Notes under the pieces: generated by a model
What the model saw: the letters and a program-made list of their open reading frames with translations, nothing else
Told to the model about the DNA's origin: nothing
Databases searched by the model: none
Shown here: positions 1-64,000 of the stretch, piece by piece
Layout of the letters: the number at the start of each line of letters is the position of its first letter
How positions within the stretch are numbered: position 1 is the stretch's first letter
From: a virus
Length of the DNA stretch: 64,000 nt
Strand: one strand, 5' to 3'
Virus record (IMG/VR): IMGVR_UViG_3300027917_000034
Span: 17,892-81,891 of that record
Translations under genes and position numbers: made by a program

Positions 1-420
1 CTGAAGAAGGTGCTGGAGAAGAAGGTCCGGAGCGCCCAAGAGGTGCATCAGGAGCTTGCCACGGCCGTCGATCGGGAGTGGTCCTGGCACGACCTGGAGG
101 ACGAGGAGCAGGCCACTCTGAGCGAGATGGTCACGCTCGTCCACGAGGCCACGACGGAGTGGCGCGGCATGTACGACGTCCCGATGCTTCTGGACAGGCT
201 CGTCGTCGTGGACTTCAAGAAAGAGACCATGCTGGGGACGTGCGACCGGAAGACCGGGCAGGTGAAGATCACCAGACGCCTGCTCGTCTCCCCAGAGGAC
301 GCGCTCACGACGCTCGTGCACGAGGAAGCGCACGCGCTCTCGGCCGCAAGCGACGGGGCGAAGCAGCACATAGCGATGATCGAAGCCATCTGGTCCCGGC
401 TGTACTTCTCGAAAAGTTGA
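1..420 (+). CDS. 5'-truncated protein with C-terminal zincin-like HExxH motif
   Basis: Frame open from base 1; 'LVHEEAHALS' followed by a distal His. Confidence 0.6.
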   Translation: MKKVLEKKVRSAQEVHQELATAVDREWSWHDLEDEEQATLSEMVTLVHEATTEWRGMYDVPMLLDRLVVVDFKKETMLGTCDRKTGQVKITRRLLVSPEDALTTLVHEEAHALSAASDGAKQHIAMIEAIWSRLYFSKS

Positions 421-451
421 CTATCGCCGGGCTTTATGGGAAGGGTGGTCC

Positions 452-703
452 ATGGCTGACGAGAAGACCCTGCAAGACGAAGTGTCCGAGACCACGGACC
501 AGGAGCGCCGCATGCGCGCCCTGAAGCTGATCCGCCTCATGAAGGGCGACATCGTGACGTGCATGCAGACCGGAGCCCCGCTCGTCGTGGAAGGGGAGGG
601 TCCGCTGAAAGCTCTCATGACCGTGGTAGAGGTGGCCGAGCACGCGACCCTGAAGGAGATGGCCCCGGTTCTCGGAGCAGACGGGAAGGTCGTGAAGCTG
701 TAA
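452..703 (+). CDS. hypothetical protein
   Basis: 83 aa; stop overlaps next ATG (TAATG). Confidence 0.7.
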   Translation: MADEKTLQDEVSETTDQERRMRALKLIRLMKGDIVTCMQTGAPLVVEGEGPLKALMTVVEVAEHATLKEMAPVLGADGKVVKL

Positions 704-1338
704 TGGGCGACGTGGTGGAGATGAAGAGGAAGGTCCGGGCGCAGGTGGCCCGGTTCGGCCATACGTTCCGTGCCGAGTACCAGGCCGGAGGGCACCCGTC
801 ACAGGCGGACCCGCAGGCGGCCCTGTACGTGGACGGCGCCTTCTTCGCATGGCTCGCCGTGGGCTTCCACGTCCTCGACTGGAAGGCCCTGTACCTGGAC
901 CTGGACGACGACCACGTGCTGGTCCCTCCGGACATGGTGGGCATGAGCCCGACGACCGAGGACACCAAGGACCACCGCTTCCTGTTGGAGGCCGAGGACT
1001 ACATCCTGGCCCTACTCACAGAGGGGCTCGTGCGGGCGCTGGGAGCCTCCGAGACGGGCGGAGAGGAGCCCCAAGGAACGGTGGACCCCCGGAACCTTCA
1101 CCCGCGCGAGAGGGCCTCCAGAGCCGTTGCCATCTGGCACGACCACGGCAAGGACGAGGAGCGGCTCCCGGACCTCATCGCCATAGAGATTTACGACGCG
1201 CTGGACGGGATGGGCATGACCCTGGCCGACGCCGTGGACGAGCACATCGAAGAAGGCGGCGAGCGGACGGAGTGTGGCGACCTGATCCGCGCTCTCGTGG
1301 ACGACACCCTTCAAGCGTGGCGTGGAGGTGAGTCATGA
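703..1338 (+). CDS. hypothetical protein
   Basis: Start moved to ATG 703, coupled to upstream stop; ATGA overlap downstream. Confidence 0.7.
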   Translation: MGDVVEMKRKVRAQVARFGHTFRAEYQAGGHPSQADPQAALYVDGAFFAWLAVGFHVLDWKALYLDLDDDHVLVPPDMVGMSPTTEDTKDHRFLLEAEDYILALLTEGLVRALGASETGGEEPQGTVDPRNLHPRERASRAVAIWHDHGKDEERLPDLIAIEIYDALDGMGMTLADAVDEHIEEGGERTECGDLIRALVDDTLQAWRGGES

Positions 1339-1544
1339 AGCAGTGGACGACGGAGAATCTGATCGTCGCGGTCTTCTTCGCGGTCATCCTGTCGTTCGCC
1401 GTGTTCGGCGTCGTCGGGTCGTGTCGCGTGCGGGAGGCACAGGCGCAGGTCGGACAGACGCACGAGGAGAGGCAGACGATCGCGCTCGAAAAGATCGCGA
1501 ACGAGCTAGGGAGGATGAGGCGAGATGGGATCAAGTGCCGATAG
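1335..1544 (+). CDS. small membrane protein
   Basis: GGAGG RBS; hydrophobic LIVAVFFAVILSFAVFGVVG. Confidence 0.7.
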   Translation: MKQWTTENLIVAVFFAVILSFAVFGVVGSCRVREAQAQVGQTHEERQTIALEKIANELGRMRRDGIKCR

Positions 1545-1554
1545 GGAGAAGGCG

Positions 1555-1737
1555 ATGACGGTGGCCGGGCGACTGGCCCCGCAATTCTTCGCGGAAGGTC
1601 ACGAGCGCGTCTACGTGGCGTGGTGCTGCGGTCGCGTGATCGTCAAGCCCGCCGAGGTGAAGGCGTGCAAGACGTGTGAGAAGGTGCCGGAGGGAGAGTG
1701 GCTGACGCCCGACAATCTCCACTCGACGGTCGGGTAG
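1555..1737 (+). CDS. small Cys-rich (Zn-ribbon-like) protein
   Basis: WCCG...CKTC; GGGAG upstream. Confidence 0.55.
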   Translation: MTVAGRLAPQFFAEGHERVYVAWCCGRVIVKPAEVKACKTCEKVPEGEWLTPDNLHSTVG

Positions 1738-2042
1738 TAGCTCGACCCTGTATCGGCTGCGGCTTCTGCTGCATGAAGGCCCCCTGCGCCATCTTCACAG
1801 AGGCGATGAAGAAAGCCACGCAGGACGGGTGGCCGAGCGGCTGCCCCGAGTTGGCTTTCGAGGAAGGGAGGCACTGGTGCGGCGTACTCAAGAGCATGAA
1901 GACGGCCAAGAGCCGGAACCTCGTGAAGGGGGTTCTGAGCATCGGGGAGGGGTGTTGCTCCGGCCTCAACAGTTGGCGCCGCGAGCCGATCAAGGACCGC
2001 AGGTCCGGCCAGAGCTACTCCTCCGATTCGTCCAAGCGCTGA
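1698..2042 (+). CDS. YkgJ/FliB-like cysteine-cluster protein
   Basis: CIGCGFCC...C...CPEL...C pattern; GGAGG before GTG. Confidence 0.6.
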   Translation: MADARQSPLDGRVVARPCIGCGFCCMKAPCAIFTEAMKKATQDGWPSGCPELAFEEGRHWCGVLKSMKTAKSRNLVKGVLSIGEGCCSGLNSWRREPIKDRRSGQSYSSDSSKR

Positions 2043-2200
2043 TCCGGAACACGTTCAACGGCGATGCCATTCGGCTCGCTCTCATGTGGGCTCAGTCCGA
2101 GTCCGGGGCCTCCGATGAAGAGGTCCAGCTACTCGTCCAGGCTATCCGAAACGAGCACCCCGGCTGCAACGCCGGGGGCGGCATGTTCGAGCCCTTCTGA

Positions 2201-2215
2201 GCGACCAGTGGTCGC
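2201..2215. promoter_or_regulatory. 15-bp palindrome GCGACCAGTGGTCGC, copy 1 of 4
   Basis: Identical intergenic copies at 10186 and 19645; reverse complement at 50305. Confidence 0.75.
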
Positions 2216-2265
2216 AGGCGATCTGCCTGACATTCCGTGCTATTCTGGAAAACTCAGGAGGCACC

Positions 2266-3138
2266 ATGTACGACCTGGACAACACCAGCCTCGGGCTCTG
2301 GGTAGACCTGCCGAGGCGGATGGTTCTCACCCCTGACTTCTTCCGCTGGTTCGCTGAGACGCTCCGGTTCGACCTCATGTCGATCATGATCGATGACGCG
2401 GACCCAGCGGTGGAGTTTTCTTGGACTGAGAAGGATGTCGAGCGAGCCCTCAAGATGGCCGACCCTTACGCCATCGAGATCGCGCTCACGACCTGGCCGT
2501 ACCCGGACGTGAACCTGCTTCGCCTCATGGAGCAGAAGATGGACGCGCTGCTCGGCGTTGGGCCGGTGGGCGAGTGGGAGACGGACCAGGAATTCAACTG
2601 GCAAGAGGACGACGTGAACGGCTTCGCCAACCTCGACAAGGCGGGCGATGCGTTGGTCGATATCAAGGGCCGGCTCTGCGACAAGCACGGCTGCCGGAAC
2701 ACGATGACGACCTTCACCTACCATCGGGAGAACAGCCCGAAGGCTGACACCGCGCAGCACATGGACCGTGTGATGGTCCAGGCGTATGCGACCGACGAGC
2801 GGGACGGCAAGCCGGTCACGTGGGACCACCGCTTCGGCCCTGGCCGTATGCAAACTCTCACCCTCAACCGCACGATGAAGGTGCCAGGTGTCGCGGCCGG
2901 CGTGGTCGAGCTAGGTGTGGGTCATGCGGCGTGGAATCAAGACGGCTTCCGGCGCCGGGTGGACGGAGAGTGGGTCGTCATGCCGGCCAACGACGCGATG
3001 GTGGCATCGTTCGAGGCATCGCTCCACTACAAGCCCGTGGCGCACAACTGGTGGAGCGCGAAATTCTGCTACCCACAGAGCCGCCGGTTCCTGTCCTACG
3101 CCGAGACCTTCCTCGTCGGGCTCCGGGAAGCCGCCTAG
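2266..3138 (+). CDS. putative glycoside-hydrolase-like TIM-barrel protein (GH25-like)
   Basis: AGGAGG RBS; WxYP, DxE ('ETDQE') and 'MVQAY' motifs; function tentative. Confidence 0.45.
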   Translation: MYDLDNTSLGLWVDLPRRMVLTPDFFRWFAETLRFDLMSIMIDDADPAVEFSWTEKDVERALKMADPYAIEIALTTWPYPDVNLLRLMEQKMDALLGVGPVGEWETDQEFNWQEDDVNGFANLDKAGDALVDIKGRLCDKHGCRNTMTTFTYHRENSPKADTAQHMDRVMVQAYATDERDGKPVTWDHRFGPGRMQTLTLNRTMKVPGVAAGVVELGVGHAAWNQDGFRRRVDGEWVVMPANDAMVASFEASLHYKPVAHNWWSAKFCYPQSRRFLSYAETFLVGLREAA

Positions 3139-3149
3139 ACCCTTTGCTC

Positions 3150-3178
3150 TTGACGTGAAGGCCCGTTTCTGCTAGGTT
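3150..3178 (+). promoter_or_regulatory. sigma70-type promoter
   Basis: TTGACG-N17-TAGGTT with TG extension. Confidence 0.6.
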
Positions 3179-3221
3179 CTAGTCAGATGCGAGAAGTTTT
3201 CTCGCAGGGAGGAAGACGACC

Positions 3222-3890
3222 ATGGAACCGGAGCAGATCACCATCGAAGCCGCCGTGAAGGCCATGGACTGGCCCGTGGAGAAGTGGGAGGGCAACTGCT
3301 TCGCGGTCGCCACTCAACTTGTCAAGAGCGGGCTCGTGAAAGGCGAGGCGGTCTACGGCGCCTGGTACGGGGAGATCAACCCCCTCGGTTATTGGGGAGG
3401 CCGGGCCGGCGGGATGTTCGTCCGGCACGGTTGGGTGCTCCTGCCGGACGGACGCATCCTGGACCCGACGCGGTGGTCGTTCGAGGGTGTGGAGCCCTAC
3501 ATCTGGATCGGCTCTGGGGATGCCAAGGAGTACGACCACGGCAACAACCGGCTCCAAGAGATGGTGATCAACCGGACCCCGTGGCCGCACTTCGATGACG
3601 GTACCGGAGAGTACCTGTTCGAGCTACTCCCCGAGATCGTGGACGACCTGGAGAACGGCGGGGCGGTGCTCCGTGACCCGTTCGACCCGGAGCAGATGGA
3701 ACGTGACCCGCTGGACTTCTCCCACTACCGGCTGACGCTCACGCGAGAGCAGGTGTTCTGGATCGCAAACTTCCCCCTGACGCGGTTCTCCACCAAGCAA
3801 CACGCCCGGGAGGTCTACATTCAGATCGGGGAGCACAAGTTGGATGCGTACATCCCGATCGACAACCGACGAGCGGTGCTCGGCAAATGA
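3222..3890 (+). CDS. transglutaminase/papain-fold-like protein
   Basis: Cys-His-Asp order: GNCF...HGWV...LDPT. Confidence 0.5.
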   Translation: MEPEQITIEAAVKAMDWPVEKWEGNCFAVATQLVKSGLVKGEAVYGAWYGEINPLGYWGGRAGGMFVRHGWVLLPDGRILDPTRWSFEGVEPYIWIGSGDAKEYDHGNNRLQEMVINRTPWPHFDDGTGEYLFELLPEIVDDLENGGAVLRDPFDPEQMERDPLDFSHYRLTLTREQVFWIANFPLTRFSTKQHAREVYIQIGEHKLDAYIPIDNRRAVLGK

Positions 3891-4567
3891 GGTGGGAGTG
3901 GATATGGTCGTGTCCCTACCCGGATGAGGTCTGGAGGCAGTGGATGGATGAGAACATCGGCAAGGTGGCCCTACAGACGACCTGGGAGCAGAAGGTCAAG
4001 GACTGCACCCGCTGTCGTCTCCACGAGGGCCGGAACCAGATCGTCTACGGCATCGGGAACGCCGAGGCCCCGGACTTCCTATTCATCGGAGAGGGGCCAG
4101 GAGCCCACGAGGACCAGGAAGGGGAGCCGTTCGTCGGCCCGGCCGGGAAACTCCTGGACACGATCCTGAAGCACATGGGCTACACTCGGGAGGACGTCTA
4201 CATCTGCAACGTGGTCTCCTGCCGGCCACCGGGCAACCGTGACCCGAAGCCCGACGAGCTAGAGGCGTGCATGCCGGTCTGGACGTCTCAGGTCGTCGCC
4301 GTCCGGCCGAAGATGATCATCGCGCTCGGCAAGATCGCTGGGAACGTGCTTCTGGGCACCAAGGGACAGGCCATCGTCCAGATGCGGAAGAAGATCCACA
4401 CGTGGAACAAGACACCCGTGCAGATCACCTACCACCCGGCCGGGATGCTGCGGAACGAGCAGTACAAGCAACCGGCATGGGACGACCTGCGGAAGGCCAT
4501 GGCGCACGTGAAGGCGATGAAGGAGCGCGCACAGGACGCCGGGCCGCTGTTCGGAGGTGAGGCATGA
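3887..4567 (+). CDS. udg: uracil-DNA glycosylase, family 4 (4Fe-4S)
   Basis: CTRCRL, GEGPG, PFVGPAG, CRPPGNR, YHPA; true start may be downstream. Confidence 0.93.
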   Translation: MRWEWIWSCPYPDEVWRQWMDENIGKVALQTTWEQKVKDCTRCRLHEGRNQIVYGIGNAEAPDFLFIGEGPGAHEDQEGEPFVGPAGKLLDTILKHMGYTREDVYICNVVSCRPPGNRDPKPDELEACMPVWTSQVVAVRPKMIIALGKIAGNVLLGTKGQAIVQMRKKIHTWNKTPVQITYHPAGMLRNEQYKQPAWDDLRKAMAHVKAMKERAQDAGPLFGGEA

Positions 4568-5241
4568 ACGAGGTGGAACCCATCCTCATGGACGCGGACG
4601 GGAACCGGGTGCTGCCCAAGGATCGCGTGATGGTGCTCCGTGGGAAGCACAAGGGGGAGCTTGCGATCGTCACACGCATCGGCCTGAAAGACTGGAAGGG
4701 CCAGAGTGGACGAACGCCACGGACCTGCGCCGTCGTAGACGTTGTTGGGAACAGATGGGGGCCGTTCGGCATCCTCGGGGATGGCGTCCGGCTCCTAGAA
4801 AGACACGAGGACAACATGGTCAAGGCGAACACGGTGCCGGCGTGGCTCCACGTCTACAGGTTCAACCTGCGTTTCTACTTCACGAGCGCGATGAGCCATC
4901 TGGACTACGACACCAAGGATGTGGGCGCGATGGTCGCGGCAGTCACGTCGCGCGGGTTCGAGTTGTGGCGCGGCATCGTGCCGGGCAAGAACCTGCTTCA
5001 AGAGATCGGGGAGGCGGACAAGGTGACGGCGACCCTGATGGACCAGGAAGGCGAAGCCGGTCGCTGTGTCGTCATGAAGATCGCGGACCCGGACTACCTG
5101 CCTTTCGGCATCGGCATCGAGCTAGGTGGGCAGCGTGTCGGCAGGCTAGACGCCACGGACTCGGAGATTGCGCTGGAGGGCGTCGTCTTCCGCACCTGCG
5201 AGGTGATCGGAGTCGAGGACGACGTGCCCGGCGATGACTGA
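4564..5241 (+). CDS. hypothetical protein with N-terminal KOW-like motif
   Basis: DRVMVLRGKHKGELAIV; GGAGG RBS; ATGA overlap. Confidence 0.6.
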   Translation: MNEVEPILMDADGNRVLPKDRVMVLRGKHKGELAIVTRIGLKDWKGQSGRTPRTCAVVDVVGNRWGPFGILGDGVRLLERHEDNMVKANTVPAWLHVYRFNLRFYFTSAMSHLDYDTKDVGAMVAAVTSRGFELWRGIVPGKNLLQEIGEADKVTATLMDQEGEAGRCVVMKIADPDYLPFGIGIELGGQRVGRLDATDSEIALEGVVFRTCEVIGVEDDVPGDD

Positions 5242-5476
5242 CGACGGGAAAGACCTCGGCCCTTTCGACCGAAAGGCGATGCTGGCCAAGTTGCCTTCGG
5301 ATGCGAAGGTGATCGACCGGGCGAACGTGGAGCAGGTAGCGCGCATCTGCGGTCCGTCCTCGCACGCGGCTCAGGCGCTCGCACGCGCGGACGCACACGG
5401 CGGACCTGTCCGGTTCTGGCACTCGGCCGAGTTGGGCATGCTGTGGTTGGAATTGCCCGAGGACAAGAGGCATTAG
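5234..5476 (+). CDS. hypothetical protein
   Basis: 80 aa, overlaps upstream stop. Confidence 0.6.
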   Translation: MTDDGKDLGPFDRKAMLAKLPSDAKVIDRANVEQVARICGPSSHAAQALARADAHGGPVRFWHSAELGMLWLELPEDKRH

Positions 5477-5512
5477 TTGTGACTACCAGCAAACTTCTCT
5501 ATAGTCAGGAGC

Positions 5513-5740
5513 GTGAACGCGAAAGACCAGAGCCGCTGCGTCGTCTGCGGCAAGCCCATCGAAGGCAAGGGAGTCCGCATCGCGAAGGGCACGCTCCGCA
5601 ACGGCGAGTGGCGGCAACGCTCCGTCTTCGGAGACGCCCACGAGACGTGCTTCGCCTCGGCAGTCGAGTCCCCCAAGATGGTGGTGGACGAGTTGCGGAG
5701 GGCCGCTCGTGAGCCGTGTACTGGACAACCTGCGCGTTGA
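5513..5740 (+). CDS. small Zn-finger-like protein
   Basis: CVVCGKPI...HETC. Confidence 0.6.
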   Translation: MNAKDQSRCVVCGKPIEGKGVRIAKGTLRNGEWRQRSVFGDAHETCFASAVESPKMVVDELRRAAREPCTGQPAR

Positions 5741-5963
5741 GCTAGAGGCCGCTGGCCTGAAACCGGGATCGCCTCCGTTCGAGAAGGAGTTTCGATCCCG
5801 GAAGGTACAGCTATGCAAAGAGGCCAAGCGGATCGGCTCATGTTGGGACTGCGACTACTTCGACCACTGCGAATTGGTGAAGGCACACCTTCGCGATCTC
5901 TACAAGGTCGAGCAGGGGGAGAAAGGAGGGCCAGGTGGAGGCTCGACCTCAACACGCTCTTGA
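5709..5963 (+). CDS. small Cys-rich protein
   Basis: C...CWDC...C; GGAGG upstream. Confidence 0.55.
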   Translation: MSRVLDNLRVELEAAGLKPGSPPFEKEFRSRKVQLCKEAKRIGSCWDCDYFDHCELVKAHLRDLYKVEQGEKGGPGGGSTSTRS

Positions 5964-6201
5964 GGACCGGGCGCTCCTGGCGGAGATTGCCAGGGCGCTC
6001 GTAGATGCGCCCATTCACGTTCGCGTGGAGGAAGAAGACCAGGGATCGAAGCTGGTCCTCTACCTCTACGTGCTCCCTTCCGACCGGGGGCGGATCATCG
6101 GCAAGCGAGGCCGCACCATCCGCGCCCTGCGTCAACTGTTCTCAGCCATCGGCATGGCAGACGGCCGGCAGGTCGTTGTCGAGGTAGACGAATCCGATTG
6201 A
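5935..6201 (+). CDS. khpA: KH-domain RNA-binding protein, KhpA/YlqC family
   Basis: Single-domain 88 aa; 'IARALVD.P', 'DRGRIIGKRGRTIRALR' (GxxG loop), C-terminal 'V.VEV'. Confidence 0.88.
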   Translation: MEARPQHALEDRALLAEIARALVDAPIHVRVEEEDQGSKLVLYLYVLPSDRGRIIGKRGRTIRALRQLFSAIGMADGRQVVVEVDESD

Positions 6202-6226
6202 CAATCGCACCCCTTTATGGTACAAA
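6198..6226 (+). promoter_or_regulatory. sigma70-type promoter
   Basis: TTGACA-N17-TACAAA with TG extension. Confidence 0.6.
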
Positions 6227-6296
6227 AGGGATGTGAATCGGGCATTGTGGCCGGGGCACGGTTGCCCCCGCCCGCTGCTAGAAGGAGAGGAAGACC

Positions 6297-6872
6297 ATGA
6301 CGTTCGATGAAGCGATCCACACGTATGTCGAGTCCCTGTTGACGGGCGACCTCATGACCGCCGACGCGGAGACGGCCAACGTCGAGTCCGTGGTCCAGGC
6401 ATGGGTTCTCCTGAAGTACACCCAGGACCGTATCGAGGCTCGCCTGAAGGGCCTGCGGAACGTGCTTCTGGACCGCGCCGAGGAATTCGGCAAGTCCACC
6501 GAGAAGGGAGGGAACAAGCTCTCGGTCGATGGCACCGTCGTCCTGCGGGAGAAGCGGGTCGCGGCGCTCCCCGAGGAGAAGGGGCTCCGGGCTCTCCTAG
6601 AGGACCGAGGGATCAAGCCGACTGAGGCGTTCTCCAAGGTCACGAAAGTCGTCCTGGACGCCTCCAAGGTCCAGGCGCTCGTGGACCTGGGGAAGTTGCC
6701 CGAGGACAAGGTGCAGGCGCTCAAGAAGGTCACGTGGGCTCTCCGCGTGAAGGAGTCGTTCGAGTTGGCCGAAGCCCTCGACGCGATCGTCGGTGAAGCC
6801 GGCGAAGAGATCGTGGAGAAGGCCCCCCGCGCCAAGCGCTCCAAGCCGTCCGGCTCTCGAAAGGGGGAGTGA
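6297..6872 (+). CDS. hypothetical protein
   Basis: 191 aa; GAGG RBS. Confidence 0.75.
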   Translation: MTFDEAIHTYVESLLTGDLMTADAETANVESVVQAWVLLKYTQDRIEARLKGLRNVLLDRAEEFGKSTEKGGNKLSVDGTVVLREKRVAALPEEKGLRALLEDRGIKPTEAFSKVTKVVLDASKVQALVDLGKLPEDKVQALKKVTWALRVKESFELAEALDAIVGEAGEEIVEKAPRAKRSKPSGSRKGE

Positions 6873-6873
6873 C

Positions 6874-7713
6874 ATGGGCGACATGACCGTCGAGAGGCTT
6901 CCGAGCAGCGCGTTCGCACCGAAGACCGACCTCGTGTACGAGGATGTGAACAAGCTCCTCCCACTGTTCGACCAGATCGCCTTCAAGGCCAACCTCATCC
7001 TCGTCGGTCCGAAGGGCGTGGCGAAGACGCTCTCGATCGCCTCGTGGGCCGCGTCCAACGACTGCCCCATCGTCACGTTCGACTGCTCCGAGGACGTGCG
7101 CCGGGCACACCTGCTCGGCATGTTCACGCTCCGGGGCGACGAGTCGCCATTCGTGCTCGGCCCGCTGCCGACCGCCATCGAAGTCGCGAACGAGGTGGGC
7201 CGGTGTGTCCTCTGCCTGGAGGAGATCAACGCGCTCACTCCCAGCGTCCAGAAGATGCTGAATGCGATCGGAGATTACCGGCGGCGCATCGAGGTGCCCG
7301 AGTGCCAGCGCGTGTTCGAGTTGGACCCGAAGGCGAAACTGTGGCTCTGCGGGACCATGAACACGAGCGTCTACGGCGGCGTCTACGAGTTGAACGAGGA
7401 CTTGAAGTCCCGGTTCCGCATGCTGCCGGTCGGCTACCCGGGCAAGGGCGAAGAGACGCGCATCCTGAAGGCGTGCGTCGGCAACGGGGTGAAGAAGGAG
7501 ACGGTCAAGGACATCCTCACCCTCGCGCACGAGACGCGCCAGAAGTCGCTGGCCTACTCGCTCTCGCCTCGTGACACGGTGCAGATCTTGGAGGACGTCG
7601 GCCACTGCGGTCTGGAGAGCGCTCTGTTGCTCGCCAGCGGCAAATTCGAGGGCCAGGACAGGGACTTCTTCCTGACCCGCGTGTCGTCGGTCTTCGGCAT
7701 CACACTGAAGTAG
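6874..7713 (+). CDS. MoxR/CbbQ-NirQ-NorQ/CobS-type AAA+ ATPase
   Basis: Walker A GPKGVAKT, Walker B CLEEIN, 'GTMN', 'LKSRF'; adjacent VWA gene. Confidence 0.88.
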   Translation: MGDMTVERLPSSAFAPKTDLVYEDVNKLLPLFDQIAFKANLILVGPKGVAKTLSIASWAASNDCPIVTFDCSEDVRRAHLLGMFTLRGDESPFVLGPLPTAIEVANEVGRCVLCLEEINALTPSVQKMLNAIGDYRRRIEVPECQRVFELDPKAKLWLCGTMNTSVYGGVYELNEDLKSRFRMLPVGYPGKGEETRILKACVGNGVKKETVKDILTLAHETRQKSLAYSLSPRDTVQILEDVGHCGLESALLLASGKFEGQDRDFFLTRVSSVFGITLK

Positions 7714-7723
7714 CGGGGGCGCC

Positions 7724-9694
7724 ATGTCTGAGATCGACGTTGACGCCCTCATGGGCGCAGAAGTGGAGACCTCTACCAAGGCGCTCTGCTACAAGACGGT
7801 TGACGTGTTCGCCGGGATAGTGGACCGCAAGCTCTGGCTCAAGGACGCCCCGCACGGCCAACCCCAGACGAACGGCTTCCTGATCGAAGTGCCTTTCTCG
7901 CACCCCCGCGCGTACCAGTACACGGAGCACGAGATCAGCCACATCCTCTTCCAGTCCGATTTCCTGGCGAAGCAGAAATTCATCGAAGAGTACAGCCAGA
8001 AGATCGGGCAGGTCGCGAAGAAGGCCGGGGCTCCGATCAACGAACGGATGCTTCGCGCCGGGCTGGACGGGATCATCGGTGTGCTGGACGACGAGCGGGT
8101 CATCTCGCTCTGGGGGCTGCTCTATCGAGGCTCCGAGGCCATCATGCGCCACATGAAGGCCGAGGAAGCAGTGCCCCACATGGGCCGGGCTCACGAGGAC
8201 TTCATCACCCTGCTCCTGTGCGTGGCGAGCGGCAACGACGTGCCTCCGGGAAAGCTCGACCGATTCGTCCCGTACATGCTGGAGGCGCTGCGGAAGGTGC
8301 ACCTGCGGGACTACTTCGGCTGCCTCGTGACCGCGAAGTGGCTCATCGTCCAACTGGTCTCCGAGATCATCCGGAAGTCGAGGGGCGAAGACCCTCCCCC
8401 GCTGCCCTCATTCCAGCCCGGAGCCGGACAGGGCGGGGCCTTCGGGTCTCAGGGTGCCCCTGGGGGCCTCCAGGACGGCTCTGGAGACGAGGAGCCGCCA
8501 TCTATGCCCTGGGAGGCGGACGGAGCCTCAGAGGGCTCTGAGGCCCCTTCTGGGGGCCACGGAGAGGCTGCCTGGGAGCCGCCCGAGGTCCAGGCCGGTC
8601 TGGAGGACCGCTCCAAGGCCATGCAGGACGTGATCGATGGGCTCGGCAAGGCACCCTCGAACATCACGAGCGAGGTGGTCGAGGGCAAATTCAAGCGGCG
8701 GGGTGAAGAGGCCGCAGCCAACCGCCGGGCTCGTGCGGCGATCAACGCGGACGTGAAGGATTCGAGCAAGTTGGAGGACGCGCTGGAGATTTCGGCCGGG
8801 CAGATGTTCCGCATCGTGGACAAGGCCCGCCACGCGACCAAGAACGCGCCGAATCACGACGACCGCATCCGGCACGAGAGCTACGCCAAGGTCGTCTTCA
8901 AGGACGTGAACCCTTCGGAGCACCGCGACCCTCACGCGAAGCTGGACGATGGGAGGGACGACGACACCGTGGCCCGGCTCCGCGCTCTGTTCCACCGGGT
9001 CATGGGCCGGCGTGTCAACGCGCTGGAGGAAGCTGGTTCGCAGATCGACATTCCGGCCTACATCGAACGCCGGATGACGAACGAGCCGCTGCCCGTCTTC
9101 CGCGTGGACCGCTTCGGCCGTGGGTTCCGCACCCTCATCCTCGTGGACCGCTCCTCGTCCATGTCCGGCCGCCGCACGGCGCAAGCGGAGAGAGCTTGCA
9201 GGGTCATCACCCGGGCGCTGGACTTCCCGTTCGTCACGCGCTCCGTCTGGGGCTTCCAGTCCTGGAAGGAAGGGCAGGTGGACATCACGCGGTTCCGGGC
9301 CGGGCAAGAGGTGTTCGAGTCGGAGTCGGCAGCAGTCGGCGGCGTCACTCCTCTCCACACGGCCATCCGAGTCGCCCTGAAAGAGTTGGAGGACGGCACG
9401 GACCGGAAGCACCTGTTCGTGATCAGCGATGGCTTCCCCGTCTTCGCTCGAAAGGACGGCGCGCACTTCGGGACCAAGACGCTCATGGGGTTCGTCCGAG
9501 GCAACGTCATGAGCGCCCGCGCGAAGGGCATGGGCGTCACCGGGGTCATGATTGGACGCGACCTGCCGGCCAAGTCCATGTCGTTCATGTTCGGCCCGTC
9601 GAAATACTGGCGCATCATGGGTGAGGACTCTTTCGGCAACGACCTCGTTCAACTGGTGACGGGCGCCTTTGTCGAGTACCTGAAGTCGAGGTGA
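7724..9694 (+). CDS. VWA-domain protein (CobT/NorD-like) with N-terminal HExxH
   Basis: MIDAS DRSSS, GGVTP, ISDG; HEISH near N-terminus. Confidence 0.85.
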   Translation: MSEIDVDALMGAEVETSTKALCYKTVDVFAGIVDRKLWLKDAPHGQPQTNGFLIEVPFSHPRAYQYTEHEISHILFQSDFLAKQKFIEEYSQKIGQVAKKAGAPINERMLRAGLDGIIGVLDDERVISLWGLLYRGSEAIMRHMKAEEAVPHMGRAHEDFITLLLCVASGNDVPPGKLDRFVPYMLEALRKVHLRDYFGCLVTAKWLIVQLVSEIIRKSRGEDPPPLPSFQPGAGQGGAFGSQGAPGGLQDGSGDEEPPSMPWEADGASEGSEAPSGGHGEAAWEPPEVQAGLEDRSKAMQDVIDGLGKAPSNITSEVVEGKFKRRGEEAAANRRARAAINADVKDSSKLEDALEISAGQMFRIVDKARHATKNAPNHDDRIRHESYAKVVFKDVNPSEHRDPHAKLDDGRDDDTVARLRALFHRVMGRRVNALEEAGSQIDIPAYIERRMTNEPLPVFRVDRFGRGFRTLILVDRSSSMSGRRTAQAERACRVITRALDFPFVTRSVWGFQSWKEGQVDITRFRAGQEVFESESAAVGGVTPLHTAIRVALKELEDGTDRKHLFVISDGFPVFARKDGAHFGTKTLMGFVRGNVMSARAKGMGVTGVMIGRDLPAKSMSFMFGPSKYWRIMGEDSFGNDLVQLVTGAFVEYLKSR

Positions 9695-10182
9695 CGATGG
9701 GGCGGGCGAGGAAAGGGAAGAAACAAGCTCCGGCCAAGGGGCGGACCGTCTACGAGGGGCCTGTGGGCCGCTGTCCGTGCTGCGACAAGCCGACAGAGGT
9801 GCGTCTGGGGAGCACGCTCGGCATGCCGGAGCCGGCAGGCTGGACGGTCCCTGCCGACGTCCTGGCAAGGCTCTACAGGGCCGTGGCGACCCGTATCCAG
9901 GAGAAGGGTGGGAAGCTGTACGTGACCGACCCTTCGGAGTACGACGCCACGCGCCGGGCGAAGCTGTTCTTTGTGGACGGCGACGACGGCATCGCTGGCC
10001 CCTTCGGGCAACTCGGTCTGAAGGTCTTCCTCGGCTCGCACTTCGGGGAGGACCACGCCGACAACATCCATGTCTACGTCGTGACGACGACGCACCGGGC
10101 ACTGGCTCGCATCCGAGAGTCGCCCTACGCGAAAGAGCAGGACGACCCCGGTGATCTCGACGGCTCGGCCGACCTGTTCTAG
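9691..10182 (+). CDS. hypothetical protein
   Basis: GTGA overlap; CPCC. Confidence 0.65.
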   Translation: MTMGRARKGKKQAPAKGRTVYEGPVGRCPCCDKPTEVRLGSTLGMPEPAGWTVPADVLARLYRAVATRIQEKGGKLYVTDPSEYDATRRAKLFFVDGDDGIAGPFGQLGLKVFLGSHFGEDHADNIHVYVVTTTHRALARIRESPYAKEQDDPGDLDGSADLF

Positions 10183-10185
10183 GCT

Positions 10186-10200
10186 GCGACCAGTGGTCGC
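10186..10200. promoter_or_regulatory. 15-bp palindrome, copy 2
   Basis: GCGACCAGTGGTCGC between stop codon and RBS. Confidence 0.75.
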
Positions 10201-10214
10201 AAATGGAGGTAGGC

Positions 10215-10919
10215 ATGTCTTGGTTCAAGAAACCGATCAACATCGGCATCACCATCGGAGCAGCCATCCTGGCCGTGGTCGCCATCGTCCTGATCGTCTG
10301 GGGAGTGACACATCACACCGAAGGCGGCATGCTAGAAGTTTGCTGGTCCGCCGATGGGCGGGCTCAGTATGTGGCAGGCTCGGAGGATGACGATGGCCCA
10401 TGTGAGGGGGCTCAAGAATTTCGTTGGCCGCAGGAGCAGATACCGCTCACCCTCGCGCCCGTCACGTCTGAGGGACAACTGCTGGGAGCGGACGCGCCTC
10501 AAGTCCGCGTGCTCGGACAGGCCGTCACCGACCTCAATCGTCAAGTCGGATTTGAGTTGTTTCGGGTGGGAACCGGACTACAGCCCTCCGACGCGGAAGT
10601 CCGATTTGGTGGAGCGTTTCTTGGCGGTCCGGAGAGAGCCGACTCCCCGCCGCCCGGACACGTCACCCACTTCCGGCTGGGCGGAACATCCACATACCGA
10701 GGCCACGTGTGGATACGGGCAGACGTGGGGTCCGTCGATCGTCTTCTATACCTTGTCCTCGAACACGAATTGCTCCATCTCGCCGGGCTAGCCCACGACG
10801 ACTTCACAGCGTCGATCATGTACCCCCTCACGCGCGAGGATTGGGACCAGGAAGTCATGTCCACCGCGCACGTAACCGACCAGGATCGCAGTAATCTCCA
10901 ACGACTCTACCGCCGGTAG
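10215..10919 (+). CDS. membrane-anchored metzincin (matrixin-like) metalloprotease
   Basis: N-terminal TM; HELLHLAGLAH; Met-turn SIMYP. Confidence 0.85.
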   Translation: MSWFKKPINIGITIGAAILAVVAIVLIVWGVTHHTEGGMLEVCWSADGRAQYVAGSEDDDGPCEGAQEFRWPQEQIPLTLAPVTSEGQLLGADAPQVRVLGQAVTDLNRQVGFELFRVGTGLQPSDAEVRFGGAFLGGPERADSPPPGHVTHFRLGGTSTYRGHVWIRADVGSVDRLLYLVLEHELLHLAGLAHDDFTASIMYPLTREDWDQEVMSTAHVTDQDRSNLQRLYRR

Positions 10920-10928
10920 TGAGTGATC

Positions 10929-10957
10929 TTGACTAGACACCCGTTAGCTGGTATGGA
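10929..10957 (+). promoter_or_regulatory. possible sigma70-type promoter
   Basis: TTGACT-N17-TATGGA with TG extension. Confidence 0.4.
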
Positions 10958-10966
10958 GGACACCAG

Positions 10967-11293
10967 ATGAAGGCTCTGAGAGGCATGAGCAAGGCCGACA
11001 CCTTGCGGCTGGCCGAGATCGAACACTACGTCGCGACGGGCAAGCGCCCGGACGACTTGCACGTGACCGACGAGTGGGTAGACGAGGCCATGAAATTCCT
11101 CGCAGGCGAGCTACGCCCGACCATCGACGCATGGGGTGAGGCCGCCGACGAGCAGGAGCGGGAGGCCATGGTCGCCATGGAGGCTCGGAAGCTGTGCCGG
11201 CTGTGGAGAAAGGGCGTGAACGGGGAGCAACGGGAGGCCGCTTTCAAGAGCCTCGACAAGGCAATCCAGAACGCAGAGGCCGCCCGGAAGTAG
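10967..11293 (+). CDS. hypothetical protein
   Basis: GGAGG RBS; 108 aa. Confidence 0.7.
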   Translation: MKALRGMSKADTLRLAEIEHYVATGKRPDDLHVTDEWVDEAMKFLAGELRPTIDAWGEAADEQEREAMVAMEARKLCRLWRKGVNGEQREAAFKSLDKAIQNAEAARK

Positions 11294-11417
11294 CAAGATC
11301 GGCTATCCCTGTGCTATGTTCTGCGACCGTGATTGAAGCCTTGCACACCGATCTTTCCCCAGACATCGAGTAGCGACGACTGACCCCGGTGTGCCGGGCT
11401 CAGAAGGGAGGTAGCCA

Positions 11418-12503
11418 ATGGCTACGTGGAGCGGCTTGTCGAGAAAACTCAGGGGGGCGGCGGTGATCGGAGCCATCCTGGTCGCTGTTGCGGCTGGGGC
11501 GTCCGTGACCCCTTTCCTCATCTCCTGCGAAGACACTGCGGAGGCTGGGGAGACCACCTGGGAGGAGCGGCGCCAGAAGGTGAGGGAGAGGCGAGCGAAA
11601 GAGGCCGCCGACTTCCGCCTGCGATGGGAGCAACGCGAACAGGCGTGGGAGGAGCGCCGGGCGAAGCAACTGGCCGAGGACGAGGCGCGGAGAGCGCGGT
11701 GGGAGAGGGAGCTTGCGAAGGCGCCGCCCCAAAAGCGTGTCCGCCGTGTCCGCCGGTTCCGGTGGGAGAGCCCAGCCGAGACGCGGGGCAAGGTCTGGAA
11801 TGTGCCTGTCGAGGAGACCGTGGAGTCGCTGGAGACGGCCCTGCTCCGGGTGTGCATAGCCGAGGCCGATGGCAACCCGCAGGACTGCGCCGGCATCTGG
11901 CAGGTGATCAAGAGCAACCGTCGCCGGTCGTGCGACCGAGGGATGATCCGCCGAATCACGGAGTGCGTGGACGGCGAGGGCGAGACCTACCTCTCCGCCA
12001 TCCGTCGCCACCAGCGCCACGTGCTCGGGATGATCAAGGCCCGCAACCAACGCGCGACGTGGGTGAGAAATCTCACCACGGACTGTGAGATGCCAGAGGG
12101 GTGGCCCGCCAGCCGAGAGCGGTGGGACTCGCAGTACGGCACCAAGACCTGCCCGCAGACCGTGGCCGACGTTCGCCGGCTACTCGCCGGGAAGTTGCCC
12201 GAGTCGAGGCCGGGAGCCCGCGTCCGATGGCTGCCAGGCCGCCCCGTGACGTGGGGAGGTCGCTGCGAGACCGGCAGAGGGGCCTGTGACGACCGGATCG
12301 CCTGTGCCAGGGGTCTGGCTCGCATCCCGGGCACGGACACTCTGAATGCCTTCTGGTGCCGTCCAGGACGTGCCGGTTGCCCGGAGGATATCGACCCGAT
12401 CTGCATTCAGATGGGGTATCCGAGCCGCCTGAAGGCGCCCGAGCCGGCCGAGACGGTGACGGCGATCGATCCCGTGGAGGAGCCCTCAGACGAAAACTCT
12501 TGA
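11418..12503 (+). CDS. membrane-anchored or lipoprotein with SleB-like (Hydrolase_2) lytic transglycosylase motif, Cys-rich C-terminus
   Basis: Hydrophobic N-terminus ending LISC; charged helical stalk; 'LLRVCIAEADG...AGIWQVIKSNR' resembles the SleB catalytic-Glu segment. Confidence 0.55.
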   Translation: MATWSGLSRKLRGAAVIGAILVAVAAGASVTPFLISCEDTAEAGETTWEERRQKVRERRAKEAADFRLRWEQREQAWEERRAKQLAEDEARRARWERELAKAPPQKRVRRVRRFRWESPAETRGKVWNVPVEETVESLETALLRVCIAEADGNPQDCAGIWQVIKSNRRRSCDRGMIRRITECVDGEGETYLSAIRRHQRHVLGMIKARNQRATWVRNLTTDCEMPEGWPASRERWDSQYGTKTCPQTVADVRRLLAGKLPESRPGARVRWLPGRPVTWGGRCETGRGACDDRIACARGLARIPGTDTLNAFWCRPGRAGCPEDIDPICIQMGYPSRLKAPEPAETVTAIDPVEEPSDENS

Positions 12504-12528
12504 CCTCGTGCTCCGAGGGGAGCAGTAT
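12500..12528 (+). promoter_or_regulatory. possible promoter of replication operon
   Basis: TTGACC-N17-CAGTAT. Confidence 0.45.
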
Positions 12529-12543
12529 CGTCCTCCGGTCTTG

Positions 12544-12750
12544 TGGAGGCCCACCACTAGACCGGGGAAAAAGGCATAGCTATGAAGCCTCTATGTGATA
12601 TAGTCCGTTTCTGCACGAGCCCGCTTGGAGTACGGGTTCGGGGATTGGCGTTGGCGTAAGCCACGCCCAACGGCGCTCCAAGCGCCGACGTCACAATAGC
12701 TATGCGGTCCCCGTTCTCCGTTGGGCCTCCAAGTGGGCTCGTGCTTTTTT
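12544..12750 (+). ncRNA. structured leader/attenuator-like RNA
   Basis: 18-bp stem 12613-12630/12727-12744 followed by T6; nested inner stems; competing upstream complementary segments. Confidence 0.6.
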
Positions 12751-12781
12751 ATGTGCGAGCCACAAGGGAGGAAGGTGGTTC

Positions 12782-14176
12782 GTGCGAGTCGGTCCCGAGC
12801 AATTCATCTACCGCGACTTCGCGTTCATCGACGCGATGATCCTGCCCGTCGTCGGTCCCAAGACCGTCGCCATCTACGACGTCCTCCGTCGCTACATCTG
12901 GCGCGCATCCGACAAGGGGGCGAAGAGGTCGAGAGACGCCTTCAAGAAGGGAAAGCTCTCTGCCTCCATCACCCGTAGCAAGTTGGCCGAGATGTCTGGC
13001 GTCTCCGTCCGAACCGTCCAGCGCCATCTCAACCGGCTCCGGGATATCTCGTGGGTGCGCTGGGAGAGCGGGAACGGGACCGGGGAAACGGTCGTCTACG
13101 AGCTAGGCTTCCGCACCCCGGACGGGGCCGAGGTGTTCTACGCCGACGCCAGCGCCAGGAAGCTGTGGCTCGGCCTGGAAGAGTTGGCCGTGCAGAGTGA
13201 GGTGGAGCGGGTGAACGACCTGCCCTGCGATGTGCGCCTGGCATTCACCCGGGGGTGGTTCGACCCAGAGGGGGGTGGTGACAAAAATGTCACCAGGGAG
13301 GTGTCATCGGTGTCACCAGGGGTGGTGACAGAAATGGCACCTAGTAATAGAGAACCCTTCGGGGAAGAAATAGAGAAGGGTTCCGAATATGCTGGGCGCT
13401 CCGCGCCAACACAGCCAACCGGCCCCGGACCAAAGCATTGGGACCAGCCCGCCGGACAAGAACGTAGAAGAAGGTCTCGGAAGAAGAAGGATCGAGAAAC
13501 AAGTGGCGCCGAGTTTGCTATTGACTCTGCTCTTGACTCCAGGCAGGATGAAGAGGACAGGCTCGAACGCGCGGCGGCGGCCGGGAAGATCGGCAAGTCC
13601 AAGGCCGACAAGCAACACGAGGCTGACGTGCGGCGGGCGCAGAGGCGGTTGGAGGAGAAGCGGACGGAGCAGGTGGAGAAGGGTCAGGCGAACGAGCAGC
13701 GAGCCAAGAACCTGAAGGGCGGGACCAAGTACACGCACGCGGTACTGAAGGCGGCTCGTCGTGCGTGGGACGTCTACTCCGACCTGATCAGAAGTGACTT
13801 CCCCGGCATGCCGGTGGTGAGGTGGAACGCGGATGGCAATGCGAAGGCGCGTGGTCAGATGTGTCGCCTCGTGGATATGTATGGTGGCGATGCCACGGTG
13901 CAAGCGATACGCTATGTGGTAGGAAATTGGGACGCGATCAACAAGCGCTTCTTCAAAAAAGGGCCGGGGAGCGTTCCAAACTTCGGGCTGCTCCTGTCCA
14001 TGCACGAGTCTCTGTTCCGAGAGTCGGCGCTGTGGGGGCAACACCGGGAGGTCGTGGAGGAGTGGGAGGCGTGGCAGCACGAGCACGAGGACGACGACGA
14101 GACGCCTCCCTCCGAGTTGCAGGGGCGCTATGAGCAGGCAAGGACAGCGTTGGAGTCTCTCGGGCTCGGGGGTTGA
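12782..14176 (+). CDS. replication initiator protein (N-terminal wHTH; lambda O-like role)
   Basis: HTH 'SKLAEMSGVSVRTVQRHLNRL'; internal iterons; directly upstream of DnaC-like and DnaB genes. Confidence 0.75.
   Translation: MRVGPEQFIYRDFAFIDAMILPVVGPKTVAIYDVLRRYIWRASDKGAKRSRDAFKKGKLSASITRSKLAEMSGVSVRTVQRHLNRLRDISWVRWESGNGTGETVVYELGFRTPDGAEVFYADASARKLWLGLEELAVQSEVERVNDLPCDVRLAFTRGWFDPEGGGDKNVTREVSSVSPGVVTEMAPSNREPFGEEIEKGSEYAGRSAPTQPTGPGPKHWDQPAGQERRRRSRKKKDRETSGAEFAIDSALDSRQDEEDRLERAAAAGKIGKSKADKQHEADVRRAQRRLEEKRTEQVEKGQANEQRAKNLKGGTKYTHAVLKAARRAWDVYSDLIRSDFPGMPVVRWNADGNAKARGQMCRLVDMYGGDATVQAIRYVVGNWDAINKRFFKKGPGSVPNFGLLLSMHESLFRESALWGQHREVVEEWEAWQHEHEDDDETPPSELQGRYEQARTALESLGLGG
13277..13341. 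repeat. three 18-bp palindromic iterons GGTGACA-N4-TGTCACC; probable replication origin
   Basis: Copies at 13277, 13300, 13324 (23-24 bp period), followed by an A-rich tract. Confidence 0.75.
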
Positions 14177-14194
14177 CGATGCCGGGAGGCCAGC

Positions 14195-14803
14195 ATGAGC
14201 GGCACCGCGCAATTCAGACGAAAGCTCGGTCGTGTAGACCTGGAGCGCATGAACCTGCCGGAAGACCTCTGGACGGCCAAGGTGCAGAACGTCAGCGAGG
14301 CGGTCCGGGAGAAGGTCGAGACGTACCTCCGGAACGTGGACGAGGCGGTGGCCAACGGTGCCGGGCTCGTCATCTACGGATCGAAGGGGGTTGGCAAGAC
14401 GGCTATCGCTGCTCTCGCAGCGAAAGAGGCCCGGTCCCGGGGTTACACGGCCCTGTTCGTCCGCATCTGGGAGCTACGGGAGATGATCCGCTCCCGCATG
14501 GAATTCGACATGGACTCGTCCATGGCCGAGCGTGCCCGGGAGGTGGACGTGCTTGTCCTGGACGACCTTCGGCCGGAAGACGCTGGCGAGAAGTTTTTCA
14601 CCCTCTCCGAGATCACAGAGATGGTCCGGTACAGGGCTTCTCGGAGGCGAGTGACGATCATCACGACACGGCTCGACAAGGGGGCGCTCACTGTGCCTCC
14701 CATGAATGGGCTGTTGGACGTCTTGCTCCTGTTCAAGGTGTCAGGCCCCGACCTGCACGACAGCCGGAAGCGAGCACTGAAAGAAGCGGTCCTGGGCAAC
14801 TGA
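14195..14803 (+). CDS. DnaC/IstB-like helicase loader ATPase
   Basis: GSKGVGKT, LVLDDL, TIITT. Confidence 0.85.
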   Translation: MSGTAQFRRKLGRVDLERMNLPEDLWTAKVQNVSEAVREKVETYLRNVDEAVANGAGLVIYGSKGVGKTAIAALAAKEARSRGYTALFVRIWELREMIRSRMEFDMDSSMAERAREVDVLVLDDLRPEDAGEKFFTLSEITEMVRYRASRRRVTIITTRLDKGALTVPPMNGLLDVLLLFKVSGPDLHDSRKRALKEAVLGN

Positions 14804-14824
14804 GATCGTAGGCGGGGGTAGGGC

Positions 14825-16222
14825 GTGGACCTGGACACCATCTTTGTCGCTAGTGCGCTGAAAGGCGGGCGAGCGGCTGTCAGACTGGCCATCGACAAGG
14901 GCGTGGATGAGGACTGCCTGGCTGGGCAGGGCCTCAAAGCCTGGCGGTTCGTTCTCGACTACCTGAAGCAGTACCACGACGTCCCCGATCCAGCGATGGT
15001 ACAGGGGAAGACCGGCGTGAAGCTGGACGACCCTCCCCCCGGCACGCCACCGGAGTTTTACATAGACGAGGTGCTCAACCGCCGGCTCCACAATGCCATC
15101 GGGGCGCAACTCTCAGAGATCGTCAAGCACTTCAAGGCTCGCGACCCACAGGCGGCCTACGCGGAGTACGAGGATGGGCTCCGGGAGCTACGGAAGCTGG
15201 GCACCCACGCCGCGAGGACGGTGAGCCTCCCCTCACTCGGGTCGGAATTCCTGGACTACTACGACAAACTCAAGGCCGGGTACCGGGGCATCCTCACCCC
15301 GTGGCCAACGATCAATGAGGCGACTCTCGGCTTCTGGCCCGAGGATTTCGTCCTGTACGTCGCTCGCCTCGGGGTCGGCAAGACGTGGGCGCTGGCGATC
15401 ATCGCGGACAACGTGTGGACGGTACAGAAGAAGCGCGTTCTGTTCGCCACGACAGAGATGGCGCAACTGAAGATCATGCAGCGGTGGGTCGCCATCCACT
15501 TCAAGTACCCGTACAACGATCTTCGGAAGGGCCTTCTCTCCGCGTTCGCGGAACAGAAGATGCGCGACCGTCTGGGAGAGATGGCGAAAGAGGAAGGGCT
15601 CTATATCATCGGCGGCGATTTCGACTTCAGGATCGAATCCCTGGAGGCGGCGATCGAAGAGGCCGAGCCCGACGTGGTGTTCATGGACGGTGCCTACCTC
15701 TTGAAGGTCAAGGGAGAGGGCCGGACCGAGAAGGCGGCCAACTCGTTCGATGAATTGAAGCGTGTGGCCAAGCGCAACCACCTCCCGCTCGTCGCCTCGA
15801 CGCAATTCAACCGCGAGGTGAAGGGGAACAAACTCTCCTCGGCAGGCCCCGAGAAGATCGCCCTCTCCGACGCGGCCGGATGGAACGCTGATCTCATCTT
15901 CGGGCTGGTGCGGACAGACGACATGAAGCGCGACAAGCGCATGGTCCAGCTACCCCTGAAATTCCGAGAGGGGGAGGGTGAAGAAATCGAGACGCATTGG
16001 GACTTCGATACGATGAATTTCGATGAGCTACCAAAGGGCGCTGCGGCGGCCGTAGCGGGCTCTGGAGGCGCCGGAGGCTCTGGGGGTGCCGGAGGCGGTC
16101 AGGCGGGCTCTGGAGGCGGCTCAGGGGCCTCTACGGGCGGTTCTGGACCGGACCCGGACCCCTATGGAACCGGGCTCCTGTTCGGGGACGATGACGATAC
16201 GAAAGACCAGGTGCCTTTCTGA
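14825..16222 (+). CDS. dnaB: replicative DNA helicase, DnaB family
   Basis: ARLGVGKT, TTEM, FMDG, QFNR, K.R.G motifs. Confidence 0.9.
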   Translation: MDLDTIFVASALKGGRAAVRLAIDKGVDEDCLAGQGLKAWRFVLDYLKQYHDVPDPAMVQGKTGVKLDDPPPGTPPEFYIDEVLNRRLHNAIGAQLSEIVKHFKARDPQAAYAEYEDGLRELRKLGTHAARTVSLPSLGSEFLDYYDKLKAGYRGILTPWPTINEATLGFWPEDFVLYVARLGVGKTWALAIIADNVWTVQKKRVLFATTEMAQLKIMQRWVAIHFKYPYNDLRKGLLSAFAEQKMRDRLGEMAKEEGLYIIGGDFDFRIESLEAAIEEAEPDVVFMDGAYLLKVKGEGRTEKAANSFDELKRVAKRNHLPLVASTQFNREVKGNKLSSAGPEKIALSDAAGWNADLIFGLVRTDDMKRDKRMVQLPLKFREGEGEEIETHWDFDTMNFDELPKGAAAAVAGSGGAGGSGGAGGGQAGSGGGSGASTGGSGPDPDPYGTGLLFGDDDDTKDQVPF

Positions 16223-16683
16223 TGGCCAAAGCCGACATGCCGGTCCTGGTCAAGCACTGTGCGCTGGCGATCTACAAGTCGGGCTACTGCTCTGGCACCA
16301 AGGTCGAGAAGGTCCAGCAAGCGCTCCGAATCGCGGTGAGCCGGCTCGTGGAGTACGGCTTCCTCTGGAAGAATGCCGGCAAGGTGGCACCGGAGAAGAT
16401 CAAACTCCGAGCCAAGGGCCAGAAGGCCGAGAGCCGGCACCGCCGAGAGAAGGGCGGGAAGGTCAAGACTGCGGAGTGGGACGCGCTCTACAAGTTGACG
16501 CAGGAAGAGGCAGAAGAGGACGAGGGTGCGGGGGCCACGTCGGACGACGCCGAGCCGGTAGCGGCGGAGCGGTACGAGAGCCGGCCCCAACAGAGACGAC
16601 GCCGCCTGGCAAAGGCGGCCCGCTCGTCGGCACGCCGCATGCCCAAGAGGGTGAAGCGAGCCAAGCGAGCAAAGCGACGGTGA
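16222..16683 (+). CDS. basic hypothetical protein
   Basis: TGATG coupling; Arg/Lys-rich C-terminus. Confidence 0.7.
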   Translation: MAKADMPVLVKHCALAIYKSGYCSGTKVEKVQQALRIAVSRLVEYGFLWKNAGKVAPEKIKLRAKGQKAESRHRREKGGKVKTAEWDALYKLTQEEAEEDEGAGATSDDAEPVAAERYESRPQQRRRRLAKAARSSARRMPKRVKRAKRAKRR

Positions 16684-16687
16684 GGAC

Positions 16688-17752
16688 ATGGACGTTGGCG
16701 AGATCCGACAATTCCTGCATGCGCTGGGATGCCAGAAGATTTCGGTCGGGACCAAGTGGGTGCGCTCCACATGCCCTATGGGGCACCTTCACGCGGGCGG
16801 AAAAGATCGGCAGCCCTCGTTCGCCATCTGCATAGACCCTGGCGACGAGAGCAACTGTCGGTGCCAGGCGTGCGGCATTTACGGCGGGCTCATCCCCCTC
16901 GTGTGGCGCATCTCAGCCGATGGAAGGCGGCCACGGCCTGACCTGTTCGACTTCCTGGTCAAGCACAATCAGATGGACGTGGAGAAGCTGGACCTGGACC
17001 CACCGGAGCCGGCCCCGGACGACCTGGAGGGGCAGATACGAGCGGCGCGGAAGTACGTGCCCAACCCCAAGCGCAAGAGCAAATTCGTCCACCCGGACGA
17101 CGAGCCCCAAGCCGAGGTTCCCGAGGACGTCCTACGGCAGATGATCGCGGACATGCCGGACTACGTGCTCGACTACCTGACCAGGAAGCCGGACCCGATC
17201 ATGGGGGTCGATGGGAGGGGGTTGGAGCCGCTGACGATCGCGGAGTGGGAATTGGGGTGGCACAAGGTCAACCGGCGCGTCTGCATTCCCATCCGAGATG
17301 AGGACGGCAAACTCGTGGCGATCAGCGGGAGGGCATTCGAGGATCAACAGCCGAAGTACCTCCACAGCCGATTCAAGCGGGACCGCGTACTATTCGGGGA
17401 GCACAAGCACGATGCGACCGTTCGCTCTGGCTCCCTGTTCGAGGGCTTCTTCCAGACCATCTACACGTGGCAGTACGGCTACGTGAACACCCTTGCTCGG
17501 ATGGGCACGCACCTGAGTCGGCAGCAGTCCGAGAAGCTGGTCCGATGGTTCGATCACCTGCTCATCGTACCGGACGGAGATGCGGCCGGACGCAACTCGG
17601 CCGAGCAGATACGGGACACCCTGGCAGCCCTCGAAATCGACGGTCACAGGATAGAGCAGATCGACATCGCTCCGATGCCGAACAAGAAAGACGCCGACAC
17701 CCTGAAACCTGAGAAGTTGATAGAGGTTATGGGGCCTCGAAATAGCGCTTGA
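16688..17752 (+). CDS. dnaG: DNA primase (Zn-binding + TOPRIM)
   Basis: CP..H..C.AC Zn domain; SGR, KYLHS, EG, DGD.AG, KD. Confidence 0.88.
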   Translation: MDVGEIRQFLHALGCQKISVGTKWVRSTCPMGHLHAGGKDRQPSFAICIDPGDESNCRCQACGIYGGLIPLVWRISADGRRPRPDLFDFLVKHNQMDVEKLDLDPPEPAPDDLEGQIRAARKYVPNPKRKSKFVHPDDEPQAEVPEDVLRQMIADMPDYVLDYLTRKPDPIMGVDGRGLEPLTIAEWELGWHKVNRRVCIPIRDEDGKLVAISGRAFEDQQPKYLHSRFKRDRVLFGEHKHDATVRSGSLFEGFFQTIYTWQYGYVNTLARMGTHLSRQQSEKLVRWFDHLLIVPDGDAAGRNSAEQIRDTLAALEIDGHRIEQIDIAPMPNKKDADTLKPEKLIEVMGPRNSA

Positions 17753-17777
17753 CAATCCCGGGGCTACCGGGTAGTTT
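17749..17777 (+). promoter_or_regulatory. sigma70-type promoter
   Basis: TTGACA-N17-TAGTTT. Confidence 0.65.
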
Positions 17778-17825
17778 GCAAGATGCCGTGTAGGCAATGA
17801 GCGGCCTTGGGCCGGGAGGTGACAG

Positions 17826-18494
17826 ATGACGATCCGAACGAATTCCGTCCAGCAGTGCGACCGCTGCCTGAAACCATTCAAGGAAGCACACCTGAAAGCA
17901 GGGGACGCAGTGCCCGCTTTCAAACAGAAGGGCCTTGTCGTCACGGAGACGACTGGCACGAACAAGGAAGAGGAGCCGAAGTACACGGTCCTGTTCTCGT
18001 TCGATGACCTGTGCCCTGCCTGTGAGAAGGCGGTGGACGGGCTTCTCAAGAAGCTCCGTCTCGACGGCGCCACCGCGAAGAAGTCTCGGAAGCGACGATC
18101 GAAGAAGAAGACGGAAGAGACTCCGCCCAAGCCGCCGGAGTACACCGAAGATCCTCCGGCCGAGGCCGAGGCCGAGCCTGCCGAGGAGCCCCCGGCGGAG
18201 AAGCCGGGACCGGATGGCGAGCCTGCCGCCTCCGAGGGCGAGCCCCAGGAGAGCCAGGAGTCCAAGGACACCACGGACGAGGATTTCGAGGAAGCCGCGA
18301 AGCAGACCGACGCGGATGTGGCGGATGCCGAGGCGACGGAAAGCTCCGATGGTGGCAACGGAGCGGAAGCAGGTTCCGACGACAACCTCGTGGAAGACCC
18401 CGCTACCGGCGACAAGTACGACCCCGAGACCGGGGAAGTCGTGGTGCGAGGAGACAAGGGACAGAACGGGGCGCCGGAAAAGCACCCCTTCTAG
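17826..18494 (+). CDS. Zn-binding protein with long acidic disordered tail
   Basis: CDRC...DLCPAC; GGAGG RBS. Confidence 0.7.
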   Translation: MTIRTNSVQQCDRCLKPFKEAHLKAGDAVPAFKQKGLVVTETTGTNKEEEPKYTVLFSFDDLCPACEKAVDGLLKKLRLDGATAKKSRKRRSKKKTEETPPKPPEYTEDPPAEAEAEPAEEPPAEKPGPDGEPAASEGEPQESQESKDTTDEDFEEAAKQTDADVADAEATESSDGGNGAEAGSDDNLVEDPATGDKYDPETGEVVVRGDKGQNGAPEKHPF

Positions 18495-18538
18495 GCCGGG
18501 TGGCCACATAGCGATCACTGGATCGAGAGGAGAGAACC

Positions 18539-19342
18539 ATGGGTGACGGATCTTGGTACGAGACTGGTTTCGATGGGATCGGTGACGAGGAGCGGCGTCT
18601 GGACGAGGCGCAAGGCCCGCACCGGCTCTGGATTCCAGGCGGAGCGTCGAAAGACATCGTGTGGTGCGACGACGAGCCCGTGTGCATCCACGAGCACAAC
18701 CCGAAGATGAACGGCAACTACCGCAACTGGCTCACCTGCCAGCAGGGAGTTTACGACGAGGTGGTGTGCTGCCAGAAGATCGGTCCGAAGGGCCGCTACT
18801 ACGTCGGCTACCTGACCGGCGTGGACTGCTCCGAGTGGAAGGATCAGCGAGGCAACACGCACCAGTACGAGATGCGGCTGGTTCCGATGAAGCTGCGCTC
18901 GCTCAAGAAATTCCGCCGGAAGAAGGACGACCGGGGCTCCATGGTCGGGACCATGTGGTCCATGCACCGCGAGGACGACAACGCGGCGTCCATCGGAGAC
19001 GATTGGGACTTCCAGCGCGACGTGGACATGGAGAAGATGTTCGATTACGTCAACTATCGGGGGTCGCTCCTGTCCGAGATGTGGGAGCAGGCCGAAGGCG
19101 ACCCCGAGCAGATGGCCCGCGTGCTGCGGATCTTCCAGATCAAGCCGGATGAGGAGGGCAAGCTCCCTCGCATCATCCCGCCGTTCAACTACATGGAGGT
19201 CTTGAAGCCGAAGACCCCGAAGGAGATGCGACTGCTTCTCGGCGCCGTCCAGGACGACGACGAGGACACGGGCAGCCGGCGCTCCTCGGGCTCGTCGGGT
19301 GGCGGGGGTGGGGCCGCGAAGCAGGACGACGTTCCCTTCTAG
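18539..19342 (+). CDS. phage single-stranded DNA-binding protein (gp32-like)
   Basis: His/Cys cluster, aromatic-rich core, Gly/Ser linker, C-terminal DDVPF. Confidence 0.7.
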   Translation: MGDGSWYETGFDGIGDEERRLDEAQGPHRLWIPGGASKDIVWCDDEPVCIHEHNPKMNGNYRNWLTCQQGVYDEVVCCQKIGPKGRYYVGYLTGVDCSEWKDQRGNTHQYEMRLVPMKLRSLKKFRRKKDDRGSMVGTMWSMHREDDNAASIGDDWDFQRDVDMEKMFDYVNYRGSLLSEMWEQAEGDPEQMARVLRIFQIKPDEEGKLPRIIPPFNYMEVLKPKTPKEMRLLLGAVQDDDEDTGSRRSSGSSGGGGGAAKQDDVPF

Positions 19343-19375
19343 GCTCCCAAGGACGATGGTGATAGGGGCGTGTCT

Positions 19376-19483
19376 CCCGCGCCTTCCTCGGGTTGGCCAT
19401 CCGAGGAGAAGCCGGTTGGCAGGGGGTAGCACAAAGGGCGCAAGCCCCCGCGCCTTCCACGGGTCGGCCAGCCGGGGAGAAGC
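19376..19483. repeat. imperfect 37-bp direct repeat x2 with internal hairpin
   Basis: 19376-19412 vs 19447-19483, 4 mismatches. Confidence 0.75.
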
Positions 19484-19644
19484 GGGATGCCGCAGGGGGC
19501 ACTGGATTTGAAAATCGGGTAGGAGTCGAGGGCGAGGATCAGTGGTGGAGCAACCGCGCCATGGAGCGGCCACTCGGCCACCTCGCTAGCGGGGATTGCT
19601 GGGCGACTCCAGCGGTGGGTCCGGGTGGAGGCACCGCACTCATA

Positions 19645-19659
19645 GCGACCAGTGGTCGC
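19645..19659. promoter_or_regulatory. 15-bp palindrome, copy 3
   Basis: GCGACCAGTGGTCGC just upstream of RBS. Confidence 0.75.
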
Positions 19660-19670
19660 AGGTGAGAGGC

Positions 19671-19910
19671 ATGGACAAGACACCCAAACTCCAATTCGTT
19701 CGCGTGTACCTCGGTGAGCAGCGTATGGACGTGGGACTCCACGATCCGACGCTGGACGACCCGCGCAGGCTCGTGAGGTACGAGTGGCACGAGAAGGATG
19801 CCACGGACACCCCTCCGGAGGACTGGTACGCAACCGTTCTCGGGGAGGTGCAGTACCAACGGGGCCAGGAATTGAAGGCGGCGACGGGGCGTCTGGTACC
19901 GAGGGGGTAG
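19671..19910 (+). CDS. hypothetical protein
   Basis: GAGG RBS; 79 aa. Confidence 0.6.
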   Translation: MDKTPKLQFVRVYLGEQRMDVGLHDPTLDDPRRLVRYEWHEKDATDTPPEDWYATVLGEVQYQRGQELKAATGRLVPRG

Positions 19911-19913
19911 GGA

Positions 19914-21254
19914 GTGGACGTCACTATTGACGGGTGGGCTTGGCTGCCCAAGACCGATCTCACACCAGACCAGATCGTGAACATGGAGCGTATGCTCACG
20001 GTCCATCCTCAGAAGGTCGGGGACTATCCGGGCGACGAGCCCAAGCCGATCCCTCTCTACCAGCACGACGGGAAGCATCGGTTTGGTGTCCCTCGTGAAT
20101 TCTTCTTCGCCAACAGGCGCCACGTTCATGATGTGGACCTCCAGGTGACGGAGGGCTCCAAGGACTGGTGGCCGGCGGAGTTTGTCGGCACCCTCCGGCC
20201 GGAGCAGAAGGTCGCCACGAACGAGGTGGTGTCCATGTTCCGGGCCGGGCGTCTCGGCGGCATCGTCCAGGCGAAGCCCGGGTGGGGCAAGACGGTGGCC
20301 GCGCTCGCCATCGCTGCCGAGTTGGGGTTGCCCACGCTCGTCGTGGTCCACAAGGAATTCCTCATGGACCAGTGGACGGAGCGAATCGAGAAATTCCTTC
20401 CGGCGGCGAAGATCGGGCGTGTCCAACAGAACGAGTGCGACTTCCGAGGTAAGACGGTGGTGATGGGCATGGTTCACTCCCTCGGCGGAGACCAGCCCTA
20501 CCCGGACGACCTGTGGGAGTGGCCGGGACTGCTCATCGTGGACGAGTGCCACCGGATAGGGGCTCGCACGTGGGCGCCCGTGCCTCCGAGGTTCATGTCC
20601 AAGTACCGTCTCGGGTTCACGGCGACCCCGCGCCGCAAGGACGGCGCCGATGACGTCTTCTGGCAGCACATCGGGCCGATCGTGTTCGCCGGAAAAGAGG
20701 AGCGGCTACGCCCCGTGATCAAGCGGGTGTGGACGAAATTCCGCCTCGTGAAGACGGACAGGTTCAACCCCCACCTGGCCCCGAAAGCTCTCATCACGCG
20801 GTTCCTGGTCAAGAGCCGGCACCGCAATGACCTGATCATCGACCAACTGATCGCTGCTCTGGAAGCCGGAAGGAAGATCCTGGTCCTGAGCGAACGCCTT
20901 CAACACCTGACGGACCTGGAGGCCCAGCTTCGCAAGATGTGGCCAGCGGTGGCTGGGGCCATCTCAATCGGGCAGTACGTTGGCGGCCGGTCCAAGGCGC
21001 AACTCGAACGGTCGGCCGAGGCCAAGGTCATCTTCGCGACGATCCAATACGCTGCCGAGGGGCTGGACATTCCGGCCCTGGACACGCTGTTCCTTACAAC
21101 CCCCATGAGCGACGTGGAGCAGGCAGTCGGGCGCATACAGCGTCCCTTCCACGGCAAGAAAGACCCGATCGTGGTGGACTTCAGGGACGACGCTATCCCG
21201 ATGTTCGAGGCGATGGGTCGGAAGCGGGATCGCTTCTACGTGAGGGTGACTTGA
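19914..21254 (+). CDS. superfamily 2 helicase (UvsW/XPB-like)
   Basis: PGWGKT, DECH, TATP, EGLDIP, Q.VGRI.R. Confidence 0.9.
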   Translation: MDVTIDGWAWLPKTDLTPDQIVNMERMLTVHPQKVGDYPGDEPKPIPLYQHDGKHRFGVPREFFFANRRHVHDVDLQVTEGSKDWWPAEFVGTLRPEQKVATNEVVSMFRAGRLGGIVQAKPGWGKTVAALAIAAELGLPTLVVVHKEFLMDQWTERIEKFLPAAKIGRVQQNECDFRGKTVVMGMVHSLGGDQPYPDDLWEWPGLLIVDECHRIGARTWAPVPPRFMSKYRLGFTATPRRKDGADDVFWQHIGPIVFAGKEERLRPVIKRVWTKFRLVKTDRFNPHLAPKALITRFLVKSRHRNDLIIDQLIAALEAGRKILVLSERLQHLTDLEAQLRKMWPAVAGAISIGQYVGGRSKAQLERSAEAKVIFATIQYAAEGLDIPALDTLFLTTPMSDVEQAVGRIQRPFHGKKDPIVVDFRDDAIPMFEAMGRKRDRFYVRVT

Positions 21255-21279
21255 CAATCGGGGCCTATTTGGTAGAGGT
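21251..21279 (+). promoter_or_regulatory. possible sigma70-type promoter
   Basis: TTGACA then TGGTAGAGGT. Confidence 0.45.
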
Positions 21280-21285
21280 TGGGGC

Positions 21286-22086
21286 ATGCCGCGCGCCCCG
21301 AAAGCTCAGGACTATTTCCAGGAGTGGTACGACGACAACCGCGAGGACTTGAACGAGCGGCGCCGGGCTCGCTACGCGACGGACCCGGAGTACAGAAGGA
21401 AGGTCCAGAAGTGGAATCGGGAGGCCCGGGAGCGGCGCAGGAAGGAATCCGAGAAAGAGGATCGGAAGGCGAAGCGAGCGGTGAAGATCAAGACGGCAGG
21501 GTCATGGAAGACGGTCGAAATCGAGGTGGATGGCGTCATGGTACGCATGTTCACCATCGGGGCTCTCGCGCGTGCGATAGGCAAGGGCATCTCGACCATC
21601 CGCGTCTGGGAGCGCAACGGCACCCTGCCGGAGACACCGTACCGATCGAAGAAGGGAGACCGTCTCTACACGCTGGAGATGGTCGAGTCGATCCAGAGCG
21701 CGCTCCGCAAGGCAGGAAAACTCGACATCGGTGTCCTCAAAGAGAGGAAGCGACCGGCCTACGTGGAGAAAGACGTCCGGTTCAAGGGGCGGAAGAAGCT
21801 GGTCCGGATGCGGCTCTACAAGATCGGCACGCTGGCCAGGGCGGTCAACAGGACGGTGGTAGCTCTCACGCAGATGGAGAAGCGTGGTGTGCTGCCGAAG
21901 ACGCCACTCGCGGCGTCCTCGCTGGAGTACCGGCTCTACACGCTCGACATGATAGAGGTCGTGCAGTCCGCGTTCGACAAGCGGGGAGGAGTGATCCGAG
22001 GGCAGTCCGAGTGGGAAGATTTCCACGATGAGATCGTGGATGGATGGACGAGGCTAGGAATCATGGACGCGAGGTTGGAAGAATGA
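21286..22086 (+). CDS. regulator with two MerR-type HTH domains
   Basis: FTIGALARAIGKGISTIRVWER.G.LP...RLYT and YKIGTLARAVNRTVVALTQMEK.G.LP...RLYT. Confidence 0.8.
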   Translation: MPRAPKAQDYFQEWYDDNREDLNERRRARYATDPEYRRKVQKWNREARERRRKESEKEDRKAKRAVKIKTAGSWKTVEIEVDGVMVRMFTIGALARAIGKGISTIRVWERNGTLPETPYRSKKGDRLYTLEMVESIQSALRKAGKLDIGVLKERKRPAYVEKDVRFKGRKKLVRMRLYKIGTLARAVNRTVVALTQMEKRGVLPKTPLAASSLEYRLYTLDMIEVVQSAFDKRGGVIRGQSEWEDFHDEIVDGWTRLGIMDARLEE

Positions 22087-22532
22087 AGGCAAAGCCGGTG
22101 AAAGACGACCACCCGACCGCTGAAAAGCAGGTCGAACAGGACATGGCCGAGGTCGAGGAAGCGTTGGCCGACGCGGTGAGCGGGACGGTCGAGATGCGGC
22201 CGATCGTGCTTCGCGTGCGCCGCCAGTACAAGCACAGCGGCGATCTCGTCATCGACCCGGAGGAAGAGGTCGAGGAGATCCAGGTGCAGGACTTCCACGT
22301 GGACCCGGCGCATGCTGGCCTGCGTGTGAACCACACCTTGAACCTTGGCAACTTCTGGTCCCTGTCGGTCCAGGTATCGCTCGACGTGCCGTGCTACCGG
22401 GAGGAGTACGCCGAGGCCATGAAGTTTGTGGCCAAGACGGTCGCGGACCGCCTGGGAACGGAAATCGAGAAGGGTCAGGAACGTGCTTCCGAGCTTCGCA
22501 AGTCGCGCGGCACCGGATCGAAGCTGTTCTAG
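22083..22532 (+). CDS. hypothetical protein
   Basis: ATGA overlap; 'TLNLGNF.S' motif. Confidence 0.7.
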   Translation: MKAKPVKDDHPTAEKQVEQDMAEVEEALADAVSGTVEMRPIVLRVRRQYKHSGDLVIDPEEEVEEIQVQDFHVDPAHAGLRVNHTLNLGNFWSLSVQVSLDVPCYREEYAEAMKFVAKTVADRLGTEIEKGQERASELRKSRGTGSKLF

Positions 22533-22541
22533 GGAGGCACC

Positions 22542-23648
22542 ATGGCCAAGCAAGAGGACCGATTCAAGGCGCTCATGGCGAGCGACCTGATCGCGAAGAT
22601 CCAGAAGAAGCACGGCAAGAGCATCCTGACGCCGGCCAGTGACTTCCACATCCGGCACATCCCACGCATCCCCACTGGCGTCTTCTTCCTGGACTACGCG
22701 CTCGGAGGTGGGGGGTTCCCTGCCGGACGCACGAACATCGTCTGGGGCCACAAGAGCACGGGCAAGACGGTCATCTGCCTGCGGGCTATGGGCAATGCTC
22801 AGAAGCTCTGCGCCAACTGCTACACGTTCCCCGACGAGGAGACGGGGAAGTGCCAGTGTGGGGACTTCCGCGAGACCATCTGCTCGTTCCTGGACGTCGA
22901 GGGCTCGTGGGATCAGGAGTGGGCGCAGCTACACGGGGTCAACACGGAGCGAGTGCTGCTCTCCGTCCCCGAGTACGCCGAGCAAACTCTGGACATCGCA
23001 GAGGCGCTGCTCCGGTCCGGAGACGTGGACTTCCTGGTCATCGACTCTCTGGCCTTCATGACCCCGGCGAAGGAGATCGAAGAGAGTGCCGGCAAGGCTC
23101 TCCAGGCCGAACAGGCGCGTGTCCTCGGGAGAGGCATCCGCAAATTCGGCGCCGCCTTGAACCACATGGGCAACGTGACGGGGAGGCGTCCGACGCTCCT
23201 GTTCACGAACCAGATTCGGATGAAGGTTGGGCTCCTCTTCGGCAACCCGGAGACGCAGCCCGGGGGGTACGCGCCCGGGTTCTCCGCGACGACGGAGACC
23301 AAGACCTACGGCGGCAAGTACGAGATGGACGACGTGACCGGGCGGCCGATCCATGTGGACATGAGCTACAGGGTCGAGAAAAACAAGTCGTCCGGCGCTA
23401 AGATCGAAGGCGAATGGCGGCTCATGCTCGCGGACACCTCGATCAAGAAGAAGGGCGAGGTCTACGAGGAGCCCGCCATGATAGAGATGGGGATCAAGAT
23501 CGGGCTCGTGGAGAAGCAGGGGAATGGCTGGGTATGCCTCGGAGAGAAGTACAAGTCGAAATCTCTCCTGGTCAAGACGATGGTGGAGAACGCGGGCCTG
23601 AAGAAGCAGTACGGGGACACTCTGATGAGCGTCCTGACGGCGGGGTAG
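22542..23648 (+). CDS. recA: RecA/UvsX recombinase with Cys4 insertion
   Basis: IPTG..LDYALG.GG.P.GR, GHKSTGKT, VIDSLA, NQIRMKVG..FGNPET.PGG, KNK. Confidence 0.93.
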   Translation: MAKQEDRFKALMASDLIAKIQKKHGKSILTPASDFHIRHIPRIPTGVFFLDYALGGGGFPAGRTNIVWGHKSTGKTVICLRAMGNAQKLCANCYTFPDEETGKCQCGDFRETICSFLDVEGSWDQEWAQLHGVNTERVLLSVPEYAEQTLDIAEALLRSGDVDFLVIDSLAFMTPAKEIEESAGKALQAEQARVLGRGIRKFGAALNHMGNVTGRRPTLLFTNQIRMKVGLLFGNPETQPGGYAPGFSATTETKTYGGKYEMDDVTGRPIHVDMSYRVEKNKSSGAKIEGEWRLMLADTSIKKKGEVYEEPAMIEMGIKIGLVEKQGNGWVCLGEKYKSKSLLVKTMVENAGLKKQYGDTLMSVLTAG

Positions 23649-24034
23649 ACGGCCCACGGCCGAAGGCGTTCGATCCCAACTATGACCGGGCGAAGAAGTC
23701 CACGCGAGAGGAGCGCAAGGTCGCGAAGCGTCTTGGCGGGCGCACCCACAAGCGATCTGGTGGTCTCCCATGGTCGAGGCACGACCCCACGACGGCGTGC
23801 GGCGACGTCACTACTCCGGATCTTCACATAGAGCACAAGCGGGCCGAGCCCGACACCAAGTCGATAGGTGTGACTCGGGCCTGGCTCGCCAAGGTGAGCG
23901 AGGGAGCCCGGAGGCGCATGAAGACCCCGGCCATGGTGCTCCACTATGAGGGTGCCAAGGGGCACGCCGAGGACTGGCTCATGATGCCTTTGGACGTGGC
24001 GGAGCGGCTCCTGGCCGTCCTGAAAGAGGACTAG
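23534..24034 (+). CDS. PD-(D/E)XK nuclease (Holliday-junction-resolvase-like); start uncertain
   Basis: E..VAK..GG...SG...GDV...IEHK. Confidence 0.65.
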   Translation: MPRREVQVEISPGQDDGGERGPEEAVRGHSDERPDGGVDGPRPKAFDPNYDRAKKSTREERKVAKRLGGRTHKRSGGLPWSRHDPTTACGDVTTPDLHIEHKRAEPDTKSIGVTRAWLAKVSEGARRRMKTPAMVLHYEGAKGHAEDWLMMPLDVAERLLAVLKED

Positions 24035-24388
24035 ATGACTGGCAAGCCGATGCTCCTGAGAGACCTTGAACGCCTGCGCCCGCACCTGCATGTGCCGGCC
24101 TTCGATCGGGTCCGAGTCCTCATCGCGGGGGACTCCGGCAATCTCCGTCTGGACCTGGAGTGCATTGCGTGTGAGGACTTGCTAGAATGGGACGCCTCCA
24201 AGGGATGGTGGGTCTGTCCAGGCTGTCAACAAGAGACGACAGACCGAGAAGGCGCGGCCCTACTCCGAGCCTGCTACAAGGGCCTCGGAGAGGTGCTGGG
24301 CGAGACGACGGACGACGGCGAGACCGAGGATGAAGGGAAGGGTATCGGACGATGGGTACAGAAATTCATGGGGATCTCAAACCGCTGA
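24035..24388 (+). CDS. Zn-ribbon protein
   Basis: CIAC...CPGC. Confidence 0.65.
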   Translation: MTGKPMLLRDLERLRPHLHVPAFDRVRVLIAGDSGNLRLDLECIACEDLLEWDASKGWWVCPGCQQETTDREGAALLRACYKGLGEVLGETTDDGETEDEGKGIGRWVQKFMGISNR

Positions 24389-25194
24389 TCCGTAGCGCCA
24401 TTCCAGAGCAACGGAAGAAGCCCCCACTCACCAAAGACGACTGGATTCGGGTCTCGGGACTGGCGATGCTCTGCGCCCGGGAGGAAGTGCTCGCCTCTCG
24501 TCTCGGGGTCGTGAGAGACGACAACATCGACGCCGATCTCATGCTCATTTTCGAGCACGGGCACGGGCTCCACTGGGACTTGCAGAACCGTGTTCTCCCG
24601 CTGACGAAAACTCTCCTCGGTCGCTGGCTCTGCGGGGCCTGTGGGACGTACCACGGCGGGGAGGACACGTGGGAGACGCCGATGGCCGGGTTCGAGGAGT
24701 CACAGATCCTTCGCCCCCTCACCTGCCCCAACTGCGGGGCTCCCATGACGTCGGACAACAGCCTCTACCACGAGCAGTGGATCAAAGACCCTCAGTACCG
24801 CCTGGCTGGCCACCCTGACGGCTTTCTGCGCCTGGAAGGCATGCCAGGGCTCGGAGTCCTGGAGGTGAAGTCGATCAGCCCGAGAGGGGCCTACGAGGTC
24901 CGCAACTGCGCGAAGCTGGACCACGTGACGCAGGCGCAGTGCTATATGTGGATGACCGGCTGCCAGTGGGGCAAGGTGCTCTATTGGGACAAGGGCACGG
25001 TCGGCATGAAGGGCCTCATCGAACACACCATCGAGTACGACGAGGACCACGTGGAGGCCATGCAGAACCTCGTGAGGGACATCTGGTCCGGCATCGAGGG
25101 CGGCAAGCTCCCGGAGCGCATCTGTGCCTCTCCGGACTGCAACCGCGCCGACCTGTGCGCCTGCTCCGAGCCGTGCTTCAAAGAGGCTGCGTGA
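24352..25194 (+). CDS. Cas4/RecB-like PD-(D/E)XK exonuclease
   Basis: N-terminal C, G..LH, HPDG, LEVKS, Q.Q.YM, C-terminal Cys cluster; Zn-ribbon insert. Confidence 0.8.
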   Translation: MGTEIHGDLKPLIRSAIPEQRKKPPLTKDDWIRVSGLAMLCAREEVLASRLGVVRDDNIDADLMLIFEHGHGLHWDLQNRVLPLTKTLLGRWLCGACGTYHGGEDTWETPMAGFEESQILRPLTCPNCGAPMTSDNSLYHEQWIKDPQYRLAGHPDGFLRLEGMPGLGVLEVKSISPRGAYEVRNCAKLDHVTQAQCYMWMTGCQWGKVLYWDKGTVGMKGLIEHTIEYDEDHVEAMQNLVRDIWSGIEGGKLPERICASPDCNRADLCACSEPCFKEAA

Positions 25195-25631
25195 TGGACG
25201 AGCGCCACAAGGCTATCGTGGACCACCCGGCCTTCCTGCAACCTGTCCCGAAGGCGGTGTTCTTGGAGCCGAGGTTGCTCCGGCCGCTCCCCCAGGCGCT
25301 CTGGGGCATGTCCTGTTCGCACTGCGACAAGCGGCAGTCGGTCTGGGAGCACTGGCGTCCGGAAGCACCTTCCAACGCGAAGAAGGGCGACCCCATGTGC
25401 TCGCTGTGCTGGCTCTACGAGTCGGCGTGGGGGAAGGAGAGGCGTGAGGACATAGACGGAATGATCCGCGCCGTGGAGGTGCACACGGGCGAGATCTTCC
25501 GCAAGATGGACGACGGACGGCTCTGGTCATGCCGAGACGCAGATCGTATTCTGGGCGCTATCGCTGTGACGTCCAGGATCATAGCCCAGAGGGCGACGTT
25601 GCAGCGGCTCGGAGGGGGCGGTGGGACGTGA
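25194..25631 (+). CDS. hypothetical Zn-binding protein
   Basis: CSHC...CSLC; TGATG coupling. Confidence 0.65.
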   Translation: MDERHKAIVDHPAFLQPVPKAVFLEPRLLRPLPQALWGMSCSHCDKRQSVWEHWRPEAPSNAKKGDPMCSLCWLYESAWGKERREDIDGMIRAVEVHTGEIFRKMDDGRLWSCRDADRILGAIAVTSRIIAQRATLQRLGGGGGT

Positions 25632-26181
25632 AGTTTTCATACTCGGGACGGACCCCGGCTTCGCCTCTTTCGGTCTGAGCGTCGTGCAGTTGTCCCCGAC
25701 GTCCGAGATGGTGATGCACACTGACGTCATCCGGACAAAGAAGTCCCCGAAGAAGCTGAATGTGAAGGCCGCCGACGACAACTTTCGGCGGTCTCAGGCC
25801 ATCTCGGCGGTGCTCCACGAGACGGTGAAGAAGTGGCAACCCGTGGCCATCACAGCCGAGGCCATGTCGTTCCCTCGCAACGCGAGTGCGGCGGCCAAGG
25901 TCGCCATGACGTGGGGTATCCTCTCGGACCTCTGCTACATCTACCAATTGCCGATGGTCCAGGCGACCCCGCAGGAGATCAAGAAAACTCTCTGCGGGAA
26001 CAAGTCGGCCACCAAGGCGGATATCCAGAAGGTGCTTGAACACCGCTACCCTAACCAATTCCTGCGGTTCACGCAGACCCTCCCGGCCGGGCAGTGGGAG
26101 CACGGGTTCGACGCGGCGGGCTCCGTTGTGACCTGCCTGGACAGCGACGTCATCCGCATGGCAAGAGGGATGGCAGCATGA
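25621..26181 (+). CDS. ruvC: RuvC Holliday junction resolvase
   Basis: ILGTDPG, E, TPQEIKK, ATK, DAA. Confidence 0.88.
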   Translation: MGREVFILGTDPGFASFGLSVVQLSPTSEMVMHTDVIRTKKSPKKLNVKAADDNFRRSQAISAVLHETVKKWQPVAITAEAMSFPRNASAAAKVAMTWGILSDLCYIYQLPMVQATPQEIKKTLCGNKSATKADIQKVLEHRYPNQFLRFTQTLPAGQWEHGFDAAGSVVTCLDSDVIRMARGMAA

Positions 26182-26489
26182 GGGGTATCAACAGGACGGT
26201 CCTCTCTGGCAACGTGTCCAGGGAGATCAACTACGACAAGATGCCGGATGGCTCGCCCGTCTTGTCGTTCACGATGGCTTCGGATCGTCCAGCGAACGGA
26301 ACCGTCGTCACAGCGTGGGTGAAGGTGAACGTCTACATCGACACCCTGGTCGAGCAGTGCCGGATGCACCTTGGGTGTGGCGGGTACGTCATCGTGGAAG
26401 GTGAGTTGATGAACCGCGACGGTCGCCACGGAAAACTGACGGAGGTACGGGCGAAGGAAATCATCTTCGTGAAGGAGGGTCGGAAGTGA
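26178..26489 (+). CDS. ssb: bacterial-type SSB OB fold without acidic tail
   Basis: INRTVLSGN, F.MA, TAWV.V, VIVEGEL, EV.A..I.F; 103 aa. Confidence 0.82.
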   Translation: MRGINRTVLSGNVSREINYDKMPDGSPVLSFTMASDRPANGTVVTAWVKVNVYIDTLVEQCRMHLGCGGYVIVEGELMNRDGRHGKLTEVRAKEIIFVKEGRK

Positions 26490-27355
26490 ATAGTGCCGCA
26501 GCAATCGCTGAGTTGCCGGGCTCGGAGGCGTGGGGAGCGAAGATCCGGAAGCGGGCTCGGAACCTCGTCAAGTCGATCAACCAAGGCTACATGGAATTGG
26601 CCGAGATCATCCACACGGTCTGGGCCACCCCGATCAACGGCGAAGCCCACAACGCCTGCGTGACGGTGGCGTGGGGCTACGAGAATTATAAGCAATGGGC
26701 CGAAGAGGAGCTTGGACTCCACGTGCGGAAGGCCGAGCGCCTGAAGGCCATCTGGCACCACCTCCATGTTACGCTGGAGGGGAAGCTGGACCGTCGCATC
26801 CGGAAGAAGATCATCGCTCTCGGCTGGACCAAGGTGCGAGAGTTGATCCGGGTGATCGACGCGGACAACGCGGAGCAGTGGGTGGAAGTGGCAGAGCACC
26901 TCAACTACAACGAATTGTGCGAGGTCATCCGTCGAGCCCTGGAGGACCAGGAGAAGCAGGAGCAGGCCAAGGCGGTCGGCACTGCGGATGACGACGATGA
27001 CGATGAGGACTTCCGGGGCACCGCGCCGCCCGACGACATGGACCGCTTCAAGGAATTGAGCTTCCTACTCACTCCGGAGCAGAAGGCCAACGTCGAGATG
27101 GCCATCGAGCGCGCGAAGCAACTGGCAAACTCCGAGAAGCGTGGGCACTGCCTGGACCTCATCTGCACCGACTTCCTCTCGACCAACGACTTCCGCAAGG
27201 CTGACGACCCGACGACCCCGCTACGCTTCCTGGCGAAATTCGAGCGCCTCATGGGCAAGCGGCTCGTCGTCATCGACGCGACGACGTGGGTGATCGAATA
27301 TGGCATGGACGCCCTGTCGAAAGCCGCCGAGGCGCTGGAGGCGAACGATGAGTGA
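26486..27355 (+). CDS. hypothetical helical protein
   Basis: 289 aa; GTGA overlap. Confidence 0.75.
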   Translation: MNSAAAIAELPGSEAWGAKIRKRARNLVKSINQGYMELAEIIHTVWATPINGEAHNACVTVAWGYENYKQWAEEELGLHVRKAERLKAIWHHLHVTLEGKLDRRIRKKIIALGWTKVRELIRVIDADNAEQWVEVAEHLNYNELCEVIRRALEDQEKQEQAKAVGTADDDDDDEDFRGTAPPDDMDRFKELSFLLTPEQKANVEMAIERAKQLANSEKRGHCLDLICTDFLSTNDFRKADDPTTPLRFLAKFERLMGKRLVVIDATTWVIEYGMDALSKAAEALEANDE

Positions 27356-27590
27356 CCTGAGCATGACCCTTCCGATCACACCGGACAACCTGCACACCGA
27401 ATTGGAGCACGTCGAGGCCATCGTGAGGAAGTGGCGCGAATTCATCGGCAACAAGGGTATCCCCGGGATCGACGCCCCGGCCCAAGATGCCGAGGCGAAG
27501 CTGGACGCCTTCATTCGGCAATTCACGGGCGAGATGTTCTACGTCGCCGGCAAGTGCCAGAACGTCGCCGTGGTGATGTCCGAGCGATGA
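27348..27590 (+). CDS. hypothetical protein
   Basis: GGAGG RBS; coupled at both ends. Confidence 0.7.
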   Translation: MSDLSMTLPITPDNLHTELEHVEAIVRKWREFIGNKGIPGIDAPAQDAEAKLDAFIRQFTGEMFYVAGKCQNVAVVMSER

Positions 27591-28393
27591 CGAAGAAGAA
27601 GGCCAGGACCAAGTTGGAGAGGCTGTCTCCGACTCTCATGGACCCGAATCCATGGAACCCAAACACCATGGACCAGGACGACTACGATCGTCTCGTGAAG
27701 GAGATTGATGAGGTCGGATTCATAGAGGCTGTCCAAGTCATCCCTCTCGAAGACGGACGGTACAGGATCATAGGGGGAGAGCATCGGGTGGCAGCGGCAT
27801 GCGACCTGCGCCTGAAGACGATCCCGGCCATGGTGCTGGACGGGCCGCGCTGGAAGGACGAGGAGCTACAACAGCTTGTCACGGTCCGTCTGAATGTCCT
27901 GTCCGGGCGTATCAACCCAGAGAAGATGGCGATCCTCTACAACCGCTACGCGAAGAAGTACGGTGAGGACGCCCTTCAAAACCTGTTCGCGTTCACCAAT
28001 CAGGATGCGTGGAAGAAGCTGGTCAGCGGGGTCAAGCAAGGGCTCTCCAAGGCCGCCATCCCGAAGGAGAAGCAGCAAGAGTTTGCCGACAAGGCGAAGG
28101 AAGCCAAGACCCTCAAAGACCTCGAACGAATCCTGAACGAGCTATGGTCCAGCTACGGCGACACGGTGCAACTCTCGTTCATGATCTTCACCTACGGCAA
28201 GAGGGAGCACTTCTACGTGGCCATGGACAGCAAGACCCGCAAGGCCGTCAAGCGCATCGGGGAGCACTGCAAGGGCCACGCGAAGGATATCAACACCGTC
28301 CTCGGGCCGGCTCTCCAGGCCCTCGCAGACGTCCTCGACAAAGAGGACAAGCCCACCAAGCAAGCGCCCCGTCAAGATGACGTTGGCTTCTGA
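27587..28393 (+). CDS. ParB/Srx N-terminal domain protein
   Basis: PNPWNPN, GF...V.V, IIGGEHR. Confidence 0.85.
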   Translation: MTKKKARTKLERLSPTLMDPNPWNPNTMDQDDYDRLVKEIDEVGFIEAVQVIPLEDGRYRIIGGEHRVAAACDLRLKTIPAMVLDGPRWKDEELQQLVTVRLNVLSGRINPEKMAILYNRYAKKYGEDALQNLFAFTNQDAWKKLVSGVKQGLSKAAIPKEKQQEFADKAKEAKTLKDLERILNELWSSYGDTVQLSFMIFTYGKREHFYVAMDSKTRKAVKRIGEHCKGHAKDINTVLGPALQALADVLDKEDKPTKQAPRQDDVGF

Positions 28394-28442
28394 CCTGTGG
28401 TACTCATAGACTCGACCGAGAGATCGGTAGAGGTAGGGAACC

Positions 28443-31400
28443 ATGGGCATGATGAGCGCGACCGTTCCGACCGAGGCTCGGCCCTCCCTCATGGAGGCGA
28501 AAGGGCAGCCGAACCCGGAGAATTTCGTGCCGGTGTTCGATTGGGACGCCAAGCGGGTGTGGGTGTGGGTGAAGAAGGCTGGTGGGAAGGTCATCGGCCC
28601 GACAGAGATCCCCCACTCTCAGGTCAAGAAGTACAAGGGAAAGCTCGGCTGGATCGCGAAGAAGGTCCAGATCATCGCGCTCCTCGACCCCTCCACCTAC
28701 GACGACCCGGCCTACCTCTACCCGCCGACCTGGAAGCCGGGTGACTCGCTGGACCCAGAACAGTCCCTCGGGAAGCCGATCAAGGCGAAGTTTGAACCCT
28801 TCAAGATCGAGCCCGCAAAGCCGGCGCCGATGGAGCCCCCGGAAGGGTTCGAGCTACCACCCAACTACACGATCAAGAACGTCACCCCGTCCCACGTGAT
28901 AGCCACCACCCCGGAAGGGACGGACGTGAAGTGGATCAAGGTCACGGACCATTGGGTCCACGCGGACGACCCGACCAAGGACCACGAGCCACTCCAGGCT
29001 TCCGTTCCGAAGAAGGCCAAGCCGAAGGCCAAGGCCAAGCCGAAGAAGAAGCCGGCCAAGTCAACCGCAGCGGCGGCGAAGGCGGCGAAGGCTGCGGCCA
29101 CGGGAACGGAAGCACCTTCCACACCGAAGGCGAAACCATCCACCGGGAAGCCGAAGGGAAAGAAGGTCGTCTCGAAAGACCCGGAGAAGGCCCCGCACCT
29201 GACCAAGTACATCGGCCAGGTAGACCCGAACGGGCTACCCCTGGTGGACGAGCAGCCGGAGGGAGATTTCGAGGAAGAGGAAGCGGCCAAGGGGCTGACG
29301 CTCCTGCCAGACGATCGCGTGGCCAGGTGGCGCCCCAAGCACGGGTACTACCTCATCTACGACTACGACCCGCACTACGGATTCATGTTCTCCAAGAGCG
29401 GGGAGATGGTCTACCCCGAAGACGCCAAGCAACTCATGGACGCCCTACACCTGACGGTGAAGAATGGGCGCTACCACAAGTACGACGTGGCCGGAGACGA
29501 GAAGGAGCAGCCCGGCACGTACTCCGCCCCGCTTCCGCCGAATTGCGAGCCCATCGAGGACAAGGACACGAACGGGCTCCCGATGGTGAAGTCGATCCCG
29601 TCCGACGAGTGGGACGACCCGCAAGTCCTGACCCTGCTCCCGAACAGCCGGCTCGGTCGTTGGGATGAGGTCGCGGAGAAGTACCTCTATTTCGAGTGGC
29701 GGGACATCCTGGGGGACTACAACTACTACCCGACGCAGCCTGAGCAATTCGTGGGCCTCAAAGAGGTCCAGAAGATGCAAGCTCAGGGGGCTGCCCCAGC
29801 CGTCACCCCGAAGGCCCCGCCTCCCACCAAGCCGAAGGGCAAGCCGGCGCCGGTCCCTTCAAAGGCGACGACAGCACCGATCCCGGCGAAGAAGCCGGCC
29901 TCCCCGCCCGTGCTCGCGGGCCAGTTGAAGCCCACCGGGGACAAAGACCCGAAGGGGTACGACATCGGCTCCTACAAGGGCAACACCTACTCCATGCTGC
30001 CGGACAAGAAGGTCGGCGTGTGGTCGGCCTCGAACGGGGGCTACATCCTCTACAAGTACGAACCTGTTGGGGATGCGTTCTACAACACTGCGACGGTGTG
30101 GACGCCTCCAGGCCACCACAAGGCGCTCTCCTACGTGCCCATAAGCGGTGTGGATCACGCCCAACTGTCGGACAGCGAGGGAACGGACGTTGTTGTCCTC
30201 TCGAACGGGAAGTTTGCTCGCTACGAGAAGGGCGGCTGGTGGGCCTACAAGGTGGACCCGACGCAGGGCAAGAAATTCGTTCCGACAGGCGAAGAGATCG
30301 ACACGGACACAATGATCGATCTCTCCGAAGACCCTGCTTACAACACGCTCAGTCCGGCTGGCACTGTCGATGAGAACAGCCTCCCGCAGTACAAGGTCAC
30401 GAGCGGCGCATCGAAGGGCAAGGTCTTCACGATGCTCCCCAATGGGGAGATGGCCCACTACAACCCGAAGTCCAAATTCTACCGGCTCATGACGTTCGAC
30501 CCGGACATCCAAGGGTGGGAAATCTCCTGGCCGAAGGAGACGTTCACTCTCCAGGATATCGACGCCATGTACCTGAAGGCGGGGGCCACGCCGATCAAAC
30601 ACCCGGAGGCCCCACCGAAGGCCAAGCCGAAGACGGCCCCGAAGTCCAAGCCGGACACCGGACCTGAGCCGGAGCCGGCGTTCGTCACTCCAGAGGGCAC
30701 GCTCCCGGACCCGAACACCTTGGACGACATGGGTGCCAAGGGCCTGAAGGGCACGACCCCGGGCCGGACGGTCCTGCAAGACCCGAAGACGGGCCAGCGG
30801 TACCTGTTCAAGCCGGCGATCCAGAAATTCGGAGCCGGCAAGTTGCAGCCGTACAAGGCGAAGTCGCAGGAAGGGTTCGCCGCCATCGCGGCCATCGCCC
30901 GCCCGGACGCCCACGTGCCCGTCGAGACGGTGGAGTACAAGGGTCAACTCGGGACGATCCAGCCCATGATGGACGTGGACCCGAACCAGCCAGATCTGAA
31001 TGGCGTCTCTCCGAACGACCTCACCGATCAGCAGAAGGTGGACATCGCCTCGGAGCACATGCTCGACTGGCTCATGTCGCAGCACGATTCCTTCGCGTCA
31101 AACTTCATCATCACCAAGGAAGGGCGCGTCGTCGGCATCGACAAGGAACAGGGCTGGCGATACGTCAACGACAAAGAGCACCCTGATCGGCTGGCGACGG
31201 ACTACAAGCCGAACACGGAGATCTACGGCGAGCAGGAGCCGTACTACAACAAATTCTGGCGGGCGTTCGCGCAGGGGAAGATGGACTTCAACCCCGAGCA
31301 GATGGCCCCAGCGCTGGCGAAGCTGGAGGCCATGGACGCGACTAAGCTGGAAGGTGTGCTGGAGGACTACGCGGCCACCGTCACGCGCATGAAGGGGCCG

Positions 31401-33266
31401 GCGAAGGCATACGAGCGCTACGCATTCGTGAAGCAGATGCTCTCCCGCCGCGCCACGCTCCGCGCGGATTTCGAGAAATTCATCACGCGCCAGTACGAGA
31501 AGCGGGAGGGGACTCCTGGGAAATTCACGTTCGACCAGGGGTGGATTCCGGAGGGAGCGGAGGCACGGGAGAAGACCCACGAGACCTTGACGCTCACGGC
31601 TCGCGATTGGGCGCTCCGGGAGTTTGGATCTTCGGCACTGAAGCCGCACAAGGACTACCCCGAGTACATCCTCGTCCGGGTGACGCGCGACGAGCCCGTC
31701 ACCAAGGTCCAGGAATTTCTCGCCAAGATGGGCGTGGAGCCGGTGCAGACGGCTCCCGGTGGAGGCCCGCTGCCGACCACGAACCCAATCATGGGTACCA
31801 ACTACAACAGCGTCATCGTGCGTGTGTCGGACCTCGAAAAGACGGTCACGCGCAAGGTGGAGATCAAGCAAGAGAAGGGGCAGAAATTCGCGAACCACAA
31901 GGGCGCCCCGACCTACTTCTCGGCCGCGCTCGCTCCGCCGGCTGCTCCTGGGGACGTCAAGGCGTTGGCCACGGCGCACACGGAGAAGCTGGGCTCCCTC
32001 GGCAAGAATTTCACCCTGGACGCCGACGCTGTGGAGCAGCAGACGGCCTCGGTCCAGCGGGTCATCTCTCCGGAGGGGGAGACCTACTACACCGTCCATT
32101 TCAAGCTCCGCAAGCCCTACTGGAAGCCGCTCATGAACGCGGGCAAGTCCGGGGCGTACACGTGGCCCCTCGGAGCCTACGACGAGACGCAGGACGCCCT
32201 CGTCGCGTCGTCCTACCAGGGCGGCGCTCACTCGGAGTCGGGGCGAGTGTTCACGTCCGGCAAGCACAAGATGGTCATCCTCGGGGACTCCTCTCAGTGG
32301 GCATTCCGTGGTTCCGTCTACGCGGACATCCACGTCAAGGGGAGCACCAGCGTTCTGTCGGCTCTGACGACGCTCATGAAGATGGCCGGGCTGGACAAGA
32401 AGGTGATCAAAGATCCGACGCCCGAGGACATCGAAGTTTACAACATGACCCAGGCGCTCTGGTCGCTGTCCCCGAAGAAGCACAAGGCCCTGACCGATAG
32501 CGACTTGAACGTGGAGACGCTGCGGAAGAAGCTGAAAGGCGTCCTCACCAAGGATCAGATCGCGTCCATCCGGCAGGTCAAGGGCACGGTCGGACGCGGT
32601 GCTCCGATCATTCCGGGGCTGTGGAAGACCCTCGGCGGCGGGACACCGGACAAGCCGGTCGTTCGCTTCCTCTTCTGGACGGTCAACACGACGAGCCCGG
32701 CGCGGATTATCAAGTCGGCTGCTACGGGCATCCATGAGCGTCTGCGCCTCGGCGTCGGCGTCGGCAAGGGCACCTCGGAGTCGTCAGACATGGCGTCCGG
32801 CGGCGCAGACGCGACGACGGTGCGGATCGCCACGGTCGGCGGCAAGCATCATGGAGTCAGCAACGTCGGGAGCGTGAGCCGTCCAGTCAAACTCATCATC
32901 GCCCCGGAGATCCTGGACAGGCTGGACATCCACATCGCCAGCAATGACTCCTACGGGTGCACGAACCCGAACAACTCGAACGCTTCCTACTTCACCGGGC
33001 GCAAGGGCCTGAGCCAGGCGGTGAAGCACTTCAACGATCAGGGCAACTACGGAGGGAGCACGGAGGTCGTCATCCGTCGCGGGGTTCCGCCGGAGATGAT
33101 CAAGCGTATCTGCTGCTCGAACGAGAGCGACCGGAAAGACATTCTGGAGCGCATGGAGAAGGCCGGCGTGACGGAGTGGAACGGCTGCCCCATCGAGGAT
33201 TTCGTCGTGGTGGAGAACAACCAGGATGCAATCTATAATAAGTACCTGAAGCCGCTGGGGTACTGA
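28443..33266 (+). CDS. 1607-aa multidomain protein: repeats + HipA/PI3K-like kinase + putative ADP-ribosyltransferase-like C-terminus
   Basis: YLFKP, E, DWL..QHD...NF, GIDK; five N-terminal repeats; C-terminal S..D..SGGAD...STEVV. Confidence 0.65.
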   Translation: MGMMSATVPTEARPSLMEAKGQPNPENFVPVFDWDAKRVWVWVKKAGGKVIGPTEIPHSQVKKYKGKLGWIAKKVQIIALLDPSTYDDPAYLYPPTWKPGDSLDPEQSLGKPIKAKFEPFKIEPAKPAPMEPPEGFELPPNYTIKNVTPSHVIATTPEGTDVKWIKVTDHWVHADDPTKDHEPLQASVPKKAKPKAKAKPKKKPAKSTAAAAKAAKAAATGTEAPSTPKAKPSTGKPKGKKVVSKDPEKAPHLTKYIGQVDPNGLPLVDEQPEGDFEEEEAAKGLTLLPDDRVARWRPKHGYYLIYDYDPHYGFMFSKSGEMVYPEDAKQLMDALHLTVKNGRYHKYDVAGDEKEQPGTYSAPLPPNCEPIEDKDTNGLPMVKSIPSDEWDDPQVLTLLPNSRLGRWDEVAEKYLYFEWRDILGDYNYYPTQPEQFVGLKEVQKMQAQGAAPAVTPKAPPPTKPKGKPAPVPSKATTAPIPAKKPASPPVLAGQLKPTGDKDPKGYDIGSYKGNTYSMLPDKKVGVWSASNGGYILYKYEPVGDAFYNTATVWTPPGHHKALSYVPISGVDHAQLSDSEGTDVVVLSNGKFARYEKGGWWAYKVDPTQGKKFVPTGEEIDTDTMIDLSEDPAYNTLSPAGTVDENSLPQYKVTSGASKGKVFTMLPNGEMAHYNPKSKFYRLMTFDPDIQGWEISWPKETFTLQDIDAMYLKAGATPIKHPEAPPKAKPKTAPKSKPDTGPEPEPAFVTPEGTLPDPNTLDDMGAKGLKGTTPGRTVLQDPKTGQRYLFKPAIQKFGAGKLQPYKAKSQEGFAAIAAIARPDAHVPVETVEYKGQLGTIQPMMDVDPNQPDLNGVSPNDLTDQQKVDIASEHMLDWLMSQHDSFASNFIITKEGRVVGIDKEQGWRYVNDKEHPDRLATDYKPNTEIYGEQEPYYNKFWRAFAQGKMDFNPEQMAPALAKLEAMDATKLEGVLEDYAATVTRMKGPAKAYERYAFVKQMLSRRATLRADFEKFITRQYEKREGTPGKFTFDQGWIPEGAEAREKTHETLTLTARDWALREFGSSALKPHKDYPEYILVRVTRDEPVTKVQEFLAKMGVEPVQTAPGGGPLPTTNPIMGTNYNSVIVRVSDLEKTVTRKVEIKQEKGQKFANHKGAPTYFSAALAPPAAPGDVKALATAHTEKLGSLGKNFTLDADAVEQQTASVQRVISPEGETYYTVHFKLRKPYWKPLMNAGKSGAYTWPLGAYDETQDALVASSYQGGAHSESGRVFTSGKHKMVILGDSSQWAFRGSVYADIHVKGSTSVLSALTTLMKMAGLDKKVIKDPTPEDIEVYNMTQALWSLSPKKHKALTDSDLNVETLRKKLKGVLTKDQIASIRQVKGTVGRGAPIIPGLWKTLGGGTPDKPVVRFLFWTVNTTSPARIIKSAATGIHERLRLGVGVGKGTSESSDMASGGADATTVRIATVGGKHHGVSNVGSVSRPVKLIIAPEILDRLDIHIASNDSYGCTNPNNSNASYFTGRKGLSQAVKHFNDQGNYGGSTEVVIRRGVPPEMIKRICCSNESDRKDILERMEKAGVTEWNGCPIEDFVVVENNQDAIYNKYLKPLGY

Positions 33267-33267
33267 G

Positions 33268-33690
33268 ATGGGAATTCCGTTCGAGAGAGTCTACAGGTCA
33301 AAGCGGGATGGAGACCCGCACTGGTCCATCGTCATGGGCTTGACGCCACTGCCCGGCAGGAAGGGCGTGTGGATGTGGAGGGCGAGCGAGACTCACCCCG
33401 AGATCGCCCTTCGCGGGGAGGTGTTCGAGGGTGAGGACGGCAAACTCGTCCTCGTCGGTCCCGATGGACGCCACACGTTCGAGCCCCTCACGATCGAGAC
33501 GTGGGAAGACATGCGCGATGACGTGGGAGGGTTCGAGGAAATCCGGAAGGCGATCAACACCGACACCTTCCTCCAGTCCTGGTATTGGGACGAATTCGCG
33601 CACGACGGGGCAGGCAATGAGATAGGCCAGGCCGAAGTGCTCGCCCGGCTGACAGAGCGCGAACGTCCCGACGAGCGCGCCGAATCGTGA
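33268..33690 (+). CDS. hypothetical protein coupled to the large gene
   Basis: ATG 1 nt after stop; Trp-rich, acidic C-half. Confidence 0.7.
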   Translation: MGIPFERVYRSKRDGDPHWSIVMGLTPLPGRKGVWMWRASETHPEIALRGEVFEGEDGKLVLVGPDGRHTFEPLTIETWEDMRDDVGGFEEIRKAINTDTFLQSWYWDEFAHDGAGNEIGQAEVLARLTERERPDERAES

Positions 33691-33965
33691 CCCGCACGCT
33701 GATCGTCATCGTTCCTTCCACGCGCGTCCCGGCGTCGGAGTTTGTGACCATCCTGTCTGCCAACGGCATCGACACTATCAGCCTCGGCACGGGGACTGCG
33801 AAGGTACGGACAGCGCAGGGCCGTGAGAACAGGGTTGCGGGCGCGCTCGTAGCTGCTATCCTGTCGGCCGATCTGAGGCGTGCCAGAGCGCACGCGAAGC
33901 TGTGCGGTGTGCATCTCTCGACCCTCGAAATAAACGGGTGCCCTTCAAGAGCAAACGTGGTATAG
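33687..33965 (+). CDS. hypothetical protein
   Basis: GTGA overlap. Confidence 0.45.
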   Translation: MTRTLIVIVPSTRVPASEFVTILSANGIDTISLGTGTAKVRTAQGRENRVAGALVAAILSADLRRARAHAKLCGVHLSTLEINGCPSRANVV

Positions 33966-33966
33966 T
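33958..33966 (+). promoter_or_regulatory. extended -10 promoter
   Basis: TGGTATAGT about 50 nt before the AAGGAG-ATG. Confidence 0.5.
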
Positions 33967-34017
33967 CCCCCCATGGATGTTGGGAGTGATCGCTCCCATG
34001 GATAAGGAGATCGGACG

Positions 34018-34488
34018 ATGGCAAACGAGACGTCCCAAGTCGCAGGTGTGGCCGAAGCCGTGAAGAAGGCGAAGGGGAAGCCGGCGAAGAAGCGCAGCAA
34101 GGCCAAGGCGAAGCCCCCGAAGGCGACCAAGGCGCGGAAGAAGAAGGGCGCCACCCCCAGGAAGAAGGCCCCGAAGATGACCTCCGAGAAGACAGCCCCG
34201 ACGAGCGGGCAGAGCGGGCCGCCCATAGAGCTTTCCGTGGAGGGCCTCAACACGAAAGAGGCCAAGATCTTCTCCGCGCTCAATGGCTCGGGCTCCGGCG
34301 TTCGGACGATCATGACGATCACCGAATTGGCGGCGGAGTGCTTCAAGTCGCGCGGGAAGAAGCAGGCCAACTCGTGGACGCGGAATTCGCTTCGGCGCCT
34401 CGTGCAGTCTGGCCTCGTGGAGAAGGTGGAGCGCGGCAAGTACCGCGTGTCGGACGCCGGCCGGAAGAAGCTGGCCCGCGCCGCGTAG
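34018..34488 (+). CDS. histone H1-like Lys/Ala/Pro-rich protein with C-terminal winged helix
   Basis: KKAKGKPAKK tract; TITELA...RNSLRRLV.SGLVEKV.RGKY. Confidence 0.75.
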   Translation: MANETSQVAGVAEAVKKAKGKPAKKRSKAKAKPPKATKARKKKGATPRKKAPKMTSEKTAPTSGQSGPPIELSVEGLNTKEAKIFSALNGSGSGVRTIMTITELAAECFKSRGKKQANSWTRNSLRRLVQSGLVEKVERGKYRVSDAGRKKLARAA

Positions 34489-34494
34489 TCCCAC

Positions 34495-36294
34495 GTGTTG
34501 GACTACGACTTCATCACGCGGGCGGACGACCTCGACCGCATCGCGCAGGACGTCCTACAGGCGGACGTCGTAGGGCTCGATATCGAGACGACGGCCCTGG
34601 ACCCGCGCTTCGGTGACATACGTTTAGTCCAGTTGATCGTGCCTGGCGTGGAGAACGACAGCCGGGGACGCATCTACGTCATCGACCTCTTCCAGACCAA
34701 GACGCTCGGCCCGGTCCTTGCGGCCATGCGGGAGACGAGCGCAATCTTCGTCATCCACAACGCGAAATTCGAGCAGAAGTGGATGTGGTGGAAATTCCGC
34801 TTCCGCATGTGGCCGGTGTTCTGCACCTTCCGGGCGTCGGCCATGACGTACAATGGGAAGAAGGGGATCAAGCACGACCTGGACTCCGTGATCATCCGCG
34901 AGTTGGGGGAGCACCCGGTCAACACCGGGCAGGGAGCCTCTGACTGGTCGAAACCCAACCTCACGCAGGAGCAGAAAGACTACGCGGCCGAGGACGTGCT
35001 GCGGCTGCTCCGCCTCCGTGTCGCCTTGAAGGGCAAGTTGACCGAGTACGGCTTGCTCACAACGGCCCTCGTGGAGTTTGGCGTGGTGTTCGCGGAGGGC
35101 CGGACCGAGTTGAACGGCTTCGCGCTCAATCAGGAGAAGTGGAAGGCGCTGGCCGAGACGAACATAGAGGCCCGCACACGTGCGCGGGAGGAGCTACTCT
35201 ACGAGCTACCTCACCCCAAGGATCAACTCGCCCTGCCCGGGTTCGGCGGACAGTGGAACGTGGACTCTCCACAGCAGATGCTCGCCTCCCTGCAACGGCT
35301 CGGCCTCAAGATCGAGAACACGCCCGAGATCGTGCTGGCGCAGCACGCGGGCAAGTACCCCCTCGTGAAGAAGGTGCTGGACTACCGGCACATCGCCCAG
35401 CGCGTCAAGACGTTCGGAATGACGTTCCTGCGGCACATCGACGCGGACGGGCGCATCCACCCCGAGTATTTCGGGCTGCTCGTCACAGGGCGCTACAGCG
35501 CCAACAAGAGCATGCAGCAGATACCCCGGGGCGCGGAATTCCGGGACTGTTTCGAGCCCCTGGAGGGGAGGCGCCTGGTAGGTGCGGACTACTCCGGGAT
35601 CGAGATGCGCCTGTGCGCGGAAATCTCCGGGGACAAGGCGCTCACGCTGGTCTTCGTGAACGGGGAGGACGCGCACCGGGCGACGGCTGCGGTCATCATG
35701 GATATCGACCCATCGCAGGTGTCGAAAGGCGACCGCCAGAACGCCAAGCCCGTCAACTTCGGGTTCATCTACGGCATGATGCCCGACAAACTCATCCTCT
35801 ACGCCATGAGCAACTACGGCGTGACCCTGACCCCACACCAAGCGAAGACCTATCGGAAGCGCTATTTCGAGCGCTACGAGGGAATCGGCCACTGGCACAA
35901 GAGGGTGCTTCGGGACGGGCAGCGGAACGGCTTCTCCAGGACTCTCTGCGGGCGTATCCGCTACCTGGACCCGAACGAGGCGTTCAACGAATTCTACAAC
36001 ACCCCTGTCCAGGGTTCCGGGGCGGACGCTCTGAAGACCTCGCTGGCCATCGTGCAGGACGCACTGGACGCGCGGTACGGCATCACCCCAGCCGAGACAC
36101 CGGATGGCCCGGTCCAGATCGTCCACCACGTGCACGACGAGATCATCCTGGAGGCGGACGACGACCACGAGATGGTGGCGGACACGGAGCGGTTGCTCCA
36201 CGACGGGATGAAGGAAGGCATGGAGAAATTCGTCAAGACCGTGCCTGTTGTGGTAGACCCGTCCAACGGGCGATCGTGGGCTGAGATACATTGA
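34495..36294 (+). CDS. polA: DNA polymerase family A (3'-5' exonuclease + polymerase, no 5' nuclease)
   Basis: DIET, HNAKFE, YAAED; TGR, ADYSGIEMR, R..AK.VNFG..YG, VHDE. Confidence 0.95.
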   Translation: MLDYDFITRADDLDRIAQDVLQADVVGLDIETTALDPRFGDIRLVQLIVPGVENDSRGRIYVIDLFQTKTLGPVLAAMRETSAIFVIHNAKFEQKWMWWKFRFRMWPVFCTFRASAMTYNGKKGIKHDLDSVIIRELGEHPVNTGQGASDWSKPNLTQEQKDYAAEDVLRLLRLRVALKGKLTEYGLLTTALVEFGVVFAEGRTELNGFALNQEKWKALAETNIEARTRAREELLYELPHPKDQLALPGFGGQWNVDSPQQMLASLQRLGLKIENTPEIVLAQHAGKYPLVKKVLDYRHIAQRVKTFGMTFLRHIDADGRIHPEYFGLLVTGRYSANKSMQQIPRGAEFRDCFEPLEGRRLVGADYSGIEMRLCAEISGDKALTLVFVNGEDAHRATAAVIMDIDPSQVSKGDRQNAKPVNFGFIYGMMPDKLILYAMSNYGVTLTPHQAKTYRKRYFERYEGIGHWHKRVLRDGQRNGFSRTLCGRIRYLDPNEAFNEFYNTPVQGSGADALKTSLAIVQDALDARYGITPAETPDGPVQIVHHVHDEIILEADDDHEMVADTERLLHDGMKEGMEKFVKTVPVVVDPSNGRSWAEIH

Positions 36295-36302
36295 GTTTGC
36301 CA

Positions 36303-36331
36303 TTGACTATCCCCCGCCTTGCTGGTAGTGT
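36303..36331 (+). promoter_or_regulatory. sigma70-type promoter
   Basis: TTGACT-N17-TAGTGT with TG extension. Confidence 0.65.
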
Positions 36332-36352
36332 GGCGGCTCTGGGAGGGGAACC

Positions 36353-37000
36353 ATGCCAGAGTTGATAGCGCCGCAGTACGTCATCCTGGAGTGCCCAGAC
36401 AACGCCGCCCTCAGTATCGAGCGCGCGGCCCGGACCTGCTACAAGAGCGAGGACAAGATCACGGAGGGGTCGGCCGAGAAGCTGACCAAGGGCCTCATCG
36501 AACGCGGCCACCACGCGATGGTCGAATTCGGCGGATGGATCGTGGTCAAATTCTTCTCCAACCGGGGCTTCACGCACGAGTTGGTCCGGCACCGCATCGC
36601 CAGCTTCGCGCAGGAGAGCACCCGCTACTGCAACTACGGCAAGGGGAAGTTTGGCGGGGCGATCACGTGCATCGACCCTTCGGCTATGCTGGAGGCCAAG
36701 ATCAAAGACCCGGAGAAGCGTGCCGAATACAAGGCACACCTCATCGAAACGTGGGCCATCTGCGAGGAGCGCTACATGGACCTCGTGGGTCGTGGCTGCC
36801 CGGCTGAGATCGCCCGCGAGGGGCTGCCCATCGGCGTGAAGGCCGAGATCGTGATCGGGGCGACCGTCCGGGAGTGGCGCCACATCTTCTCTCTTCGGTG
36901 CTCAAAGAAGGCCCATCCCCGCATGCGTGAATTGATGATCCCGCTCCGCGATGAGCTACGCGATCGGCTTCCGGTCGTGTTCGATGACCTCGGAGAGTAG
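36353..37000 (+). CDS. thyX: flavin-dependent thymidylate synthase
   Basis: ARTCY, GH...E, RHRIASFAQESTRY, AR..LP. Confidence 0.95.
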   Translation: MPELIAPQYVILECPDNAALSIERAARTCYKSEDKITEGSAEKLTKGLIERGHHAMVEFGGWIVVKFFSNRGFTHELVRHRIASFAQESTRYCNYGKGKFGGAITCIDPSAMLEAKIKDPEKRAEYKAHLIETWAICEERYMDLVGRGCPAEIAREGLPIGVKAEIVIGATVREWRHIFSLRCSKKAHPRMRELMIPLRDELRDRLPVVFDDLGE

Positions 37001-37279
37001 ATGGACCAGTACCCGCCGCCCCCTATCGAGCCCGGAGAGCCCTACCGCCGGGAGCACGACACTGTTGTCCTGAAGCCGCTGGAAGTGGTGGTCGTAGATG
37101 GTCGGCTGGACAAGGCGATCCGAAAACTCAAGAAAAAGATGTCCACCGAGGGCGTCCTGAAGGAATTGAAGCGGCGCCGCCGGGCCACCAAGCCCAGCGA
37201 TGCAAAGCGCCGGAAACGGATCGACGCAGCACGTAGACGGCGGAAGCGAGAGCGAGCCGCCGCGAAGAGGAAGGCATGA
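37001..37279 (+). CDS. rpsU: ribosomal protein bS21
   Basis: V.V.DG.LDKAIRKLKKK...EGVLKELK.R....KPS..KRRK. Confidence 0.85.
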   Translation: MDQYPPPPIEPGEPYRREHDTVVLKPLEVVVVDGRLDKAIRKLKKKMSTEGVLKELKRRRRATKPSDAKRRKRIDAARRRRKRERAAAKRKA

Positions 37280-37761
37280 AAGGGAACGGCAGGAAGGGCA
37301 ACGACAAGCGGACTCCCATCGACCATTGGGAGACCTTGAAGGTGCTCCACAGCGACTCCAAGCCGGTCGGCAGGGACGGCGACCTTGGGGTTGTGATCGA
37401 AGTCCAGCGGCCCGTGTTCGAGGGAGGCAGAACAGGGCGCTCCACGATGGGCGTGATCATCCGGCGCGGTGAGCGGATGCTGCGACTGTTCTGCCGCAAC
37501 GGGGACACGCACGAAATCTCCGCGCTCCGGGACATGCTGGCGGACCTCCCGGACACGGTGCTGGACGAGTACGCCTCGGAGTACGACACGCTCCGGGCCG
37601 AGAACGACCCTCCCCCGCGCGAGAGGGGCGGTGGTGGTCGGGAACGAGGTTCCGGACCGCGCCCCGGTGAGGTGGGCGGGGGCCTGAGCCGGTTCTCCGG
37701 CGAATCCAAGCGGGACCGCAAGCGGCGGAAGCGCCAGGAGCGGGAGCAGGACCACGGATGA
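37276..37761 (+). CDS. hypothetical protein with RG-rich basic tail
   Basis: ATGA overlaps at both ends. Confidence 0.7.
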   Translation: MKGNGRKGNDKRTPIDHWETLKVLHSDSKPVGRDGDLGVVIEVQRPVFEGGRTGRSTMGVIIRRGERMLRLFCRNGDTHEISALRDMLADLPDTVLDEYASEYDTLRAENDPPPRERGGGGRERGSGPRPGEVGGGLSRFSGESKRDRKRRKRQEREQDHG

Positions 37762-38033
37762 AAGAGCACGACCTCAAGACCTGGCCCAATGAGTTTTCCG
37801 CCGTCGCGGATGGCAGCAAGCGATTCGAGTGGCGGAGAGACGATGGGCGCGGGTTCGAGGTCGGGGACGTGCTCATCCTGCACGAGTGGGAGCCGACGCC
37901 CGGGAAGTACACCGGCCGCGTGCTTCGGGCCACGGTGACGTACCTGCTCCGGGGGCCAGCCTTCGATGCGCCGAGCGGCTACGTGATCATGTCCATCCTG
38001 CCCGACCCTCTGGGGGAGCCGTGGAACGTGTGA
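37758..38033 (+). CDS. ASCH/PUA-like (DUF3850) protein
   Basis: HDLKTWP..F.AV..G.K.FE.R..D..FEVGD.L.L.E. Confidence 0.85.
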   Translation: MKEHDLKTWPNEFSAVADGSKRFEWRRDDGRGFEVGDVLILHEWEPTPGKYTGRVLRATVTYLLRGPAFDAPSGYVIMSILPDPLGEPWNV

Positions 38034-38239
38034 CGCTGGACGTCTCCCCCGAGGAAGCGGCCCGACTCATAGCGGAGCTACGGGAGCGAGTGGAGAAGGC
38101 CGAGCGCCGCGCCGACCGCTGCAAAGAGTTGGCTGAATCCTCGCTCGCCATCGTGCGCCGATACCAGGACGAGCGAGAGAGTTTTCTCGCCCGCGTAGAG
38201 GCCGCGCTGCTCGGAATCGCCTCCACCTCCCAGGACTGA
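38021..38239 (+). CDS. small coiled-coil protein
   Basis: GGGAG RBS; helical heptads. Confidence 0.55.
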   Translation: MERVTLDVSPEEAARLIAELRERVEKAERRADRCKELAESSLAIVRRYQDERESFLARVEAALLGIASTSQD

Positions 38240-38288
38240 CATGCACCTACACTATCCGACAAAAATGCACGGGGGCCAACGTTTGCTC

Positions 38289-38318
38289 TTGACAGCCCCC
38301 GCCGGGGTGTGCCATGCT
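38289..38318 (+). promoter_or_regulatory. sigma70-type promoter
   Basis: TTGACA-N18-CATGCT with TG extension. Confidence 0.55.
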
Positions 38319-38363
38319 GGTCTCATCGGGTCGCGGATGGGTTCCGCGAAGGAAGGAAAGGCC

Positions 38364-38831
38364 ATGACGACCAAGGCGCAACTCAAGAAGCTGGACGACG
38401 CAGTGCTCACGGGCATGCAGGCGCACGACTGCCACGGCGCGGTGAAGTGGATTCGCTACGCCGCGAACGAGACCGTCACGGGCGAACGATTCGGACGCAC
38501 GCCTTACTCGGAGGCGCAGGTGCGCGGCTCCCTGAAGCGCCTGGAGAAGGCCGACAAGGTGGAGAACCACGGTTGGTCCAAGGCGCGCTGGCGCGTCATC
38601 ACCGACGAGATGCGCGCGAAGCGAGAGGCAGCCCGGCAGGAGCGCGCCCGGTGGAACGCAGAGGCGGCGGCGATCCAGAAGGCGCTCGGCCTCGGTATGG
38701 GCGGCTTCGATGCGGACGGCGACCCGGACGGCGACGAGCACGTGACGCCGACCAAGCACGGCGGGTTGGAATTGTCCCCCCGCGCGGTGGCGGCGCTGGC
38801 CGAGATCCTCAACGTCAACGTGAGCAACTAA
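38364..38831 (+). CDS. hypothetical protein, possible winged helix
   Basis: 'QVRGSLKRLEKADKVE'; start after AAGGA. Confidence 0.65.
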   Translation: MTTKAQLKKLDDAVLTGMQAHDCHGAVKWIRYAANETVTGERFGRTPYSEAQVRGSLKRLEKADKVENHGWSKARWRVITDEMRAKREAARQERARWNAEAAAIQKALGLGMGGFDADGDPDGDEHVTPTKHGGLELSPRAVAALAEILNVNVSN

Positions 38832-38842
38832 GGGGGCGAGTC

Positions 38843-39145
38843 ATGGCATACGAGGCAGAAGGCGAGCGCGTGTGGAACGTGGAGCGACAGGCGGACGGAT
38901 GGCCGAAGGGCATGAGCGACGAGAACAAGGCCCGGCTCACGGCGGCGGTCCAGCGCGTCCTGGAGGCGAACCCGGACGGTCTCTCGACCATGCAGATCTA
39001 CGAGACGATCAAGCGCGGTGACAAGGACGGGCGCAAGGCGTTCGTGAGCCCCCTGTGGTCGTGGCTGCTCTGCGCGACCGAGCGCGCCTGTCGTGAAGTG
39101 AACGGCACCCTGCAAGTGTGGGTCGTTCGACCGAATGCGTACTAG
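38843..39145 (+). CDS. hypothetical protein
   Basis: Start reassigned to ATG 38843. Confidence 0.6.
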   Translation: MAYEAEGERVWNVERQADGWPKGMSDENKARLTAAVQRVLEANPDGLSTMQIYETIKRGDKDGRKAFVSPLWSWLLCATERACREVNGTLQVWVVRPNAY

Positions 39146-39181
39146 ATCGGGCACGTCTGCCCGAAGGATAGGAGAGAGGAC

Positions 39182-39841
39182 ATGCCGAGAGTCAACACAG
39201 TGAACAAGGCGCGGAAGGCGCAGGGGACGTGCGGACGGTGCGGGGCCGAGATCAACGTGGGCGACGGCTACCGCTGGATCAAATTCCGGCACGGCGGCAA
39301 GCGCATCCGGTGTCTCGCCTCGGAGTGCAGGTTCCGCGCGTCGGACCTCACGCAGTCCAAGATGAGCGGCGTCTACTCCGCGCAGGAGAACGCCGAGGAC
39401 AGCATCGGGGACTGCGAGTCGATCGCAGACCTGAAGGCGCTGGCCGAGGAGACGGCCGAGTCGGTCCGAGAGGTGGCGCAGGAGTACCAGGACAGCGCCG
39501 ACGCCATCCACGAGCACTTCGATACGAGCGACACCGCCGACGAGTGCGAGGAGAAGGCCCAAGAGTTGGAGGGGTGGGCCGACGAGATCGAGAACGCCCT
39601 GGACGAATTCGGGGACGAATTCGAGCCGACCCAGGTGGACGACCCCGAGTGTCCCGAGTGCGGTGGCCCGATGACCGAGCGCGAAGGCGACGACGGGACG
39701 TGGGACTGCAACGACGCGGAGTGCGGCAAGCGCGGCATCACGTTCGAGAACGACCGCGACGACGAGGGACGGACCGAGGACGAGTACCTGGACGCGGCCC
39801 GCGAAGCCCTGGAGAGCGTCATCTCCGAGTGCCCCGTCTAG
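39182..39841 (+). CDS. acidic protein with two Zn-binding motifs
   Basis: CGRC...C...C and CPECG...C...C. Confidence 0.7.
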   Translation: MPRVNTVNKARKAQGTCGRCGAEINVGDGYRWIKFRHGGKRIRCLASECRFRASDLTQSKMSGVYSAQENAEDSIGDCESIADLKALAEETAESVREVAQEYQDSADAIHEHFDTSDTADECEEKAQELEGWADEIENALDEFGDEFEPTQVDDPECPECGGPMTEREGDDGTWDCNDAECGKRGITFENDRDDEGRTEDEYLDAAREALESVISECPV

Positions 39842-40012
39842 CCCCTTCTCCCGCGCGCCCGAGCGACCCCTTCTCCCGAGCCCCCTGACAGCCCCTCAGA
39901 GCCCCGAAGCCCACGGCGGCCCCCAGGTGCCTCCCGAGCCCTACGCGCCCTCAGAGGCCCCTCAGAGCCCCGGGACGGTGCCTCTGGCTGGCCACGCCTG
40001 CCAGGTTGCTCT
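39842..40012. repeat. intergenic tract with ~10-bp phased GCC(C)
   Basis: GCC at 39880, 39891, 39901, 39909, 39919, 39929, 39938, 39947, 39957, 39967. Confidence 0.55.
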
Positions 40013-40681
40013 ATGATGGTCAAGATGGGTAGGAAACGATCCAACGGGAAGCCCCCCGGCCGGAGCACCCGGTTCAAGAAGCTGAGAGCCCTCACCTGCT
40101 ACCAAGAGGTCTACGAGCGCATCTGCGCGGGCTGGCCGCTGGCGCAGGTGGCGCGCTTCATCCAAGAGGAGCGCCGCGAGTACACCACAATCTCCCGCCA
40201 CGGGCTCGAACAGCAGTTGGCCGACTTCCGGAAGCAGATGCCTCCGGGCGATCTGGTCCAGAAGCGGTTTCCGGATGTGTTCGACAAGGCCAAGGAAGCG
40301 GTGGAGCACGGCATTGACGAGCTAGCTGAGTTGGAAGAGTTGTACCGAATCCAGATGCACCGCATCGGCGTGGACTTCGCCACGGAGAAGGGGATCGGAA
40401 AACTCATGCCGTCGATGACGGCCGAAATTCGGGAGGCTCGGAACCTGCTCAAGGACATGGCCGAGTTGAAGATGGAGATGGGTGTGCTCGGTCGAGCGCC
40501 CAAGGGCGTGGACGTGAGCGTAGGTGTCGAGGTGGAGGCCACGCTGTCCGAGGACATGATGGCCCGGTTCGGGGACGGCGCGGTCAAGGAAGTGCTCCAA
40601 GACCCCGAGTCACGCCGGAAGGTCATGGGGGTGGTGGAGCGGTTCCTGAAGCTACCGGCGGCCTCCGAGGAAGTCCACTAG
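40013..40681 (+). CDS. putative terminase small subunit
   Basis: Immediately upstream of TerL; HTH-like N-terminus and helical core. Confidence 0.6.
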   Translation: MMVKMGRKRSNGKPPGRSTRFKKLRALTCYQEVYERICAGWPLAQVARFIQEERREYTTISRHGLEQQLADFRKQMPPGDLVQKRFPDVFDKAKEAVEHGIDELAELEELYRIQMHRIGVDFATEKGIGKLMPSMTAEIREARNLLKDMAELKMEMGVLGRAPKGVDVSVGVEVEATLSEDMMARFGDGAVKEVLQDPESRRKVMGVVERFLKLPAASEEVH

Positions 40682-40688
40682 GCCCGAG

Positions 40689-42707
40689 ATGATCGAATAC
40701 GAGAACGGCCACTGGCGGTCAGTACGGACGCCGAAGGAGAGCACCGGGCTTCTGGAGAAAGACCTGGAGACGCTCTCCCCGGCCGAGCGCGAGACGATCG
40801 AATTGATCGTGGCCGAGCTATCGGACCCCTCGGCATCGGCCGGGCTCCTCACGACGATCGGGAACCTGGAATGGATTCGGACTCCGGTGGACATGGAGAC
40901 GTTCTGCATGGACCCCCACTACCTTGGGAACACATGCGACAACCTGTACCCGAAGCTGATGGAAGACCTCACGACCCTCTTCGATGAGGGGTACCGAGAG
41001 GCAGTTTTCACGGGGGCCATCGGTTGGGGAAAGACGTTCGCCGCGTCCATCGGTATCTGCCGGCTGCTCTACATCCTGTCGTGCATGAGAGACCCGCACC
41101 GCTCCTTCGGCATCGCGGCCAACTCGAACATCTCTATCGTCTGTCTCTCCGTGAACGAGATCCTGGCCACCAAGGTCGCCTACGAGAACATCGCGACCAA
41201 GATCGAAGCCAGCCCGTATTTCCAGGAAAACTTCCCATTCGAGAAGACCAAGAAAGAGCTACGGTTCCCCCGCAAGGTGTGGGTGGCGGCGCGGGCCTCG
41301 AACGACGGCTCCGTCCTCGGTCTCAACGTGATCGGCGGGCTCCTGGACGAGACCAACTTCATGCCCAAGGCCAGCAAGGGGCAAGACCCTCGGTTCAACC
41401 TTCAGGATCGCGCCGAGGTGCTCTACAACGCCATGCAGCGCCGGATGAAGTCCAGGTTCGAGCGCAAGGGGAGGCTGCCGGGCATCCTGTTCGTCGTCTC
41501 ATCGAAGCAGACCAACGACGATTTCACGGCCAAGCGGATCAAGGAATCGACGCTCGACCCCACGGTGTTCGTCCGGGACTACGCCCTGTGGGACGTCAAG
41601 CCGGACATCTACTACTCCGGCGACTGGTTCCATGTCGTGGTTGGGAACGAGCAAGCTCCTAGCCGGATCATCGAGTCGGATGAAGACCTGGACGAGGTGA
41701 AGGTCACGCTCCCAGAGGACTGCGTGGTCATCGAAGTGCCGGAGGACTTCCGGGGCGATTTCGAGAACGACCTGGAGGGAGCCATCCGAGACCTGGCAGG
41801 GGTGGCCACGGTGTCGGTGAGCCCGTACATCCAACGGCGCACCAAGATCATCGACGCCATCCGCCCGGACATGCGGCACCCATTCAGCGTGGAGATTTAC
41901 GACCCCTCGCAGCCGGGCAGGTTCTACTGGCACAAGATGTTGCGACCGGCGGCCGACGCCGAGGGAGGAAACAGGCCGATCCTGAGCCCCTACGCTCCAC
42001 GACACATCCACATCGACCCTTCCATGACCGGGGACTCGACCGGCTTTGCCATGGGTCACATCTCGGGCTGGAGGGAGGTGGTGCGCCGCGACGACGATGG
42101 GAACAAGTACCCTGAGCGTGCTCCGGAAGTTACTTTCGACCTGCTCCTGAAGATCGTCCCGCCCATCGGCGGGGAGATCATCCTGGGAGACGTCCGCAAG
42201 CTCGTCTACCAGCTATCGAAGCACGGGTACATGATCACCTGCGTCTCCATCGACTCGTGGAATTCGGCCGACGCGATCCAGAAGTTGAACCAGCGCGGGT
42301 TCAACGCCATCCAACTGTCAGTGGACCGCACGATGGGTCCATACGACCTGCTCAAGACCGGGCTCTACGAGGATCGGGTGTACTACTACGAGTACGAGCC
42401 TTTCCTTCAGGAGCTACGCGAGCTAGAGCACGATCGCGTGAAGCGGAAGGTAGACCACCCCCTTCGGGGCTCCAAGGATGTGGCGGACGCGGCGGCTGGC
42501 GTCATGTGGACGCTCACTGAAAACTCATCGGCCCTCCCCCTGGCTATCCTCCGCAGCATGCCCGATCACGGGGATGCGTGGATGCTAGAGCACCAGCAAG
42601 CGGCGCTGGCTCGGAGCTACGGGAGCGAGGACGTATCGGATATGTCCGAAGACCTTACGGCTTTGCCTCCATTTCTGGTAGGCTCTGGAAGCGGCTGGGG
42701 AGACTGA
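40689..42707 (+). CDS. terL: terminase large subunit
   Basis: GAIGWGKT, LLDE, VSS; nuclease HIDPS, D, KDVADA. Confidence 0.92.
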   Translation: MIEYENGHWRSVRTPKESTGLLEKDLETLSPAERETIELIVAELSDPSASAGLLTTIGNLEWIRTPVDMETFCMDPHYLGNTCDNLYPKLMEDLTTLFDEGYREAVFTGAIGWGKTFAASIGICRLLYILSCMRDPHRSFGIAANSNISIVCLSVNEILATKVAYENIATKIEASPYFQENFPFEKTKKELRFPRKVWVAARASNDGSVLGLNVIGGLLDETNFMPKASKGQDPRFNLQDRAEVLYNAMQRRMKSRFERKGRLPGILFVVSSKQTNDDFTAKRIKESTLDPTVFVRDYALWDVKPDIYYSGDWFHVVVGNEQAPSRIIESDEDLDEVKVTLPEDCVVIEVPEDFRGDFENDLEGAIRDLAGVATVSVSPYIQRRTKIIDAIRPDMRHPFSVEIYDPSQPGRFYWHKMLRPAADAEGGNRPILSPYAPRHIHIDPSMTGDSTGFAMGHISGWREVVRRDDDGNKYPERAPEVTFDLLLKIVPPIGGEIILGDVRKLVYQLSKHGYMITCVSIDSWNSADAIQKLNQRGFNAIQLSVDRTMGPYDLLKTGLYEDRVYYYEYEPFLQELRELEHDRVKRKVDHPLRGSKDVADAAAGVMWTLTENSSALPLAILRSMPDHGDAWMLEHQQAALARSYGSEDVSDMSEDLTALPPFLVGSGSGWGD

Positions 42708-42746
42708 TCGGTTTCCACGGTCGGTCGCACGTGGTATTAGAACAGC

Positions 42747-43088
42747 ATGGACAGCGCACTCAAAGAGCAACTCACAGAGGTCTTCGGAGGCGACATGAAC
42801 GTCGCGCCCGGGGGCACGGGGGCGGTGCTCACGCGCCCGTCCAAGCTGTCCTTGGAGGTGGCACAGCAAGCCGTCCGGTCCATGCCAATCGACGGCTTGT
42901 ACCGGGACGTTGGAGCGGTGGCAGCGCGGGTCTTGGCGGATGAATTGGAGAGCCGATCTCTCCGGCCGGCGGACTACGCTAACCTCCCCGATCTTCCGAA
43001 GGTGGTGGCGAAGAGGATCGTCGGCTACCTTCTGAGGTCTGAGGAGTTTGCTCGGTCGTTCTCCGAGCACCTGGCCGCGAGGGGATAG
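42747..43088 (+). CDS. hypothetical protein
   Basis: Lies between terL and portal. Confidence 0.65.
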   Translation: MDSALKEQLTEVFGGDMNVAPGGTGAVLTRPSKLSLEVAQQAVRSMPIDGLYRDVGAVAARVLADELESRSLRPADYANLPDLPKVVAKRIVGYLLRSEEFARSFSEHLAARG

Positions 43089-44881
43089 TGGGCGCCGTAC
43101 AGAACGTCATCGACCGCCTCCGTGGCGCGTTCATTGCCGACAAGGAACGAGGGGGACAGCTACTCGCCAAGGGCAGCACATCCCCAACCTATCCGGACTC
43201 CGGGTACGACCTGCTTCAAGCCTACGGGTACGACGCTCTGTCGGACTACCTTCGGTTGGAGCACGATCTCCTGTCCCGCTACGTGGACTACGAGGAGATG
43301 GACGACTACCCGGAAATAGCTTCTGCGATTGACATCTACGCCGACGACGCCTCGCAGCCGGACACTCAGCTACAGCGGACGGTCTGGGTATCGAGCCCGG
43401 ACAAGACCCTTCAGGGCGTCCTGGACGACCTGTTCCACAAGCGCCTGCGCCTGGACGAGGAGATCTGGGAGATTGTCCGATCGCTGGTGAAGTACGGCAA
43501 CGACTACGAGGAGCTACTGGTCAATCAGGACGGCGTGGTCGGCCTGAATTTCCTTCCGGCGCCGACCGTGCGCCGGGTGGAAGGCCCGCGTGGCGAGTTG
43601 TACGGGTTCGTCCAGGACTTCAAGGGACGATTCGGCTACTCCCCACAGGAATTCCAGAAGATCCTGGCCCAGCGGACAGACGCCATCCGCCAGGCCATGC
43701 AGCCCGGCTCGGCCCGGCCCCCTGGGAACATCCTCCAGCGTGTCTCCGCCTTGGAGCCCTGGGAGGTGGCCCACTTCCGGCTGCGTGGGAAGCATCGCCG
43801 GAGCGTGTACGGCTACTCCGTCCTCGAACCAGCGCGATGGATATGGAAGCGGCTCATGCTCCTGGAAGATGCCGCGATGATCTACCGTCTCCAGCGCGCC
43901 CCGGAGCGCTACGCCTTCTACGTGGATGTGGGCGACCTGCCTCCGGCCGAAGCGTTGGCGTTCGTCAACAAGATCCGGCAGCAGCACAAGAAGAAGCGGT
44001 TCGTCAACCCTTCCACTGGAAAACTCGATCTGAAATTCGAGCCCCTCTCCCAGGACGACGACTTCTGGGTTCCCGTCCGCAAGGGCGTGGAGGGGACTCG
44101 GATCGAAGTGCTCGGCGGCCCGTCCTGGCAGCACATGGAGGACGTAGAGTATTTCCAGACCAAGTTGTTTACCGCAGTGAAGGTGCCCAAGGCGTACCTC
44201 GCTCAAGACGAGAACACGGCACGGGCGGTTCTATCCAGCGAGGACGTCCGATTCGCTCGCTCGGTCCTCCGTGTCCAGCGTGAGGTCCGGAACGGTCTCC
44301 GCAAGGTAGCGCGCACGCACCTGGCAGCGCTCAACATCGACCCCTACGCGAACGAGTACACCATCCACATGACCGTGCCTTCGGCCATATTCGAGTTGGC
44401 CCAACTGGAGGTGCGGAACGCGAGAGCCGACCTGGCTGCTCGAATGAAAGAGCACGTCTCGCTTCGGTGGGTGCTGGAGAACGTCTACCTGCTCTCGGAT
44501 GAGGATATCAAGATCATCATTCAGGAGCGGTCGGAGGACGTCATCCGGGAGGGGAAAGCTCAGGCCGAGGTCGAGAAGATGAGCGCCCAGGCACAGGCGG
44601 ACGTGGAACAGGCGTCGGCTGCGGCCCAAGGTGGCGGCGGCATGGAGTCGCTCGGGCCTCCGTCTGGCATGAAGATCCTCGAACGGAAGCTGGCTGCCTT
44701 GCCCCGGCAGTTGCGGGGAGCCATCACAGAGCGAGAGCTTCTGAGTGGGAGCCGCGAGGCTGAGAAGAGGGCCGAAGGGAAGCTGGACAGCATCATGCGA
44801 TCCAACGATGCCAACACCCGCCGTCTGAGGGAAAGCGTGGCCCTACTCCGAGAGGTCGTGGCGGCGGGCCGGGGGCGGTAG
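43088..44881 (+). CDS. portal protein (T4 gp20-like)
   Basis: LEDA..IYRL.RAPER..FYVDVG.LP...A, DDFW.P.R, T.IE.L.G. Confidence 0.93.
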   Translation: MGAVQNVIDRLRGAFIADKERGGQLLAKGSTSPTYPDSGYDLLQAYGYDALSDYLRLEHDLLSRYVDYEEMDDYPEIASAIDIYADDASQPDTQLQRTVWVSSPDKTLQGVLDDLFHKRLRLDEEIWEIVRSLVKYGNDYEELLVNQDGVVGLNFLPAPTVRRVEGPRGELYGFVQDFKGRFGYSPQEFQKILAQRTDAIRQAMQPGSARPPGNILQRVSALEPWEVAHFRLRGKHRRSVYGYSVLEPARWIWKRLMLLEDAAMIYRLQRAPERYAFYVDVGDLPPAEALAFVNKIRQQHKKKRFVNPSTGKLDLKFEPLSQDDDFWVPVRKGVEGTRIEVLGGPSWQHMEDVEYFQTKLFTAVKVPKAYLAQDENTARAVLSSEDVRFARSVLRVQREVRNGLRKVARTHLAALNIDPYANEYTIHMTVPSAIFELAQLEVRNARADLAARMKEHVSLRWVLENVYLLSDEDIKIIIQERSEDVIREGKAQAEVEKMSAQAQADVEQASAAAQGGGGMESLGPPSGMKILERKLAALPRQLRGAITERELLSGSREAEKRAEGKLDSIMRSNDANTRRLRESVALLREVVAAGRGR

Positions 44882-44908
44882 TGCTGACTTTCGTTTGACA
44901 GAGGGTTT

Positions 44909-45814
44909 GTGGAGCAGCTAGTGTCGGCCAAGATGATCGAGAGTCAAAACAAACTCCTCCCAGGCGCCGAGTTGAGGCGGCTGCGTATGGGGAGCTACGA
45001 GGCTCGGATCGAAGAGATGAGCAGGGTCGTCCACGCGAGCCTTGGTGATGAGCCGTTCGAGATCGTGGCGACACAGGACAGCGGGGCCGTCGTGTACGCA
45101 GACGGCCGGTTCCTTCGGCTGGAATTGACCGAGGACGGTCCGTCGCTCACAGACCTCGACGTGGAGACTTTCGACGCGGCCAGTCTGTACGCTTTCATGG
45201 AGCGCGAGGCTGGTGTAGTGGCCGATCTCTTTCTCCGTGGCTCCGTGAAGTCGGCGGTAGCGCGGTTGGAGAACCTGGTTCCGGCAGTCCCGCTCCCGAG
45301 CGGGGCCACCGCGAAGATCGAAGCCTTGATTGCTGCTCCGCGACCGTGGAGACGACTGTTCGAGGCTCGCAGAGACTACATCGTCGGCTTCATCGGAGAG
45401 GACGCAGAGGCCCTGGAAGAGGGTCGGTTGCGCCCCAACTTCGGTAAGTTGTATGATGGGTCGATCGAAGAAGGCAAACTCGACAACTACGAGGATCGGG
45501 TATCAGAAGGTCTGGGGATCGTGCTTGACAGGTTGGGACAGATTCGGGACGAGGTTGGGTCTGCGCTCGCGTCAGCGACCGACGCGCTCTCCGAGTCCAC
45601 AGAGCCTATCGCAGCGCTGTTCTCCCGGTTCGCGGATGATCTGTACGCCGATCTTTTCGCCCTCCACGAGTCGGCTTCCCACGCAACAGAAGCAGTAGAC
45701 GATATCGGGACTCGTGGTAAACTCTGCGACACGCTTGCCGAAGGGCTGTACGATCGTGAGGTCGCCAGCCGCTTCGTCGTCGTGGTGGCCGACAAAATGG
45801 TCGAGGCCAGCTAG
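44909..45814 (+). CDS. hypothetical head-module protein
   Basis: 301 aa between portal and scaffold. Confidence 0.7.
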   Translation: MEQLVSAKMIESQNKLLPGAELRRLRMGSYEARIEEMSRVVHASLGDEPFEIVATQDSGAVVYADGRFLRLELTEDGPSLTDLDVETFDAASLYAFMEREAGVVADLFLRGSVKSAVARLENLVPAVPLPSGATAKIEALIAAPRPWRRLFEARRDYIVGFIGEDAEALEEGRLRPNFGKLYDGSIEEGKLDNYEDRVSEGLGIVLDRLGQIRDEVGSALASATDALSESTEPIAALFSRFADDLYADLFALHESASHATEAVDDIGTRGKLCDTLAEGLYDREVASRFVVVVADKMVEAS

Positions 45815-45820
45815 GGAGGA

Positions 45821-46735
45821 ATGAAAATGGGTCTGCTACTGAGACACCCGGTTGTGATCACTTCCTTGGAGGAAGACTTCCGGCGCATTGGCCTCATCAA
45901 GACCGAAGAGGCCCGCGACGAGGGAGACGACCTGCAAGAGCACCTCATGGAGTCCACCGAGGACTTCGATGCCGAGGACGAGCCCGAAGAGGGTGAGGAC
46001 GAGGCCACCGAGGATGCGGACGAGGACGACGAGGCCATGGCCGAAGCCGTCGCCTTCCACGAGGACGCCATGTCCATGTGGCAGGAGTTTGGCGAGTCTG
46101 GCGTCGAGACTCTGTTCATGGACGAGGAGTCCATGGCCGAGTTGGAGTCCATGGGCGAGTCCATCACCGAGCTTCCCCTCGCGGTCGTCGGCGCCTCCAT
46201 CGAGGAGTACGGCGACGAGTACGAGGGCGAAGAGGTCCACGAGGACGACGAGGCCGAGGACGACGAGGAAGAGGGCGAGGAGTACGGCGAAGACGACGAG
46301 CCGGCCAATCCCTTTGCCTCCGTTGCAGAGGCCATGAGCGCGATCGAGTCCATCCTGGACGAGGACGCGCAGCCGACCGACTCGCTGGAGGAAGCGACTC
46401 CGGCGTTCGCCAACCTGGCTCTCATCTCGGAGAAGCTGTACGGCTTCTTTGCCGAGACGGCCGAGATCCAGGAAGACGCGGAGTACGCGGAGATTGCCGA
46501 GGCGTACAAGCAGATCGCACACTACTCGGCGGCGATCGTGGACACCCTCCAGAAGGAGAGCCCGGACACGATCAACTTCGATGCCCTGACCGAGACCTTC
46601 CAGGACTACCTCGGGACGGTCCTGCAAGGGCTGGAGACCTACGCCATTCTGCGCGAGGCCGACGAGAGCGGCGACGAGGACGGCGAGACGGACGAGGGCG
46701 AGGAGCAGGACGAGGGCGACGAGGGAAACGAATAG
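45821..46735 (+). CDS. highly acidic prohead core/scaffold-like protein
   Basis: D/E-rich, many L/I-x-E sites, upstream of protease. Confidence 0.65.
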   Translation: MKMGLLLRHPVVITSLEEDFRRIGLIKTEEARDEGDDLQEHLMESTEDFDAEDEPEEGEDEATEDADEDDEAMAEAVAFHEDAMSMWQEFGESGVETLFMDEESMAELESMGESITELPLAVVGASIEEYGDEYEGEEVHEDDEAEDDEEEGEEYGEDDEPANPFASVAEAMSAIESILDEDAQPTDSLEEATPAFANLALISEKLYGFFAETAEIQEDAEYAEIAEAYKQIAHYSAAIVDTLQKESPDTINFDALTETFQDYLGTVLQGLETYAILREADESGDEDGETDEGEEQDEGDEGNE

Positions 46736-46968
46736 ACCGGCGGCGCCCCTTGCCGCCCAAGAAAGGCGGCTCTTGGCGGCGGCGTCGGACGGCGTATTCC
46801 TCGGGTAGACGGGAGGAGATCGGTATGGAAAAGAGCCCGGTGAAACGGAAGACACGGAAGGTCGGACCATCCGGCGCCGTGCTCGACCGCCCCGGGTTCG
46901 GTGGCGTGCTCGACACCATCGTCGGGCGAACGCCGTTCCGGTCCAGCTTCCGATGGAAGAGGTCGTGA
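46723..46968 (+). other. putative -1 frameshift site G GGA AAC with basic extension frame
   Basis: In-frame XXXYYYZ heptamer, downstream stem, -1 frame open to the TGATG overlap with the protease start. Confidence 0.55.
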
Positions 46969-48629
46969 TGGGCGCGCAGACTACCCCGGCCCCTGAGAAC
47001 CAGTTGATCGATGAGCAGGTTCATCACTGCAAGCTCACACTGGTCGAGGGGGAAGGCGAGAAGAAGGGTCGCGTGTACGCACGCGGCGAATTCGGCCACG
47101 CGGCCAAGCCGACCGCGAACGGCCGCTTCTACCGGCACAACATCTGGGAGAGCAACATCGCCCGCCTGCGGCCCAACCTGGAGTCGAGGAAGGTTCTGGG
47201 CGAGTTGGACCATCCGACTGACGGGCGGACGGCCCTCCAGCGTGCCTCCCACGTCATCACCGATCTTCGCCTGGAAGGCGATCAGGTGTTGGGCGAGGCG
47301 GAGATCCTGGACACGGCCAAGGGGCGTGACCTGAAGGCCATCCTCGCAGCGGGCGTCCCGGTGGGCATCTCGTCGCGCGGTTTCGGAAGCACCAAGCCGA
47401 ACAGCGAAGGTGTGGAGGAAGTCCAAGAGGACTACAAACTCGTCACCTTCGATTTCGTCGCGGAGCCGGCGGACCCAACGGCCTACCCGGAAGCGGTGTT
47501 CGAGAACGCCGAGCAGGGTGTGGCCATGATGTTCGAGGGCGTGGCTTTCGAGACGGCCGAGGCGGAACCAGCTTCCGAGCCCGAGCCCGAGCCCGAACCC
47601 GAAGGTGATGAGCCGTCCGAAGGGGAGGAAGAGGCCGACGAGAGCGTGGCTCCGAACGTCGGCTCTGCCCCGCCCGGAGAAGCGGAGATGGCCCAGCGCT
47701 TCGCGGAGCGCGTCATTGCCGATGCGGAAGGCAACTCGGTCGATGTGGAGGCGCTCCGTCAGGAGTTTGCGGATCAGATCGTGTCCCGCATCGCGGCCCT
47801 CCGTGCCGACGTGGAGAAGCAGGTCCGGGCTGAGATGGCATCGGACCCGGCTGTCGCGGGCGCGCGGGCTGCTTTGGAGCAGGTACAGCGTGCCTTACTC
47901 CCCTTCGCCCTGACAGAGGATGCCAACGCGCTCATCGCGGAGCGCGACGACGAAATCCGCGTCCTGCGGTCCCAACTGGCCGAGGCCGAGCAGACCATCG
48001 AACAGCACGAGACGCTGATCGAAACGCTGGCGGAGGCGGCCAAGGAAGCCGGCTACAAGTACCACCTGGAGTGCCTGCTTCACGAGGACGACGCGGACAT
48101 CGAACGCCTGAGAGCGATCGTCGGGGACGTCTCGCAGTACGACAGCCCGGATGCGCTCCGCGAGCGGGTCGAGGAAGCCTACGGAGAGATGCAAGCGTTC
48201 CGTCTGGAAGAGGAGCGCGTGCAACAACAGCGCACGGCGGAATCCGATCGTCTGCGCGGCAAGAACCGCGAGTTGGCCGAGGGCCTGGAGAAGGCGCTCG
48301 TGGCCAATCGTGACCTCGCTCTCCAGGTGTACGCATCCGAGAGGTTGCAAACTCACCCACAAGGTGCGAAGATCCTCCGCATGCTCAAGCGATCTGGAAT
48401 CCAGTCGCGCGAGCAAGTGGACGCGATGATCGAGGACTTCCGAGAGCCAGAACGTGACGCAGAAGACCTGGAAGCGGTTCGAGCCAGGGTTCGCGCACGG
48501 CTGCATGGCGGGCGGGAGTACCTGGAAGAGGACGTTCAACCCGCACGCGGCCGGGGGGCCGGGGCGGGCAACTACAACGGGCTCGGAGCATCCCTGGCGG
48601 AGCTAAAGCACCTCTCTGGGATGGACTGA
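46968..48629 (+). CDS. prohead protease (T4 gp21-like) fused to a scaffold-like coiled coil
   Basis: NGR.Y, GELDHP, ASH, GISSRG, DFV.EP; acidic helical C-terminus. Confidence 0.9.
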   Translation: MGAQTTPAPENQLIDEQVHHCKLTLVEGEGEKKGRVYARGEFGHAAKPTANGRFYRHNIWESNIARLRPNLESRKVLGELDHPTDGRTALQRASHVITDLRLEGDQVLGEAEILDTAKGRDLKAILAAGVPVGISSRGFGSTKPNSEGVEEVQEDYKLVTFDFVAEPADPTAYPEAVFENAEQGVAMMFEGVAFETAEAEPASEPEPEPEPEGDEPSEGEEEADESVAPNVGSAPPGEAEMAQRFAERVIADAEGNSVDVEALRQEFADQIVSRIAALRADVEKQVRAEMASDPAVAGARAALEQVQRALLPFALTEDANALIAERDDEIRVLRSQLAEAEQTIEQHETLIETLAEAAKEAGYKYHLECLLHEDDADIERLRAIVGDVSQYDSPDALRERVEEAYGEMQAFRLEEERVQQQRTAESDRLRGKNRELAEGLEKALVANRDLALQVYASERLQTHPQGAKILRMLKRSGIQSREQVDAMIEDFREPERDAEDLEAVRARVRARLHGGREYLEEDVQPARGRGAGAGNYNGLGASLAELKHLSGMD

Positions 48630-48688
48630 AAAGGATTCTGGCGGGCGACGACGATCCGCCGTGGTAGGAGAAACTAAGGAGGCAAGCC

Positions 48689-50182
48689 GTGGAAGCTCGA
48701 CAGATGCTTCAGGAAGAGGGTCGTCGAACGATCGCCGACCAGAGCTATGTCGGGGCTCTCATTCGGAAGTGGGGAGACTTCCTGGAGGGCCTGGCAGACC
48801 ATTCCGAGCAGGACAGGTACATCCTCGGGTGCACCGCCATGCTCATGGAGAACGAGTCCCTGTGGCTCCAGTCCCTCACGGAGGAGACTCGGACCGTCAA
48901 CGTCGGCTCGTTCACCAAGTTCATTTTCCCCGTTCTGCGTCGAGTTTTCCCCAACTTGATCGCGAACGAGATCGTCTCGGTCCAGCCGATGACGGCGCCC
49001 ATCGGCGCGGTCTTCTTCCTGGACTACGTGTACGGCTCGACCAAGGGCGGGACGACCGAGGGCGCGGTGTTCCCCCGCGACTTCGATCGGGACTACTCCT
49101 CGGAGTACGTCAACGGGGAGCCCCTCGTCACGGGCGATGGCGTCAACTTCGGTGGCGTCGGCACCCCGCTCGACGCCGTGATGGCGTGGACCCCGGTTCG
49201 GCCGCTCGACGCGCAGCGCGGCTTCTCGGTCATCGTGCAGGAGATCGACGCGGCGACGGGCGAGCCCGTGGCTGGCCAGATCATGACCGACGATGGAGCG
49301 GGCGGCTTCACAGGCGGTGCGGCTGGCTCGATCAACTACTCGAACGGCTCGATCACCGGGCTCCTGTTCACCGCCGCGCCGGCCCTGGGGAACCAGGTCA
49401 AGGCGTACTACTACTTCGACGGCGAGTTGAACACCAAGGTTCCCGAGGTGAAGCTCGACGTCAAGAAAGCTCCCGTGGAAGCCGTTCCGCGCCGGCTCAA
49501 GGCTCTGTGGTCCTCCGAGGCCGCCGAAGACCTCCGGGCGTTCCACGGCCTCGACGCCGAGACCGAGATCGTGTCGATCATCGCGCAGGAGATCGCGCTG
49601 GAGATCGACCGTGAGATCATCCAAGACCTGTTCCTGTCCTCGACGGGCACGACGGCCACGTTCGACCGCATCCCGCCCGGTGGCATCGCGGAGATCGACC
49701 ACCTGCGGGCCATGCTGACGCAGATCAGCACGGTCTCGAACCTCATCCACAAGAAGACGCTCCGTGCGCCGGCCAACTGGATCGTCACGAGCCCCGAGAT
49801 TTCGGCGCTCCTGACGCAGTTGACCACCCACGGCGACTTCAAGCCCATCTGGTCCGGGGACATGAACCCCAACAGCCCGATGGACACGATGAGGCCGCGC
49901 ACGGCTCATGGGCAATTCTCGATCTACAAGACCGGGACGCTCATGAACAAGTGGGTCGTCTACGAAGACCCCTTCTTCACGACCAACAAGATGATGATCG
50001 GTCTGAAGGGCGGGAGCTTCCTGGAGTCCGGCTACTGCTGGGCGCCCTACGTGCCCCTCCAGGTCACGCCGACCTTCCTCGACCCGAGCGACTTCAGCTT
50101 CCGCAAGGGCCTCCGGACCCGCTACGCGAAGAAGCTGCTTCGCCCGGACTTCTACGGCCAGATGACGGTCACGAACCTGTAG
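48689..50182 (+). CDS. major capsid protein (T4 gp23-like)
   Basis: RRVFPNLIA..IV.VQPM..P, RRLKA.WS.E...DL.A.HGLDAE, EIDREI, APYVPL, TRYA. Confidence 0.95.
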   Translation: MEARQMLQEEGRRTIADQSYVGALIRKWGDFLEGLADHSEQDRYILGCTAMLMENESLWLQSLTEETRTVNVGSFTKFIFPVLRRVFPNLIANEIVSVQPMTAPIGAVFFLDYVYGSTKGGTTEGAVFPRDFDRDYSSEYVNGEPLVTGDGVNFGGVGTPLDAVMAWTPVRPLDAQRGFSVIVQEIDAATGEPVAGQIMTDDGAGGFTGGAAGSINYSNGSITGLLFTAAPALGNQVKAYYYFDGELNTKVPEVKLDVKKAPVEAVPRRLKALWSSEAAEDLRAFHGLDAETEIVSIIAQEIALEIDREIIQDLFLSSTGTTATFDRIPPGGIAEIDHLRAMLTQISTVSNLIHKKTLRAPANWIVTSPEISALLTQLTTHGDFKPIWSGDMNPNSPMDTMRPRTAHGQFSIYKTGTLMNKWVVYEDPFFTTNKMMIGLKGGSFLESGYCWAPYVPLQVTPTFLDPSDFSFRKGLRTRYAKKLLRPDFYGQMTVTNL

Positions 50183-50304
50183 CCGTCGCTGCGTCGTCCC
50201 CCTTCGATTTCACACCCATACGCTCGTAGTCCCTCCAGCGGACAGGCTTGCTCTGCCCACGTCTCTCAGAGTAGGATGGGCCAGATCGCACTCACGGTGA
50301 GGCT

Positions 50305-50319
50305 GCGACCACTGGTCGC
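50305..50319. promoter_or_regulatory. 15-bp palindrome, copy 4 (reverse orientation)
   Basis: GCGACCACTGGTCGC followed by TGGTAGGGT. Confidence 0.75.
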
Positions 50320-50336
50320 ATGGTAGGGTACAGACG

Positions 50337-50954
50337 ATGGCGAAGACGAACGCGGACGATGTGTTGGCCGACCTCAAGAGCGTCGGCGCTGTGGGCGGTC
50401 CCACAAAAACTCCAGACATTTCGGAGTCGGTGGTCACGGAGGTCGAAATCGAACAGGGGCCTCCGAGCGTTTCCGTGCGCGACCTCCGAGGTGGCCGGGC
50501 TGTCGAGGCCATCGACGCCGCCTTGGAGGGCATTGACGAGGCGGTGAGAGGGTTGGAGGCTACGAGAGAGGCCCTCGTGTACCTCCGAAGGGTCTGGGAG
50601 CCGGTCGATTCGGCCGAGGAGCCCCTGGACGTGCCCGTGGAGACGCCTGAGACGGTCCTGAGCGGGCCGGAGCCTCCGGAAGCGCCTTCCACCTCCCAGA
50701 CGTCTGCGGAGCCCTCAGAGGGCTCCCAGGAGCCAAGAGAGGTCACACCAGAAGAAATCGCCCGCGTCCGCGAGTTGGCTCGGAGGAAGATCCTCGGAGA
50801 GGACATGACTCCGGAGCAGCGGGCAGCGGCCGAGGAAGAGGACAGCGCCCCGTTCGTGGGGCAGGTGCGGGCACTCCCTCCGGGGCAGGAGCCCGAAGAA
50901 ATCACGATCGGCACGGTCGGCACGATCAAGCCGAGTTTTCCAGCGGAGGGATGA
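50337..50954 (+). CDS. acidic hypothetical protein
   Basis: 205 aa; ATGA overlap downstream. Confidence 0.7.
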   Translation: MAKTNADDVLADLKSVGAVGGPTKTPDISESVVTEVEIEQGPPSVSVRDLRGGRAVEAIDAALEGIDEAVRGLEATREALVYLRRVWEPVDSAEEPLDVPVETPETVLSGPEPPEAPSTSQTSAEPSEGSQEPREVTPEEIARVRELARRKILGEDMTPEQRAAAEEEDSAPFVGQVRALPPGQEPEEITIGTVGTIKPSFPAEG

Positions 50955-51334
50955 GGATGGCACGTCGATTCAAGAAGAAGGCAAGTATCCCCGGAGCGCT
51001 GAGTCTCCCTGGTCTGCCCGGCCTCGGGAACGACACGATCGTAGAGGGCGACGAGTACGCCCGGTTCTGCCCGGCGGTCCTGGAAGAGGTCTTCGATGAG
51101 GCTCCGGCCAAGCCGGCGGCGAAGAAGCCGGCGGCGAAGAAGCCAGCGCCACCACCTCCCCCGCCCGAGCCCGAAGATGAGGAGCCCGAGGACGACGAGG
51201 ACGACGAGGGTGAGCCCCCGAGCATGGACTGGCTCAAGTCCGAGTTGGTCGAGTACGCCGAAGGTCTCGGCCTCAACGTGGACGGCATGACCAAGGCCCA
51301 AATCCTGGAGGCCATCGAAGAGGAAGAGGGGTAG
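50951..51334 (+). CDS. protein with C-terminal HeH/Rho-N/SAP-like motif
   Basis: PSMDWLKSELVEYAEGLGL...MTKAQILEAI. Confidence 0.7.
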   Translation: MRMARRFKKKASIPGALSLPGLPGLGNDTIVEGDEYARFCPAVLEEVFDEAPAKPAAKKPAAKKPAPPPPPPEPEDEEPEDDEDDEGEPPSMDWLKSELVEYAEGLGLNVDGMTKAQILEAIEEEEG

Positions 51335-51338
51335 CGCC

Positions 51339-51503
51339 ATGAAGTGCCCGAAGTGCGGCCACCCGGAAGCCTTGGTCGAGAGCAAGCCGAACGGCGACGT
51401 GCACGTCAAGTGCCCGAAGTGCGGCCTGGACGAGGTGCGTGACAGCAAGGGGCGAAAACTTCTCCTCGACACTGTAGGGAGCGGCGACGTCCTGCTATCC
51501 TGA
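51339..51503 (+). CDS. 54-aa Zn-ribbon protein (absent from ORF track)
   Basis: MKCPKCG...KCPKCG; ATG 51339, TGA 51501-51503. Confidence 0.7.
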   Translation: MKCPKCGHPEALVESKPNGDVHVKCPKCGLDEVRDSKGRKLLLDTVGSGDVLLS

Positions 51504-51513
51504 TCAGTGAGAG

Positions 51514-52257
51514 GTGAGCATGGCCCGTCCGCCCGGCAACAAGCTGATGAACCGGGACGAGTTGTATGAGTGGATTCTCAGACGACTCGGCGCCCCGTTC
51601 TGGGATATCGAGTTGTGTCAGCAGCACGTCAGGGACGCTGTGGAAATGGCCGTCCGCTGGTTCGCTGCGAAGAAGGGCGTCTCCAAGCTATTCACGATCC
51701 GGGTACAGCCAGCCGTGGTCGAGTACCAGCTTGACTCAGAGATCGACCGCGTGATCGACGTCGCCTACGAGACGCACAAGCTGGACCTCTCCCTCATCTT
51801 CTCGCCGTTCACGCTCTTGGAGGAGAAGATCCCCTACGACGTTTTCGCGTCGGGCGGCTCGGGCGGCCTCTACTCCAGCTACGTGCAGACCCTCCAGTAC
51901 ATCGAACAGGCGAAGCGGGTTCTGAGCGCGGAATTCGAGTGGACCGAGATCAACGACAAACTCTTCATCGCGCCGCCTCCGGTGGATGCCAGGAACCTCG
52001 TCGTCTGGGCCAAGATCAACTTCACGCAGATCGAAGAGTTGGAGGAGCGCGACCACGAGTTGGTCAAGCGCTACGCGCTCGCCAAGGCACAGATCGACCT
52101 TGCGTGGATTCGAGGCAAGTATGGCGAGTACCCGAGCGCGCAGGGCACGACGACCCTGAATTGGGACCGCCTGCTCGACACGGCTCAGACTGAGATCGAA
52201 AAGCTGGAAGAGGAGATCATGGGCGCTGGCTACCCCATGGGGTTCGTCACCGGCTGA
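51514..52257 (+). CDS. neck/head-completion protein (T4 gp13-like)
   Basis: WILRRLGAP..DIEL, VKRYALA, RGKY, TLN...L..A..E...LE. Confidence 0.8.
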   Translation: MSMARPPGNKLMNRDELYEWILRRLGAPFWDIELCQQHVRDAVEMAVRWFAAKKGVSKLFTIRVQPAVVEYQLDSEIDRVIDVAYETHKLDLSLIFSPFTLLEEKIPYDVFASGGSGGLYSSYVQTLQYIEQAKRVLSAEFEWTEINDKLFIAPPPVDARNLVVWAKINFTQIEELEERDHELVKRYALAKAQIDLAWIRGKYGEYPSAQGTTTLNWDRLLDTAQTEIEKLEEEIMGAGYPMGFVTG

Positions 52258-52270
52258 ATGGAGGTGCGAA

Positions 52271-52855
52271 GTGCCCATCACGAAGAAGTGCTCCGGCATC
52301 GTCAGTTGTGAGTTTGCCAAGCTCAGAAAGAGCGGCCCCCAGACTTGTGGCCCGTTCGCCCTGGACGGGCGCGATTCGGCCATGTTCGATCACTTCGCTC
52401 AGGAGCACGTAGAGGCCAGCGGGACAGACCTGCTTCTGTGGCACCAAGACCTCGAACACTCGCTCCGCGATCCGCTCTACGACGAGCCGATCGATCGGGA
52501 GTGGCTCGGCCCATTCAAATTCAAGGGGTGGGTGGAGTACATCGCTGGCTCTCCCATGATGCGCGAAGAGGGCATGACGGTCCGGTGGCAGGGCTCCATC
52601 TGGGTTGCCAGGAAGACCTTGGAGGACACCGGAACACCGGCCCCGCTGGAAGGCGACGTGATCCGCTATTGGGACAACAAATTCTTCACGGAGCACGGCG
52701 TCAACGCGGAAGAAGGTGTCGAGGGCGGGTACTACTTCGATGTGATCAACGTGGATGACGACGGCCACGTCCAGGATTCGGACCAATTCGTCGGCCTGAC
52801 GATCACGGTCCTGCGCCGCACGGAGTTTACGCCTGAGCGGCGTCTCGACGGATAA
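52271..52855 (+). CDS. neck/head-closure protein (T4 gp14-like)
   Basis: DPLYDE, P.EGDVI; follows gp13-like gene. Confidence 0.65.
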   Translation: MPITKKCSGIVSCEFAKLRKSGPQTCGPFALDGRDSAMFDHFAQEHVEASGTDLLLWHQDLEHSLRDPLYDEPIDREWLGPFKFKGWVEYIAGSPMMREEGMTVRWQGSIWVARKTLEDTGTPAPLEGDVIRYWDNKFFTEHGVNAEEGVEGGYYFDVINVDDDGHVQDSDQFVGLTITVLRRTEFTPERRLDG

Positions 52856-52872
52856 CGGACAAGGGTGAGGAC

Positions 52873-53331
52873 ATGGACATGGTGAGAGTAGGGCAGGCCA
52901 TTGCGAGTGGCGTGTCCATCGTGTGCGCGACGTGCAAGCGGTATTGGGAGGGCCGAGAGAAGCAACTTCCAGAGCCGAAGTGCACTGCGGAGAGACCGTG
53001 TGGGTCGCCGCTCGCTTCGATGACGTTTCCGGAGTACGACGGTCCGATGACCGACTTCACCCGCTGGTGTTTCGTGTGCGGGGCGAAGGCCACCAAGGGC
53101 GTGAAGGTCCGGGAGGAGCCCCGCGTGGTCGGAATGTGCGACACTCACATCCCCTGGCTCGGGAAGGTGGAGCCGGTTGGCTTGAAGCTCAACGGGGAGA
53201 ACCTGACCGATATCATCGACCGAGAGATGGGGAGGGTGGCGAAGGAGCGCTTCATCGGACCGGAGAAGAAATCTCTCTTCCAGGCCATCGCAGAGCACGA
53301 GGCCGGAATCGCTGACGAGGAGAGCCGGTGA
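52873..53331 (+). CDS. Cys-rich hypothetical protein
   Basis: CATC, C, C, CFVC, C..H. Confidence 0.7.
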   Translation: MDMVRVGQAIASGVSIVCATCKRYWEGREKQLPEPKCTAERPCGSPLASMTFPEYDGPMTDFTRWCFVCGAKATKGVKVREEPRVVGMCDTHIPWLGKVEPVGLKLNGENLTDIIDREMGRVAKERFIGPEKKSLFQAIAEHEAGIADEESR

Positions 53332-54155
53332 AGCTGGAGGTCCAGACGACAGAATTCGAGCAGGCGTATGCCCTCGTGAGAGAGTGGCAGGCCAGGGCTC
53401 GGGCCGTTCGGCGCCAATTCCTCTTCAGGGCCGTCAGCAAGGCATACGACGATCTCCTCGGTCTCATCCCATCGGACAGGAAAGAGCTTCGCGGGTCGCT
53501 CCGGATGGACCGGATACGCGGGTTGCCTGATTCACTCGACGGCTACCTCATCCACTCGGTACCGAAGGGCCGGGGCATCTCCAAGGCCGAAGAGGAGTCC
53601 ACCGTCATCTACGTGTCGGTGAAAGACAACCTCATGAAGGCCCCTCCGGAGTCGATGATCATTCTGGAGGACTACAGCCCGTGGACCATGGAAACTCTCC
53701 CCTACGCCCCTGACCCGAAGACCACGGACGTCATCTCCAGGCGAGTGAGCCCACGAGAGGTGGGGCGTGTCCGACGAATGCGGAAGCGCGACAAGCCGGA
53801 GTGGAAGCGTCGAGCAATAAAGGCCGGTGTCAAGGTGGCGGGCGCCGGCCTCGCGCCACGACCTCGTGGGATGGAGGCCATTCCAGACACCGCGTTCGAG
53901 TCGCTTCGGCTGGAATTTGGGCTCGGGGGAGAACCGGCGAAGCCACACTGGCGCAGAGCGATCCTCAAGTTGGCTTTGCGTGGTGGGGCTGGTATGATCG
54001 CCCGGAAACGAGAGTTTACAAGAGCGATGACCAACTTGTCTTTCAACGCTTGGGAGCGGTGGCCGAGACGAACCACGAAATTCGCCACCGTTGCGACGGC
54101 GAAGAAGTACGTCCCCTTCCAGAAGAAGCTGGGGCTCCGGGTGGGGAGACAATGA
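53328..54155 (+). CDS. basic virion morphogenesis protein (putative)
   Basis: 'LEFG...KPHWR' recalls HK97 gp10-like proteins; neck-region position. Confidence 0.5.
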   Translation: MKLEVQTTEFEQAYALVREWQARARAVRRQFLFRAVSKAYDDLLGLIPSDRKELRGSLRMDRIRGLPDSLDGYLIHSVPKGRGISKAEEESTVIYVSVKDNLMKAPPESMIILEDYSPWTMETLPYAPDPKTTDVISRRVSPREVGRVRRMRKRDKPEWKRRAIKAGVKVAGAGLAPRPRGMEAIPDTAFESLRLEFGLGGEPAKPHWRRAILKLALRGGAGMIARKREFTRAMTNLSFNAWERWPRRTTKFATVATAKKYVPFQKKLGLRVGRQ

Positions 54156-54436
54156 GGGGTCGGAAGCGGGCGCGCGAGGAGCGCCAACGCGCGAACCGTG
54201 TTCAAGAGGCGTTCGACAGCTACCTGGACCACACGTTGGGCAGGCTCACCGACCTCGGGGCGGACGAGCCCATGGCGATCGAAGCCATCTTCCAGACAGT
54301 GAAGTACCTCGGGGATGAGGGCGTCTTGCCGGTGTTCCCTGAAGGCAACGTGAGCTACCAGACGATGGGCCAGTGGCTCGTCGCTGCGGCCGACTTCGGG
54401 CTCGCTGACTTCATGGTGGAGGCCATCCAAGAATGA
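54152..54436 (+). CDS. hypothetical protein
   Basis: ATGA overlaps at both ends. Confidence 0.7.
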   Translation: MRGRKRAREERQRANRVQEAFDSYLDHTLGRLTDLGADEPMAIEAIFQTVKYLGDEGVLPVFPEGNVSYQTMGQWLVAAADFGLADFMVEAIQE

Positions 54437-55269
54437 CCCACGACCCGCAGACACCGACCGGCGACGTCGAGTCGCGAGAGGCAGGGACATCCCCAGCCGG
54501 AATCGTCGGACTGCGGAATTTCGACGCAGGTGTGGTGGAAACTCTCGGCGCCGAGGTCCACGAGGTGGACACTGGCAAGGGACCGCACTCCAACTACTAC
54601 ATCGGAACGAAAATCCTCCCCATAGAGCCGGCTCCTGGCCTACCTGGAGTGCCGGTCACATTCTCTCACCCGGAAGACATCTACGCCCGGTACAGGCAGC
54701 CTGTGATCGTCGTGCGGCGCGATGACATCTCGCCGGCCATGAACCGCTGGCACCCCGGGCACAAGTCCTGGAAGGCCCCGGCGCAGGAAGCGAACCCCGT
54801 CACCGTGACCATCTATCCGGGCACGTTTGGGGAGGTCCAGCTTCACGGGTATGACCGCTACGAGACAAAGGACACCGGGGTTCCGTTCGATATCACCTAC
54901 TCGATTCAAATCTTCGCCAGGCACAGGGGCCGAGGCCCGCTCCCGAAGAAGGGGACGCCGACAGGCTTTGAGGACTCGCCGGGTTCCTACGCGGCGGGCT
55001 CTCCTCGGAACCAGGTCAACTCGGTCCTGGACTTCGTTCTGCGCCGCTACGCTCCCTACTGCCAGGTGTTCGTGGAGGACAGCCTTGGTGATCGGCGCAA
55101 GTATTCGGCCTTCATGGAAGCTGTTTCTCATTTGGATGAGGTTCCCGAAGTCACGGAGCGTGTGCTAGGATTCGCCGTAACGCTGCGGGTTGAAGCGGAG
55201 CTTGATCTGTCCGATCCTGTAGTGCAGCGGGCCGCGACGGGATTGACGATAAGGTCCGAAGTGCTGTAA
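54433..55269 (+). CDS. tail terminator/sheath stabiliser (T4 gp15-like)
   Basis: VPVTFSHPE, P.I...R, VPFDITY.I.I; upstream of sheath. Confidence 0.65.
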   Translation: MTHDPQTPTGDVESREAGTSPAGIVGLRNFDAGVVETLGAEVHEVDTGKGPHSNYYIGTKILPIEPAPGLPGVPVTFSHPEDIYARYRQPVIVVRRDDISPAMNRWHPGHKSWKAPAQEANPVTVTIYPGTFGEVQLHGYDRYETKDTGVPFDITYSIQIFARHRGRGPLPKKGTPTGFEDSPGSYAAGSPRNQVNSVLDFVLRRYAPYCQVFVEDSLGDRRKYSAFMEAVSHLDEVPEVTERVLGFAVTLRVEAELDLSDPVVQRAATGLTIRSEVL

Positions 55270-55282
55270 AGGATGGTGGAAT

Positions 55283-55654
55283 ATGGCTAGCTATTTCAAC
55301 AAAACTCGTGGTCCGGTCACAGTGTCTCTGAGGACCGGCGAATCAGCGCTCGTCGGCCCGAAGAAGGTGCTCACCGTGACGCCCGAGCAGGACCGATCGG
55401 CTAGCCTTCTCTCGCGGGTCCGCAAGGGCCTGCTCATCCCGCTCAAAGACAAGGCGCCCAAGGCAGCCCCGGAGCCCGCTCCGGAGCCAGCCCCCGCGCC
55501 CGAGCCTGTCCCCGCCGAGGAGCCGGCGGAAGTACCTTCCATGGAGTGGACGAAAAGCCGGCTGACGGAGCACGCCGAGTCTCAGGGCTTGGAGGTTCCG
55601 TCGAGTTGGACTAAGGTGGAGATCCTGGAGGCGATCACGGAGGCAGGCGAATGA
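55283..55654 (+). CDS. protein with C-terminal HeH-like motif (paralogous to 50951)
   Basis: PSMEWTKSRLTEHAESQGL...WTKVEILEAI. Confidence 0.7.
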   Translation: MASYFNKTRGPVTVSLRTGESALVGPKKVLTVTPEQDRSASLLSRVRKGLLIPLKDKAPKAAPEPAPEPAPAPEPVPAEEPAEVPSMEWTKSRLTEHAESQGLEVPSSWTKVEILEAITEAGE

Positions 55655-55713
55655 CGATCGCGATCATGAAAACTTCACGGCGCAACGGTCGCCAACAGAG
55701 GAGGGACTAGGCC

Positions 55714-58293
55714 ATGGCCGAAATTCTGTCGCCAGGCGTGTTCATCGAGGAGGTGCCGAGCGCCGTCCAGGTCGTGCAGCCGGTCTCCACGTCGAACATG
55801 GGCATCGTCGGCGCGACCAAGCGAGGCCCCACGAACGAGGCAACGCTGGTCACGTCGTTCGCGCAATTCACGCGCATCTTCGGAGAGTTGATCTCCGATT
55901 CGCGTACCGGCCTCACCATGGCCGCGTACTTCGCCAACGGCGGGAGGCGGGCCTATGTGGTCCGCGTCATGCCAGGCGATGCTGTCGAGGCGGGGACGGA
56001 TCAGTCCGGCGCACCTTCGGCCTACGACAAGGGCCAACTGACGAGCGCTCGGAGAGATTTCCAGTGCAACATCGGGGATGGTGTTACGGCTGCCGTCACG
56101 GAGTCGGTTCTCACCCCGACCGCGCTCATCACCGACCTCGTGGCGGAGCCCGGCGTGGCAGGAGTCACCTTCCGGTGGCGCTCTGACGACACGCCGGTCG
56201 TGGCCGAGGCTCTCTACGAGCGCGACGGCGTGACCGCCCTCGTGCAGGACACGGTGGGGCACCCGCTCCACCACTACGAGGGCCGCATCGTCACGTCGAT
56301 CCCGAGCGATGGGGTGGACTCCGCGCTGCCGAGTGTCATGCCCGGTGGAACGATCACCCTGAATTGGGATCCGGACGGGGCGACCCCGACGACCCTCAAC
56401 CTGACGCAGGTTGGCACGACCATGCGGGCGACCGGGACGTCCGGCGCCGGCACCACGGCCGAGCTTGACCTCATCACCGGCATCCTCGTCATCACCTTCG
56501 CAGGCGTCGAGGTTCCGGTGCTCGCAGGCGATGGCACGGCGATCACCCTCGACTTCACGCCGGGGACCGACGTGCGGTCAATCTCCGACGACGGCAGCGG
56601 AGCCATCCCGGACGTGGGGCCGATCCTCACGGCAGCCGGGTCGGTGGACTACGTGGGTGCCACGGCTGGCGACTACGCCTTCACCACGGCGGCCGGCTAC
56701 GAGCCGGGGACGGACTGCCCGGTGCTCTGCGACTACGACGTCCAGGCGTGGGATCTCGACCCCATCTCGGTCGGCTCGTGGGCCAACGACATGCTCGTGG
56801 AGGTCATCGGCAACGACGACTACTACGACGTGACGACGGACACGTACTCCCGGTTCAACATCAACGTCCGGCTGCTCAACTCCTCGACTGGCCTCTACGA
56901 CATCGTGGAGACCTACGAGGAGATCACCTTCACGGACACCACGTCGGCGCAGTATTTCCCCGACGTGATCAACGACCTCTCCGATCTGGTGAACGTCGTG
57001 GAGCCGGCCCTCAACGCCGAGGGACCACAGCACCTCAACGGGGAGGCTCGGAGCCTCATCGTCGCGGCCGGCGACGAGTTGGCCGGAAACCGGCAGATCA
57101 CGACCACGCTGCTCGACGCGCCGGTCGTGCCGAGGACTTTCAGCCTGTCGTGGACCGACCCGACCGGGACCGCCTACACCATCACGGACGATGGTGCGGG
57201 CAATCTCATCGGGGACGTGGACGTCGCTGGCAACAACACCATCGACTACACGACCGGCGCCGTGGACGTGCTGCTCGGGTACGCCATCGACCAGGACCAA
57301 CTGGTCCCGGCCGTCTACCGCTCGGTCTCCGAAGAGGACAGCCACCTCGACGGGTTCGCTGGCGGGTCGGACGGCACGTTCGATGCGACCAACTACGGGC
57401 GGAGCCAATTCACGGCGATCACCCTGGAGCCCAACTTCCAGGGGCTCTACGCGCTCAACAAGATCGAGGAGCTTATGCAGGTGATCATCCCCGACTTCGC
57501 CGGGGACATTCAGATCACCAAGGACATGCTCGACTACGTGGACAGCCGCGAGGTGCTGCCGTCCGGCGGCGACCGCTTCGCCATCCTCATGGTCCCGCAA
57601 GGCTCCAACGCGCAAGAGGCCGTGGACTTCCTCCGCATCGACGTCGGGCAATACTCCAAGTTTGCCGCGATGTACTGGCCGTGGGTCAAGATCGCGGACC
57701 CGCTCGCGGACAACCGGCCGGTGGTGTTCCCGCCGCTCGGGCACATCGCGGGCATCTACGCCCGGACGGACTCGACCCGCAACGTGGGCAAGGTGCCGGC
57801 GGGCACCGTGGACGGCGCTCTCAGCTTCCTCGTCGGCCTGGAGATCGACTCCATCAGCCAGGGGGAGCGCGACGTCGTGTACCCGGCGCGGATCAACCCG
57901 CTGGTAGCCGGTCCGCAGACCGGGCTGGCCGTGTGGGGCGCTCGGACCATCTCTCTCCAGAGCGAGTGGCGCTACATCAACGCGCGGCGCCTCTTCATGT
58001 TCGTGGAGAAGTCGGTCTACAACGCCACGCACTGGATCGTGTTCGAGAACAACGGTCCGGGCCTGTGGGCGAGGATCAAGGCCCAGATTCAGGGCTTCCT
58101 CACCAATCTCTTCAACGACGGCCTCTTCGCGGGGACGACGCCGGCACAGGCGTTTTTCGTCACCTGCGACGAGAGCAACAACGACCAGGCGTCCATCGAC
58201 GCCGGCCAGGTGATCATCGACGTCGGGATCGCGCCGAACAAGCCCGCCGAGTTTGTCCGGTTCCGCTTCCAGCAGAAGACGCTGGACTCATAG
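55714..58293 (+). CDS. contractile tail sheath protein with large insertions
   Basis: SPGVFIEEV, YFANGG, YWPW, WGART, WRYINARRL, VFENN, APNKPAEFV. Confidence 0.95.
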   Translation: MAEILSPGVFIEEVPSAVQVVQPVSTSNMGIVGATKRGPTNEATLVTSFAQFTRIFGELISDSRTGLTMAAYFANGGRRAYVVRVMPGDAVEAGTDQSGAPSAYDKGQLTSARRDFQCNIGDGVTAAVTESVLTPTALITDLVAEPGVAGVTFRWRSDDTPVVAEALYERDGVTALVQDTVGHPLHHYEGRIVTSIPSDGVDSALPSVMPGGTITLNWDPDGATPTTLNLTQVGTTMRATGTSGAGTTAELDLITGILVITFAGVEVPVLAGDGTAITLDFTPGTDVRSISDDGSGAIPDVGPILTAAGSVDYVGATAGDYAFTTAAGYEPGTDCPVLCDYDVQAWDLDPISVGSWANDMLVEVIGNDDYYDVTTDTYSRFNINVRLLNSSTGLYDIVETYEEITFTDTTSAQYFPDVINDLSDLVNVVEPALNAEGPQHLNGEARSLIVAAGDELAGNRQITTTLLDAPVVPRTFSLSWTDPTGTAYTITDDGAGNLIGDVDVAGNNTIDYTTGAVDVLLGYAIDQDQLVPAVYRSVSEEDSHLDGFAGGSDGTFDATNYGRSQFTAITLEPNFQGLYALNKIEELMQVIIPDFAGDIQITKDMLDYVDSREVLPSGGDRFAILMVPQGSNAQEAVDFLRIDVGQYSKFAAMYWPWVKIADPLADNRPVVFPPLGHIAGIYARTDSTRNVGKVPAGTVDGALSFLVGLEIDSISQGERDVVYPARINPLVAGPQTGLAVWGARTISLQSEWRYINARRLFMFVEKSVYNATHWIVFENNGPGLWARIKAQIQGFLTNLFNDGLFAGTTPAQAFFVTCDESNNDQASIDAGQVIIDVGIAPNKPAEFVRFRFQQKTLDS

Positions 58294-58304
58294 GGAGGTA
58301 GGCC

Positions 58305-58652
58305 ATGCAGGTCACATTCACGAACGCTTCTACGGAAGACATCTTCCTGAGCCTGCTCTACAAGACGCTGGCTCCGGGCGCTTCGGTCACGGTCTCCAAG
58401 TCCCGCTCCGAGTTGGACATGGAGCAGCCTCTCAAGGCGCTGGTCCAGGCCGGAGACATCGTGCTCTCGTTCGCGGTCGAGGACGGCGACGACGCGGCTC
58501 TGGGAACCGAGCCGTGGCCACCCTTCACGGACATCACGCGGCCACTGGCCGCCGACTGGCCGCTGTTCGGGGCGATCTGGAACACGGACGACAACGCGCT
58601 CAACTGGACCGACGGGACCAACTGGCGCGATGCGGCCGGGGTCATCACCTGA
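58305..58652 (+). CDS. hypothetical virion protein
   Basis: GGAGG RBS; C-terminal 'WNTD...WTDGTNWRDA.G'. Confidence 0.7.
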   Translation: MQVTFTNASTEDIFLSLLYKTLAPGASVTVSKSRSELDMEQPLKALVQAGDIVLSFAVEDGDDAALGTEPWPPFTDITRPLAADWPLFGAIWNTDDNALNWTDGTNWRDAAGVIT

Positions 58653-58752
58653 TAGGTGAGGAGACCTTGGGCGCCCTTGCCCCCTGTTCGAGAAAACTCG
58701 ACTGGACGGGCTCGGGGATCGTACTGTAGGTTTGAGGTAAGGGAGGCTGCAC

Positions 58753-59280
58753 ATGGCCAGGCCAGTAGCAGAAGACTTTCTCCACTCGATGCGCTTTCAC
58801 GTCGAGGTGATCAGTGGTGACGGGCCGAATTTCGGCCCACCAGAGGCCGGGTTCTCCATGTGCTCGGTCCCTGAGCCAACGACCGAGGCGGTCGAGTACA
58901 AGGAAGGCACGTACATCTACACGCGGAAGCAGCCGGGGAACACCACGTTCGCGGCCATCTCGCTCTCGCGTGGCGTGGCGATCACGGACTCTGCCTTCTG
59001 GCAGTGGATGAAGATCGTCATCGAAGGCGCGGGGGAGTACCGGCAGGACATCCGGATCAAGCACTACCACCGGGAAGAGGCTCTCCCCGGGAGCGGTGAC
59101 GTGACGGCGAACCTGACGGCCATCCCCACGAGCGTCCCGGCGGCGCGCACCTACGAGGTGTTCAACGCCTTCCCAGCCCGGCACAAGGTGGCCGGCGATC
59201 TCGATGCTACAGCGTCCGAAATCTCCATCATGGAATTGGACCTGGAGTACGAGTATTTCAACCTGATCATCAACACGTAG
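58753..59280 (+). CDS. tail tube protein (T4 gp19-like)
   Basis: RFHVE, AGF..C, VEYKEG, KQPG, L.RG, DLDA....I..L.L.YE. Confidence 0.9.
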   Translation: MARPVAEDFLHSMRFHVEVISGDGPNFGPPEAGFSMCSVPEPTTEAVEYKEGTYIYTRKQPGNTTFAAISLSRGVAITDSAFWQWMKIVIEGAGEYRQDIRIKHYHREEALPGSGDVTANLTAIPTSVPAARTYEVFNAFPARHKVAGDLDATASEISIMELDLEYEYFNLIINT

Positions 59281-59350
59281 CAGCCAGCCGCACGCGGGCC
59301 TCGGTCCGGGCGCGGCCTTGCTGCGAGGGGCTTTACCTAAGAGTTGAAAG

Positions 59351-60133
59351 ATGCGATCGTCGCTCACTGACTACCTCCAGAATTACCCGTTCTGGCTCAT
59401 GGACATCGCGCCGATCGAACCCTTGGCGATCCCCCTCTTCACGCCCCTGCTCGGCTTCTCTTCGATCTCGGCGCCTGAGATCACCCTCGAAATCCAGGAC
59501 ATCACAGAGGCAAACTGGTTCTTCAAGCGCAAGGTCGTTCGGGGCGGCGACGTCGGCAACATGACCCTCATGCGGGCCTCAAAGTGGTACGACAGCGACT
59601 TCTACAAGTGGACGCTGGCGGCCCTGGCAGGGAACACCGGAGGCAGAGGCCGGCTCCACGCTCTCTCGACCGGCGGTGCCACCCCGAGGAGAGACCTGCT
59701 CCTGGTCCATTTCATGTCTCGGAACCCCCTTCCGGCGGGGGCTGCGGCAGGAGCGGTCGCTGCGGCGGGCGTATTGGCCCTTCAGGGCACGGCAACGGCT
59801 CTGGTAGGGGGTACGTCCACCCTGGCTTCCGGGGCCTTCATAGGCGGCGGAGCGGCCACAGCGGCGTCTATCGCTTCTTCGGCGGCAGGGGCACCCCTCG
59901 GTCCATTCGAGTTTGCGCCTCGACTGCCCGCCAAGGCGTGGGTGCTCTACGGGTGCATCCCGGCCAGGTACAAGCCGGCAGGGGACTTCGATGCGTCGGA
60001 CGGGGCCATCTCTATCCAAGAGCTAGAGATCGCCATCGAATCCTGGGATGAGTTGTCGCTGGGCACGACGGCCGGTGTCGCGGCCTACGGTATCGCCATC
60101 GCGGACGCGGTGCGGACACCAAGAGCGGAGTAG
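59351..60133 (+). CDS. second tail-tube-like protein with Ala/Gly-rich insertion
   Basis: GFSSI..PE, TL.R, DFY.W, W.LY.C.P.RY...DFDA....I.ELEI. Confidence 0.75.
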   Translation: MRSSLTDYLQNYPFWLMDIAPIEPLAIPLFTPLLGFSSISAPEITLEIQDITEANWFFKRKVVRGGDVGNMTLMRASKWYDSDFYKWTLAALAGNTGGRGRLHALSTGGATPRRDLLLVHFMSRNPLPAGAAAGAVAAAGVLALQGTATALVGGTSTLASGAFIGGGAATAASIASSAAGAPLGPFEFAPRLPAKAWVLYGCIPARYKPAGDFDASDGAISIQELEIAIESWDELSLGTTAGVAAYGIAIADAVRTPRAE

Positions 60134-60136
60134 GTC

Positions 60137-60319
60137 ATGGGCAAGGATTGGGAAGACCTCGACACGGAGAAGCTACTTCGCCAGCGGCAGGACCAGCACG
60201 AGCAGACCACTTCCGGAGGCGTCGGCGGGTATGAGGTGCCTCTCGGAGGCCCGCTCCGACCGCCAACCCCGCCCTACCAGCCAGTCGAGAAGCCGAAGAA
60301 GAAGCCGAAGAAGAAGTAG
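60137..60319 (+). CDS. small hypothetical protein
   Basis: 60 aa filling the gap; Lys-rich end. Confidence 0.55.
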   Translation: MGKDWEDLDTEKLLRQRQDQHEQTTSGGVGGYEVPLGGPLRPPTPPYQPVEKPKKKPKKK

Positions 60320-60388
60320 GAGAGGAGCGCCCTGCGCCGGGAGCTTGGTGCGGTTGGCTTTACATCAGAAATGCAGTAAAAGGAGCGC

Positions 60389-60973
60389 ATGATGGACGAT
60401 AGAGCAGAGATCCTGAAGGCGACCACGGACGACCGAAAGGACGCATGGACCACGCGCGTATTCGATGCGTGCGGCGGCAAGTGCTCCAACTGCGGCTCCA
60501 AGGATCGTCTGAAGGTGAGGATGATCGTGCCGGAAGCATCGGGAGGGAAGCGTGTCGTGAGCAACGGCACGCTCCTCTGCCGGACCTGTGAGTTGGCTCG
60601 CGAGATCAACCTCAAGAAGCCGCAACCCGCGTCAGGGGAGCGCACGAGGCCGATCAACTTCTTCGTGAGCCAAGAGCTACACACCAAACTCCAGAACGGT
60701 CTGGCCACGGACTACGGGTTCCGGAGCGTGTCGGCGCTGGTGCGCTTCCTCATGTCGAAATTCGTGGCCGGCGCGGACGAATTCGATGACCTGTCCCTCT
60801 ACCAGACGGGGGGCTCGGACGTGAAGGTCAACGTCTGGGTCGGGCGGGACGTCTACGCCCGGTTCAAGGCGATCACGGACAGAAACGGGACGACGGTGAC
60901 AGACACCCTGAAGGGCCTCATCTGCATGTACGAGGCAGAGGCTCACAGGATCGCAGGGAGGACGAGGACATGA
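60389..60973 (+). CDS. degenerate HNH domain + ribbon-helix-helix repeats
   Basis: CSNCG...IVP...GG....N...LCRTC with no His; 'INFFVSQELH' and 'VNVWVGRDVY' RHH-like. Confidence 0.65.
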   Translation: MMDDRAEILKATTDDRKDAWTTRVFDACGGKCSNCGSKDRLKVRMIVPEASGGKRVVSNGTLLCRTCELAREINLKKPQPASGERTRPINFFVSQELHTKLQNGLATDYGFRSVSALVRFLMSKFVAGADEFDDLSLYQTGGSDVKVNVWVGRDVYARFKAITDRNGTTVTDTLKGLICMYEAEAHRIAGRTRT

Positions 60974-61824
60974 GCGGCGACGAAACTCTTCAGGACGAGG
61001 TAGGCGGCGGAACCCACGAGGCCCCGGTCGGCGGTGCGTTCGAGCAGATGCACACCGTCCGGCAGATGGAGACCCCGAAGGGCTCGAACGGTGTGTTCGA
61101 GTTGCCGTGCGGGTACCTGGACCCTCACACGCAAGAGCTATTCACGGAGGTCCAGATTCGAGAGATCACGGGGAACGAGGAAGACATGCTGGCTTCGCAG
61201 CAGATCCCCTCGGCCCAGAAGATTTCTCAACTTCTGTCCGGCTGCGTCACGCGGATCGGAACGGTCACGGACAAGGGGCTCATCGCCGGCATGGTGCAGA
61301 ACCTCACGGTGGGCGATCGTGTCTTCCTCATCTTCTCCATCCGTCGTGTGACGCTGGGGGACGAGCTACCCGTCCGGGAGAAGTGCCCCGAGTGCGGCGT
61401 CAAGACGCTGTTCATGGTGGACCTGGCGGAAGACCTCTCGCCCAAGCCGATGCCGGACCCTCGGAAGCGGGTTTTCGACGTCACGCTTCCGTCTGGTATG
61501 GAGGCACGGTTCCGGGTCTCGACAGGGCAGGACGAGACCAACCTGGCGAAGCTGGTTCGGCGCCAGAAGCACAAGTCGGACAGCCTCTCTCAGGCCATCC
61601 TCATGCGGCTGGAGATGCTTGGGGATGAAAAGCCCACGCTCAAGATGGTAAAGTCTCTTGGAATGCGTGATCGTAACTTCCTCCGGGAGCAGTTTCAGGA
61701 AGTGGAGGGAGGCGTAGACACCACGCTGGAATTGGAGTGCCCGGCGTGTGGGAACGAGTGGGAGAAAGACCTCGACCTGAGCGCGGCCAATTTTTTCTTC
61801 CCTGGGGGTCGGCGGAGGCCCTAG
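60970..61824 (+). CDS. tail assembly chaperone / baseplate-hub-like protein
   Basis: Between tube and tape measure; CPECG, CPACG; ends at a slippery NFF. Confidence 0.75.
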   Translation: MSGDETLQDEVGGGTHEAPVGGAFEQMHTVRQMETPKGSNGVFELPCGYLDPHTQELFTEVQIREITGNEEDMLASQQIPSAQKISQLLSGCVTRIGTVTDKGLIAGMVQNLTVGDRVFLIFSIRRVTLGDELPVREKCPECGVKTLFMVDLAEDLSPKPMPDPRKRVFDVTLPSGMEARFRVSTGQDETNLAKLVRRQKHKSDSLSQAILMRLEMLGDEKPTLKMVKSLGMRDRNFLREQFQEVEGGVDTTLELECPACGNEWEKDLDLSAANFFFPGGRRRP

Positions 61825-62006
61825 AGAAGGAAATCTTCTTCCTTATGGAGTGCTGGTCGGGTCTGCCCTACGAGTCGATCATGGCGATGCCGGTCACTCG
61901 TCGCCACCGCCTCATGCTCGAAAAGAGCAGTCTGGAGCGGAAGCGACATGAGGACCAGAAGTCGGCCATGGCCCGCGCGAAAGCTCGTGCGAGACGACGG
62001 CGGTAG
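61791..62006 (+). CDS. -1 frameshift extension of tail chaperone (lambda G-T type)
   Basis: T TTT TTC at 61791-61797; -1 frame encodes 'IM.MP..RR'. Confidence 0.75.
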   Translation, partial: FFLPWGSAEALEKEIFFLMECWSGLPYESIMAMPVTRRHRLMLEKSSLERKRHEDQKSAMARAKARARRRR

Positions 62007-62015
62007 GAGGCGGCA

Positions 62016-64000
62016 GTGGCTTTGAATTTCATGGGGCTTGGCTTCTCGTTCGGTGCGAAAGACGCCGGCCTTGACGATGCCCTTGGGGGCGTCAACGACA
62101 AATTCAAGCAACTGAATGATTCGATCAAGGACTTCCAGGTCAACGCCGCCGAGGGCCTCTCCCCGGCCGAGGGGATGTTCGAGGACATCACCGATCAGCT
62201 AGACGATCTGATGGTGGGGGAGGACAAGTGGTCGTTCAAAGACCTCGACTTGGACCTCCCGACCGACCCGAAAGACCAGGTAGACGACCTCTCCAACGCC
62301 ATGGGAAGTATGGCGGAGGGGGCGGCGCTCGGAGGGACGAAATTCGGGCGTATGGCAAACTCCGTTCTCGGCGGGGCTGGCAAGATCACCGGAGCGCTGG
62401 GCTGGGTCGGCATGGCCATCGGCCCGGTCATCTCAGGGTTCGGGCAGGCGGCCGAGACGGCCGGCAACATGATCGACACTGTGGCCGGCATTCCAGGCCG
62501 CGTCTCGGACCAGATACACCGGCTCGCCAACGACGGCATCAACCTGACCAACAGCCTGGAGGGGGAGGCCGTAGCGCTCGGGCAGACGGCCAGGTCGGTC
62601 GGCGTCAACATGGGCTACACCGGGGCCAACCTGCGCCGCTTCATCGGGCAGGCGACCGGCATGGCGATGGGGCTCAACATCGGCGCCGACGAGGCGGCCC
62701 GCGCCATCCGCGCGTGGGATGAGTCGGCCGAGACGCTTGGAGCGACAGGGCTGAGTAGCGCACAGGACGTAGCTCGGCTCACGGCCGCGTTGGGCATCAA
62801 CGCCGACGTCCTCCGCAACTCAACCCTCGAATTGAGAAATCTCGGTGCCGAGGACGAGCAGATACACCTCGTCACGTCAGCCCTGGCTCAGATGGGTCGG
62901 GAGACCGGCGATGTGTCCGGGGCCTTGAACGAGCTACCCCAGGTCTTGCAGATGCTCGAACGCCGCCGGGCGCTGGGGGACACCCCGGAGCAGATGGCGG
63001 CCTTCGCTGCGGACACGGCGGCGGCTGCGCGGGGCCTCTTTGAATTCACGCAGGACTCCGAGCGCGCCCGGCAGATGGCGTCTGAGTTGGCGGGAACAGT
63101 CACGGAGAGCCGCGAGGCATTCCAGAATATGTTCGCTGGCACAGAGGACCAGCTTCCGCAGTTGGCGACCGAGCTAGCGATCACGACCGGCGACGTCCAG
63201 CGGTCGTTCCAAATGATGCGGGAGGGGCCTGGCGGCCTCATCCAAGGTATCGGGGAGCTTGTCCAGCAGACCGGAGGCCAGGGCGAGCGGTTCGAGCGGC
63301 TCATGGGGTTCATGCGAGGCCGGTTGCAACAGGTCTTCGGTCCCGAGATGACGGGCACGCTGGTCAACTTCTGGCGGACGATGGACTCCGAGACCGTTGG
63401 GGCTATGCAAGCGATTCGCGGTGCCTCAGTGGACCTCGGAGAGATGGGCCGGGAGGCCCACACGACAGGCCGGACGCTGGACGAGGTGTTCGAGCGCATG
63501 CGAGCGGGCTTCCAAACTGCCTTCCGACGCATCGCGCGTCCGGCCGTGCGGGATTTCGTCCGCGACACGGGGCGCCAGCTTCGCCGGCTGCGACGGTCCA
63601 TGAACGCAGCGGCAGCGGACTCTGGCGCTCTCGGCACCGTCATGGAGCAACTGTCGCTCGCCTCGCAGATCGGCGGCCTAGCGCTCCTGCCCGAGGAGCT
63701 ACGGGGTACGGCCATCGCTGCCGACGAGCTACAGGGCATGGTGACGCCCCTCATCCAAGCGTTCGGGACGTGGGGCGGGCTCGTGGAGACTGTCGGCGCG
63801 TACATCGCCCTGTTCGCCACCGAAGTCATCATGGCCCGGGAGGAAGTAGGTTCGTGGGGTGAGGCCATCGACCGCACGGCAGACCGCTTTGCCGGGATGT
63901 TCGTTGAATGGCTCGATGAGGCGGAGCGATTCCTTGTGCAGTTTGCCGAGGGGTTCGCCACGTTCGATTGGGATGCCCTCTTCGGCCGCGCGGGAGAGGA
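62016..64000 (+). CDS. tape measure protein, 3'-truncated (absent from ORF track)
   Basis: GGAGG + GTG; MALNFMGLGFSFGAKD; Ala/Gly-rich helical frame runs to window end. Confidence 0.85.
   Translation, partial: MALNFMGLGFSFGAKDAGLDDALGGVNDKFKQLNDSIKDFQVNAAEGLSPAEGMFEDITDQLDDLMVGEDKWSFKDLDLDLPTDPKDQVDDLSNAMGSMAEGAALGGTKFGRMANSVLGGAGKITGALGWVGMAIGPVISGFGQAAETAGNMIDTVAGIPGRVSDQIHRLANDGINLTNSLEGEAVALGQTARSVGVNMGYTGANLRRFIGQATGMAMGLNIGADEAARAIRAWDESAETLGATGLSSAQDVARLTAALGINADVLRNSTLELRNLGAEDEQIHLVTSALAQMGRETGDVSGALNELPQVLQMLERRRALGDTPEQMAAFAADTAAAARGLFEFTQDSERARQMASELAGTVTESREAFQNMFAGTEDQLPQLATELAITTGDVQRSFQMMREGPGGLIQGIGELVQQTGGQGERFERLMGFMRGRLQQVFGPEMTGTLVNFWRTMDSETVGAMQAIRGASVDLGEMGREAHTTGRTLDEVFERMRAGFQTAFRRIARPAVRDFVRDTGRQLRRLRRSMNAAAADSGALGTVMEQLSLASQIGGLALLPEELRGTAIAADELQGMVTPLIQAFGTWGGLVETVGAYIALFATEVIMAREEVGSWGEAIDRTADRFAGMFVEWLDEAERFLVQFAEGFATFDWDALFGRAGE

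What the first reader, a model, noticed from the sequence alone, without database searches (positions are those of the whole stretch)
12500..12781. Two-state RNA switch in the leader of the replication initiator
Seen, state A: an 18-bp stem 12613-12630/12727-12744 (one G-U) ending in T6, enclosing CGGGGATTG/CGGTCCCCG and GGCGTTGGCG/CGCCGACGTC, with 12693-12704 bulged out. Seen, state B: four upstream segments are complementary, in nested order, to the same 3' arm: TGGAGGCCCA 12544-53 with 12722-31; CGGGGA 12563-68 with 12708-13; GCATAGCTAT 12574-83 with 12696-705; CTATGTGA 12591-98 with 12691-99. The states are mutually exclusive and a promoter-like site sits just upstream. Inference: an attenuator or processed antisense RNA gating the whole replication operon, similar in logic to P1 C4 / P4 CI RNAs and plasmid copy-number control; this could indicate a plasmid-like carrier state.
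Basis: partly seen in the sequence, partly recalled or inferred. Interest (0 to 1): 0.78.

Follow-up and report, generated by a model that had tools for sequence, protein, structure and literature searches.

The report
Two-state RNA leader gating phage replication
A conserved ~215-nt leader RNA upstream of the replication genes of a group of large uncultured marine-sediment phages can fold either into a transcription terminator or into a competing long-range duplex. It is most likely an attenuator that decides whether the initiator-helicase-primase operon is transcribed.

Summary
Four further distinct homologous leaders from related phages support both folds by compensatory changes.

State A is a 5' hairpin plus a long rod (18-bp stem S, then J and Z') ending in T6. 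State B pairs 12543-12584 with 12695-12732 at -47 to -54 kcal/mol in all five leaders. Its central helix Y differs in sequence between leaders (three unrelated cores, three leaders sharing AUGAC) yet always stays complementary.

In growing-chain folding, B forms first. A wins once the 3' arm is complete. The two are nearly tied after a downstream hairpin (T2).

New here:
- a conserved 25-27-codon uORF whose start codon lies in or next to helix Y;
- a conserved extended -10 motif 8 nt before stem S, which could make a separate ~140-nt sRNA;
- lambda-O-type iterons inside the downstream initiator gene.

There is no Rfam match and no RNA-seq, so termination, RNA ends and the switching signal are inferred. 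The best reading is a terminator/antiterminator attenuator. The input is either a same-strand sRNA (P4 CI-like logic) or ribosomes on the uORF. It is not a member of the C4/CI family. A plasmid-like carrier state is untested.

First-stage notes of this scan describe the homologous element in another genome.

The parts
12500..12528 (+). Putative promoter P1: TTGACC, 17-nt spacer, CAGTAT. The -35 overlaps the stop codon of the upstream ORF.
   Evidence: Both hexamers are conserved in all five homologues while the spacer varies. It is the only match to the pattern in the window. It is below the consensus-scan threshold. The transcription start near 12535 is inferred.
12535..12565 (+). 5' hairpin H5. 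Its loop shows GGCCCA (X5'), and its 3' strand holds part of Z5' and the uORF SD.
   Evidence: It is in the MFE of all five leaders. RNAalifold gives 13 pairs, 2 with both-sided changes and many G-C/G-U exchanges.
12543..12584 (+). 5' arm of state B (X5' 12544-54, Z5' 12563-68, Y5' 12574-83).
   Evidence: Duplex with 12695-12732 is -50.8 kcal/mol, and -47 to -54 in all five, against shuffle means of -22 to -32.
12582..12659 (+). Conserved uORF of 25 codons (MKPLCDIVRFCTSPLGVRVRGLALA*). Its ATG lies at the end of Y5', its SD-like GGGGA is Z5', and its stop lies in the loop of hairpin H1.
   Evidence: An ATG-initiated ORF of 25-27 codons exists in the same frame in all five. Synonymous/non-synonymous pairwise codon differences are 36/51 in this frame against 11/77 and 10/80 in the other two. 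Translation is not shown.
12596..12604 (+). Putative internal promoter P2: extended -10 TGaTATAGT, always 8 nt before stem S.
   Evidence: TGnTAnnGT is invariant in five sequences while the codons it overlaps change amino acid. TGCTAnnnT motifs lie in three other short gaps upstream of genes. It is not shown to be a promoter.
12613..12630 (+). S5', the 5' arm of the 18-bp terminator stem. Locally it can instead form hairpin h0 (12616-23 / 12633-40).
   Evidence: (I1); h0 appears in the state-B MFE.
12632..12647 (+). J5' (ACGGG 12632-36) and Z'5' (CGGGGATTG 12639-47), the inner 5' strands of the state-A rod.
   Evidence: Z' has 3 of 6 pairs with compensatory changes and no mismatch in five sequences. 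J is kept through one-sided changes.
12647..12686 (+). Two apical hairpins: H1 (12647-67, GUAA loop) and H2 (12672-86).
   Evidence: The stems are invariant and the loops vary in length and sequence.
12695..12732 (+). Shared 3' arm: Y3' 12696-705, Z3' 12705-13, J3' 12717-21, X3' 12720-26 (extended to 12731 in this phage).
   Evidence: It pairs with the 5' arm in state B and with 12632-47 in state A. Y3' and X3' are largely unpaired in the state-A ensemble, with p 0.45-0.76.
12727..12750 (+). S3' arm (12727-44) followed by T6 (12745-50): an intrinsic-terminator-like end.
   Evidence: The T-rich tail is kept in all five. T>=5 runs are rare, 4 in 64 kb. Termination is not shown.
12736..12761 (+). 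Hairpin T2: the distal S3' (12736-44) pairs with 12753-61, with the T-tract in its loop.
   Evidence: It is present in all five but less well kept, with a covariation term of +0.88. It brings state B to within about 4 kcal/mol of state A in 4 of 5.
12766..12784 (+). SD (GGGAGGAAGGTGG) and GTG start of the initiator gene (ORF 12782-14176).
   Evidence: The product has a winged HTH and a weak O-like PHROG hit.

Best explanation
The region is a cis-acting transcription attenuator in the + strand leader RNA of the replication operon.

**Transcript.** It most likely starts at P1, near 12535.

**State A.** The RNA forms hairpin H5 and a long rod: Z' 12639-47/12705-13, J 12632-36/12717-21 and S 12613-30/12727-44. 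The rod zips up from the inside and ends directly at U6 (12745-50), so it acts as an intrinsic terminator.

**State B.** The 5' arm (12543-84) pairs with the same 3' arm (12695-12732) as helices Y, Z and X. S5' is held in local hairpin h0, and the distal S3' is later captured by hairpin T2. No terminator forms, and RNA polymerase reads into the initiator-helicase-primase genes. It also crosses the iteron origin that lies inside the initiator gene.

**Decision point.** Y3' emerges first and has only one partner, Y5'. The choice is therefore made there. If Y5', Z5' and X5' are free, B forms co-transcriptionally, which makes read-through the default. If they are occupied, Z3' pairs with Z'5' and the terminator zips up.

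**What occupies the 5' arm (inferred).**
- I give about 35% to a same-strand small RNA from this locus: either the P2 transcript 12611-12750 or terminated leaders. Its exposed Y3' and X3' segments would pair in trans with Y5' and the H5 loop of nascent leaders. This gives dose-dependent negative feedback, as with P4 CI RNA.
- I give about 30% to ribosomes on the conserved uORF, whose SD and ATG lie in Z5' and Y5'.

**Shown and inferred.** The sequence and comparisons show both folds, their covariation and their near-equal stability. The transcription start, termination at U6, the direction of the switch and its input are inferred.
For: **Homologues.** Five distinct homologous leaders were found, always directly upstream of the initiator homologue and once per phage record.

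**State A.**
- S has 5 of 18 pairs with compensatory changes and only terminal mismatches.
- RNAalifold finds both-sided changes at 4 S pairs and in Z'.
- H5 is kept with 2 both-sided and many G-U exchanges.
- The T-rich tail is conserved.

**State B.**
- The duplex energy is -46.7 to -54.0 kcal/mol in all five, about 6 sd below shuffles.
- Helix Y reads GCAUAGCUAU, GGUCAUGACG, GACCAUGAC, GCUAACCGA and GCAAUGAC. Each is perfectly complementary to its own 3' copy.
- X changes G-C to A-U in L003.

**Shared strand.** Z3' covaries with the internal Z'5' in 5 of 5. Its upstream partner Z5' is perfectly complementary in 3 of 5, across three different sequence versions.

**Strand.** There are about 40 G-U pairs against about 5 A-C pairs in the helices. 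This points to + strand RNA rather than DNA or the minus strand.

**Folding order and balance.**
- In every homologue the growing-chain MFE shows B pairs (26-34) while the 3' arm emerges.
- It flips to A when S3' is complete.
- It is a near tie once T2 is included. A minus B is +1.5, -8.5, +3.7, -2.8 and +2.5 kcal/mol, out of about -110.

**Context.** Downstream lie an O-like wHTH initiator with three in-gene 22-23-bp iterons conserved in position in the relatives, a DnaB-like helicase and a primase.
Against: - There is no transcript evidence of any kind, because no RNA run holds this phage. The start sites, termination at U6 and the existence of a small RNA are all unverified.
- Only five sequences are available, so no formal covariation statistic is possible.
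- The state-B helices were aligned by my own scripts, not by an independent aligner.
- The host is unknown, so the use of sigma-70-type promoters and U-tract terminators is assumed. P1 and P2 both fail the consensus scan.
- The terminator stem closes a 96-nt structured insert, which is unusual for intrinsic terminators.
- MFE snapshots are not kinetics.
- Helices Y and the X core do not overlap S, so a single pseudoknotted fold is not excluded.
- T2 is only weakly conserved.
Confidence: 0.7

Rival explanations
1. Same-strand antisense control, with P4 CI-like logic, is the main function. The internal promoter P2 or termination of P1 transcripts makes a stable ~140-215-nt RNA in state A. Its unpaired Y3' and X3' bind Y5' and the H5 loop of nascent leaders in trans. 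That blocks the antiterminator and the uORF start and forces termination. Helix Y would set specificity between phages (heteroimmunity or incompatibility).
For: - TGnTAnnGT is invariant at the positions critical for a -10, while the overlapping codons change amino acid.
- It lies a constant 8 nt before S, so a P2 transcript would start at the base of the stem and could only adopt state A.
- The TGnTAnnnT pattern (three of the four as TGCTAnnnT) is enriched in short gaps upstream of genes: 4 of 16 occurrences fall in about 3% of the sequence.
- Y3' and X3' are mostly unpaired in the state-A ensemble.
- X5' is displayed in a hairpin loop.
- Cognate 5'/3' arm duplexes are the best in every row of the 5x5 cross matrix, by 1.6-18 kcal/mol.
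- P4 uses a sense-encoded RNA that pairs with flanking leader sequences to terminate transcription before its replication genes (PMC4825925).
Against: - No RNA data exist.
- P2 has no conserved -35. ATGAC at 17 nt occurs in only 3 of 5.
- The motif also lies inside the uORF, so its conservation has another possible cause.
- The turnover of Y can be explained by drift under a pairing constraint alone, because the unpaired linkers nearby are just as variable.
- Specificity in the cross matrix is weak for L007 against the window.
- The Rfam scan, which includes the C4 family, finds no match.
Confidence: 0.35
2. Ribosome-sensed attenuation. Translation of the 25-27-codon uORF sets the fold. A ribosome on the start region masks Y5' and Z5', which blocks state B. 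A ribosome in or at the end of the uORF masks S5', J5' and Z'5', which blocks state A. The conserved C-terminal peptide might stall the ribosome in response to a signal.
For: - The uORF is present in all five, with its ATG in or abutting helix Y. A purine-rich SD (GAGGA, GGGAG, GGGGA) lies 5-7 nt upstream in 4 of 5.
- ATG-to-CTA spacings of 9, 15 and 18 nt are all in frame.
- Only this frame gives an ATG-initiated ORF.
- Synonymous changes are enriched.
- The three variable pairs inside S (positions 11, 14 and 17) all fall on third codon positions.
- No conserved structure covers the start region in state A.
Against: - The uORF stop (12657-59) is about 90 nt before the U-tract, so a normally terminating ribosome may be gone before the decision.
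- There is no run of regulatory codons.
- The best-conserved part of the peptide coincides with RNA-structure constraints.
- Rare A/T-ending codons kept in a 63% GC genome (CTA, TGT, GAT) point to a nucleotide-level constraint rather than a protein-level one.
- The peptide ends differ (GLA* or GLALA*).
- The window's own SD spacing is poor (13 nt).
Confidence: 0.3
3. There is one static, pseudoknotted RNA rather than a switch. H5, S/J/Z' and helix Y (and perhaps the X loop contact) coexist. The RNA is a structural or protein-binding element, for example an RNase III processing site, a binding platform for the initiator or a chaperone, or a ligand-binding riboswitch aptamer of a new class.
For: - Y and the conserved X core do not share nucleotides with S, and a 29-nt linker could span the rod.
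- The core sequence is more conserved (~85%) than the flanking proteins (43-83%). That would suit a specific binding partner.
- Both rods are long enough for RNase III.
- First-stage notes, unchecked, list a KhpA-like RNA-binding gene at 5935-6201.
Against: - Z3' is matched by two different partners, both tracking its changes.
- H5 and the state-B rod use the same nucleotides.
- The two complete folds are kept within a few kcal/mol of each other in most homologues. A static fold would have no reason for that.
- The stem plus T-tract directly before an operon is best explained as a terminator.
- No riboswitch family matches.
Confidence: 0.15
4. It is a DNA-level element, such as operators, a cruciform or an origin, rather than an RNA.
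For: - The window's helix Y core ATAGCTAT is a palindrome that occurs twice (D15), like paired operators.
- The region adjoins the initiator gene.
Against: - In L003, L004 and L007 the Y arms are not palindromes. They are inverted repeats, not direct repeats.
- Many G-U pairs would be A-C mismatches in DNA or on the other strand.
- The iterons that mark the likely origin lie elsewhere, at 13272-13342.
Confidence: 0.03

Closest known systems
Phage-plasmid P4 immunity: CI RNA with its targets seqA and seqC (and the related P1/P7 C4 RNA)
   Same: - The regulatory RNA is encoded on the same strand and in the same leader that it controls.
- It is complementary to leader sequences.
- The outcome is premature termination before the replication genes (PMC4825925).
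- Small ORFs in the leader are also involved in P4, by my own recollection of Forti et al. 1999, which I did not check here.
   Different: - The Rfam scan, which includes the C4 family, finds no match.
- The RNA here is about 140-215 nt with a 30-bp rod, not a ~70-80-nt tRNA-like RNA processed by RNase P.
- The complementary segments also pair in cis as a built-in antiterminator.
- Trans action is unproven.
Antisense-driven transcription attenuation of rep mRNAs in plasmids pT181, pIP501 and pAMbeta1
   Same: A rep-gene leader has a terminator and a competing upstream 'preemptor' pairing. Occupying the upstream segment allows the terminator to form (PMC2879508).
   Different: - Those systems use a countertranscript from the opposite strand.
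- Here no minus-strand promoter or terminator is conserved, and the G-U pattern supports the + strand.
- Here the antiterminator competes for the 3' arm of the terminator, not its 5' arm.
Leader-peptide control of rep in IncI1/IncB plasmids (repY-repZ pseudoknot) and R1 (tap-repA)
   Same: [quoted passage not shown]
   Different: - Those work by translational coupling, with the leader ORF ending at the rep start.
- Here the uORF stops 122 nt before the initiator start, with a stem plus T6 in between.
- No opposite-strand antisense RNA is evident.
Gifsy-1 IsrK, a terminated short isoform acting on its own read-through isoform
   Same: One promoter yields a short terminated RNA and a read-through mRNA. 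The short form pairs in trans with the long form and changes access to a small ORF (PMC4825925, abstract).
   Different: - IsrK activates translation, whereas repression by termination is the likelier outcome here.
- There is no sequence or structural similarity.
Classical leader-peptide attenuators (trp type) and riboswitch expression platforms
   Same: There is a promoter, a short ORF, mutually exclusive hairpins and a terminal stem plus U-tract before the operon.
   Different: - There are no runs of regulatory codons.
- The pairing scheme is 1:2, 2:4 and 3:4 rather than 1:2, 2:3 and 3:4.
- The rods are about 30-35 bp.
- No known aptamer matches.

Membership tests
Rfam C4 antisense RNA family (P1 C4 / P4 CI) | Match to the family covariance model | tested here: not met
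   cmscan of all 4227 Rfam 15 families with permissive filters gave no hit in 12500-12781 at E<=10 and none in four homologous loci at E<=5.
Rfam C4 antisense RNA family (P1 C4 / P4 CI) | Sense-encoded RNA complementary to target sequences in its own leader | tested here: met
   12695-12732 is complementary to 12543-12584 in all five homologues. This shows shared logic, not membership.
Rfam C4 antisense RNA family (P1 C4 / P4 CI) | Short stable RNA released by processing (RNase P), acting in trans | not testable with these tools
   No RNA run holds the phage.
Intrinsic-terminator attenuator (terminator/antiterminator leader) | G+C-rich stem immediately followed by a U-tract, on the coding strand, between promoter and gene | tested here: met
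   The 18-bp stem is followed by T6 at 12745-50, and the tail is T-rich in all five. The promoter is inferred only.
Intrinsic-terminator attenuator (terminator/antiterminator leader) | Alternative pairing that uses terminator nucleotides and is conserved with covariation | tested here: met
   Z against Z' on the same strand, and H5 against the state-B rod. The energies are nearly tied.
Intrinsic-terminator attenuator (terminator/antiterminator leader) | Conditional termination actually observed | not testable with these tools
   This needs in vitro transcription or 3'-end mapping.
trp-type leader-peptide attenuation | Short translated ORF in the leader that overlaps the alternative helices | tested here: inconclusive
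   The ORF is conserved with a synonymous bias, but translation is not shown and RNA constraints overlap it.
trp-type leader-peptide attenuation | Run of regulatory codons for the sensed amino acid | tested here: not met
   The five peptides have no tandem run of any codon. Only R-V-R and scattered Cys are seen.
Plasmid countertranscript (ctRNA) attenuation, pT181/pIP501 type | Antisense RNA transcribed from the opposite strand of the leader | tested here: not met
   No TAnnnT or T-run is conserved on the minus strand across the five. The helices hold about 40 G-U pairs against about 5 A-C pairs, which favours the + strand.
IncI1/IncB repY-repZ type control | Leader ORF ends at or overlaps the rep start (translational coupling), with a pseudoknot next to the rep RBS | tested here: not met
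   The uORF stop is at 12657-59 and the initiator start at 12782, with the stem plus T6 between them. X3' lies 40 nt upstream of the SD.
Known riboswitch classes | Match to an aptamer model | tested here: not met
   No Rfam hit.

The most novel reading that the evidence does not exclude
A jumbo-phage lineage controls its origin and replication operon by an RNA-only immunity or copy-control circuit. An internal promoter inside the leader makes a terminator-closed sRNA. That sRNA is sense to the leader, yet complementary to the leader's own 5' arm. It kisses the H5 loop and the uORF start of nascent leaders and forces termination. The hypervariable helix Y acts as the specificity determinant between related phages. 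This would be P4-type logic in an unrelated RNA, an unrelated phage group and a much larger genome, combined with a translated leader peptide.
Probability: 0.3. Interest if true: 0.8.

Novelty: new variant of a known kind. Interest (0 to 1): 0.62.

Why it matters
Replication control in large uncultured phages is almost unknown. This is a compact, sequence-defined RNA element with unusually clear comparative support for two competing folds. It sits exactly where transcription enters a lambda-O-type initiator gene that carries its own iteron origin.

If it works as proposed, it gates both the supply of initiator, helicase and primase and transcription across the origin. That makes it a candidate master switch between active replication and a quiescent or delayed state.

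It is short enough to test in vitro. It adds an RNA family that is absent from Rfam. Its layout is an antiterminator that competes for the 3' arm, with a uORF start inside the decision helix and a possible internal sRNA promoter. I know of no described attenuator that combines these in this way. If the trans-acting version holds, helix Y would give a ready-made set of orthogonal RNA regulators.

Tried and rejected
DNA for six further initiator homologues (P0003, P0005-P0008, P0010) could therefore not be fetched, and the comparison stays at five sequences.
- **Genome contigs pattern scan.** The 19-mer gave 112 hits. That is about the number expected by chance for its information content, and none scored with the covariance model. 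No prophage copy or host clue came from it.
- **Further viral-contig scans** found only the same phages plus one chance hit in a coding repeat (L125).
- **Helicase-based loci.** L127 and L129 start too close to the initiator to hold the leader.
- **Phage GenBank collection.** blastn found no match.
- **Sequencing runs.** No RNA holder is listed. Three DNA runs from marine sediment are probable sources.
- **Y RNA or tRNA-like identity** was considered because the genome is said to carry Ro/Y RNA genes. ARAGORN finds none in the window and Rfam finds none here.
- **A hairpin sequestering the uORF start in state A ('H6')** was rejected, because no consensus structure exists across the five.
- **A countertranscript on the minus strand.** No conserved signals were found.
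- **A second copy or other targets of the Y sequence in the window.** None were found beyond chance.
Full report
**Setting.** The window is bases 17892-81891 of an 81.9-kb IMG/VR virus record, estimated about 48% complete. It has 63% G+C, and the genes called in the first 33 kb all lie on the + strand. DNA runs that hold it are marine-sediment metagenomes. A related record of 184.7 kb is rated 88% complete, so these are phages of roughly 200 kb.

The finding occupies the 278-nt gap between ORF 11418-12503 (361 aa, no family) and ORF 12782-14176. The downstream product has a winged helix-turn-helix domain and a weak 'replication initiation O-like' PHROG hit. It is followed by a 212-aa ORF, a DnaB-like helicase (14825-16222) and a primase (16688-17752).

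Inside the initiator gene, at 13272-13342, lie three tandem 23-nt units. Each holds the inverted repeat GGTGACA-N5-TGTCACC, and an A/T-richer stretch follows. Three repeats sit at a comparable place, mid-gene, in all four relatives, with a different repeat sequence in the more distant ones. This is the lambda O/ori arrangement. 'Leader of the replication initiator' is therefore a fair description, and transcription through the leader also crosses the probable origin.

**The observation.**
- The 18-nt arms 12613-30 / 12727-44 have one G-U and are followed by T6.
- T runs of five or more occur only four times on the + strand of the 64-kb window.
- TGGAGGCCCA / TGGGCCTCCA and GCATAGCTAT / ATAGCTATGC are perfect 10-mers (I15, I16).
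- The region folds far better than shuffles: z = -5.4 on the + strand and -6.0 on the minus strand.

**Homologues.** Protein searches with the initiator, plus DNA pattern scans, gave four further distinct versions of the leader: L002, L003, L004 (= L012) and L007 (= L008). Their initiators are 83, 67, 43 and 60% identical to the window's. A covariance model of the core finds exactly one copy per phage record. It finds none in 112 chance pattern hits from prokaryote genomes. Rfam has no match at permissive thresholds in the window or in the homologues.

**State A.**
- In stem S, 12 pairs are invariant, 1 changes on one side and 5 change on both sides. Only terminal positions ever mismatch. RNAalifold agrees.
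- The inner helix Z' changes from CGGGGA/UCCCCG to CGAGGA/UCCUCG and to CCAGGG/CCCUGG without a single mismatch.
- A short helix J (ACGGG 12632-36 / UCCGU 12717-21) links them, so S-J-Z' is one rod of about 30 bp.
- Two hairpins, H1 and H2, cap the rod. No covariation separates these two options.
It is present in the MFE of all five and is kept through G-C/G-U/A-U exchanges. Its loop displays GCCCAAC-like X5', and its 3' strand contains part of Z5'.
- The helices hold about 40 G-U pairs and about 5 A-C pairs across the two alignments. This identifies the folded molecule as + strand RNA.

**State B.**
- The whole 5' arm (12543-84) pairs with 12695-12732 as an interrupted duplex. Its energy is -50.8 kcal/mol here and -46.7 to -54.0 in the homologues. 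Shuffled 5' arms give -22 to -32 with sd about 4.
- The central helix Y is the clearest evidence. It reads GCAUAGCUAU, GGUCAUGACG, GACCAUGAC, GCUAACCGA and GCAAUGAC in the five phages. Each is perfectly complementary to its own downstream copy.
- In L003, L004 and L007 the arms are not palindromes, so these are inverted repeats, not direct repeats. That rules out paired protein operators.
- Three of the five share an AUGAC core, so there are three fully independent versions plus covarying flanks.
- X changes GCCCA/UGGGC to ACCCA/UGGGU in L003.
- Z5' is identical to the internal Z'5' in three phages, through three different sequences. The strand Z3' is therefore under selection to pair with two partners.

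**Switch or single fold.**
- Z and Z' exclude each other, and so do H5 and the state-B rod.
- Outside this phage the conserved X core (GCCCAAC/GUUGGGC) stops just before S3'. X and Y would cross S as a pseudoknot rather than share bases with it, so a combined fold is not formally excluded.
- Against a static fold, the two complete structures are kept close in energy. With the transcript ending at the U-tract, A is better by 2-19 kcal/mol. Once the next 14 nt are added, a hairpin (T2: 12736-44 with 12753-61, U-tract in the loop) brings B to +1.5, -8.5, +3.7, -2.8 and +2.5 kcal/mol relative to A, out of about -110.
- In every homologue the MFE of the growing chain first accumulates 26-34 state-B pairs while H5 melts. 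It switches to A plus H5 only when the last bases of S3' are out.
- Y3' is transcribed first and has no partner other than Y5'. Z then stacks on Y. A naked transcript should therefore reach the U-tract in state B and read through.
- If the 5' arm is unavailable, Z3' pairs with Z'5' and the rod zips outward into the terminator.
- This ordering is an inference from thermodynamic snapshots, not from a kinetic simulation.

**What might occupy the 5' arm.** Two conserved features overlap it.

*The uORF.*
- All five leaders have an ATG-initiated ORF of 25-27 codons in one frame, here 12582-12659 (MKPLCDIVRFCTSPLGVRVRGLALA*).
- The ATG lies inside or abutting Y5'.
- Z5' (GGGGA, GAGGA or GGGAG) lies 5-7 nt upstream in four of five.
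- The stop lies in hairpin H1.
- ATG-to-CTA distances of 9, 15 and 18 nt are all in frame.
- Pairwise codon differences are 36 synonymous and 51 non-synonymous in this frame. The other frames give 11/77 and 10/80.
- In the last 11 codons, 6 of 8 variable columns are third positions.
- The three variable pairs inside S (positions 11, 14 and 17) are all third positions.
- This favours a translated uORF. However, the same bases are constrained by RNA pairing, and A/T-ending rare codons are kept in a G+C-rich genome.

*The internal -10 motif.*
- CTATGTGATATAGT (12591-12604) is conserved as TGnTAnnGT, an extended -10 pattern.
- T(-12), A(-11) and T(-7) are invariant even where the overlapping codon changes amino acid (I, T, S, I, R).
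- It lies a constant 8 nt before the first base of S.
- The TGnTAnnnT pattern (three of the four as TGCTAnnnT) sits in short gaps upstream of genes. Four of the 16 occurrences fall in about 3% of the sequence. Several TTGACA-N17-TAnnnT sites overlap the stop codons of preceding genes, as P1 does.
- A transcript from this site would lack the 5' arm. It could only form state A, and it would end at U6 as a ~140-nt RNA closed by its own terminator.
- In that RNA, Y3' and X3' are the segments most likely to be unpaired, with p 0.45-0.76. They are complementary to single-stranded Y5' and to the H5 loop of a nascent leader.
- Binding there would block the antiterminator and the uORF start. This is the logic of P4 immunity, in which a sense-encoded RNA pairs with leader sequences and terminates transcription before the replication genes (PMC4825925).
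- It also resembles plasmid rep attenuation (PMC2879508), but without an opposite-strand transcript.
- Cognate arm pairs are the most stable in each row of a 5x5 matrix. The margin is small in one case.
- The divergence of Y can be explained by drift under a pairing constraint alone, because neighbouring unpaired linkers are equally divergent.

**Verdict.** The structure claim is confirmed and strengthened. The attenuator reading is the best supported (0.7). The input is open between a same-strand small RNA (about 0.35) and ribosomes on the uORF (about 0.3), and the two are not exclusive. A static pseudoknotted, protein-bound or ligand-bound RNA stands at about 0.15. A DNA-level element is very unlikely.

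It is not a member of the C4/CI family, of the plasmid countertranscript systems, or of the IncI repY type. In the last, coupling is impossible because the uORF ends 122 nt before the initiator start, with the terminator in between (PMC8053102, for the comparison).

No evidence bears on a plasmid-like carrier state. A ParB_N-domain gene exists, but neither an integrase nor a ParA gene was looked for.

Two first-stage notes of this scan, on another genome, describe what is clearly the homologous element: a 27-aa uORF, an 18-bp stem plus T6, and a crossing 8-bp helix over the uORF start. I reached the same features independently on L007/L008 before reading them.

Nothing here rests on transcript data.

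Noticed in passing
window 13272-13377 (inside ORF 12782-14176): Three tandem 23-nt units each hold the inverted repeat GGTGACA-N5-TGTCACC. They are followed by AGTAATAGAGAA / AGAAATAGAGAA. Three repeats sit mid-gene in L002, L003, L004 and L007, with a different repeat sequence in L004 and L007. This looks like a lambda-O-type iteron origin inside the initiator gene.
   Followed up: partly
L004 ~2950-3000 and L007 2838-3000: In the more distant relatives the leader is followed first by a short ORF or N-terminal extension that resembles the N-terminus of the initiator (F..A.D.A.LPV.G.GPK...L.R). The main initiator match comes after it. This may be a duplicated N-terminal fragment or a small paralogue. 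L129 likewise shows an initiator-like fragment before its initiator.
   Followed up: no
window 6198, 12500, 17749, 21251: TTGAC(A/C) overlaps the TGA stop codon of the preceding gene at four gene ends that are followed by gaps. A TAnnnT-like hexamer lies about 17 nt downstream at 6198 and 17749; the site at 21251 is less clear. This appears to be a recurrent 'stop codon inside the -35' promoter layout in this phage.
   Followed up: partly
window 12665-12673 / 12718-12726: An internal GCCCAACGG between hairpins H1 and H2 is a third perfect partner (9 nt) for CCGTTGGGC. That is the same segment used by X3' and J3'. In state A it would form a pseudoknot. It is invariant in the relatives, so no covariation is available.
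   Followed up: partly
window 7724-9694 and 6793-7713: A 656-aa protein has a C-terminal VWA domain (CobT_C/VWA_2 hits). The gene before it is an AAA+ ATPase that hits the 'porphyrin biosynthesis' PHROG. Together they look like a CobS/CobT-like pair, as often seen in large phages. I first considered it as a possible Ro60-like protein, but no TROVE hit was seen.
   Followed up: partly
window 19914-28393: A recombination and repair block follows the replication genes: ResIII/DEAD helicase (19914-21254), MerR-type HTH protein (21286-22086), RecA-like protein (22542-23648), RuvC-like resolvase (25621-26181) and ParB_N-domain protein (27431-28393).
   Followed up: no
L127 1-90: A lower-G+C relative (IMGVR_UViG_3300017971_000546) starts about 80 nt before its initiator gene. 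It shows a hairpin (AGCCCAC...GTGGGCT) followed by T6 just before the start codon. This may be the 3' end of a diverged version of the same leader, cut off by the contig end.
   Followed up: no

Follow-up and report, generated by a model that had tools for sequence, protein, structure and literature searches.

DarT enzymes are bacterial anti-phage defence toxins that ADP-ribosylate DNA, modifying thymine or guanine in single-stranded DNA. Tpt1 transfers ADP-ribose from NAD+ onto 2'-phosphates. In phage T4, the alt and internal-protein genes sit outside the head gene cluster. The T4 Alt and internal proteins carry N-terminal propeptides with L/I-x-E, which is the cleavage specificity of the prohead protease gp21 (PMC9026906). 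Polyvalent proteins and MuF toxins are large, multidomain, host-acting enzymes thought to be virion-packaged, and ADP-ribosyltransferases (ARTs) are their commonest modifying domain (PMC5512222, PMC5576092). The DarT catalytic Glu is E152 in DarT1 and E160 in DarT2 (PMC11543638).

We analyzed a 64,000-nt window from a metagenomic T4-like phage. The longest ORF of the region under study (28443–33266, plus strand, as are all features below) was preceded at its ATG by the Shine-Dalgarno-like GAGGTAGGGA, ended with TGA at 33264–33266, and encoded the 1607-aa protein P0001. A first-pass annotation had described this as a single multidomain effector gene, and the coordinates and the homologue searches agree, with 26 long homologues supporting the gene. 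An exhaustive search for relatives gave 1362 at E ≤ 1e-3, of which 172 passed E ≤ 1e-30. P0001 is thus placed by sequence in a large undescribed family, and its kinase and ART module is, on the same searches, widespread among uncultivated phages. A scan of bacterial genomes for relatives found one MAG contig and no others. The combination of kinase, DarT-like ART, and partner was not described in the literature we searched. Neither P0001 nor its neighbor P0002 matched PHROGs, P0001 had no megablast match among 50,697 phage records, and a Pfam scan of three giant relatives (2585–4180 aa) found zero domains. Searching for related loci with a single C-terminal sequence found nothing, while a closer alignment yielded loci. 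PDB sequence searches with whole P0001 and with profiles from the kinase and ART alignments returned nothing relevant, and the enzyme domains were therefore resolved solely via structure prediction. We consider it reasonably probable that P0001 is a head-internal two-enzyme effector that is injected with the phage DNA and bound by its partner.

The first 18 residues (28443–28496) form a putative propeptide or capsid-targeting leader ending in L16-M-E18 before A19. The first-pass annotation had likened this N-terminal SLME-A (aa 15–19) to a gp21 site, and the motif is conserved: L-x-E-A was kept in 11/12 close orthologues, and [LIVM]-x-E-A closed the variable leader within the first 60 aa in 74 of 120 long relatives (62%), against 4.9% of background windows. 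This is a roughly 12-fold enrichment, and the leader motif was present even in relatives of only ~30% identity. P0001 had one second motif of this kind and no more. Across the sequences compared, which are related to each other, the mature part contained 35 L-x-E sites where 56 were expected; this depletion is modest, and we did not count it as support for packaging. The phage also encodes a T4-type head module with Portal_T4, a gp21-type Peptidase_S77, and a Gp23 capsid protein. We infer that this protease (46953–48629; Peptidase_S77 E 8e-19; PHROG 207), which has a long C-terminal extension, is the putative leader-processing enzyme and cleaves P0001 after L16-M-E18. Two genes between the portal and the protease had 7–9 L-x-E-type motifs, a number in line with substrates of the core or scaffold kind.

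P0001 resembles T4 Alt and the internal proteins in its leader, which ends in L-x-E|A like their propeptides (PMC9026906), and in the head module and gp21-type protease of its source phage. T4 Alt carries an ART domain, as P0001 does, but the two share no sequence similarity, and the Alt ART is of the Alt/VIP2 R-S-E type whereas that of P0001 is assigned to the DarT clade. The kinase, the repeat array, and the dedicated partner gene are further differences found with P0001, whose packaging is predicted. The conserved L-x-E|A leader could serve as a sequence rule to predict head-delivered proteins in distant T4-like phages.

Within the replication module, the P0001 gene is flanked by genes for a ParB-like nuclease and DNA polymerase I; those for a helicase, a UvsX-like recombinase, a Cas4-like exonuclease, and ThyX are nearby, and the terminase gene lies 7 kb downstream. 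Synteny with a ~600-aa polymerase gene recurred in loci L004–L007 and L013. Pfam detected no Phage_Mu_F domain in P0001, and this absence and the replication-module location were both counted against the head-injection reading. Four fetched relatives (L012, L014, L016, and L017) carried the kinase-mid-ART cargo after a Phage_Mu_F domain, with Pfam E-values of 8e-14 in L014, 6e-9 in L012, and 1e-5 in the relative P0118. The annotated order in L014 was terminase-portal-gene-partner-protease-capsid, and the ORF patterns of L016 and L017 matched it. Head delivery of P0001 is suggested by these portal-adjacent fusions in distant relatives together with the conserved leader and the gp21-type protease. 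The replication-gene neighbors and the recurrent polymerase synteny would also fit an unpackaged P0001 that acts inside the cell with the replication genes, with the partner as a regulatory subunit. Such a protein might modify phage or host DNA or RNA, for example as an anti-restriction measure, or shut down host replication from within, and DarT enzymes do target single-stranded DNA (PMC11543638). We regard this as unlikely, as the leader with its conserved L-x-E-A and the portal-adjacent MuF fusions of distant relatives both point to the head. The T4 alt and internal-protein genes likewise lie outside the head cluster, so the position of the P0001 gene is weak evidence.

The MuF-bearing relatives also connect P0001 to the polyvalent and MuF proteins, since distant relatives are MuF fusions encoded after the portal gene and followed by a small ORF. 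P0001 itself has the leader in place of MuF. The polyvalent-protein kinase differs from that of P0001 in having no C-lobe and belongs to elements of Verrucomicrobia and Bacteroidetes (PMC5512222). DarT or DUF4433 was mentioned in neither PMC5512222 nor PMC5576092, and the latter did not mention a kinase. An alternative is a polymorphic toxin of the MuF type together with its immunity protein. The layout fits, with a part for delivery, enzymatic domains at a variable C-terminus, and a small ORF after them, and the main role would then be competition among bacteria or phages (superinfection exclusion or killing of non-immune neighbors) and not takeover of the infected host. We judge this very unlikely. 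MuF toxins have been reported only from temperate phages (PMC5576092), the phage studied here is T4-like, a myovirus carrying a full replication module, no integrase or repressor gene appeared among its annotated genes, and the C-terminal module is conserved and not polymorphic, with the kinase-mid-ART order kept in 132/164 relatives.

Behind the leader, a conserved N-terminal region (aa 19–185; 28497–28997) contains a PNPEKFVPVFDWD...VWVWVKK block kept in orthologues. Its second half aligned with a weak extra repeat copy of relatives, and the repeat profile matched relatives at aa ~138–195. The rest of the N-terminal half consists of the five diverged repeats between Lys/Pro-rich linkers that the first-pass annotation had described. 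Repeat 1 (aa 255–345; 29205–29477) follows basic Lys/Pro/Ala linker 1 (aa 186–250; 28998–29192; pI 10.6, 20 K+R per 65 aa). Repeat 2 (aa 368–445; 29544–29777) is separated by the basic Pro/Lys/Ala linker 2 (aa about 446–500; 29778–29933; pI 10.5) from repeat 3 (aa 498–562; 29934–30128), repeat 4 (aa 563–630; 30129–30332), and repeat 5 (aa 636–712; 30348–30578), after which comes linker 3 (aa 713–750; 30579–30692), identified by its Pro/Lys composition. The three linkers are Lys/Pro/Ala-rich with pI values of 9.3–10.6. BLAST self-comparison of P0001 did not reveal the repeats, while local alignment with shuffling did. Repeats 1, 2, 3, and 5 were mutually similar (z of 4–14, and 11–14 for repeat 1 against the other three), and none of 200 shuffles matched the score. 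Repeat 4 is the most diverged and weak on its own (z 1.3–3.6), but it is in register with the other copies. The alignment had the consensus D.NGLP / (T/S)(L/M)LP(D/N).(R/K)...W, and the five-unit profile found 6–18 copies in relatives compared with 5 in P0001. The ESM Atlas was uninformative on the repeats.

An atypical protein-kinase-like domain occupies aa 751–1040 (30693–31562). Its AF2 model had a pLDDT of 94 and a pTM of 0.91, and the best 50 of 426 PDB matches by Foldseek at E ≤ 1e-3 were all kinases. VIA ranked PI4KIIalpha first (Z 15.2; 237 aa, rmsd 3.8), followed by CtkA (14.2), LepB (11.8), Vps34 (11.0), HipT (9.9), and HipA (8.6–9.8), with canonical kinases at Z ≤ 7.6; actin-fragmin kinase was also among the best structural matches. 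The motifs were placed at YLFKP (K790), KSQE (Q809/E810), DWLMSQHDSFASNF (D882, N887), and GIDK (D900), and all of these, K790, D882, N887, and D900 included, fell on columns that were invariant or nearly so in an alignment of 43 sequences. These results uphold the HipA/PI3K-like kinase core proposed in the first pass, and the model allows us to assign aa 751–1040 with high confidence to the PI4KIIalpha/CtkA/HipA-clade kinase fold. P0001 shares with those kinases the fold, the D-x-H-x-x-N-F catalytic loop, and the later metal-binding Asp. The loop is conserved across the family, but its His is Phe in the P0001 subfamily. There is also no HipB/HipS-type partner, and three conserved motifs are particular to the family (LGGAGEK, GIDKEQ, and Y-x-PN..YGE.EPYYN). 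No Pfam kinase family reached its cut-off in P0001, PI3_PI4_kinase and HipA_C included, while relatives had sub-threshold matches to HipA_C (E 0.002–0.05) and PI3_PI4_kinase (E 2e-4). The domain most likely phosphorylates one or more host proteins.

Three smaller units separate the kinase from the C-terminal enzyme. The first, an alpha/beta segment termed mid0 (aa 1046–1140; 31578–31862), was defined by model elements, had no clear structural match (Z ≤ 4.7), and was found in most but not all relatives. The second, termed mid (aa 1173–1322; 31959–32408), is beta-sheet-rich, was modeled at pLDDT >90, and had weak matches to YbjN, type-III chaperones, and START-like folds (Z ~4). It always precedes the ART, and the mid-ART order was found in 139/164 proteins, some of them without a detected kinase domain. 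The third is a small helical unit (aa 1325–1376; 32415–32570) that weakly resembles helix-turn-helix proteins (KorB and C.Esp1396I, Z 3.7–3.8).

The last domain (aa about 1393–1607; 32619–33263) was identified as a DarT-like ART by Pfam, Foldseek, VIA, and conservation. Its AF2 model had a pLDDT of 91, and the best Foldseek matches were DarT1 (8baq) and Mtb DarT (7yk3). Against 48,161 chains in VIA, the top four matches were all DarT (8baq 9.7, 7omu 9.4, 7omv 9.3, and 7yk3 8.4), with 161–169 residues aligned and chain residues 2–205/208 covered; the rmsd to 8baq was 3.5 over 169 residues. Tpt1 (Z 6.9) and other ARTs came after DarT, and unrelated folds had Z ≤ 4.7. The DarT family (PF14487) was the only Pfam match in P0001. 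It lay over the Glu strand (aa 1537–1577), spanned profile positions 144–189/201 only, and scored 15 bits (E 0.021), rising to 19.3 bits when the genome was searched, still under the cut-off of 22.5.

The C-terminal motifs FLFWTV, ERLR, SESSD..GGAD, and STEVVIRRG were all present. Residues of note are W1412, R1433, D1456, R1461, R1493, D1495, D1502, and E1541, and in 44 sequences R1433, G1453, R1493, D1495, D1502, and E1541 were invariant or nearly so. E1541 was invariant and opens strand 1541–1545 of the model, and we infer from the aligned ranges that it is equivalent to the DarT catalytic Glu; the other NAD-pocket residues were mapped by position only. The first pass had suggested a DarT/PARP-like layout with a terminal Glu and with Trp in place of the first-strand His. 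The DarT matches and E1541 bear out the former, and W1412 the latter, at a position that varies among W, H, F, C, S, and A across the family. The sub-cut-off DarT score, the Trp for the first-strand His, and the Phe for the kinase-loop His were counted against the head-injection reading. By modeled fold and conserved residues, the C-terminal domain is a DarT-clade ART. The affinity of the fold to DarT and Tpt1 makes single-stranded DNA or RNA, and not protein, its most likely target.

P0001 is like the DarT toxins (8BAQ, 7OMV, and 7YK3) in whole-domain fold, placement of the invariant Glu, and the partial Pfam match. However, its ART forms part of a phage protein of 1607 aa, behind an obligatory extra domain, and it is accompanied by an unrelated 140-aa partner where DarT has a DarG macrodomain or NADAR antitoxin. 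Whereas DarT serves as a toxin in host defence, the fold here is phage-encoded, fused to a HipA/CtkA/PI4KII-clade kinase, and probably capsid-delivered. The replaced His residues in both enzymes, the variation from 5 to 18 repeat copies, and the basic linkers might instead suggest pseudoenzymes in a structural or scaffolding head protein, such as a ruler or an inner-body-like part. We find this highly improbable because the catalytic residues are kept (K790, D882, N887, D900, E1541, R1433, and D1456 are invariant or nearly so at ~30% identity), and pseudoenzymes seldom show such conservation.

The partner gene P0002 (33268–33690; 140 aa, pI 4.7) has its ATG one base past the P0001 stop. This spacing was as the first pass had it, and the expected co-occurrence in relatives held for nearly all loci. 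An iterated partner profile matched 13/15 fetched loci (11/13 of the first set plus L017 and L019), or 14/15 counting L007, where the partner was assigned from ORF coordinates identical to those of L006. The match in L013 was marginal (E 0.02). Searched against 2935 six-frame ORFs, the sole match of the profile was the ORF directly 3' of the big gene, and a small ORF lay directly downstream of the enzymatic C-terminus in every locus examined. P0002 matched no Pfam or PHROG family, and the ESM Atlas offered nothing usable on it (pLDDT 0.54, TM < 0.5). A macrodomain or NADAR identity was rejected, as neither P0002 nor its relatives had such a Pfam match. A fusion of the partner to a RelA_SpoT domain in L006/L007 fits an adaptor better than an antitoxin. 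The lack of a macrodomain/NADAR partner and the RelA_SpoT fusion were also counted against the head-injection reading. No locus with the ART truly standing alone was found: the relative of P0111 was part of a full-length gene, and P0124 had no viral locus. On our best reading, P0002 would inhibit or chaperone P0001, and its structure could show a fold that is new among ART inhibitors or adaptors.

Among phage records, tblastn matches were confined to the kinase domain and came from mycobacteriophages. McProf gp54-like and Aikoy gp15 ('minor capsid and ADP-ribosyltransferase fusion') contain an unannotated P0001-type kinase before the ART, and the mycobacteriophage copies had 24–33% identity to the P0001 kinase (E down to 4e-16). 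Their ART is ADPrib_exo_Tox of the R-S-E type, unlike the DarT-like ART of P0001. The ORFs downstream of these genes, which share only the kinase domain, did not match the partner profile, unlike the ORF downstream of P0001. The partner thus appears to track the C-terminal module.

Under the head-injection reading, P0001 would be synthesized during infection and its N-terminal part would target it to the prohead, where the gp21-type protease would cut it after L16-M-E18. The repeat array and basic linkers may act as a spacer and as a DNA- or core-binding part within the head. In the producing cell, the translationally coupled partner would bind the C-terminal module and either silence the enzyme as an immunity-like inhibitor or serve as an assembly adaptor. 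At the next infection the processed protein would be ejected into the host, as T4 Alt and the internal proteins are. There the kinase domain would phosphorylate host protein(s), and the DarT-clade ART, aided by the accessory domain at aa 1173–1322, would ADP-ribosylate a host macromolecule with NAD+ as the donor. The two enzymes and their cognate partner offer a testable system for host takeover by large phages in the first seconds of infection.

P0001 also bears on possible coupling between phosphorylation and ADP-ribosylation. In a quite unlikely extension, the kinase and the DarT/Tpt1-like transferase would be an obligate pair acting on one host target, to which it adds a phosphate first and then, as in the Tpt1 reaction, ADP-ribose from NAD+ onto or next to it. 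The kinase may then act on the side chain of a protein or on a hydroxyl of a nucleic acid, and the resulting phospho-ADP-ribose mark may resist host macrodomain and NADAR erasers. A milder form is that the phage has repurposed a DarT defence toxin, which may be injected, ADP-ribosylate host DNA, and halt replication. Both forms are compatible with the kinase-mid-ART order in 132/164 relatives and with the rank of Tpt1 as the next-best fold after DarT. The same kinase domain also precedes an ART of an unrelated clade in mycobacteriophages and in P0140.

All of the motifs that the first-pass annotation had listed for the 1607-aa protein P0001 (28443–33266, + strand) were found in place, and the ATG of the 140-aa partner gene, P0002 (33268–33690), was located one base past the P0001 TGA stop, as that annotation had described. 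The repeats R1–R5 (aa 255–712) were genuine: R1, R2, R3, and R5 matched one another with z values of 4–13, scores reached by 0/200 shuffles. R4 was weak by itself, yet fell in register with the other repeats when aligned. Since a profile of the five units found 6–18 copies per relative, the N-terminal half is a variable-length repeat array. The three linkers of P0001 were rich in Lys/Pro/Ala and had pI values of 9.3–10.6.

The AlphaFold2 model of aa 751–1040 (43-sequence alignment; pLDDT 94, pTM 0.91) showed a kinase fold. Foldseek returned 426 PDB matches at E ≤ 1e-3, and all were kinases among the 50 of 426 matches listed. Structural re-alignment ranked PI4KIIalpha (Z 15.2) and CtkA (14.2) highest, followed by LepB (11.8), Fam20A (11.4), actin-fragmin kinase (11.1), Vps34 (11.0), MavQ (10.4), HipT (9.9), and HipA (8.6–9.8), with canonical Ser/Thr/Tyr kinases at Z ≤ 7.6. 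The model thereby places the domain in the HipA/PI3K-like clade, as had been proposed from motifs, and sub-threshold Pfam matches to HipA_C and PI3_PI4_kinase in relatives agreed with this placement. Conserved columns included K790 in the strand YLFKP, Q809/E810 in the next helix, and D900 in GIDKEQ, with D882 and N887 in a loop that read D-S-H-x-x-N-F in most family members; the loop His was replaced by Phe in the subfamily of P0001. Judged from sequence, these columns are those required by a working kinase, and the domain is likely catalytically active.

The remaining C-terminal module (aa 1040–1607) was modeled from 44 sequences with pLDDT 91 and pTM 0.81. The best Foldseek match was Escherichia coli DarT1 (8baq, probability 1.0), along with Mycobacterium tuberculosis DarT and Thermosipho DarTG. 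In a Foldseek-independent structure search of 48,161 chains, the four best chains were DarT: 8baq (Z 9.7; 169 aa aligned, rmsd 3.5, model residues 354–557 vs chain residues 2–205), 7omu (9.4), 7omv (9.3), and 7yk3 (8.4). Tpt1 (6.9), OspC3/CopC (6.5–6.7), CteC (6.3), SopF (5.5), and Scabin (5.0) came next, and unrelated folds scored Z ≤ 4.7. The sole Pfam match to the whole of P0001 was DarT at aa 1537–1577, under the cut-off. E1541, the first residue of the strand EVVIR, was invariant, as were R1493, D1495, D1502, and G1453, while R1433, D1456, and R1461 were nearly invariant across the alignment of the ADP-ribosyltransferase (ART) domain. The catalytic residue of DarT1 is E152, equivalent to E160 in DarT2 (PMC11543638), and by its position within the aligned ranges we infer that E1541 is the counterpart of this Glu. 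The DarT-like layout with a terminal Glu read from the sequence was supported. The first-strand position, His in classical ARTs, was Trp in P0001 and W, H, F, C, S, or A across the family. DarT1 lacks the canonical Tyr and stacks nicotinamide with Phe18 of strand 1 (PMC11543638), so an aromatic residue here is compatible with ART activity. The mid segment (aa 1173–1322), which invariably came before the ART, had only weak structural matches (YbjN/chaperone/START-like, Z ~4), and a BFVD search with the C-terminal module found resemblance to uncharacterised viral proteins only.

A word-seeded search recovered 26 long homologues, all metagenomic, which carried neither a name nor a Pfam domain save for one with a NUDIX domain. 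An exhaustive HMMER search with aa 750–1607 extended the family to 1362 proteins at E ≤ 1e-3, 172 of them at E ≤ 1e-30. We scored domain order in 164 proteins using profiles of four segments. In 132/164, (mid0)-mid-ART came after one or two kinase domains (mid0 corresponds to aa 1046–1140); a kinase domain without the other segments occurred singly in 15 and doubly in five. A few of the 164 had mid-ART or ART alone, and at least one seemingly stand-alone protein was a piece of a full-length gene. Tandem double kinases preceded the ART module in ~40/164 relatives (P0014–P0023, P0031, P0033, and others), and some relatives reached 3000–6300 aa without any Pfam domain. Elsewhere the kinase domain was joined to conflict-type domains, namely InPase (E 3e-26), NUDIX, and ADPrib_exo_Tox (P0144, P0027, P0140), and in P0140 it lay upstream of the ADPrib_exo_Tox-type ART. 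In mycobacteriophages, an unannotated copy of the kinase domain likewise lay upstream of ADPrib_exo_Tox within proteins that carry the annotation ‘minor capsid and ADP-ribosyltransferase fusion’ (McProf-like) or ‘ADP-ribosyltransferase’ (Aikoy gp15). In prophiFSIL01-1 gp53 (L001:2339–5881) and Aikoy gp15 (L002:2416–6438) it was flanked by VG15 or the N-terminal part on one side and by ADPrib_exo_Tox on the other.

A small ORF began at or a few bases from the stop of the large gene in 13/13 viral loci. We built an iterated partner profile, seeded on P0002 and its three clear orthologues, and ran it on 2935 six-frame ORFs of ≥50 aa from these loci and the window. Matches were confined to the ORF immediately 3’ of the large gene, and 11/13 loci scored (the L007 ORFs were identical to those of L006, and the L013 match was marginal, E 0.02). 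The profile also matched in L019 and in the metagenome-assembled locus L017, so the coupling suggested for the downstream gene held in nearly all related loci examined. ORFs downstream of the mycobacteriophage genes sharing only the kinase gave no match; the presence of the partner is therefore tied to the C-terminal module. P0002 is acidic (pI 4.7) and had no Pfam, PHROG, or Atlas lead; macrodomain and NADAR identities were rejected for want of a Pfam match. There is a little under an even chance that the partner inhibits the ART in the producing cell. An assembly or piggy-back adaptor is less likely than an inhibitor, and some other role is slightly less likely still. In L006:9555–10748 (identical in L007), the partner was the N-terminal portion of a fusion protein of 397 aa that ended in an alarmone-synthetase/toxSAS-like RelA_SpoT domain (E 1.4e-18). 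This fusion would suit a module for binding or as an adaptor better than a simple antidote.

The source contig was 81.9 kb (CheckV-estimated completeness ~48%), and the window had ~63% GC with nearly all long ORFs on the + strand. Around the P0001 gene were a helicase, a UvsX-like recombinase, and a Cas4-like exonuclease, with a ParB-like nuclease (27431–28393) ahead of it and DNA polymerase I (34495–36294) and ThyX after P0001/P0002. Just 5’ of the polymerase, a 156-aa protein (34018–34488) had a C-terminal winged helix resembling AbiEi antitoxin/Mrr_N (E 1.5e-5). Terminase, portal, and prohead protease genes followed from 40.7 kb onwards. By Pfam the head module was T4-type, with Portal_T4, Peptidase_S77 (E 8e-19), and Gp23 capsid protein (E 1e-70), and a tail sheath was also present; the closest portal sequences were ~34% identical and belonged to large myoviruses (Microcystis, Flavobacterium, cyanophages). 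As in T4, the phage thus encodes a gp21-family protease (46953–48629, 558 aa), with Peptidase_S77 limited to aa 32–180. Its long C-terminal extension contained several LAEA/LAEG motifs, suggesting a protease-scaffold fusion. Between portal and protease, two genes of ~300 aa (44909–45814 and 45821–46735) contained nine and seven [LIVM]-x-E-[AGS] motifs, respectively, together with highly acidic segments. Neither matched a Pfam family, and their products look like prohead core/scaffold proteins cut up by a gp21-type protease.

T4 gp21 cleaves after L/I-x-E, first observed at a Glu-Ala bond, and removes N-terminal propeptides of 7–65 residues from Alt, IPs, and gp23 (PMC9026906). An L-x-E site had been suggested near the P0001 N-terminus, and comparison with relatives upheld it. 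[LIVM]-x-E-A occurred within the first 60 residues of 74/120 long members vs 4.9% of 3781 background windows drawn from these members, and L-x-E-A was kept in 11/12 close orthologues; P0001 had just one further such motif. In relatives without other N-terminal likeness, the motif ended a variable leader of ~8–45 residues. Separate, independent evidence came from distant relatives (26–32% identity, ~1000–1100 aa), which instead had the order Phage_Mu_F, kinase, Rho_N, mid, and ART, with Phage_Mu_F found by Pfam in L014 (E 8e-14) and L012. Toxins are known cargo of MuF, a head protein associated with the portal (PMC5576092). In L014 the gene order was terminase, portal, MuF-kinase-ART gene, partner, protease, and capsid protein, and L016 and L017 had the same ORF pattern. 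One cargo is thus found on two different head-targeting devices, which is the strongest argument for the putative packaging in the virion.

Alt and MuF toxins are on record, and virion-delivered multi-enzyme effectors are therefore known as a general kind. No description seems to exist for the kinase and DarT-like ART combination, for a leader rule that spans distant T4-like phages, or for the partner family. The kinases in the polyvalent-protein paper form a different group without a C-lobe, and DarT is not mentioned there (PMC5512222); the MuF-toxin paper mentions neither kinase nor DarT (PMC5576092), and in a survey of viral NAD+/ADP-ribose systems the only DarT-like ARTs named are ORF28 proteins of arthropod viruses. 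A literature search for ‘DarT-like’ and ‘phage’ found nothing closer. What the first-pass annotation observed was confirmed, and its interpretation gained support from the folds, the conserved residues, the conservation of the motif, and the linkage of the genes. The sole match in 185,579 species genomes was L017 (CAJUSD010000001.1), a 235-kb contig of an Oscillospiraceae MAG. There the partner lay downstream of a MuF-kinase-ART gene, and the flanking ORFs agreed in count and length with the ones in L014/L016; a prophage or a binned phage probably accounts for this region.

What the first reader, a model, noticed from the sequence alone, without database searches (positions are those of the whole stretch)
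45821..46970. Probable -1 frameshift appending a very basic tail to the acidic scaffold
Seen: the acidic ORF ends GAG GGA AAC GAA TAG, giving an in-frame G GGA AAC heptamer (46723-29). A GGCGGCG/TGCCGCC stem starts 9 nt later, with further pairing options. The -1 frame is open for ~80 codons (RIDRRRPLPPKKGGSWRRRR...FRWKRS) and stops in a TGATG overlap with the protease start. Knowledge: phage frameshifts are well known for tail chaperones and some capsid/tail proteins, much less for prohead core proteins. Inference: two scaffold isoforms at a fixed ratio, the minor one with a DNA- or portal-binding basic tail. Alternative: a separate 47-aa gene (MEKSPVKRK...) from an internal GGAGG-ATG.
Basis: partly seen in the sequence, partly recalled or inferred. 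Interest (0 to 1): 0.72.

Follow-up and report, generated by a model that had tools for sequence, protein, structure and literature searches.

The report
Conserved -1 frameshift in phage head-core gene
An acidic head-assembly gene of an uncultured T4-like phage from marine sediment ends in a slippery site plus RNA stem-loop where some ribosomes very probably slip back one base and add a conserved, very basic 80-residue tail; dozens of diverged relatives keep the layout, so the signal is real, although the mechanism itself is the textbook one.

Summary
G_GGA_AAC lies at 46723-29 in the zero frame of a 304-aa acidic ORF, one codon before its TAG. The -1 frame is open for 81 codons, to a TGA that overlaps the protease ATG.

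- 13 lineages (protease identity 51-84%) keep G_GGA_AAC, or G_GGA_AAA in two, 0-1 codon before a stop whose identity varies.
- Four of them have a -1-frame stop 0-3 codons upstream of the heptamer, and none has a conserved start codon.
- The 30 codons between the heptamer and the proposed internal ATG are under purifying selection only in the -1 frame (pN/pS 0.15-0.30, against 1.4-3.8 in the other frames).
- The family's invariant motif (R-x-RRTAY-x-SGR-x-E-x-x-G) lies upstream of that ATG, and the ATG is not conserved. The separate 47-aa gene is therefore rejected as the main product.
- A 52-nt stem-loop (46737-46788, -36 kcal/mol) starts 7 nt after the heptamer and covaries at synonymous sites.

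Across 47 distinct viral loci carrying the tail motif, 33 have G_GGA_AAN in phase and 5 encode the tail as a free-standing gene.

The tail is predicted disordered, and its function (a prohead-core role) is inferred from position and composition only. The mechanism is ordinary -1 frameshifting in a gene context I found undescribed. This scan had already found the same thing in two other genomes.

The parts
43088..44881 (+). T4-like portal gene (gp20 family); context
   Evidence: Pfam Portal_T4 E=1e-71; PHROG 213
45821..46735 (+). Zero-frame acidic ORF: 304 aa, 104 D+E, pI about 4, 33.7 kDa. It has a conserved N-terminus (LLRHPVVITSLEEDFRRIGLI) and C-terminal region. Its product ends ...DEGNE.
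   Evidence: No Pfam or PHROG family.
46723..46729 (+). Slippery heptamer G_GGA_AAC (X_XXY_YYZ) in the zero frame, one codon before the stop
   Evidence: Conserved in 27 distinct lineages, with G_GGA_AAA or G_GGA_AAG in 6 more. GGA is only 9% of Gly codons in the head genes.
46733..46735 (+). Zero-frame stop codon TAG. Relatives have TAA, TAG or TGA at the same place.
46737..46788 (+). Candidate stimulatory RNA stem-loop, 7 nt 3' of the heptamer. Outer stem 46737-42/46783-88; middle stem 46744-49/46775-81; apical hairpin 46752-57/46765-70 with loop CAAGAAA.
   Evidence: MFE -36.2 kcal/mol, z = -3.56 against dinucleotide shuffles. A structure in the same place in most relatives. 90.5% of cells paired against 32-39% when slid by 1-2 columns, and 5 pairs with compensatory changes, all at third codon positions.
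46723..46968 (+). The -1 frame extension: 81 codons counted from GGG, 25 K+R, pI 12, ending in TGA 46966-68. The expected fusion product is 382 aa, 42.7 kDa.
   Evidence: pN/pS 0.15-0.30 in this frame only. AlphaFold2 predicts it disordered.
46777..46824 (+). Invariant core motif of the tail family, R-x-R-R-T-A-Y-x-S-G-R-x-E-x-x-G. It lies entirely 5' of the internal ATG.
   Evidence: Alignment of 45 family members
46825..46827 (+). It is not conserved; a secondary product in this phage is possible.
   Evidence: Relatives have GTC, GTT, GCT or GTG here.
46930..46965 (+). Conserved C-terminal motif of the tail, TPF(R/K)xxFRW(K/R)
46968..48629 (+). Prohead protease (S77, gp21 family) fused to a long scaffold-like C-terminal region. 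Its ATG overlaps the TGA of the -1 ORF.
   Evidence: Pfam Peptidase_S77 E=9e-19 on residues 28-175; PHROG 207 E=2e-50
48689..50182 (+). Major capsid protein (gp23 family); context
   Evidence: Pfam Gp23 E=1e-70

Best explanation
This is a programmed -1 ribosomal frameshift in the head-assembly module of an uncultured T4-like phage.

Proposed mechanism (inferred from the sequence and comparative signals; no protein product has been seen). Ribosomes translating the acidic gene (45821-46735) meet G_GGA_AAC at 46723-29. A GC-rich 52-nt stem-loop starts 7 nt downstream, and the zero-frame stop lies one codon ahead. Most ribosomes terminate and make a 304-aa, very acidic protein. A fraction slips back one base: tRNA-Gly moves from GGA to GGG and tRNA-Asn from AAC to AAA. 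These ribosomes read 79 further codons in the -1 frame and terminate at the TGA that overlaps the protease ATG. The result is a 382-aa protein with the same acidic body and an 80-residue, disordered, highly basic tail. The expected junction is ...DEGN-RIDRRR.

Proposed function (inferred from gene position and composition only). Both products are prohead core or scaffold components. They are made at a ratio fixed by the recoding signal, much as T4 uses two separate genes at the same locus: gp67, which is acidic, and gp68, which is acidic with a basic tail. The tail is a self-sufficient module, because other lineages encode it as a free-standing small protein.
For: 1. Slip-site conservation. 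All 13 lineages related by protease (51-84% identity) keep G_GGA_AAC, or G_GGA_AAA in two, 0-1 codon before the stop. The stop itself (TAG, TAA, TGA), the intervening codon and the preceding residue all vary. Across 32 lineages the Gly codon is always GGA, which is 9% of Gly codons here. The preceding codon always ends in G although it encodes E, G, R, S, P, M, A, L or K.
2. No other way into the frame. The -1 frame is closed 0-3 codons 5' of the heptamer in L003, L010, L012 and L013. 11 of the 13 lineages (all but the window and L013) have no ATG, GTG or TTG between the heptamer and the internal-start region of codons 32-35. 12 of the 13 (all but the window, which has one TTG) have none before the invariant motif.
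3. Coding signature. For extension codons 4-33, pN/pS is 0.15 and 0.30 in the -1 frame in the two groups, against 1.4-3.8 in the other frames. Variable columns by codon position are 10/4/28.
4. The invariant residues of the tail family lie upstream of the internal ATG.
5. RNA structure. A stem-loop starts 6-8 nt after the heptamer in about half of the 32 lineages folded, including very different sequences, and it also appears in others whose minimum-energy fold adds outer pairs. In the window it is -36.2 kcal/mol with z = -3.56. Five pairs have compensatory changes at synonymous sites, and 0 of 500 shuffles reach the observed covariation score.
6. Breadth. 33 of 47 distinct loci with the tail motif carry G_GGA_AAN in phase, spread over several deep clades of the protease tree.
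7. Not an assembly artefact. A run from a different sample and study has the identical sequence over 46300-46784.
8. GGGAAAC placed next to a stop codon is already a predicted slip site in tail-chaperone genes of Burkholderia phage KL1 (PMC3483164) and Caulobacter phage Colossus (PMC3556154).
Against: No protein, ribosome-profiling or reporter evidence exists, because the phage is uncultured. Frameshift efficiency is unknown.

Work in E. coli with synthetic constructs found heptamers ending in AAG much more shift-prone than ones ending in AAC (review PMC5009743), and the host here is unknown.

The window, alone among the sequences inspected, has a good Shine-Dalgarno sequence plus ATG at 46825, so a separate short product is possible in addition.

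The structure test used only 7 related sequences and a structure derived from one of them. The Arg-codon repeats also give partial pairing at slides of +/-3 columns (60-63%).

The functional assignment to the prohead core rests on position and composition only. There is no sequence homology to T4 gp67 or gp68.
Confidence: 0.88

Rival explanations
1. The region downstream of the acidic gene is a separate small gene. It is translated from the internal ATG at 46825 (47 aa, MEKSPVKRK...) and there is no recoding.
For: The window has GGGAGGAG 6 nt upstream of ATG 46825. Most relatives have a GTG or ATG within 3 codons of that position. Gene callers call short ORFs there (P0003, P0008).
Against: No start codon is conserved at any one position. 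At the window's ATG position, L002, L011, L012, L013, L023 and L037 have GTC, GTT or GCT, and L012 and L013 have no ATG, GTG or TTG anywhere in codons 32-35. The invariant motif of the family lies upstream of it. The 30 codons upstream show pN/pS of 0.15-0.30 in the -1 frame. This reading leaves the heptamer conservation unexplained.
Confidence: 0.04
2. The whole 80-residue protein is made on its own. Translation would use termination-reinitiation or non-canonical initiation at the NTA/NTG codon that overlaps the acidic gene's stop (ATA, GTA or CTG), without frameshifting.
For: The -1 codon overlapping the stop is ATA, GTA, CTG or TTG in the relatives. In other lineages the same protein is free-standing with its own Met, so it can work as a separate polypeptide.
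Against: ATA, GTA and CTA are very poor bacterial start codons, and the codon is not conserved. This model does not explain the nucleotide-level conservation of G_GGA_AAN, including the synonymous choice of GGA and the preceding G. It also does not explain a stable stem placed 6-8 nt after the heptamer, which would hinder initiation at that spot.
Confidence: 0.05
3. The frame change is made at the RNA level by transcriptional slippage, or it is a sequencing or assembly error or an inactivating mutation in what is really a single-frame gene.
For: Homopolymer runs can cause polymerase slippage and sequencing indels. In L052 a T7 run occupies the equivalent place.
Against: The runs here are only G3 and A3, far shorter than known transcriptional slippage sites. 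More than 30 independently assembled, diverged sequences share the same two-frame layout. A run from another sample and study is identical across the site, with no indel reported. No single-frame fused homologue was found among longer proteins, although that is weak evidence.
Confidence: 0.02

Closest known systems
Tail assembly chaperone G/GT -1 frameshift of lambda and other tailed phages (Levin, Hendrix and Casjens 1993; Xu, Hendrix and Duda 2004, both as cited in PMC5221750). Includes the predicted GGGAAAC sites in Burkholderia phage KL1 (PMC3483164) and Caulobacter phage Colossus (PMC3556154).
   Same: An X_XXY_YYZ heptamer (G_GGA_AAG or G_GGA_AAC) lies at or next to the stop of the upstream ORF. 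A -1 shift gives a C-terminally extended second product from one start codon. The arrangement is conserved by position across very diverged phages.
   Different: The gene context differs. Here the gene lies in the head module between portal and prohead protease, not upstream of the tape measure. The extension is a short, disordered, basic peptide rather than a folded T domain. The proteins are unrelated.
T4 prohead core proteins gp67 and gp68 (genes between g20 and g21)
   Same: The genomic position is the same. gp67 is acidic with a poly-D/E end. gp68 has an acidic front and a strongly basic C-terminal tail, and its gene abuts the protease gene. In T4 both are core components degraded by gp21 (PMC9958956).
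   Different: T4 uses two separate genes and no recoding. No sequence similarity was detectable: Pfam GP67 and PHROGs 1049/1064 do not hit, and hhalign probability is about 0. The acidic protein here is much larger (304 aa against 80 aa).
-1 frameshifts in capsid genes: T7 gene 10A/10B (own knowledge) and the Lactobacillus phage A2 major head protein (Garcia et al. 2004, cited in PMC5221750)
   Same: A head-structure gene yields a normal product and a C-terminally extended product at a set ratio through -1 slippage near the end of the ORF.
   Different: Those cases extend the major capsid protein, giving a surface or structural extension. Here a non-capsid, highly acidic, putative core or scaffold protein is extended by a basic tail.
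Carboxysome scaffold CsoS2A/CsoS2B isoforms made by ribosomal frameshifting (own knowledge; the topic appears in bioRxiv 10.1101/2023.07.07.548173, listed)
   Same: A disordered assembly or scaffold protein of an icosahedral shell is made as two isoforms by programmed frameshifting.
   Different: The protein and the system are unrelated. In CsoS2 the shift truncates the protein rather than extending it.

Membership tests
-1 programmed ribosomal frameshift cassette | Slippery heptamer X_XXY_YYZ in the phase of the upstream ORF | tested here: met
   G_GGA_AAC at 46723-29 in the phase of ORF 45821-46735. It is the only in-phase copy in the window.
-1 programmed ribosomal frameshift cassette | Stable RNA structure 5-9 nt downstream of the heptamer | tested here: met
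   A 52-nt stem-loop follows a 7-nt spacer, at -36.2 kcal/mol and z = -3.56. A structure sits in the same place in most relatives. Covariation was seen at 5 pairs. Whether a pseudoknot forms was not assessed.
-1 programmed ribosomal frameshift cassette | The -1 ORF is protein-coding immediately after the slip site and has no initiation codon of its own | tested here: met
   pN/pS is 0.15-0.30 in the -1 frame only, for codons 4-33. The -1 frame is closed 0-3 codons upstream in 4 lineages. There is no ATG, GTG or TTG before the invariant motif in 12 of the 13 close lineages.
-1 programmed ribosomal frameshift cassette | Conservation of the signal across diverged relatives, including at synonymous positions | tested here: met
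   33 of 47 distinct loci have G_GGA_AAN in phase. The Gly codon is always GGA and the preceding base is always G.
-1 programmed ribosomal frameshift cassette | Trans-frame protein product actually made | not testable with these tools
   The phage is uncultured and no RNA run holds the locus. This needs a reporter assay or mass spectrometry.
T4 gp67/gp68 prohead core proteins | Sequence membership (Pfam PF17634 GP67; PHROG 1064 for gp67, PHROG 1049 for gp68) | tested here: not met
   No hit for the acidic ORF or the tail. The hhalign comparison of the tail profile with T4 gp68 gives a probability of 0.04%.
T4 gp67/gp68 prohead core proteins | Gene position between the portal gene (g20) and the prohead protease gene (g21) | tested here: met
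   The order here is portal 43088-44881, orf301, acidic ORF plus tail, then protease 46968. The T4 order is 20-67-68-21.
T4 gp67/gp68 prohead core proteins | Present in the prohead core and degraded by the prohead protease | not testable with these tools
   The T4 facts come from PMC9958956. No experimental material exists for this phage.
Tail assembly chaperone G/GT | Gene pair located between the major tail or tube genes and the tape measure gene | tested here: not met
   The locus lies between the portal and protease genes of the head module.

The most novel reading that the evidence does not exclude
One recoded gene does the work of two T4 core genes. The zero-frame product would be a gp67-like acidic core protein. 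The frameshift product would be a gp68-like protein whose disordered basic tail, with its invariant RRTAYxSGR and FRW motifs, anchors the acidic core to the capsid shell, the portal or the incoming DNA. The slip efficiency would then set core stoichiometry, and perhaps head size. The same tail has switched during evolution between a free-standing gene and a frameshift-tethered extension, so this would be a natural experiment on why phages fix protein ratios by recoding.
Probability: 0.3. Interest if true: 0.65.

Novelty: new member of a known kind. Interest (0 to 1): 0.55.

Why it matters
Programmed frameshifting in tailed phages is established mainly for tail chaperones and for a few capsid and tail proteins. 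A deeply conserved case in the prohead-core locus of T4-like phages adds a new recoded gene family.

It also matters for annotation. Gene callers currently miss the 382-aa product, call truncated 'hypothetical' ORFs or leave a gap.

The tail occurs both free-standing and frameshift-fused, and the stem is maintained by covarying synonymous sites. This makes it a tractable system for asking how recoding sets the stoichiometry of head-assembly proteins.

Tried and rejected
Searches that found nothing:
- tblastn of the tail against 50,697 GenBank phage records: no match even at E = 10.
- blastn of 45000-48000 against the same records: only a 77-nt chance-like hit.
- Scan of 185,579 prokaryote genomes for the tail motif: no relative, so no prophage or host clue.
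- Search for single-frame fused homologues among longer proteins: none. The tool itself calls this weak evidence.
- Pfam and PHROGs on the tail and on free-standing homologues: nothing.
- Profile of the tail family against PDB sequences: nothing.
- hhalign of the tail profile against T4 gp68: no similarity. An apparent RNAFQTTG / RTAYSSG resemblance that I noticed by eye is therefore dropped.
- ESM Atlas: the window's tail is not held there, and a free-standing homologue gave no usable hit.
- Literature searches for a frameshift in T4-like scaffold or prohead-core genes: nothing relevant.

Other steps:
- AlphaFold2 on a 45-sequence alignment gave mean pLDDT 62.5, pTM 0.15 and one short helix. 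I read this as disorder, so I ran no fold search.
- No RNA holder was listed for the locus.
- My first structure string for the covariation count was one column out of register. One search is the corrected count.
- A T4-protease (L/I)-x-E cleavage-site scan of the fusion protein was uninformative.
Full report
WHAT THE WINDOW IS

The window is part of an 81.9-kb virus record, estimated 48% complete, with 63.6% GC. Near-identical DNA is held by marine-sediment metagenome runs.

The finding lies in a T4-type head module:
- portal, gp20 family, 43088-44881;
- an unassigned 301-aa ORF, 44909-45814;
- the acidic ORF, 45821-46735;
- a 233-nt stretch that looks like a gap;
- an S77 prohead protease fused to a scaffold-like region, 46968-48629;
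- the gp23-family major capsid protein, 48689-50182.

No close relative exists among GenBank phage isolates. The best protease identity there is under 40%, mostly in cyanophages.

THE OBSERVATION

The sequence is as described.
- The acidic ORF ends GAG GGA AAC GAA TAG.
- G_GGA_AAC is at 46723-29.
- The -1 frame runs 81 codons from GGG to TGA 46966-68, which overlaps the protease ATG (TGATG).
- An ATG preceded by GGGAGGAG lies at 46825.

An open alternative frame means little in a GC-rich genome. The same frame is open for 242 codons upstream as well, so the case has to rest on comparison with relatives. GC3 in the 46736-46824 stretch was ambiguous on its own.

RELATIVES AND THE SLIP SITE

Scans with the protease found 12 further distinct lineages at 51-84% protease identity.
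- Every one has G_GGA_AAC one codon before the acidic ORF's stop. The exceptions are L025 and L026, which have G_GGA_AAA followed directly by TAG.
- Around the heptamer everything else varies: the stop is TAG, TAA or TGA, and the codon in between is GAA, GAG, GGG, GAC or GGC.
- The -1 frame is open for 79-86 codons in all of them, including L012 at 46% GC.
- In L003, L010, L012 and L013 a -1-frame stop lies 0-3 codons upstream of the heptamer, so that frame cannot be entered from further upstream.
- 11 of the 13 lineages (all but the window and L013) have no ATG, GTG or TTG between the heptamer and the internal-start region.

IS THE STRETCH BETWEEN THE STOP AND THE INTERNAL ATG TRANSLATED?

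It is. For extension codons 4-33, Nei-Gojobori pN/pS is 0.15 in group A and 0.30 in group B in the -1 frame. In the other two frames it is 1.4-3.8. Variable columns fall 10/4/28 on codon positions 1/2/3. Between the window and L002, for example, four consecutive Arg codons differ (CGG to CGC, CGG to CGC, CGT to CGC, CGG to AGA) without changing the peptide.

The internal ATG is not conserved. It is GTC, GTT, GCT or GTG in relatives. The window in turn lacks the GTG that others have three codons upstream.

An alignment of 45 family members shows that the invariant residues, R-x-R-R-T-A-Y-x-S-G-R-x-E-x-x-G, all lie upstream of the window's Met35. A 47-aa product would lack them. It may exist as a by-product in this phage, but it cannot be the conserved function.

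BREADTH

A scan with the tail alignment found 56 viral loci, of which 47 are distinct.
- 27 have G_GGA_AAC in phase.
- 6 have G_GGA_AAA or G_GGA_AAG in phase.
- 5 encode the tail with its own ATG (L068, L082, L078, L081, L089).
- 9 have other or unclear arrangements, including a T_TTT_TTT run, G_GGG_GGC and a recurrent CGC_CCT_AYC-plus-stop.

Across 32 heptamer-bearing lineages the Gly codon is always GGA, although GGA is only 9% of Gly codons in this window's head genes. The preceding codon always ends in G while encoding nine different residues. That is conservation of nucleotides, not of the peptide.

On a protease tree the heptamer-bearing lineages occupy several deep, well-supported clades. 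One own-ATG clade (L068/L082) is nested among them. The root is at the midpoint only, so I claim no direction of change.

Protein-database hits include clearly free-standing versions of 57-92 aa with conserved N-terminal extensions. The tail is therefore a module that can act as a separate polypeptide.

RNA STRUCTURE

In the window, 46737-46788 folds into a bipartite stem-loop 7 nt after the heptamer. It has an energy of -36.2 kcal/mol, makes up 90% of the ensemble, and gives z = -3.56 against dinucleotide shuffles.

A comparable stem begins 6-8 nt after the heptamer in about half of the 32 lineages folded, including lineages whose sequence there is unrelated, such as L049, L054, L080 and L063. 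It also appears in others whose minimum-energy fold adds outer pairs.

On seven gap-free relatives the window's structure gives:
- 90.5% of cells paired, against 32-39% when slid by 1-2 columns;
- 60-63% when slid by 3 columns, an effect of the Arg-codon repeats;
- five pairs with compensatory changes;
- a covariation score that 0 of 500 shuffles reach.

All covarying pairs join third codon positions, for example CCG:GGC, CCA:GGT and CCT:GGG in the Pro-Pro/Gly-Gly apical hairpin. Synonymous sites therefore maintain the stem.

There are caveats: few sequences, and a structure derived from one of them.

NOT AN ARTEFACT

A run from a different sample and study carries the identical sequence over 46300-46784, with no indel reported. 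The two-frame layout recurs in dozens of independent assemblies.

THE PRODUCTS

- The zero-frame product is 304 aa, 34% D+E, pI about 4.
- The tail is 81 codons with 25 K+R, pI 12.
- The fusion is 382 aa, 42.7 kDa.
- Under tandem slippage the junction is ...DEGN-RIDRRR.
- The tail is predicted disordered. It has no Pfam, PHROG or PDB relative.

FUNCTION (INFERENCE)

In T4 the same locus, between g20 and g21, holds gp67 and gp68. gp67 is acidic with a poly-D/E end. gp68 has an acidic front and a strongly basic tail, and its gene abuts g21. Both are prohead-core proteins present in hundreds of copies and degraded by gp21 (PMC9958956).

The two products here mirror that pair in position and charge pattern, but they share no detectable sequence similarity with it. 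I therefore claim a working analogy, not family membership.

COMPARISON WITH WHAT IS KNOWN

The mechanism is the standard X_XXY_YYZ heptamer plus stem-loop -1 frameshift. GGGAAAC beside a stop codon is already a predicted slip site in tail-chaperone genes (PMC3483164 and PMC3556154).

I found no description of recoding in a T4-like prohead-core or scaffold gene. The large recoding review PMC5009743 does not contain the words scaffold or prohead in the portion held. Other searches were also empty.

This scan had already reported the same arrangement in two other genomes. My tests here agree with those reports independently.

VERDICT

It is a new member of a known kind. Interest is moderate: a well-supported, widespread, apparently undescribed recoding site, but with an ordinary mechanism and an untested function.

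Noticed in passing
window 46968-48629: The prohead protease (S77 domain, residues 28-175) is fused to a C-terminal region of about 370 aa that is acidic then coiled-coil-like. PHROG 207 covers residues 10-425. It looks like gp21 and a gp22-type scaffold in one polypeptide, whereas T4 and S-PM2 have separate g21 and g22 genes.
   Followed up: partly
L050, L064/L065 and L072/L074 (about 2950-3000 in each locus): These distant relatives have the tail motif but no G_GGA_AAN. The upstream ORF instead ends CGC CCT A(C/T)C, plus 0-1 codon, then the stop. No start codon precedes the motif in L050 or L072, while L064 has an ATG 7 codons before it. This may be a different slip site (C_CCU P-site slippage?) that serves the same purpose.
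   Followed up: no
L052 about 2940 and L073 about 2985: At the equivalent place L052 has GGT TTT TTT (a T7 run, which could be ribosomal or transcriptional slippage). L073 has G_GGG_GGC.
   Followed up: no
L068 and L082 2989-3186; L078, L081 and L089: Here the tail family is encoded as a free-standing 65-100-aa gene with its own ATG, directly upstream of the protease. In L078 and L081 it overlaps the poly-D/E end of the upstream acidic gene in the +1 phase. L068/L082 nest among frameshifting clades on the protease tree.
   Followed up: partly
window 46966-46970: The -1 ORF's TGA overlaps the protease ATG (TGATG) in the window, L002 and L012. Only frameshifted (or internally initiated) ribosomes terminate at the protease start, which might couple protease translation to the shift. 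Other relatives have small gaps or separate starts instead.
   Followed up: no
window 44909-45814: A 301-aa ORF between the portal gene and the acidic gene has no Pfam or PHROG hit. T4 has no counterpart of this size at this position.
   Followed up: no
window 45821-45890: The acidic protein has a strongly conserved N-terminus, LLRHPVVITSLEEDFRRIGLI. It contains an L-E-E that resembles the T4 prohead-protease (L/I)-x-E cleavage context. It could be a targeting or cleavage signal.
   Followed up: no
window 4145 and 13083: These are the only other GGGAAAC copies in the window. Both lie in long ORFs, but in phases GGG_AAA and GG_GAA_AC, so they are not slip-site candidates.
   Followed up: yes
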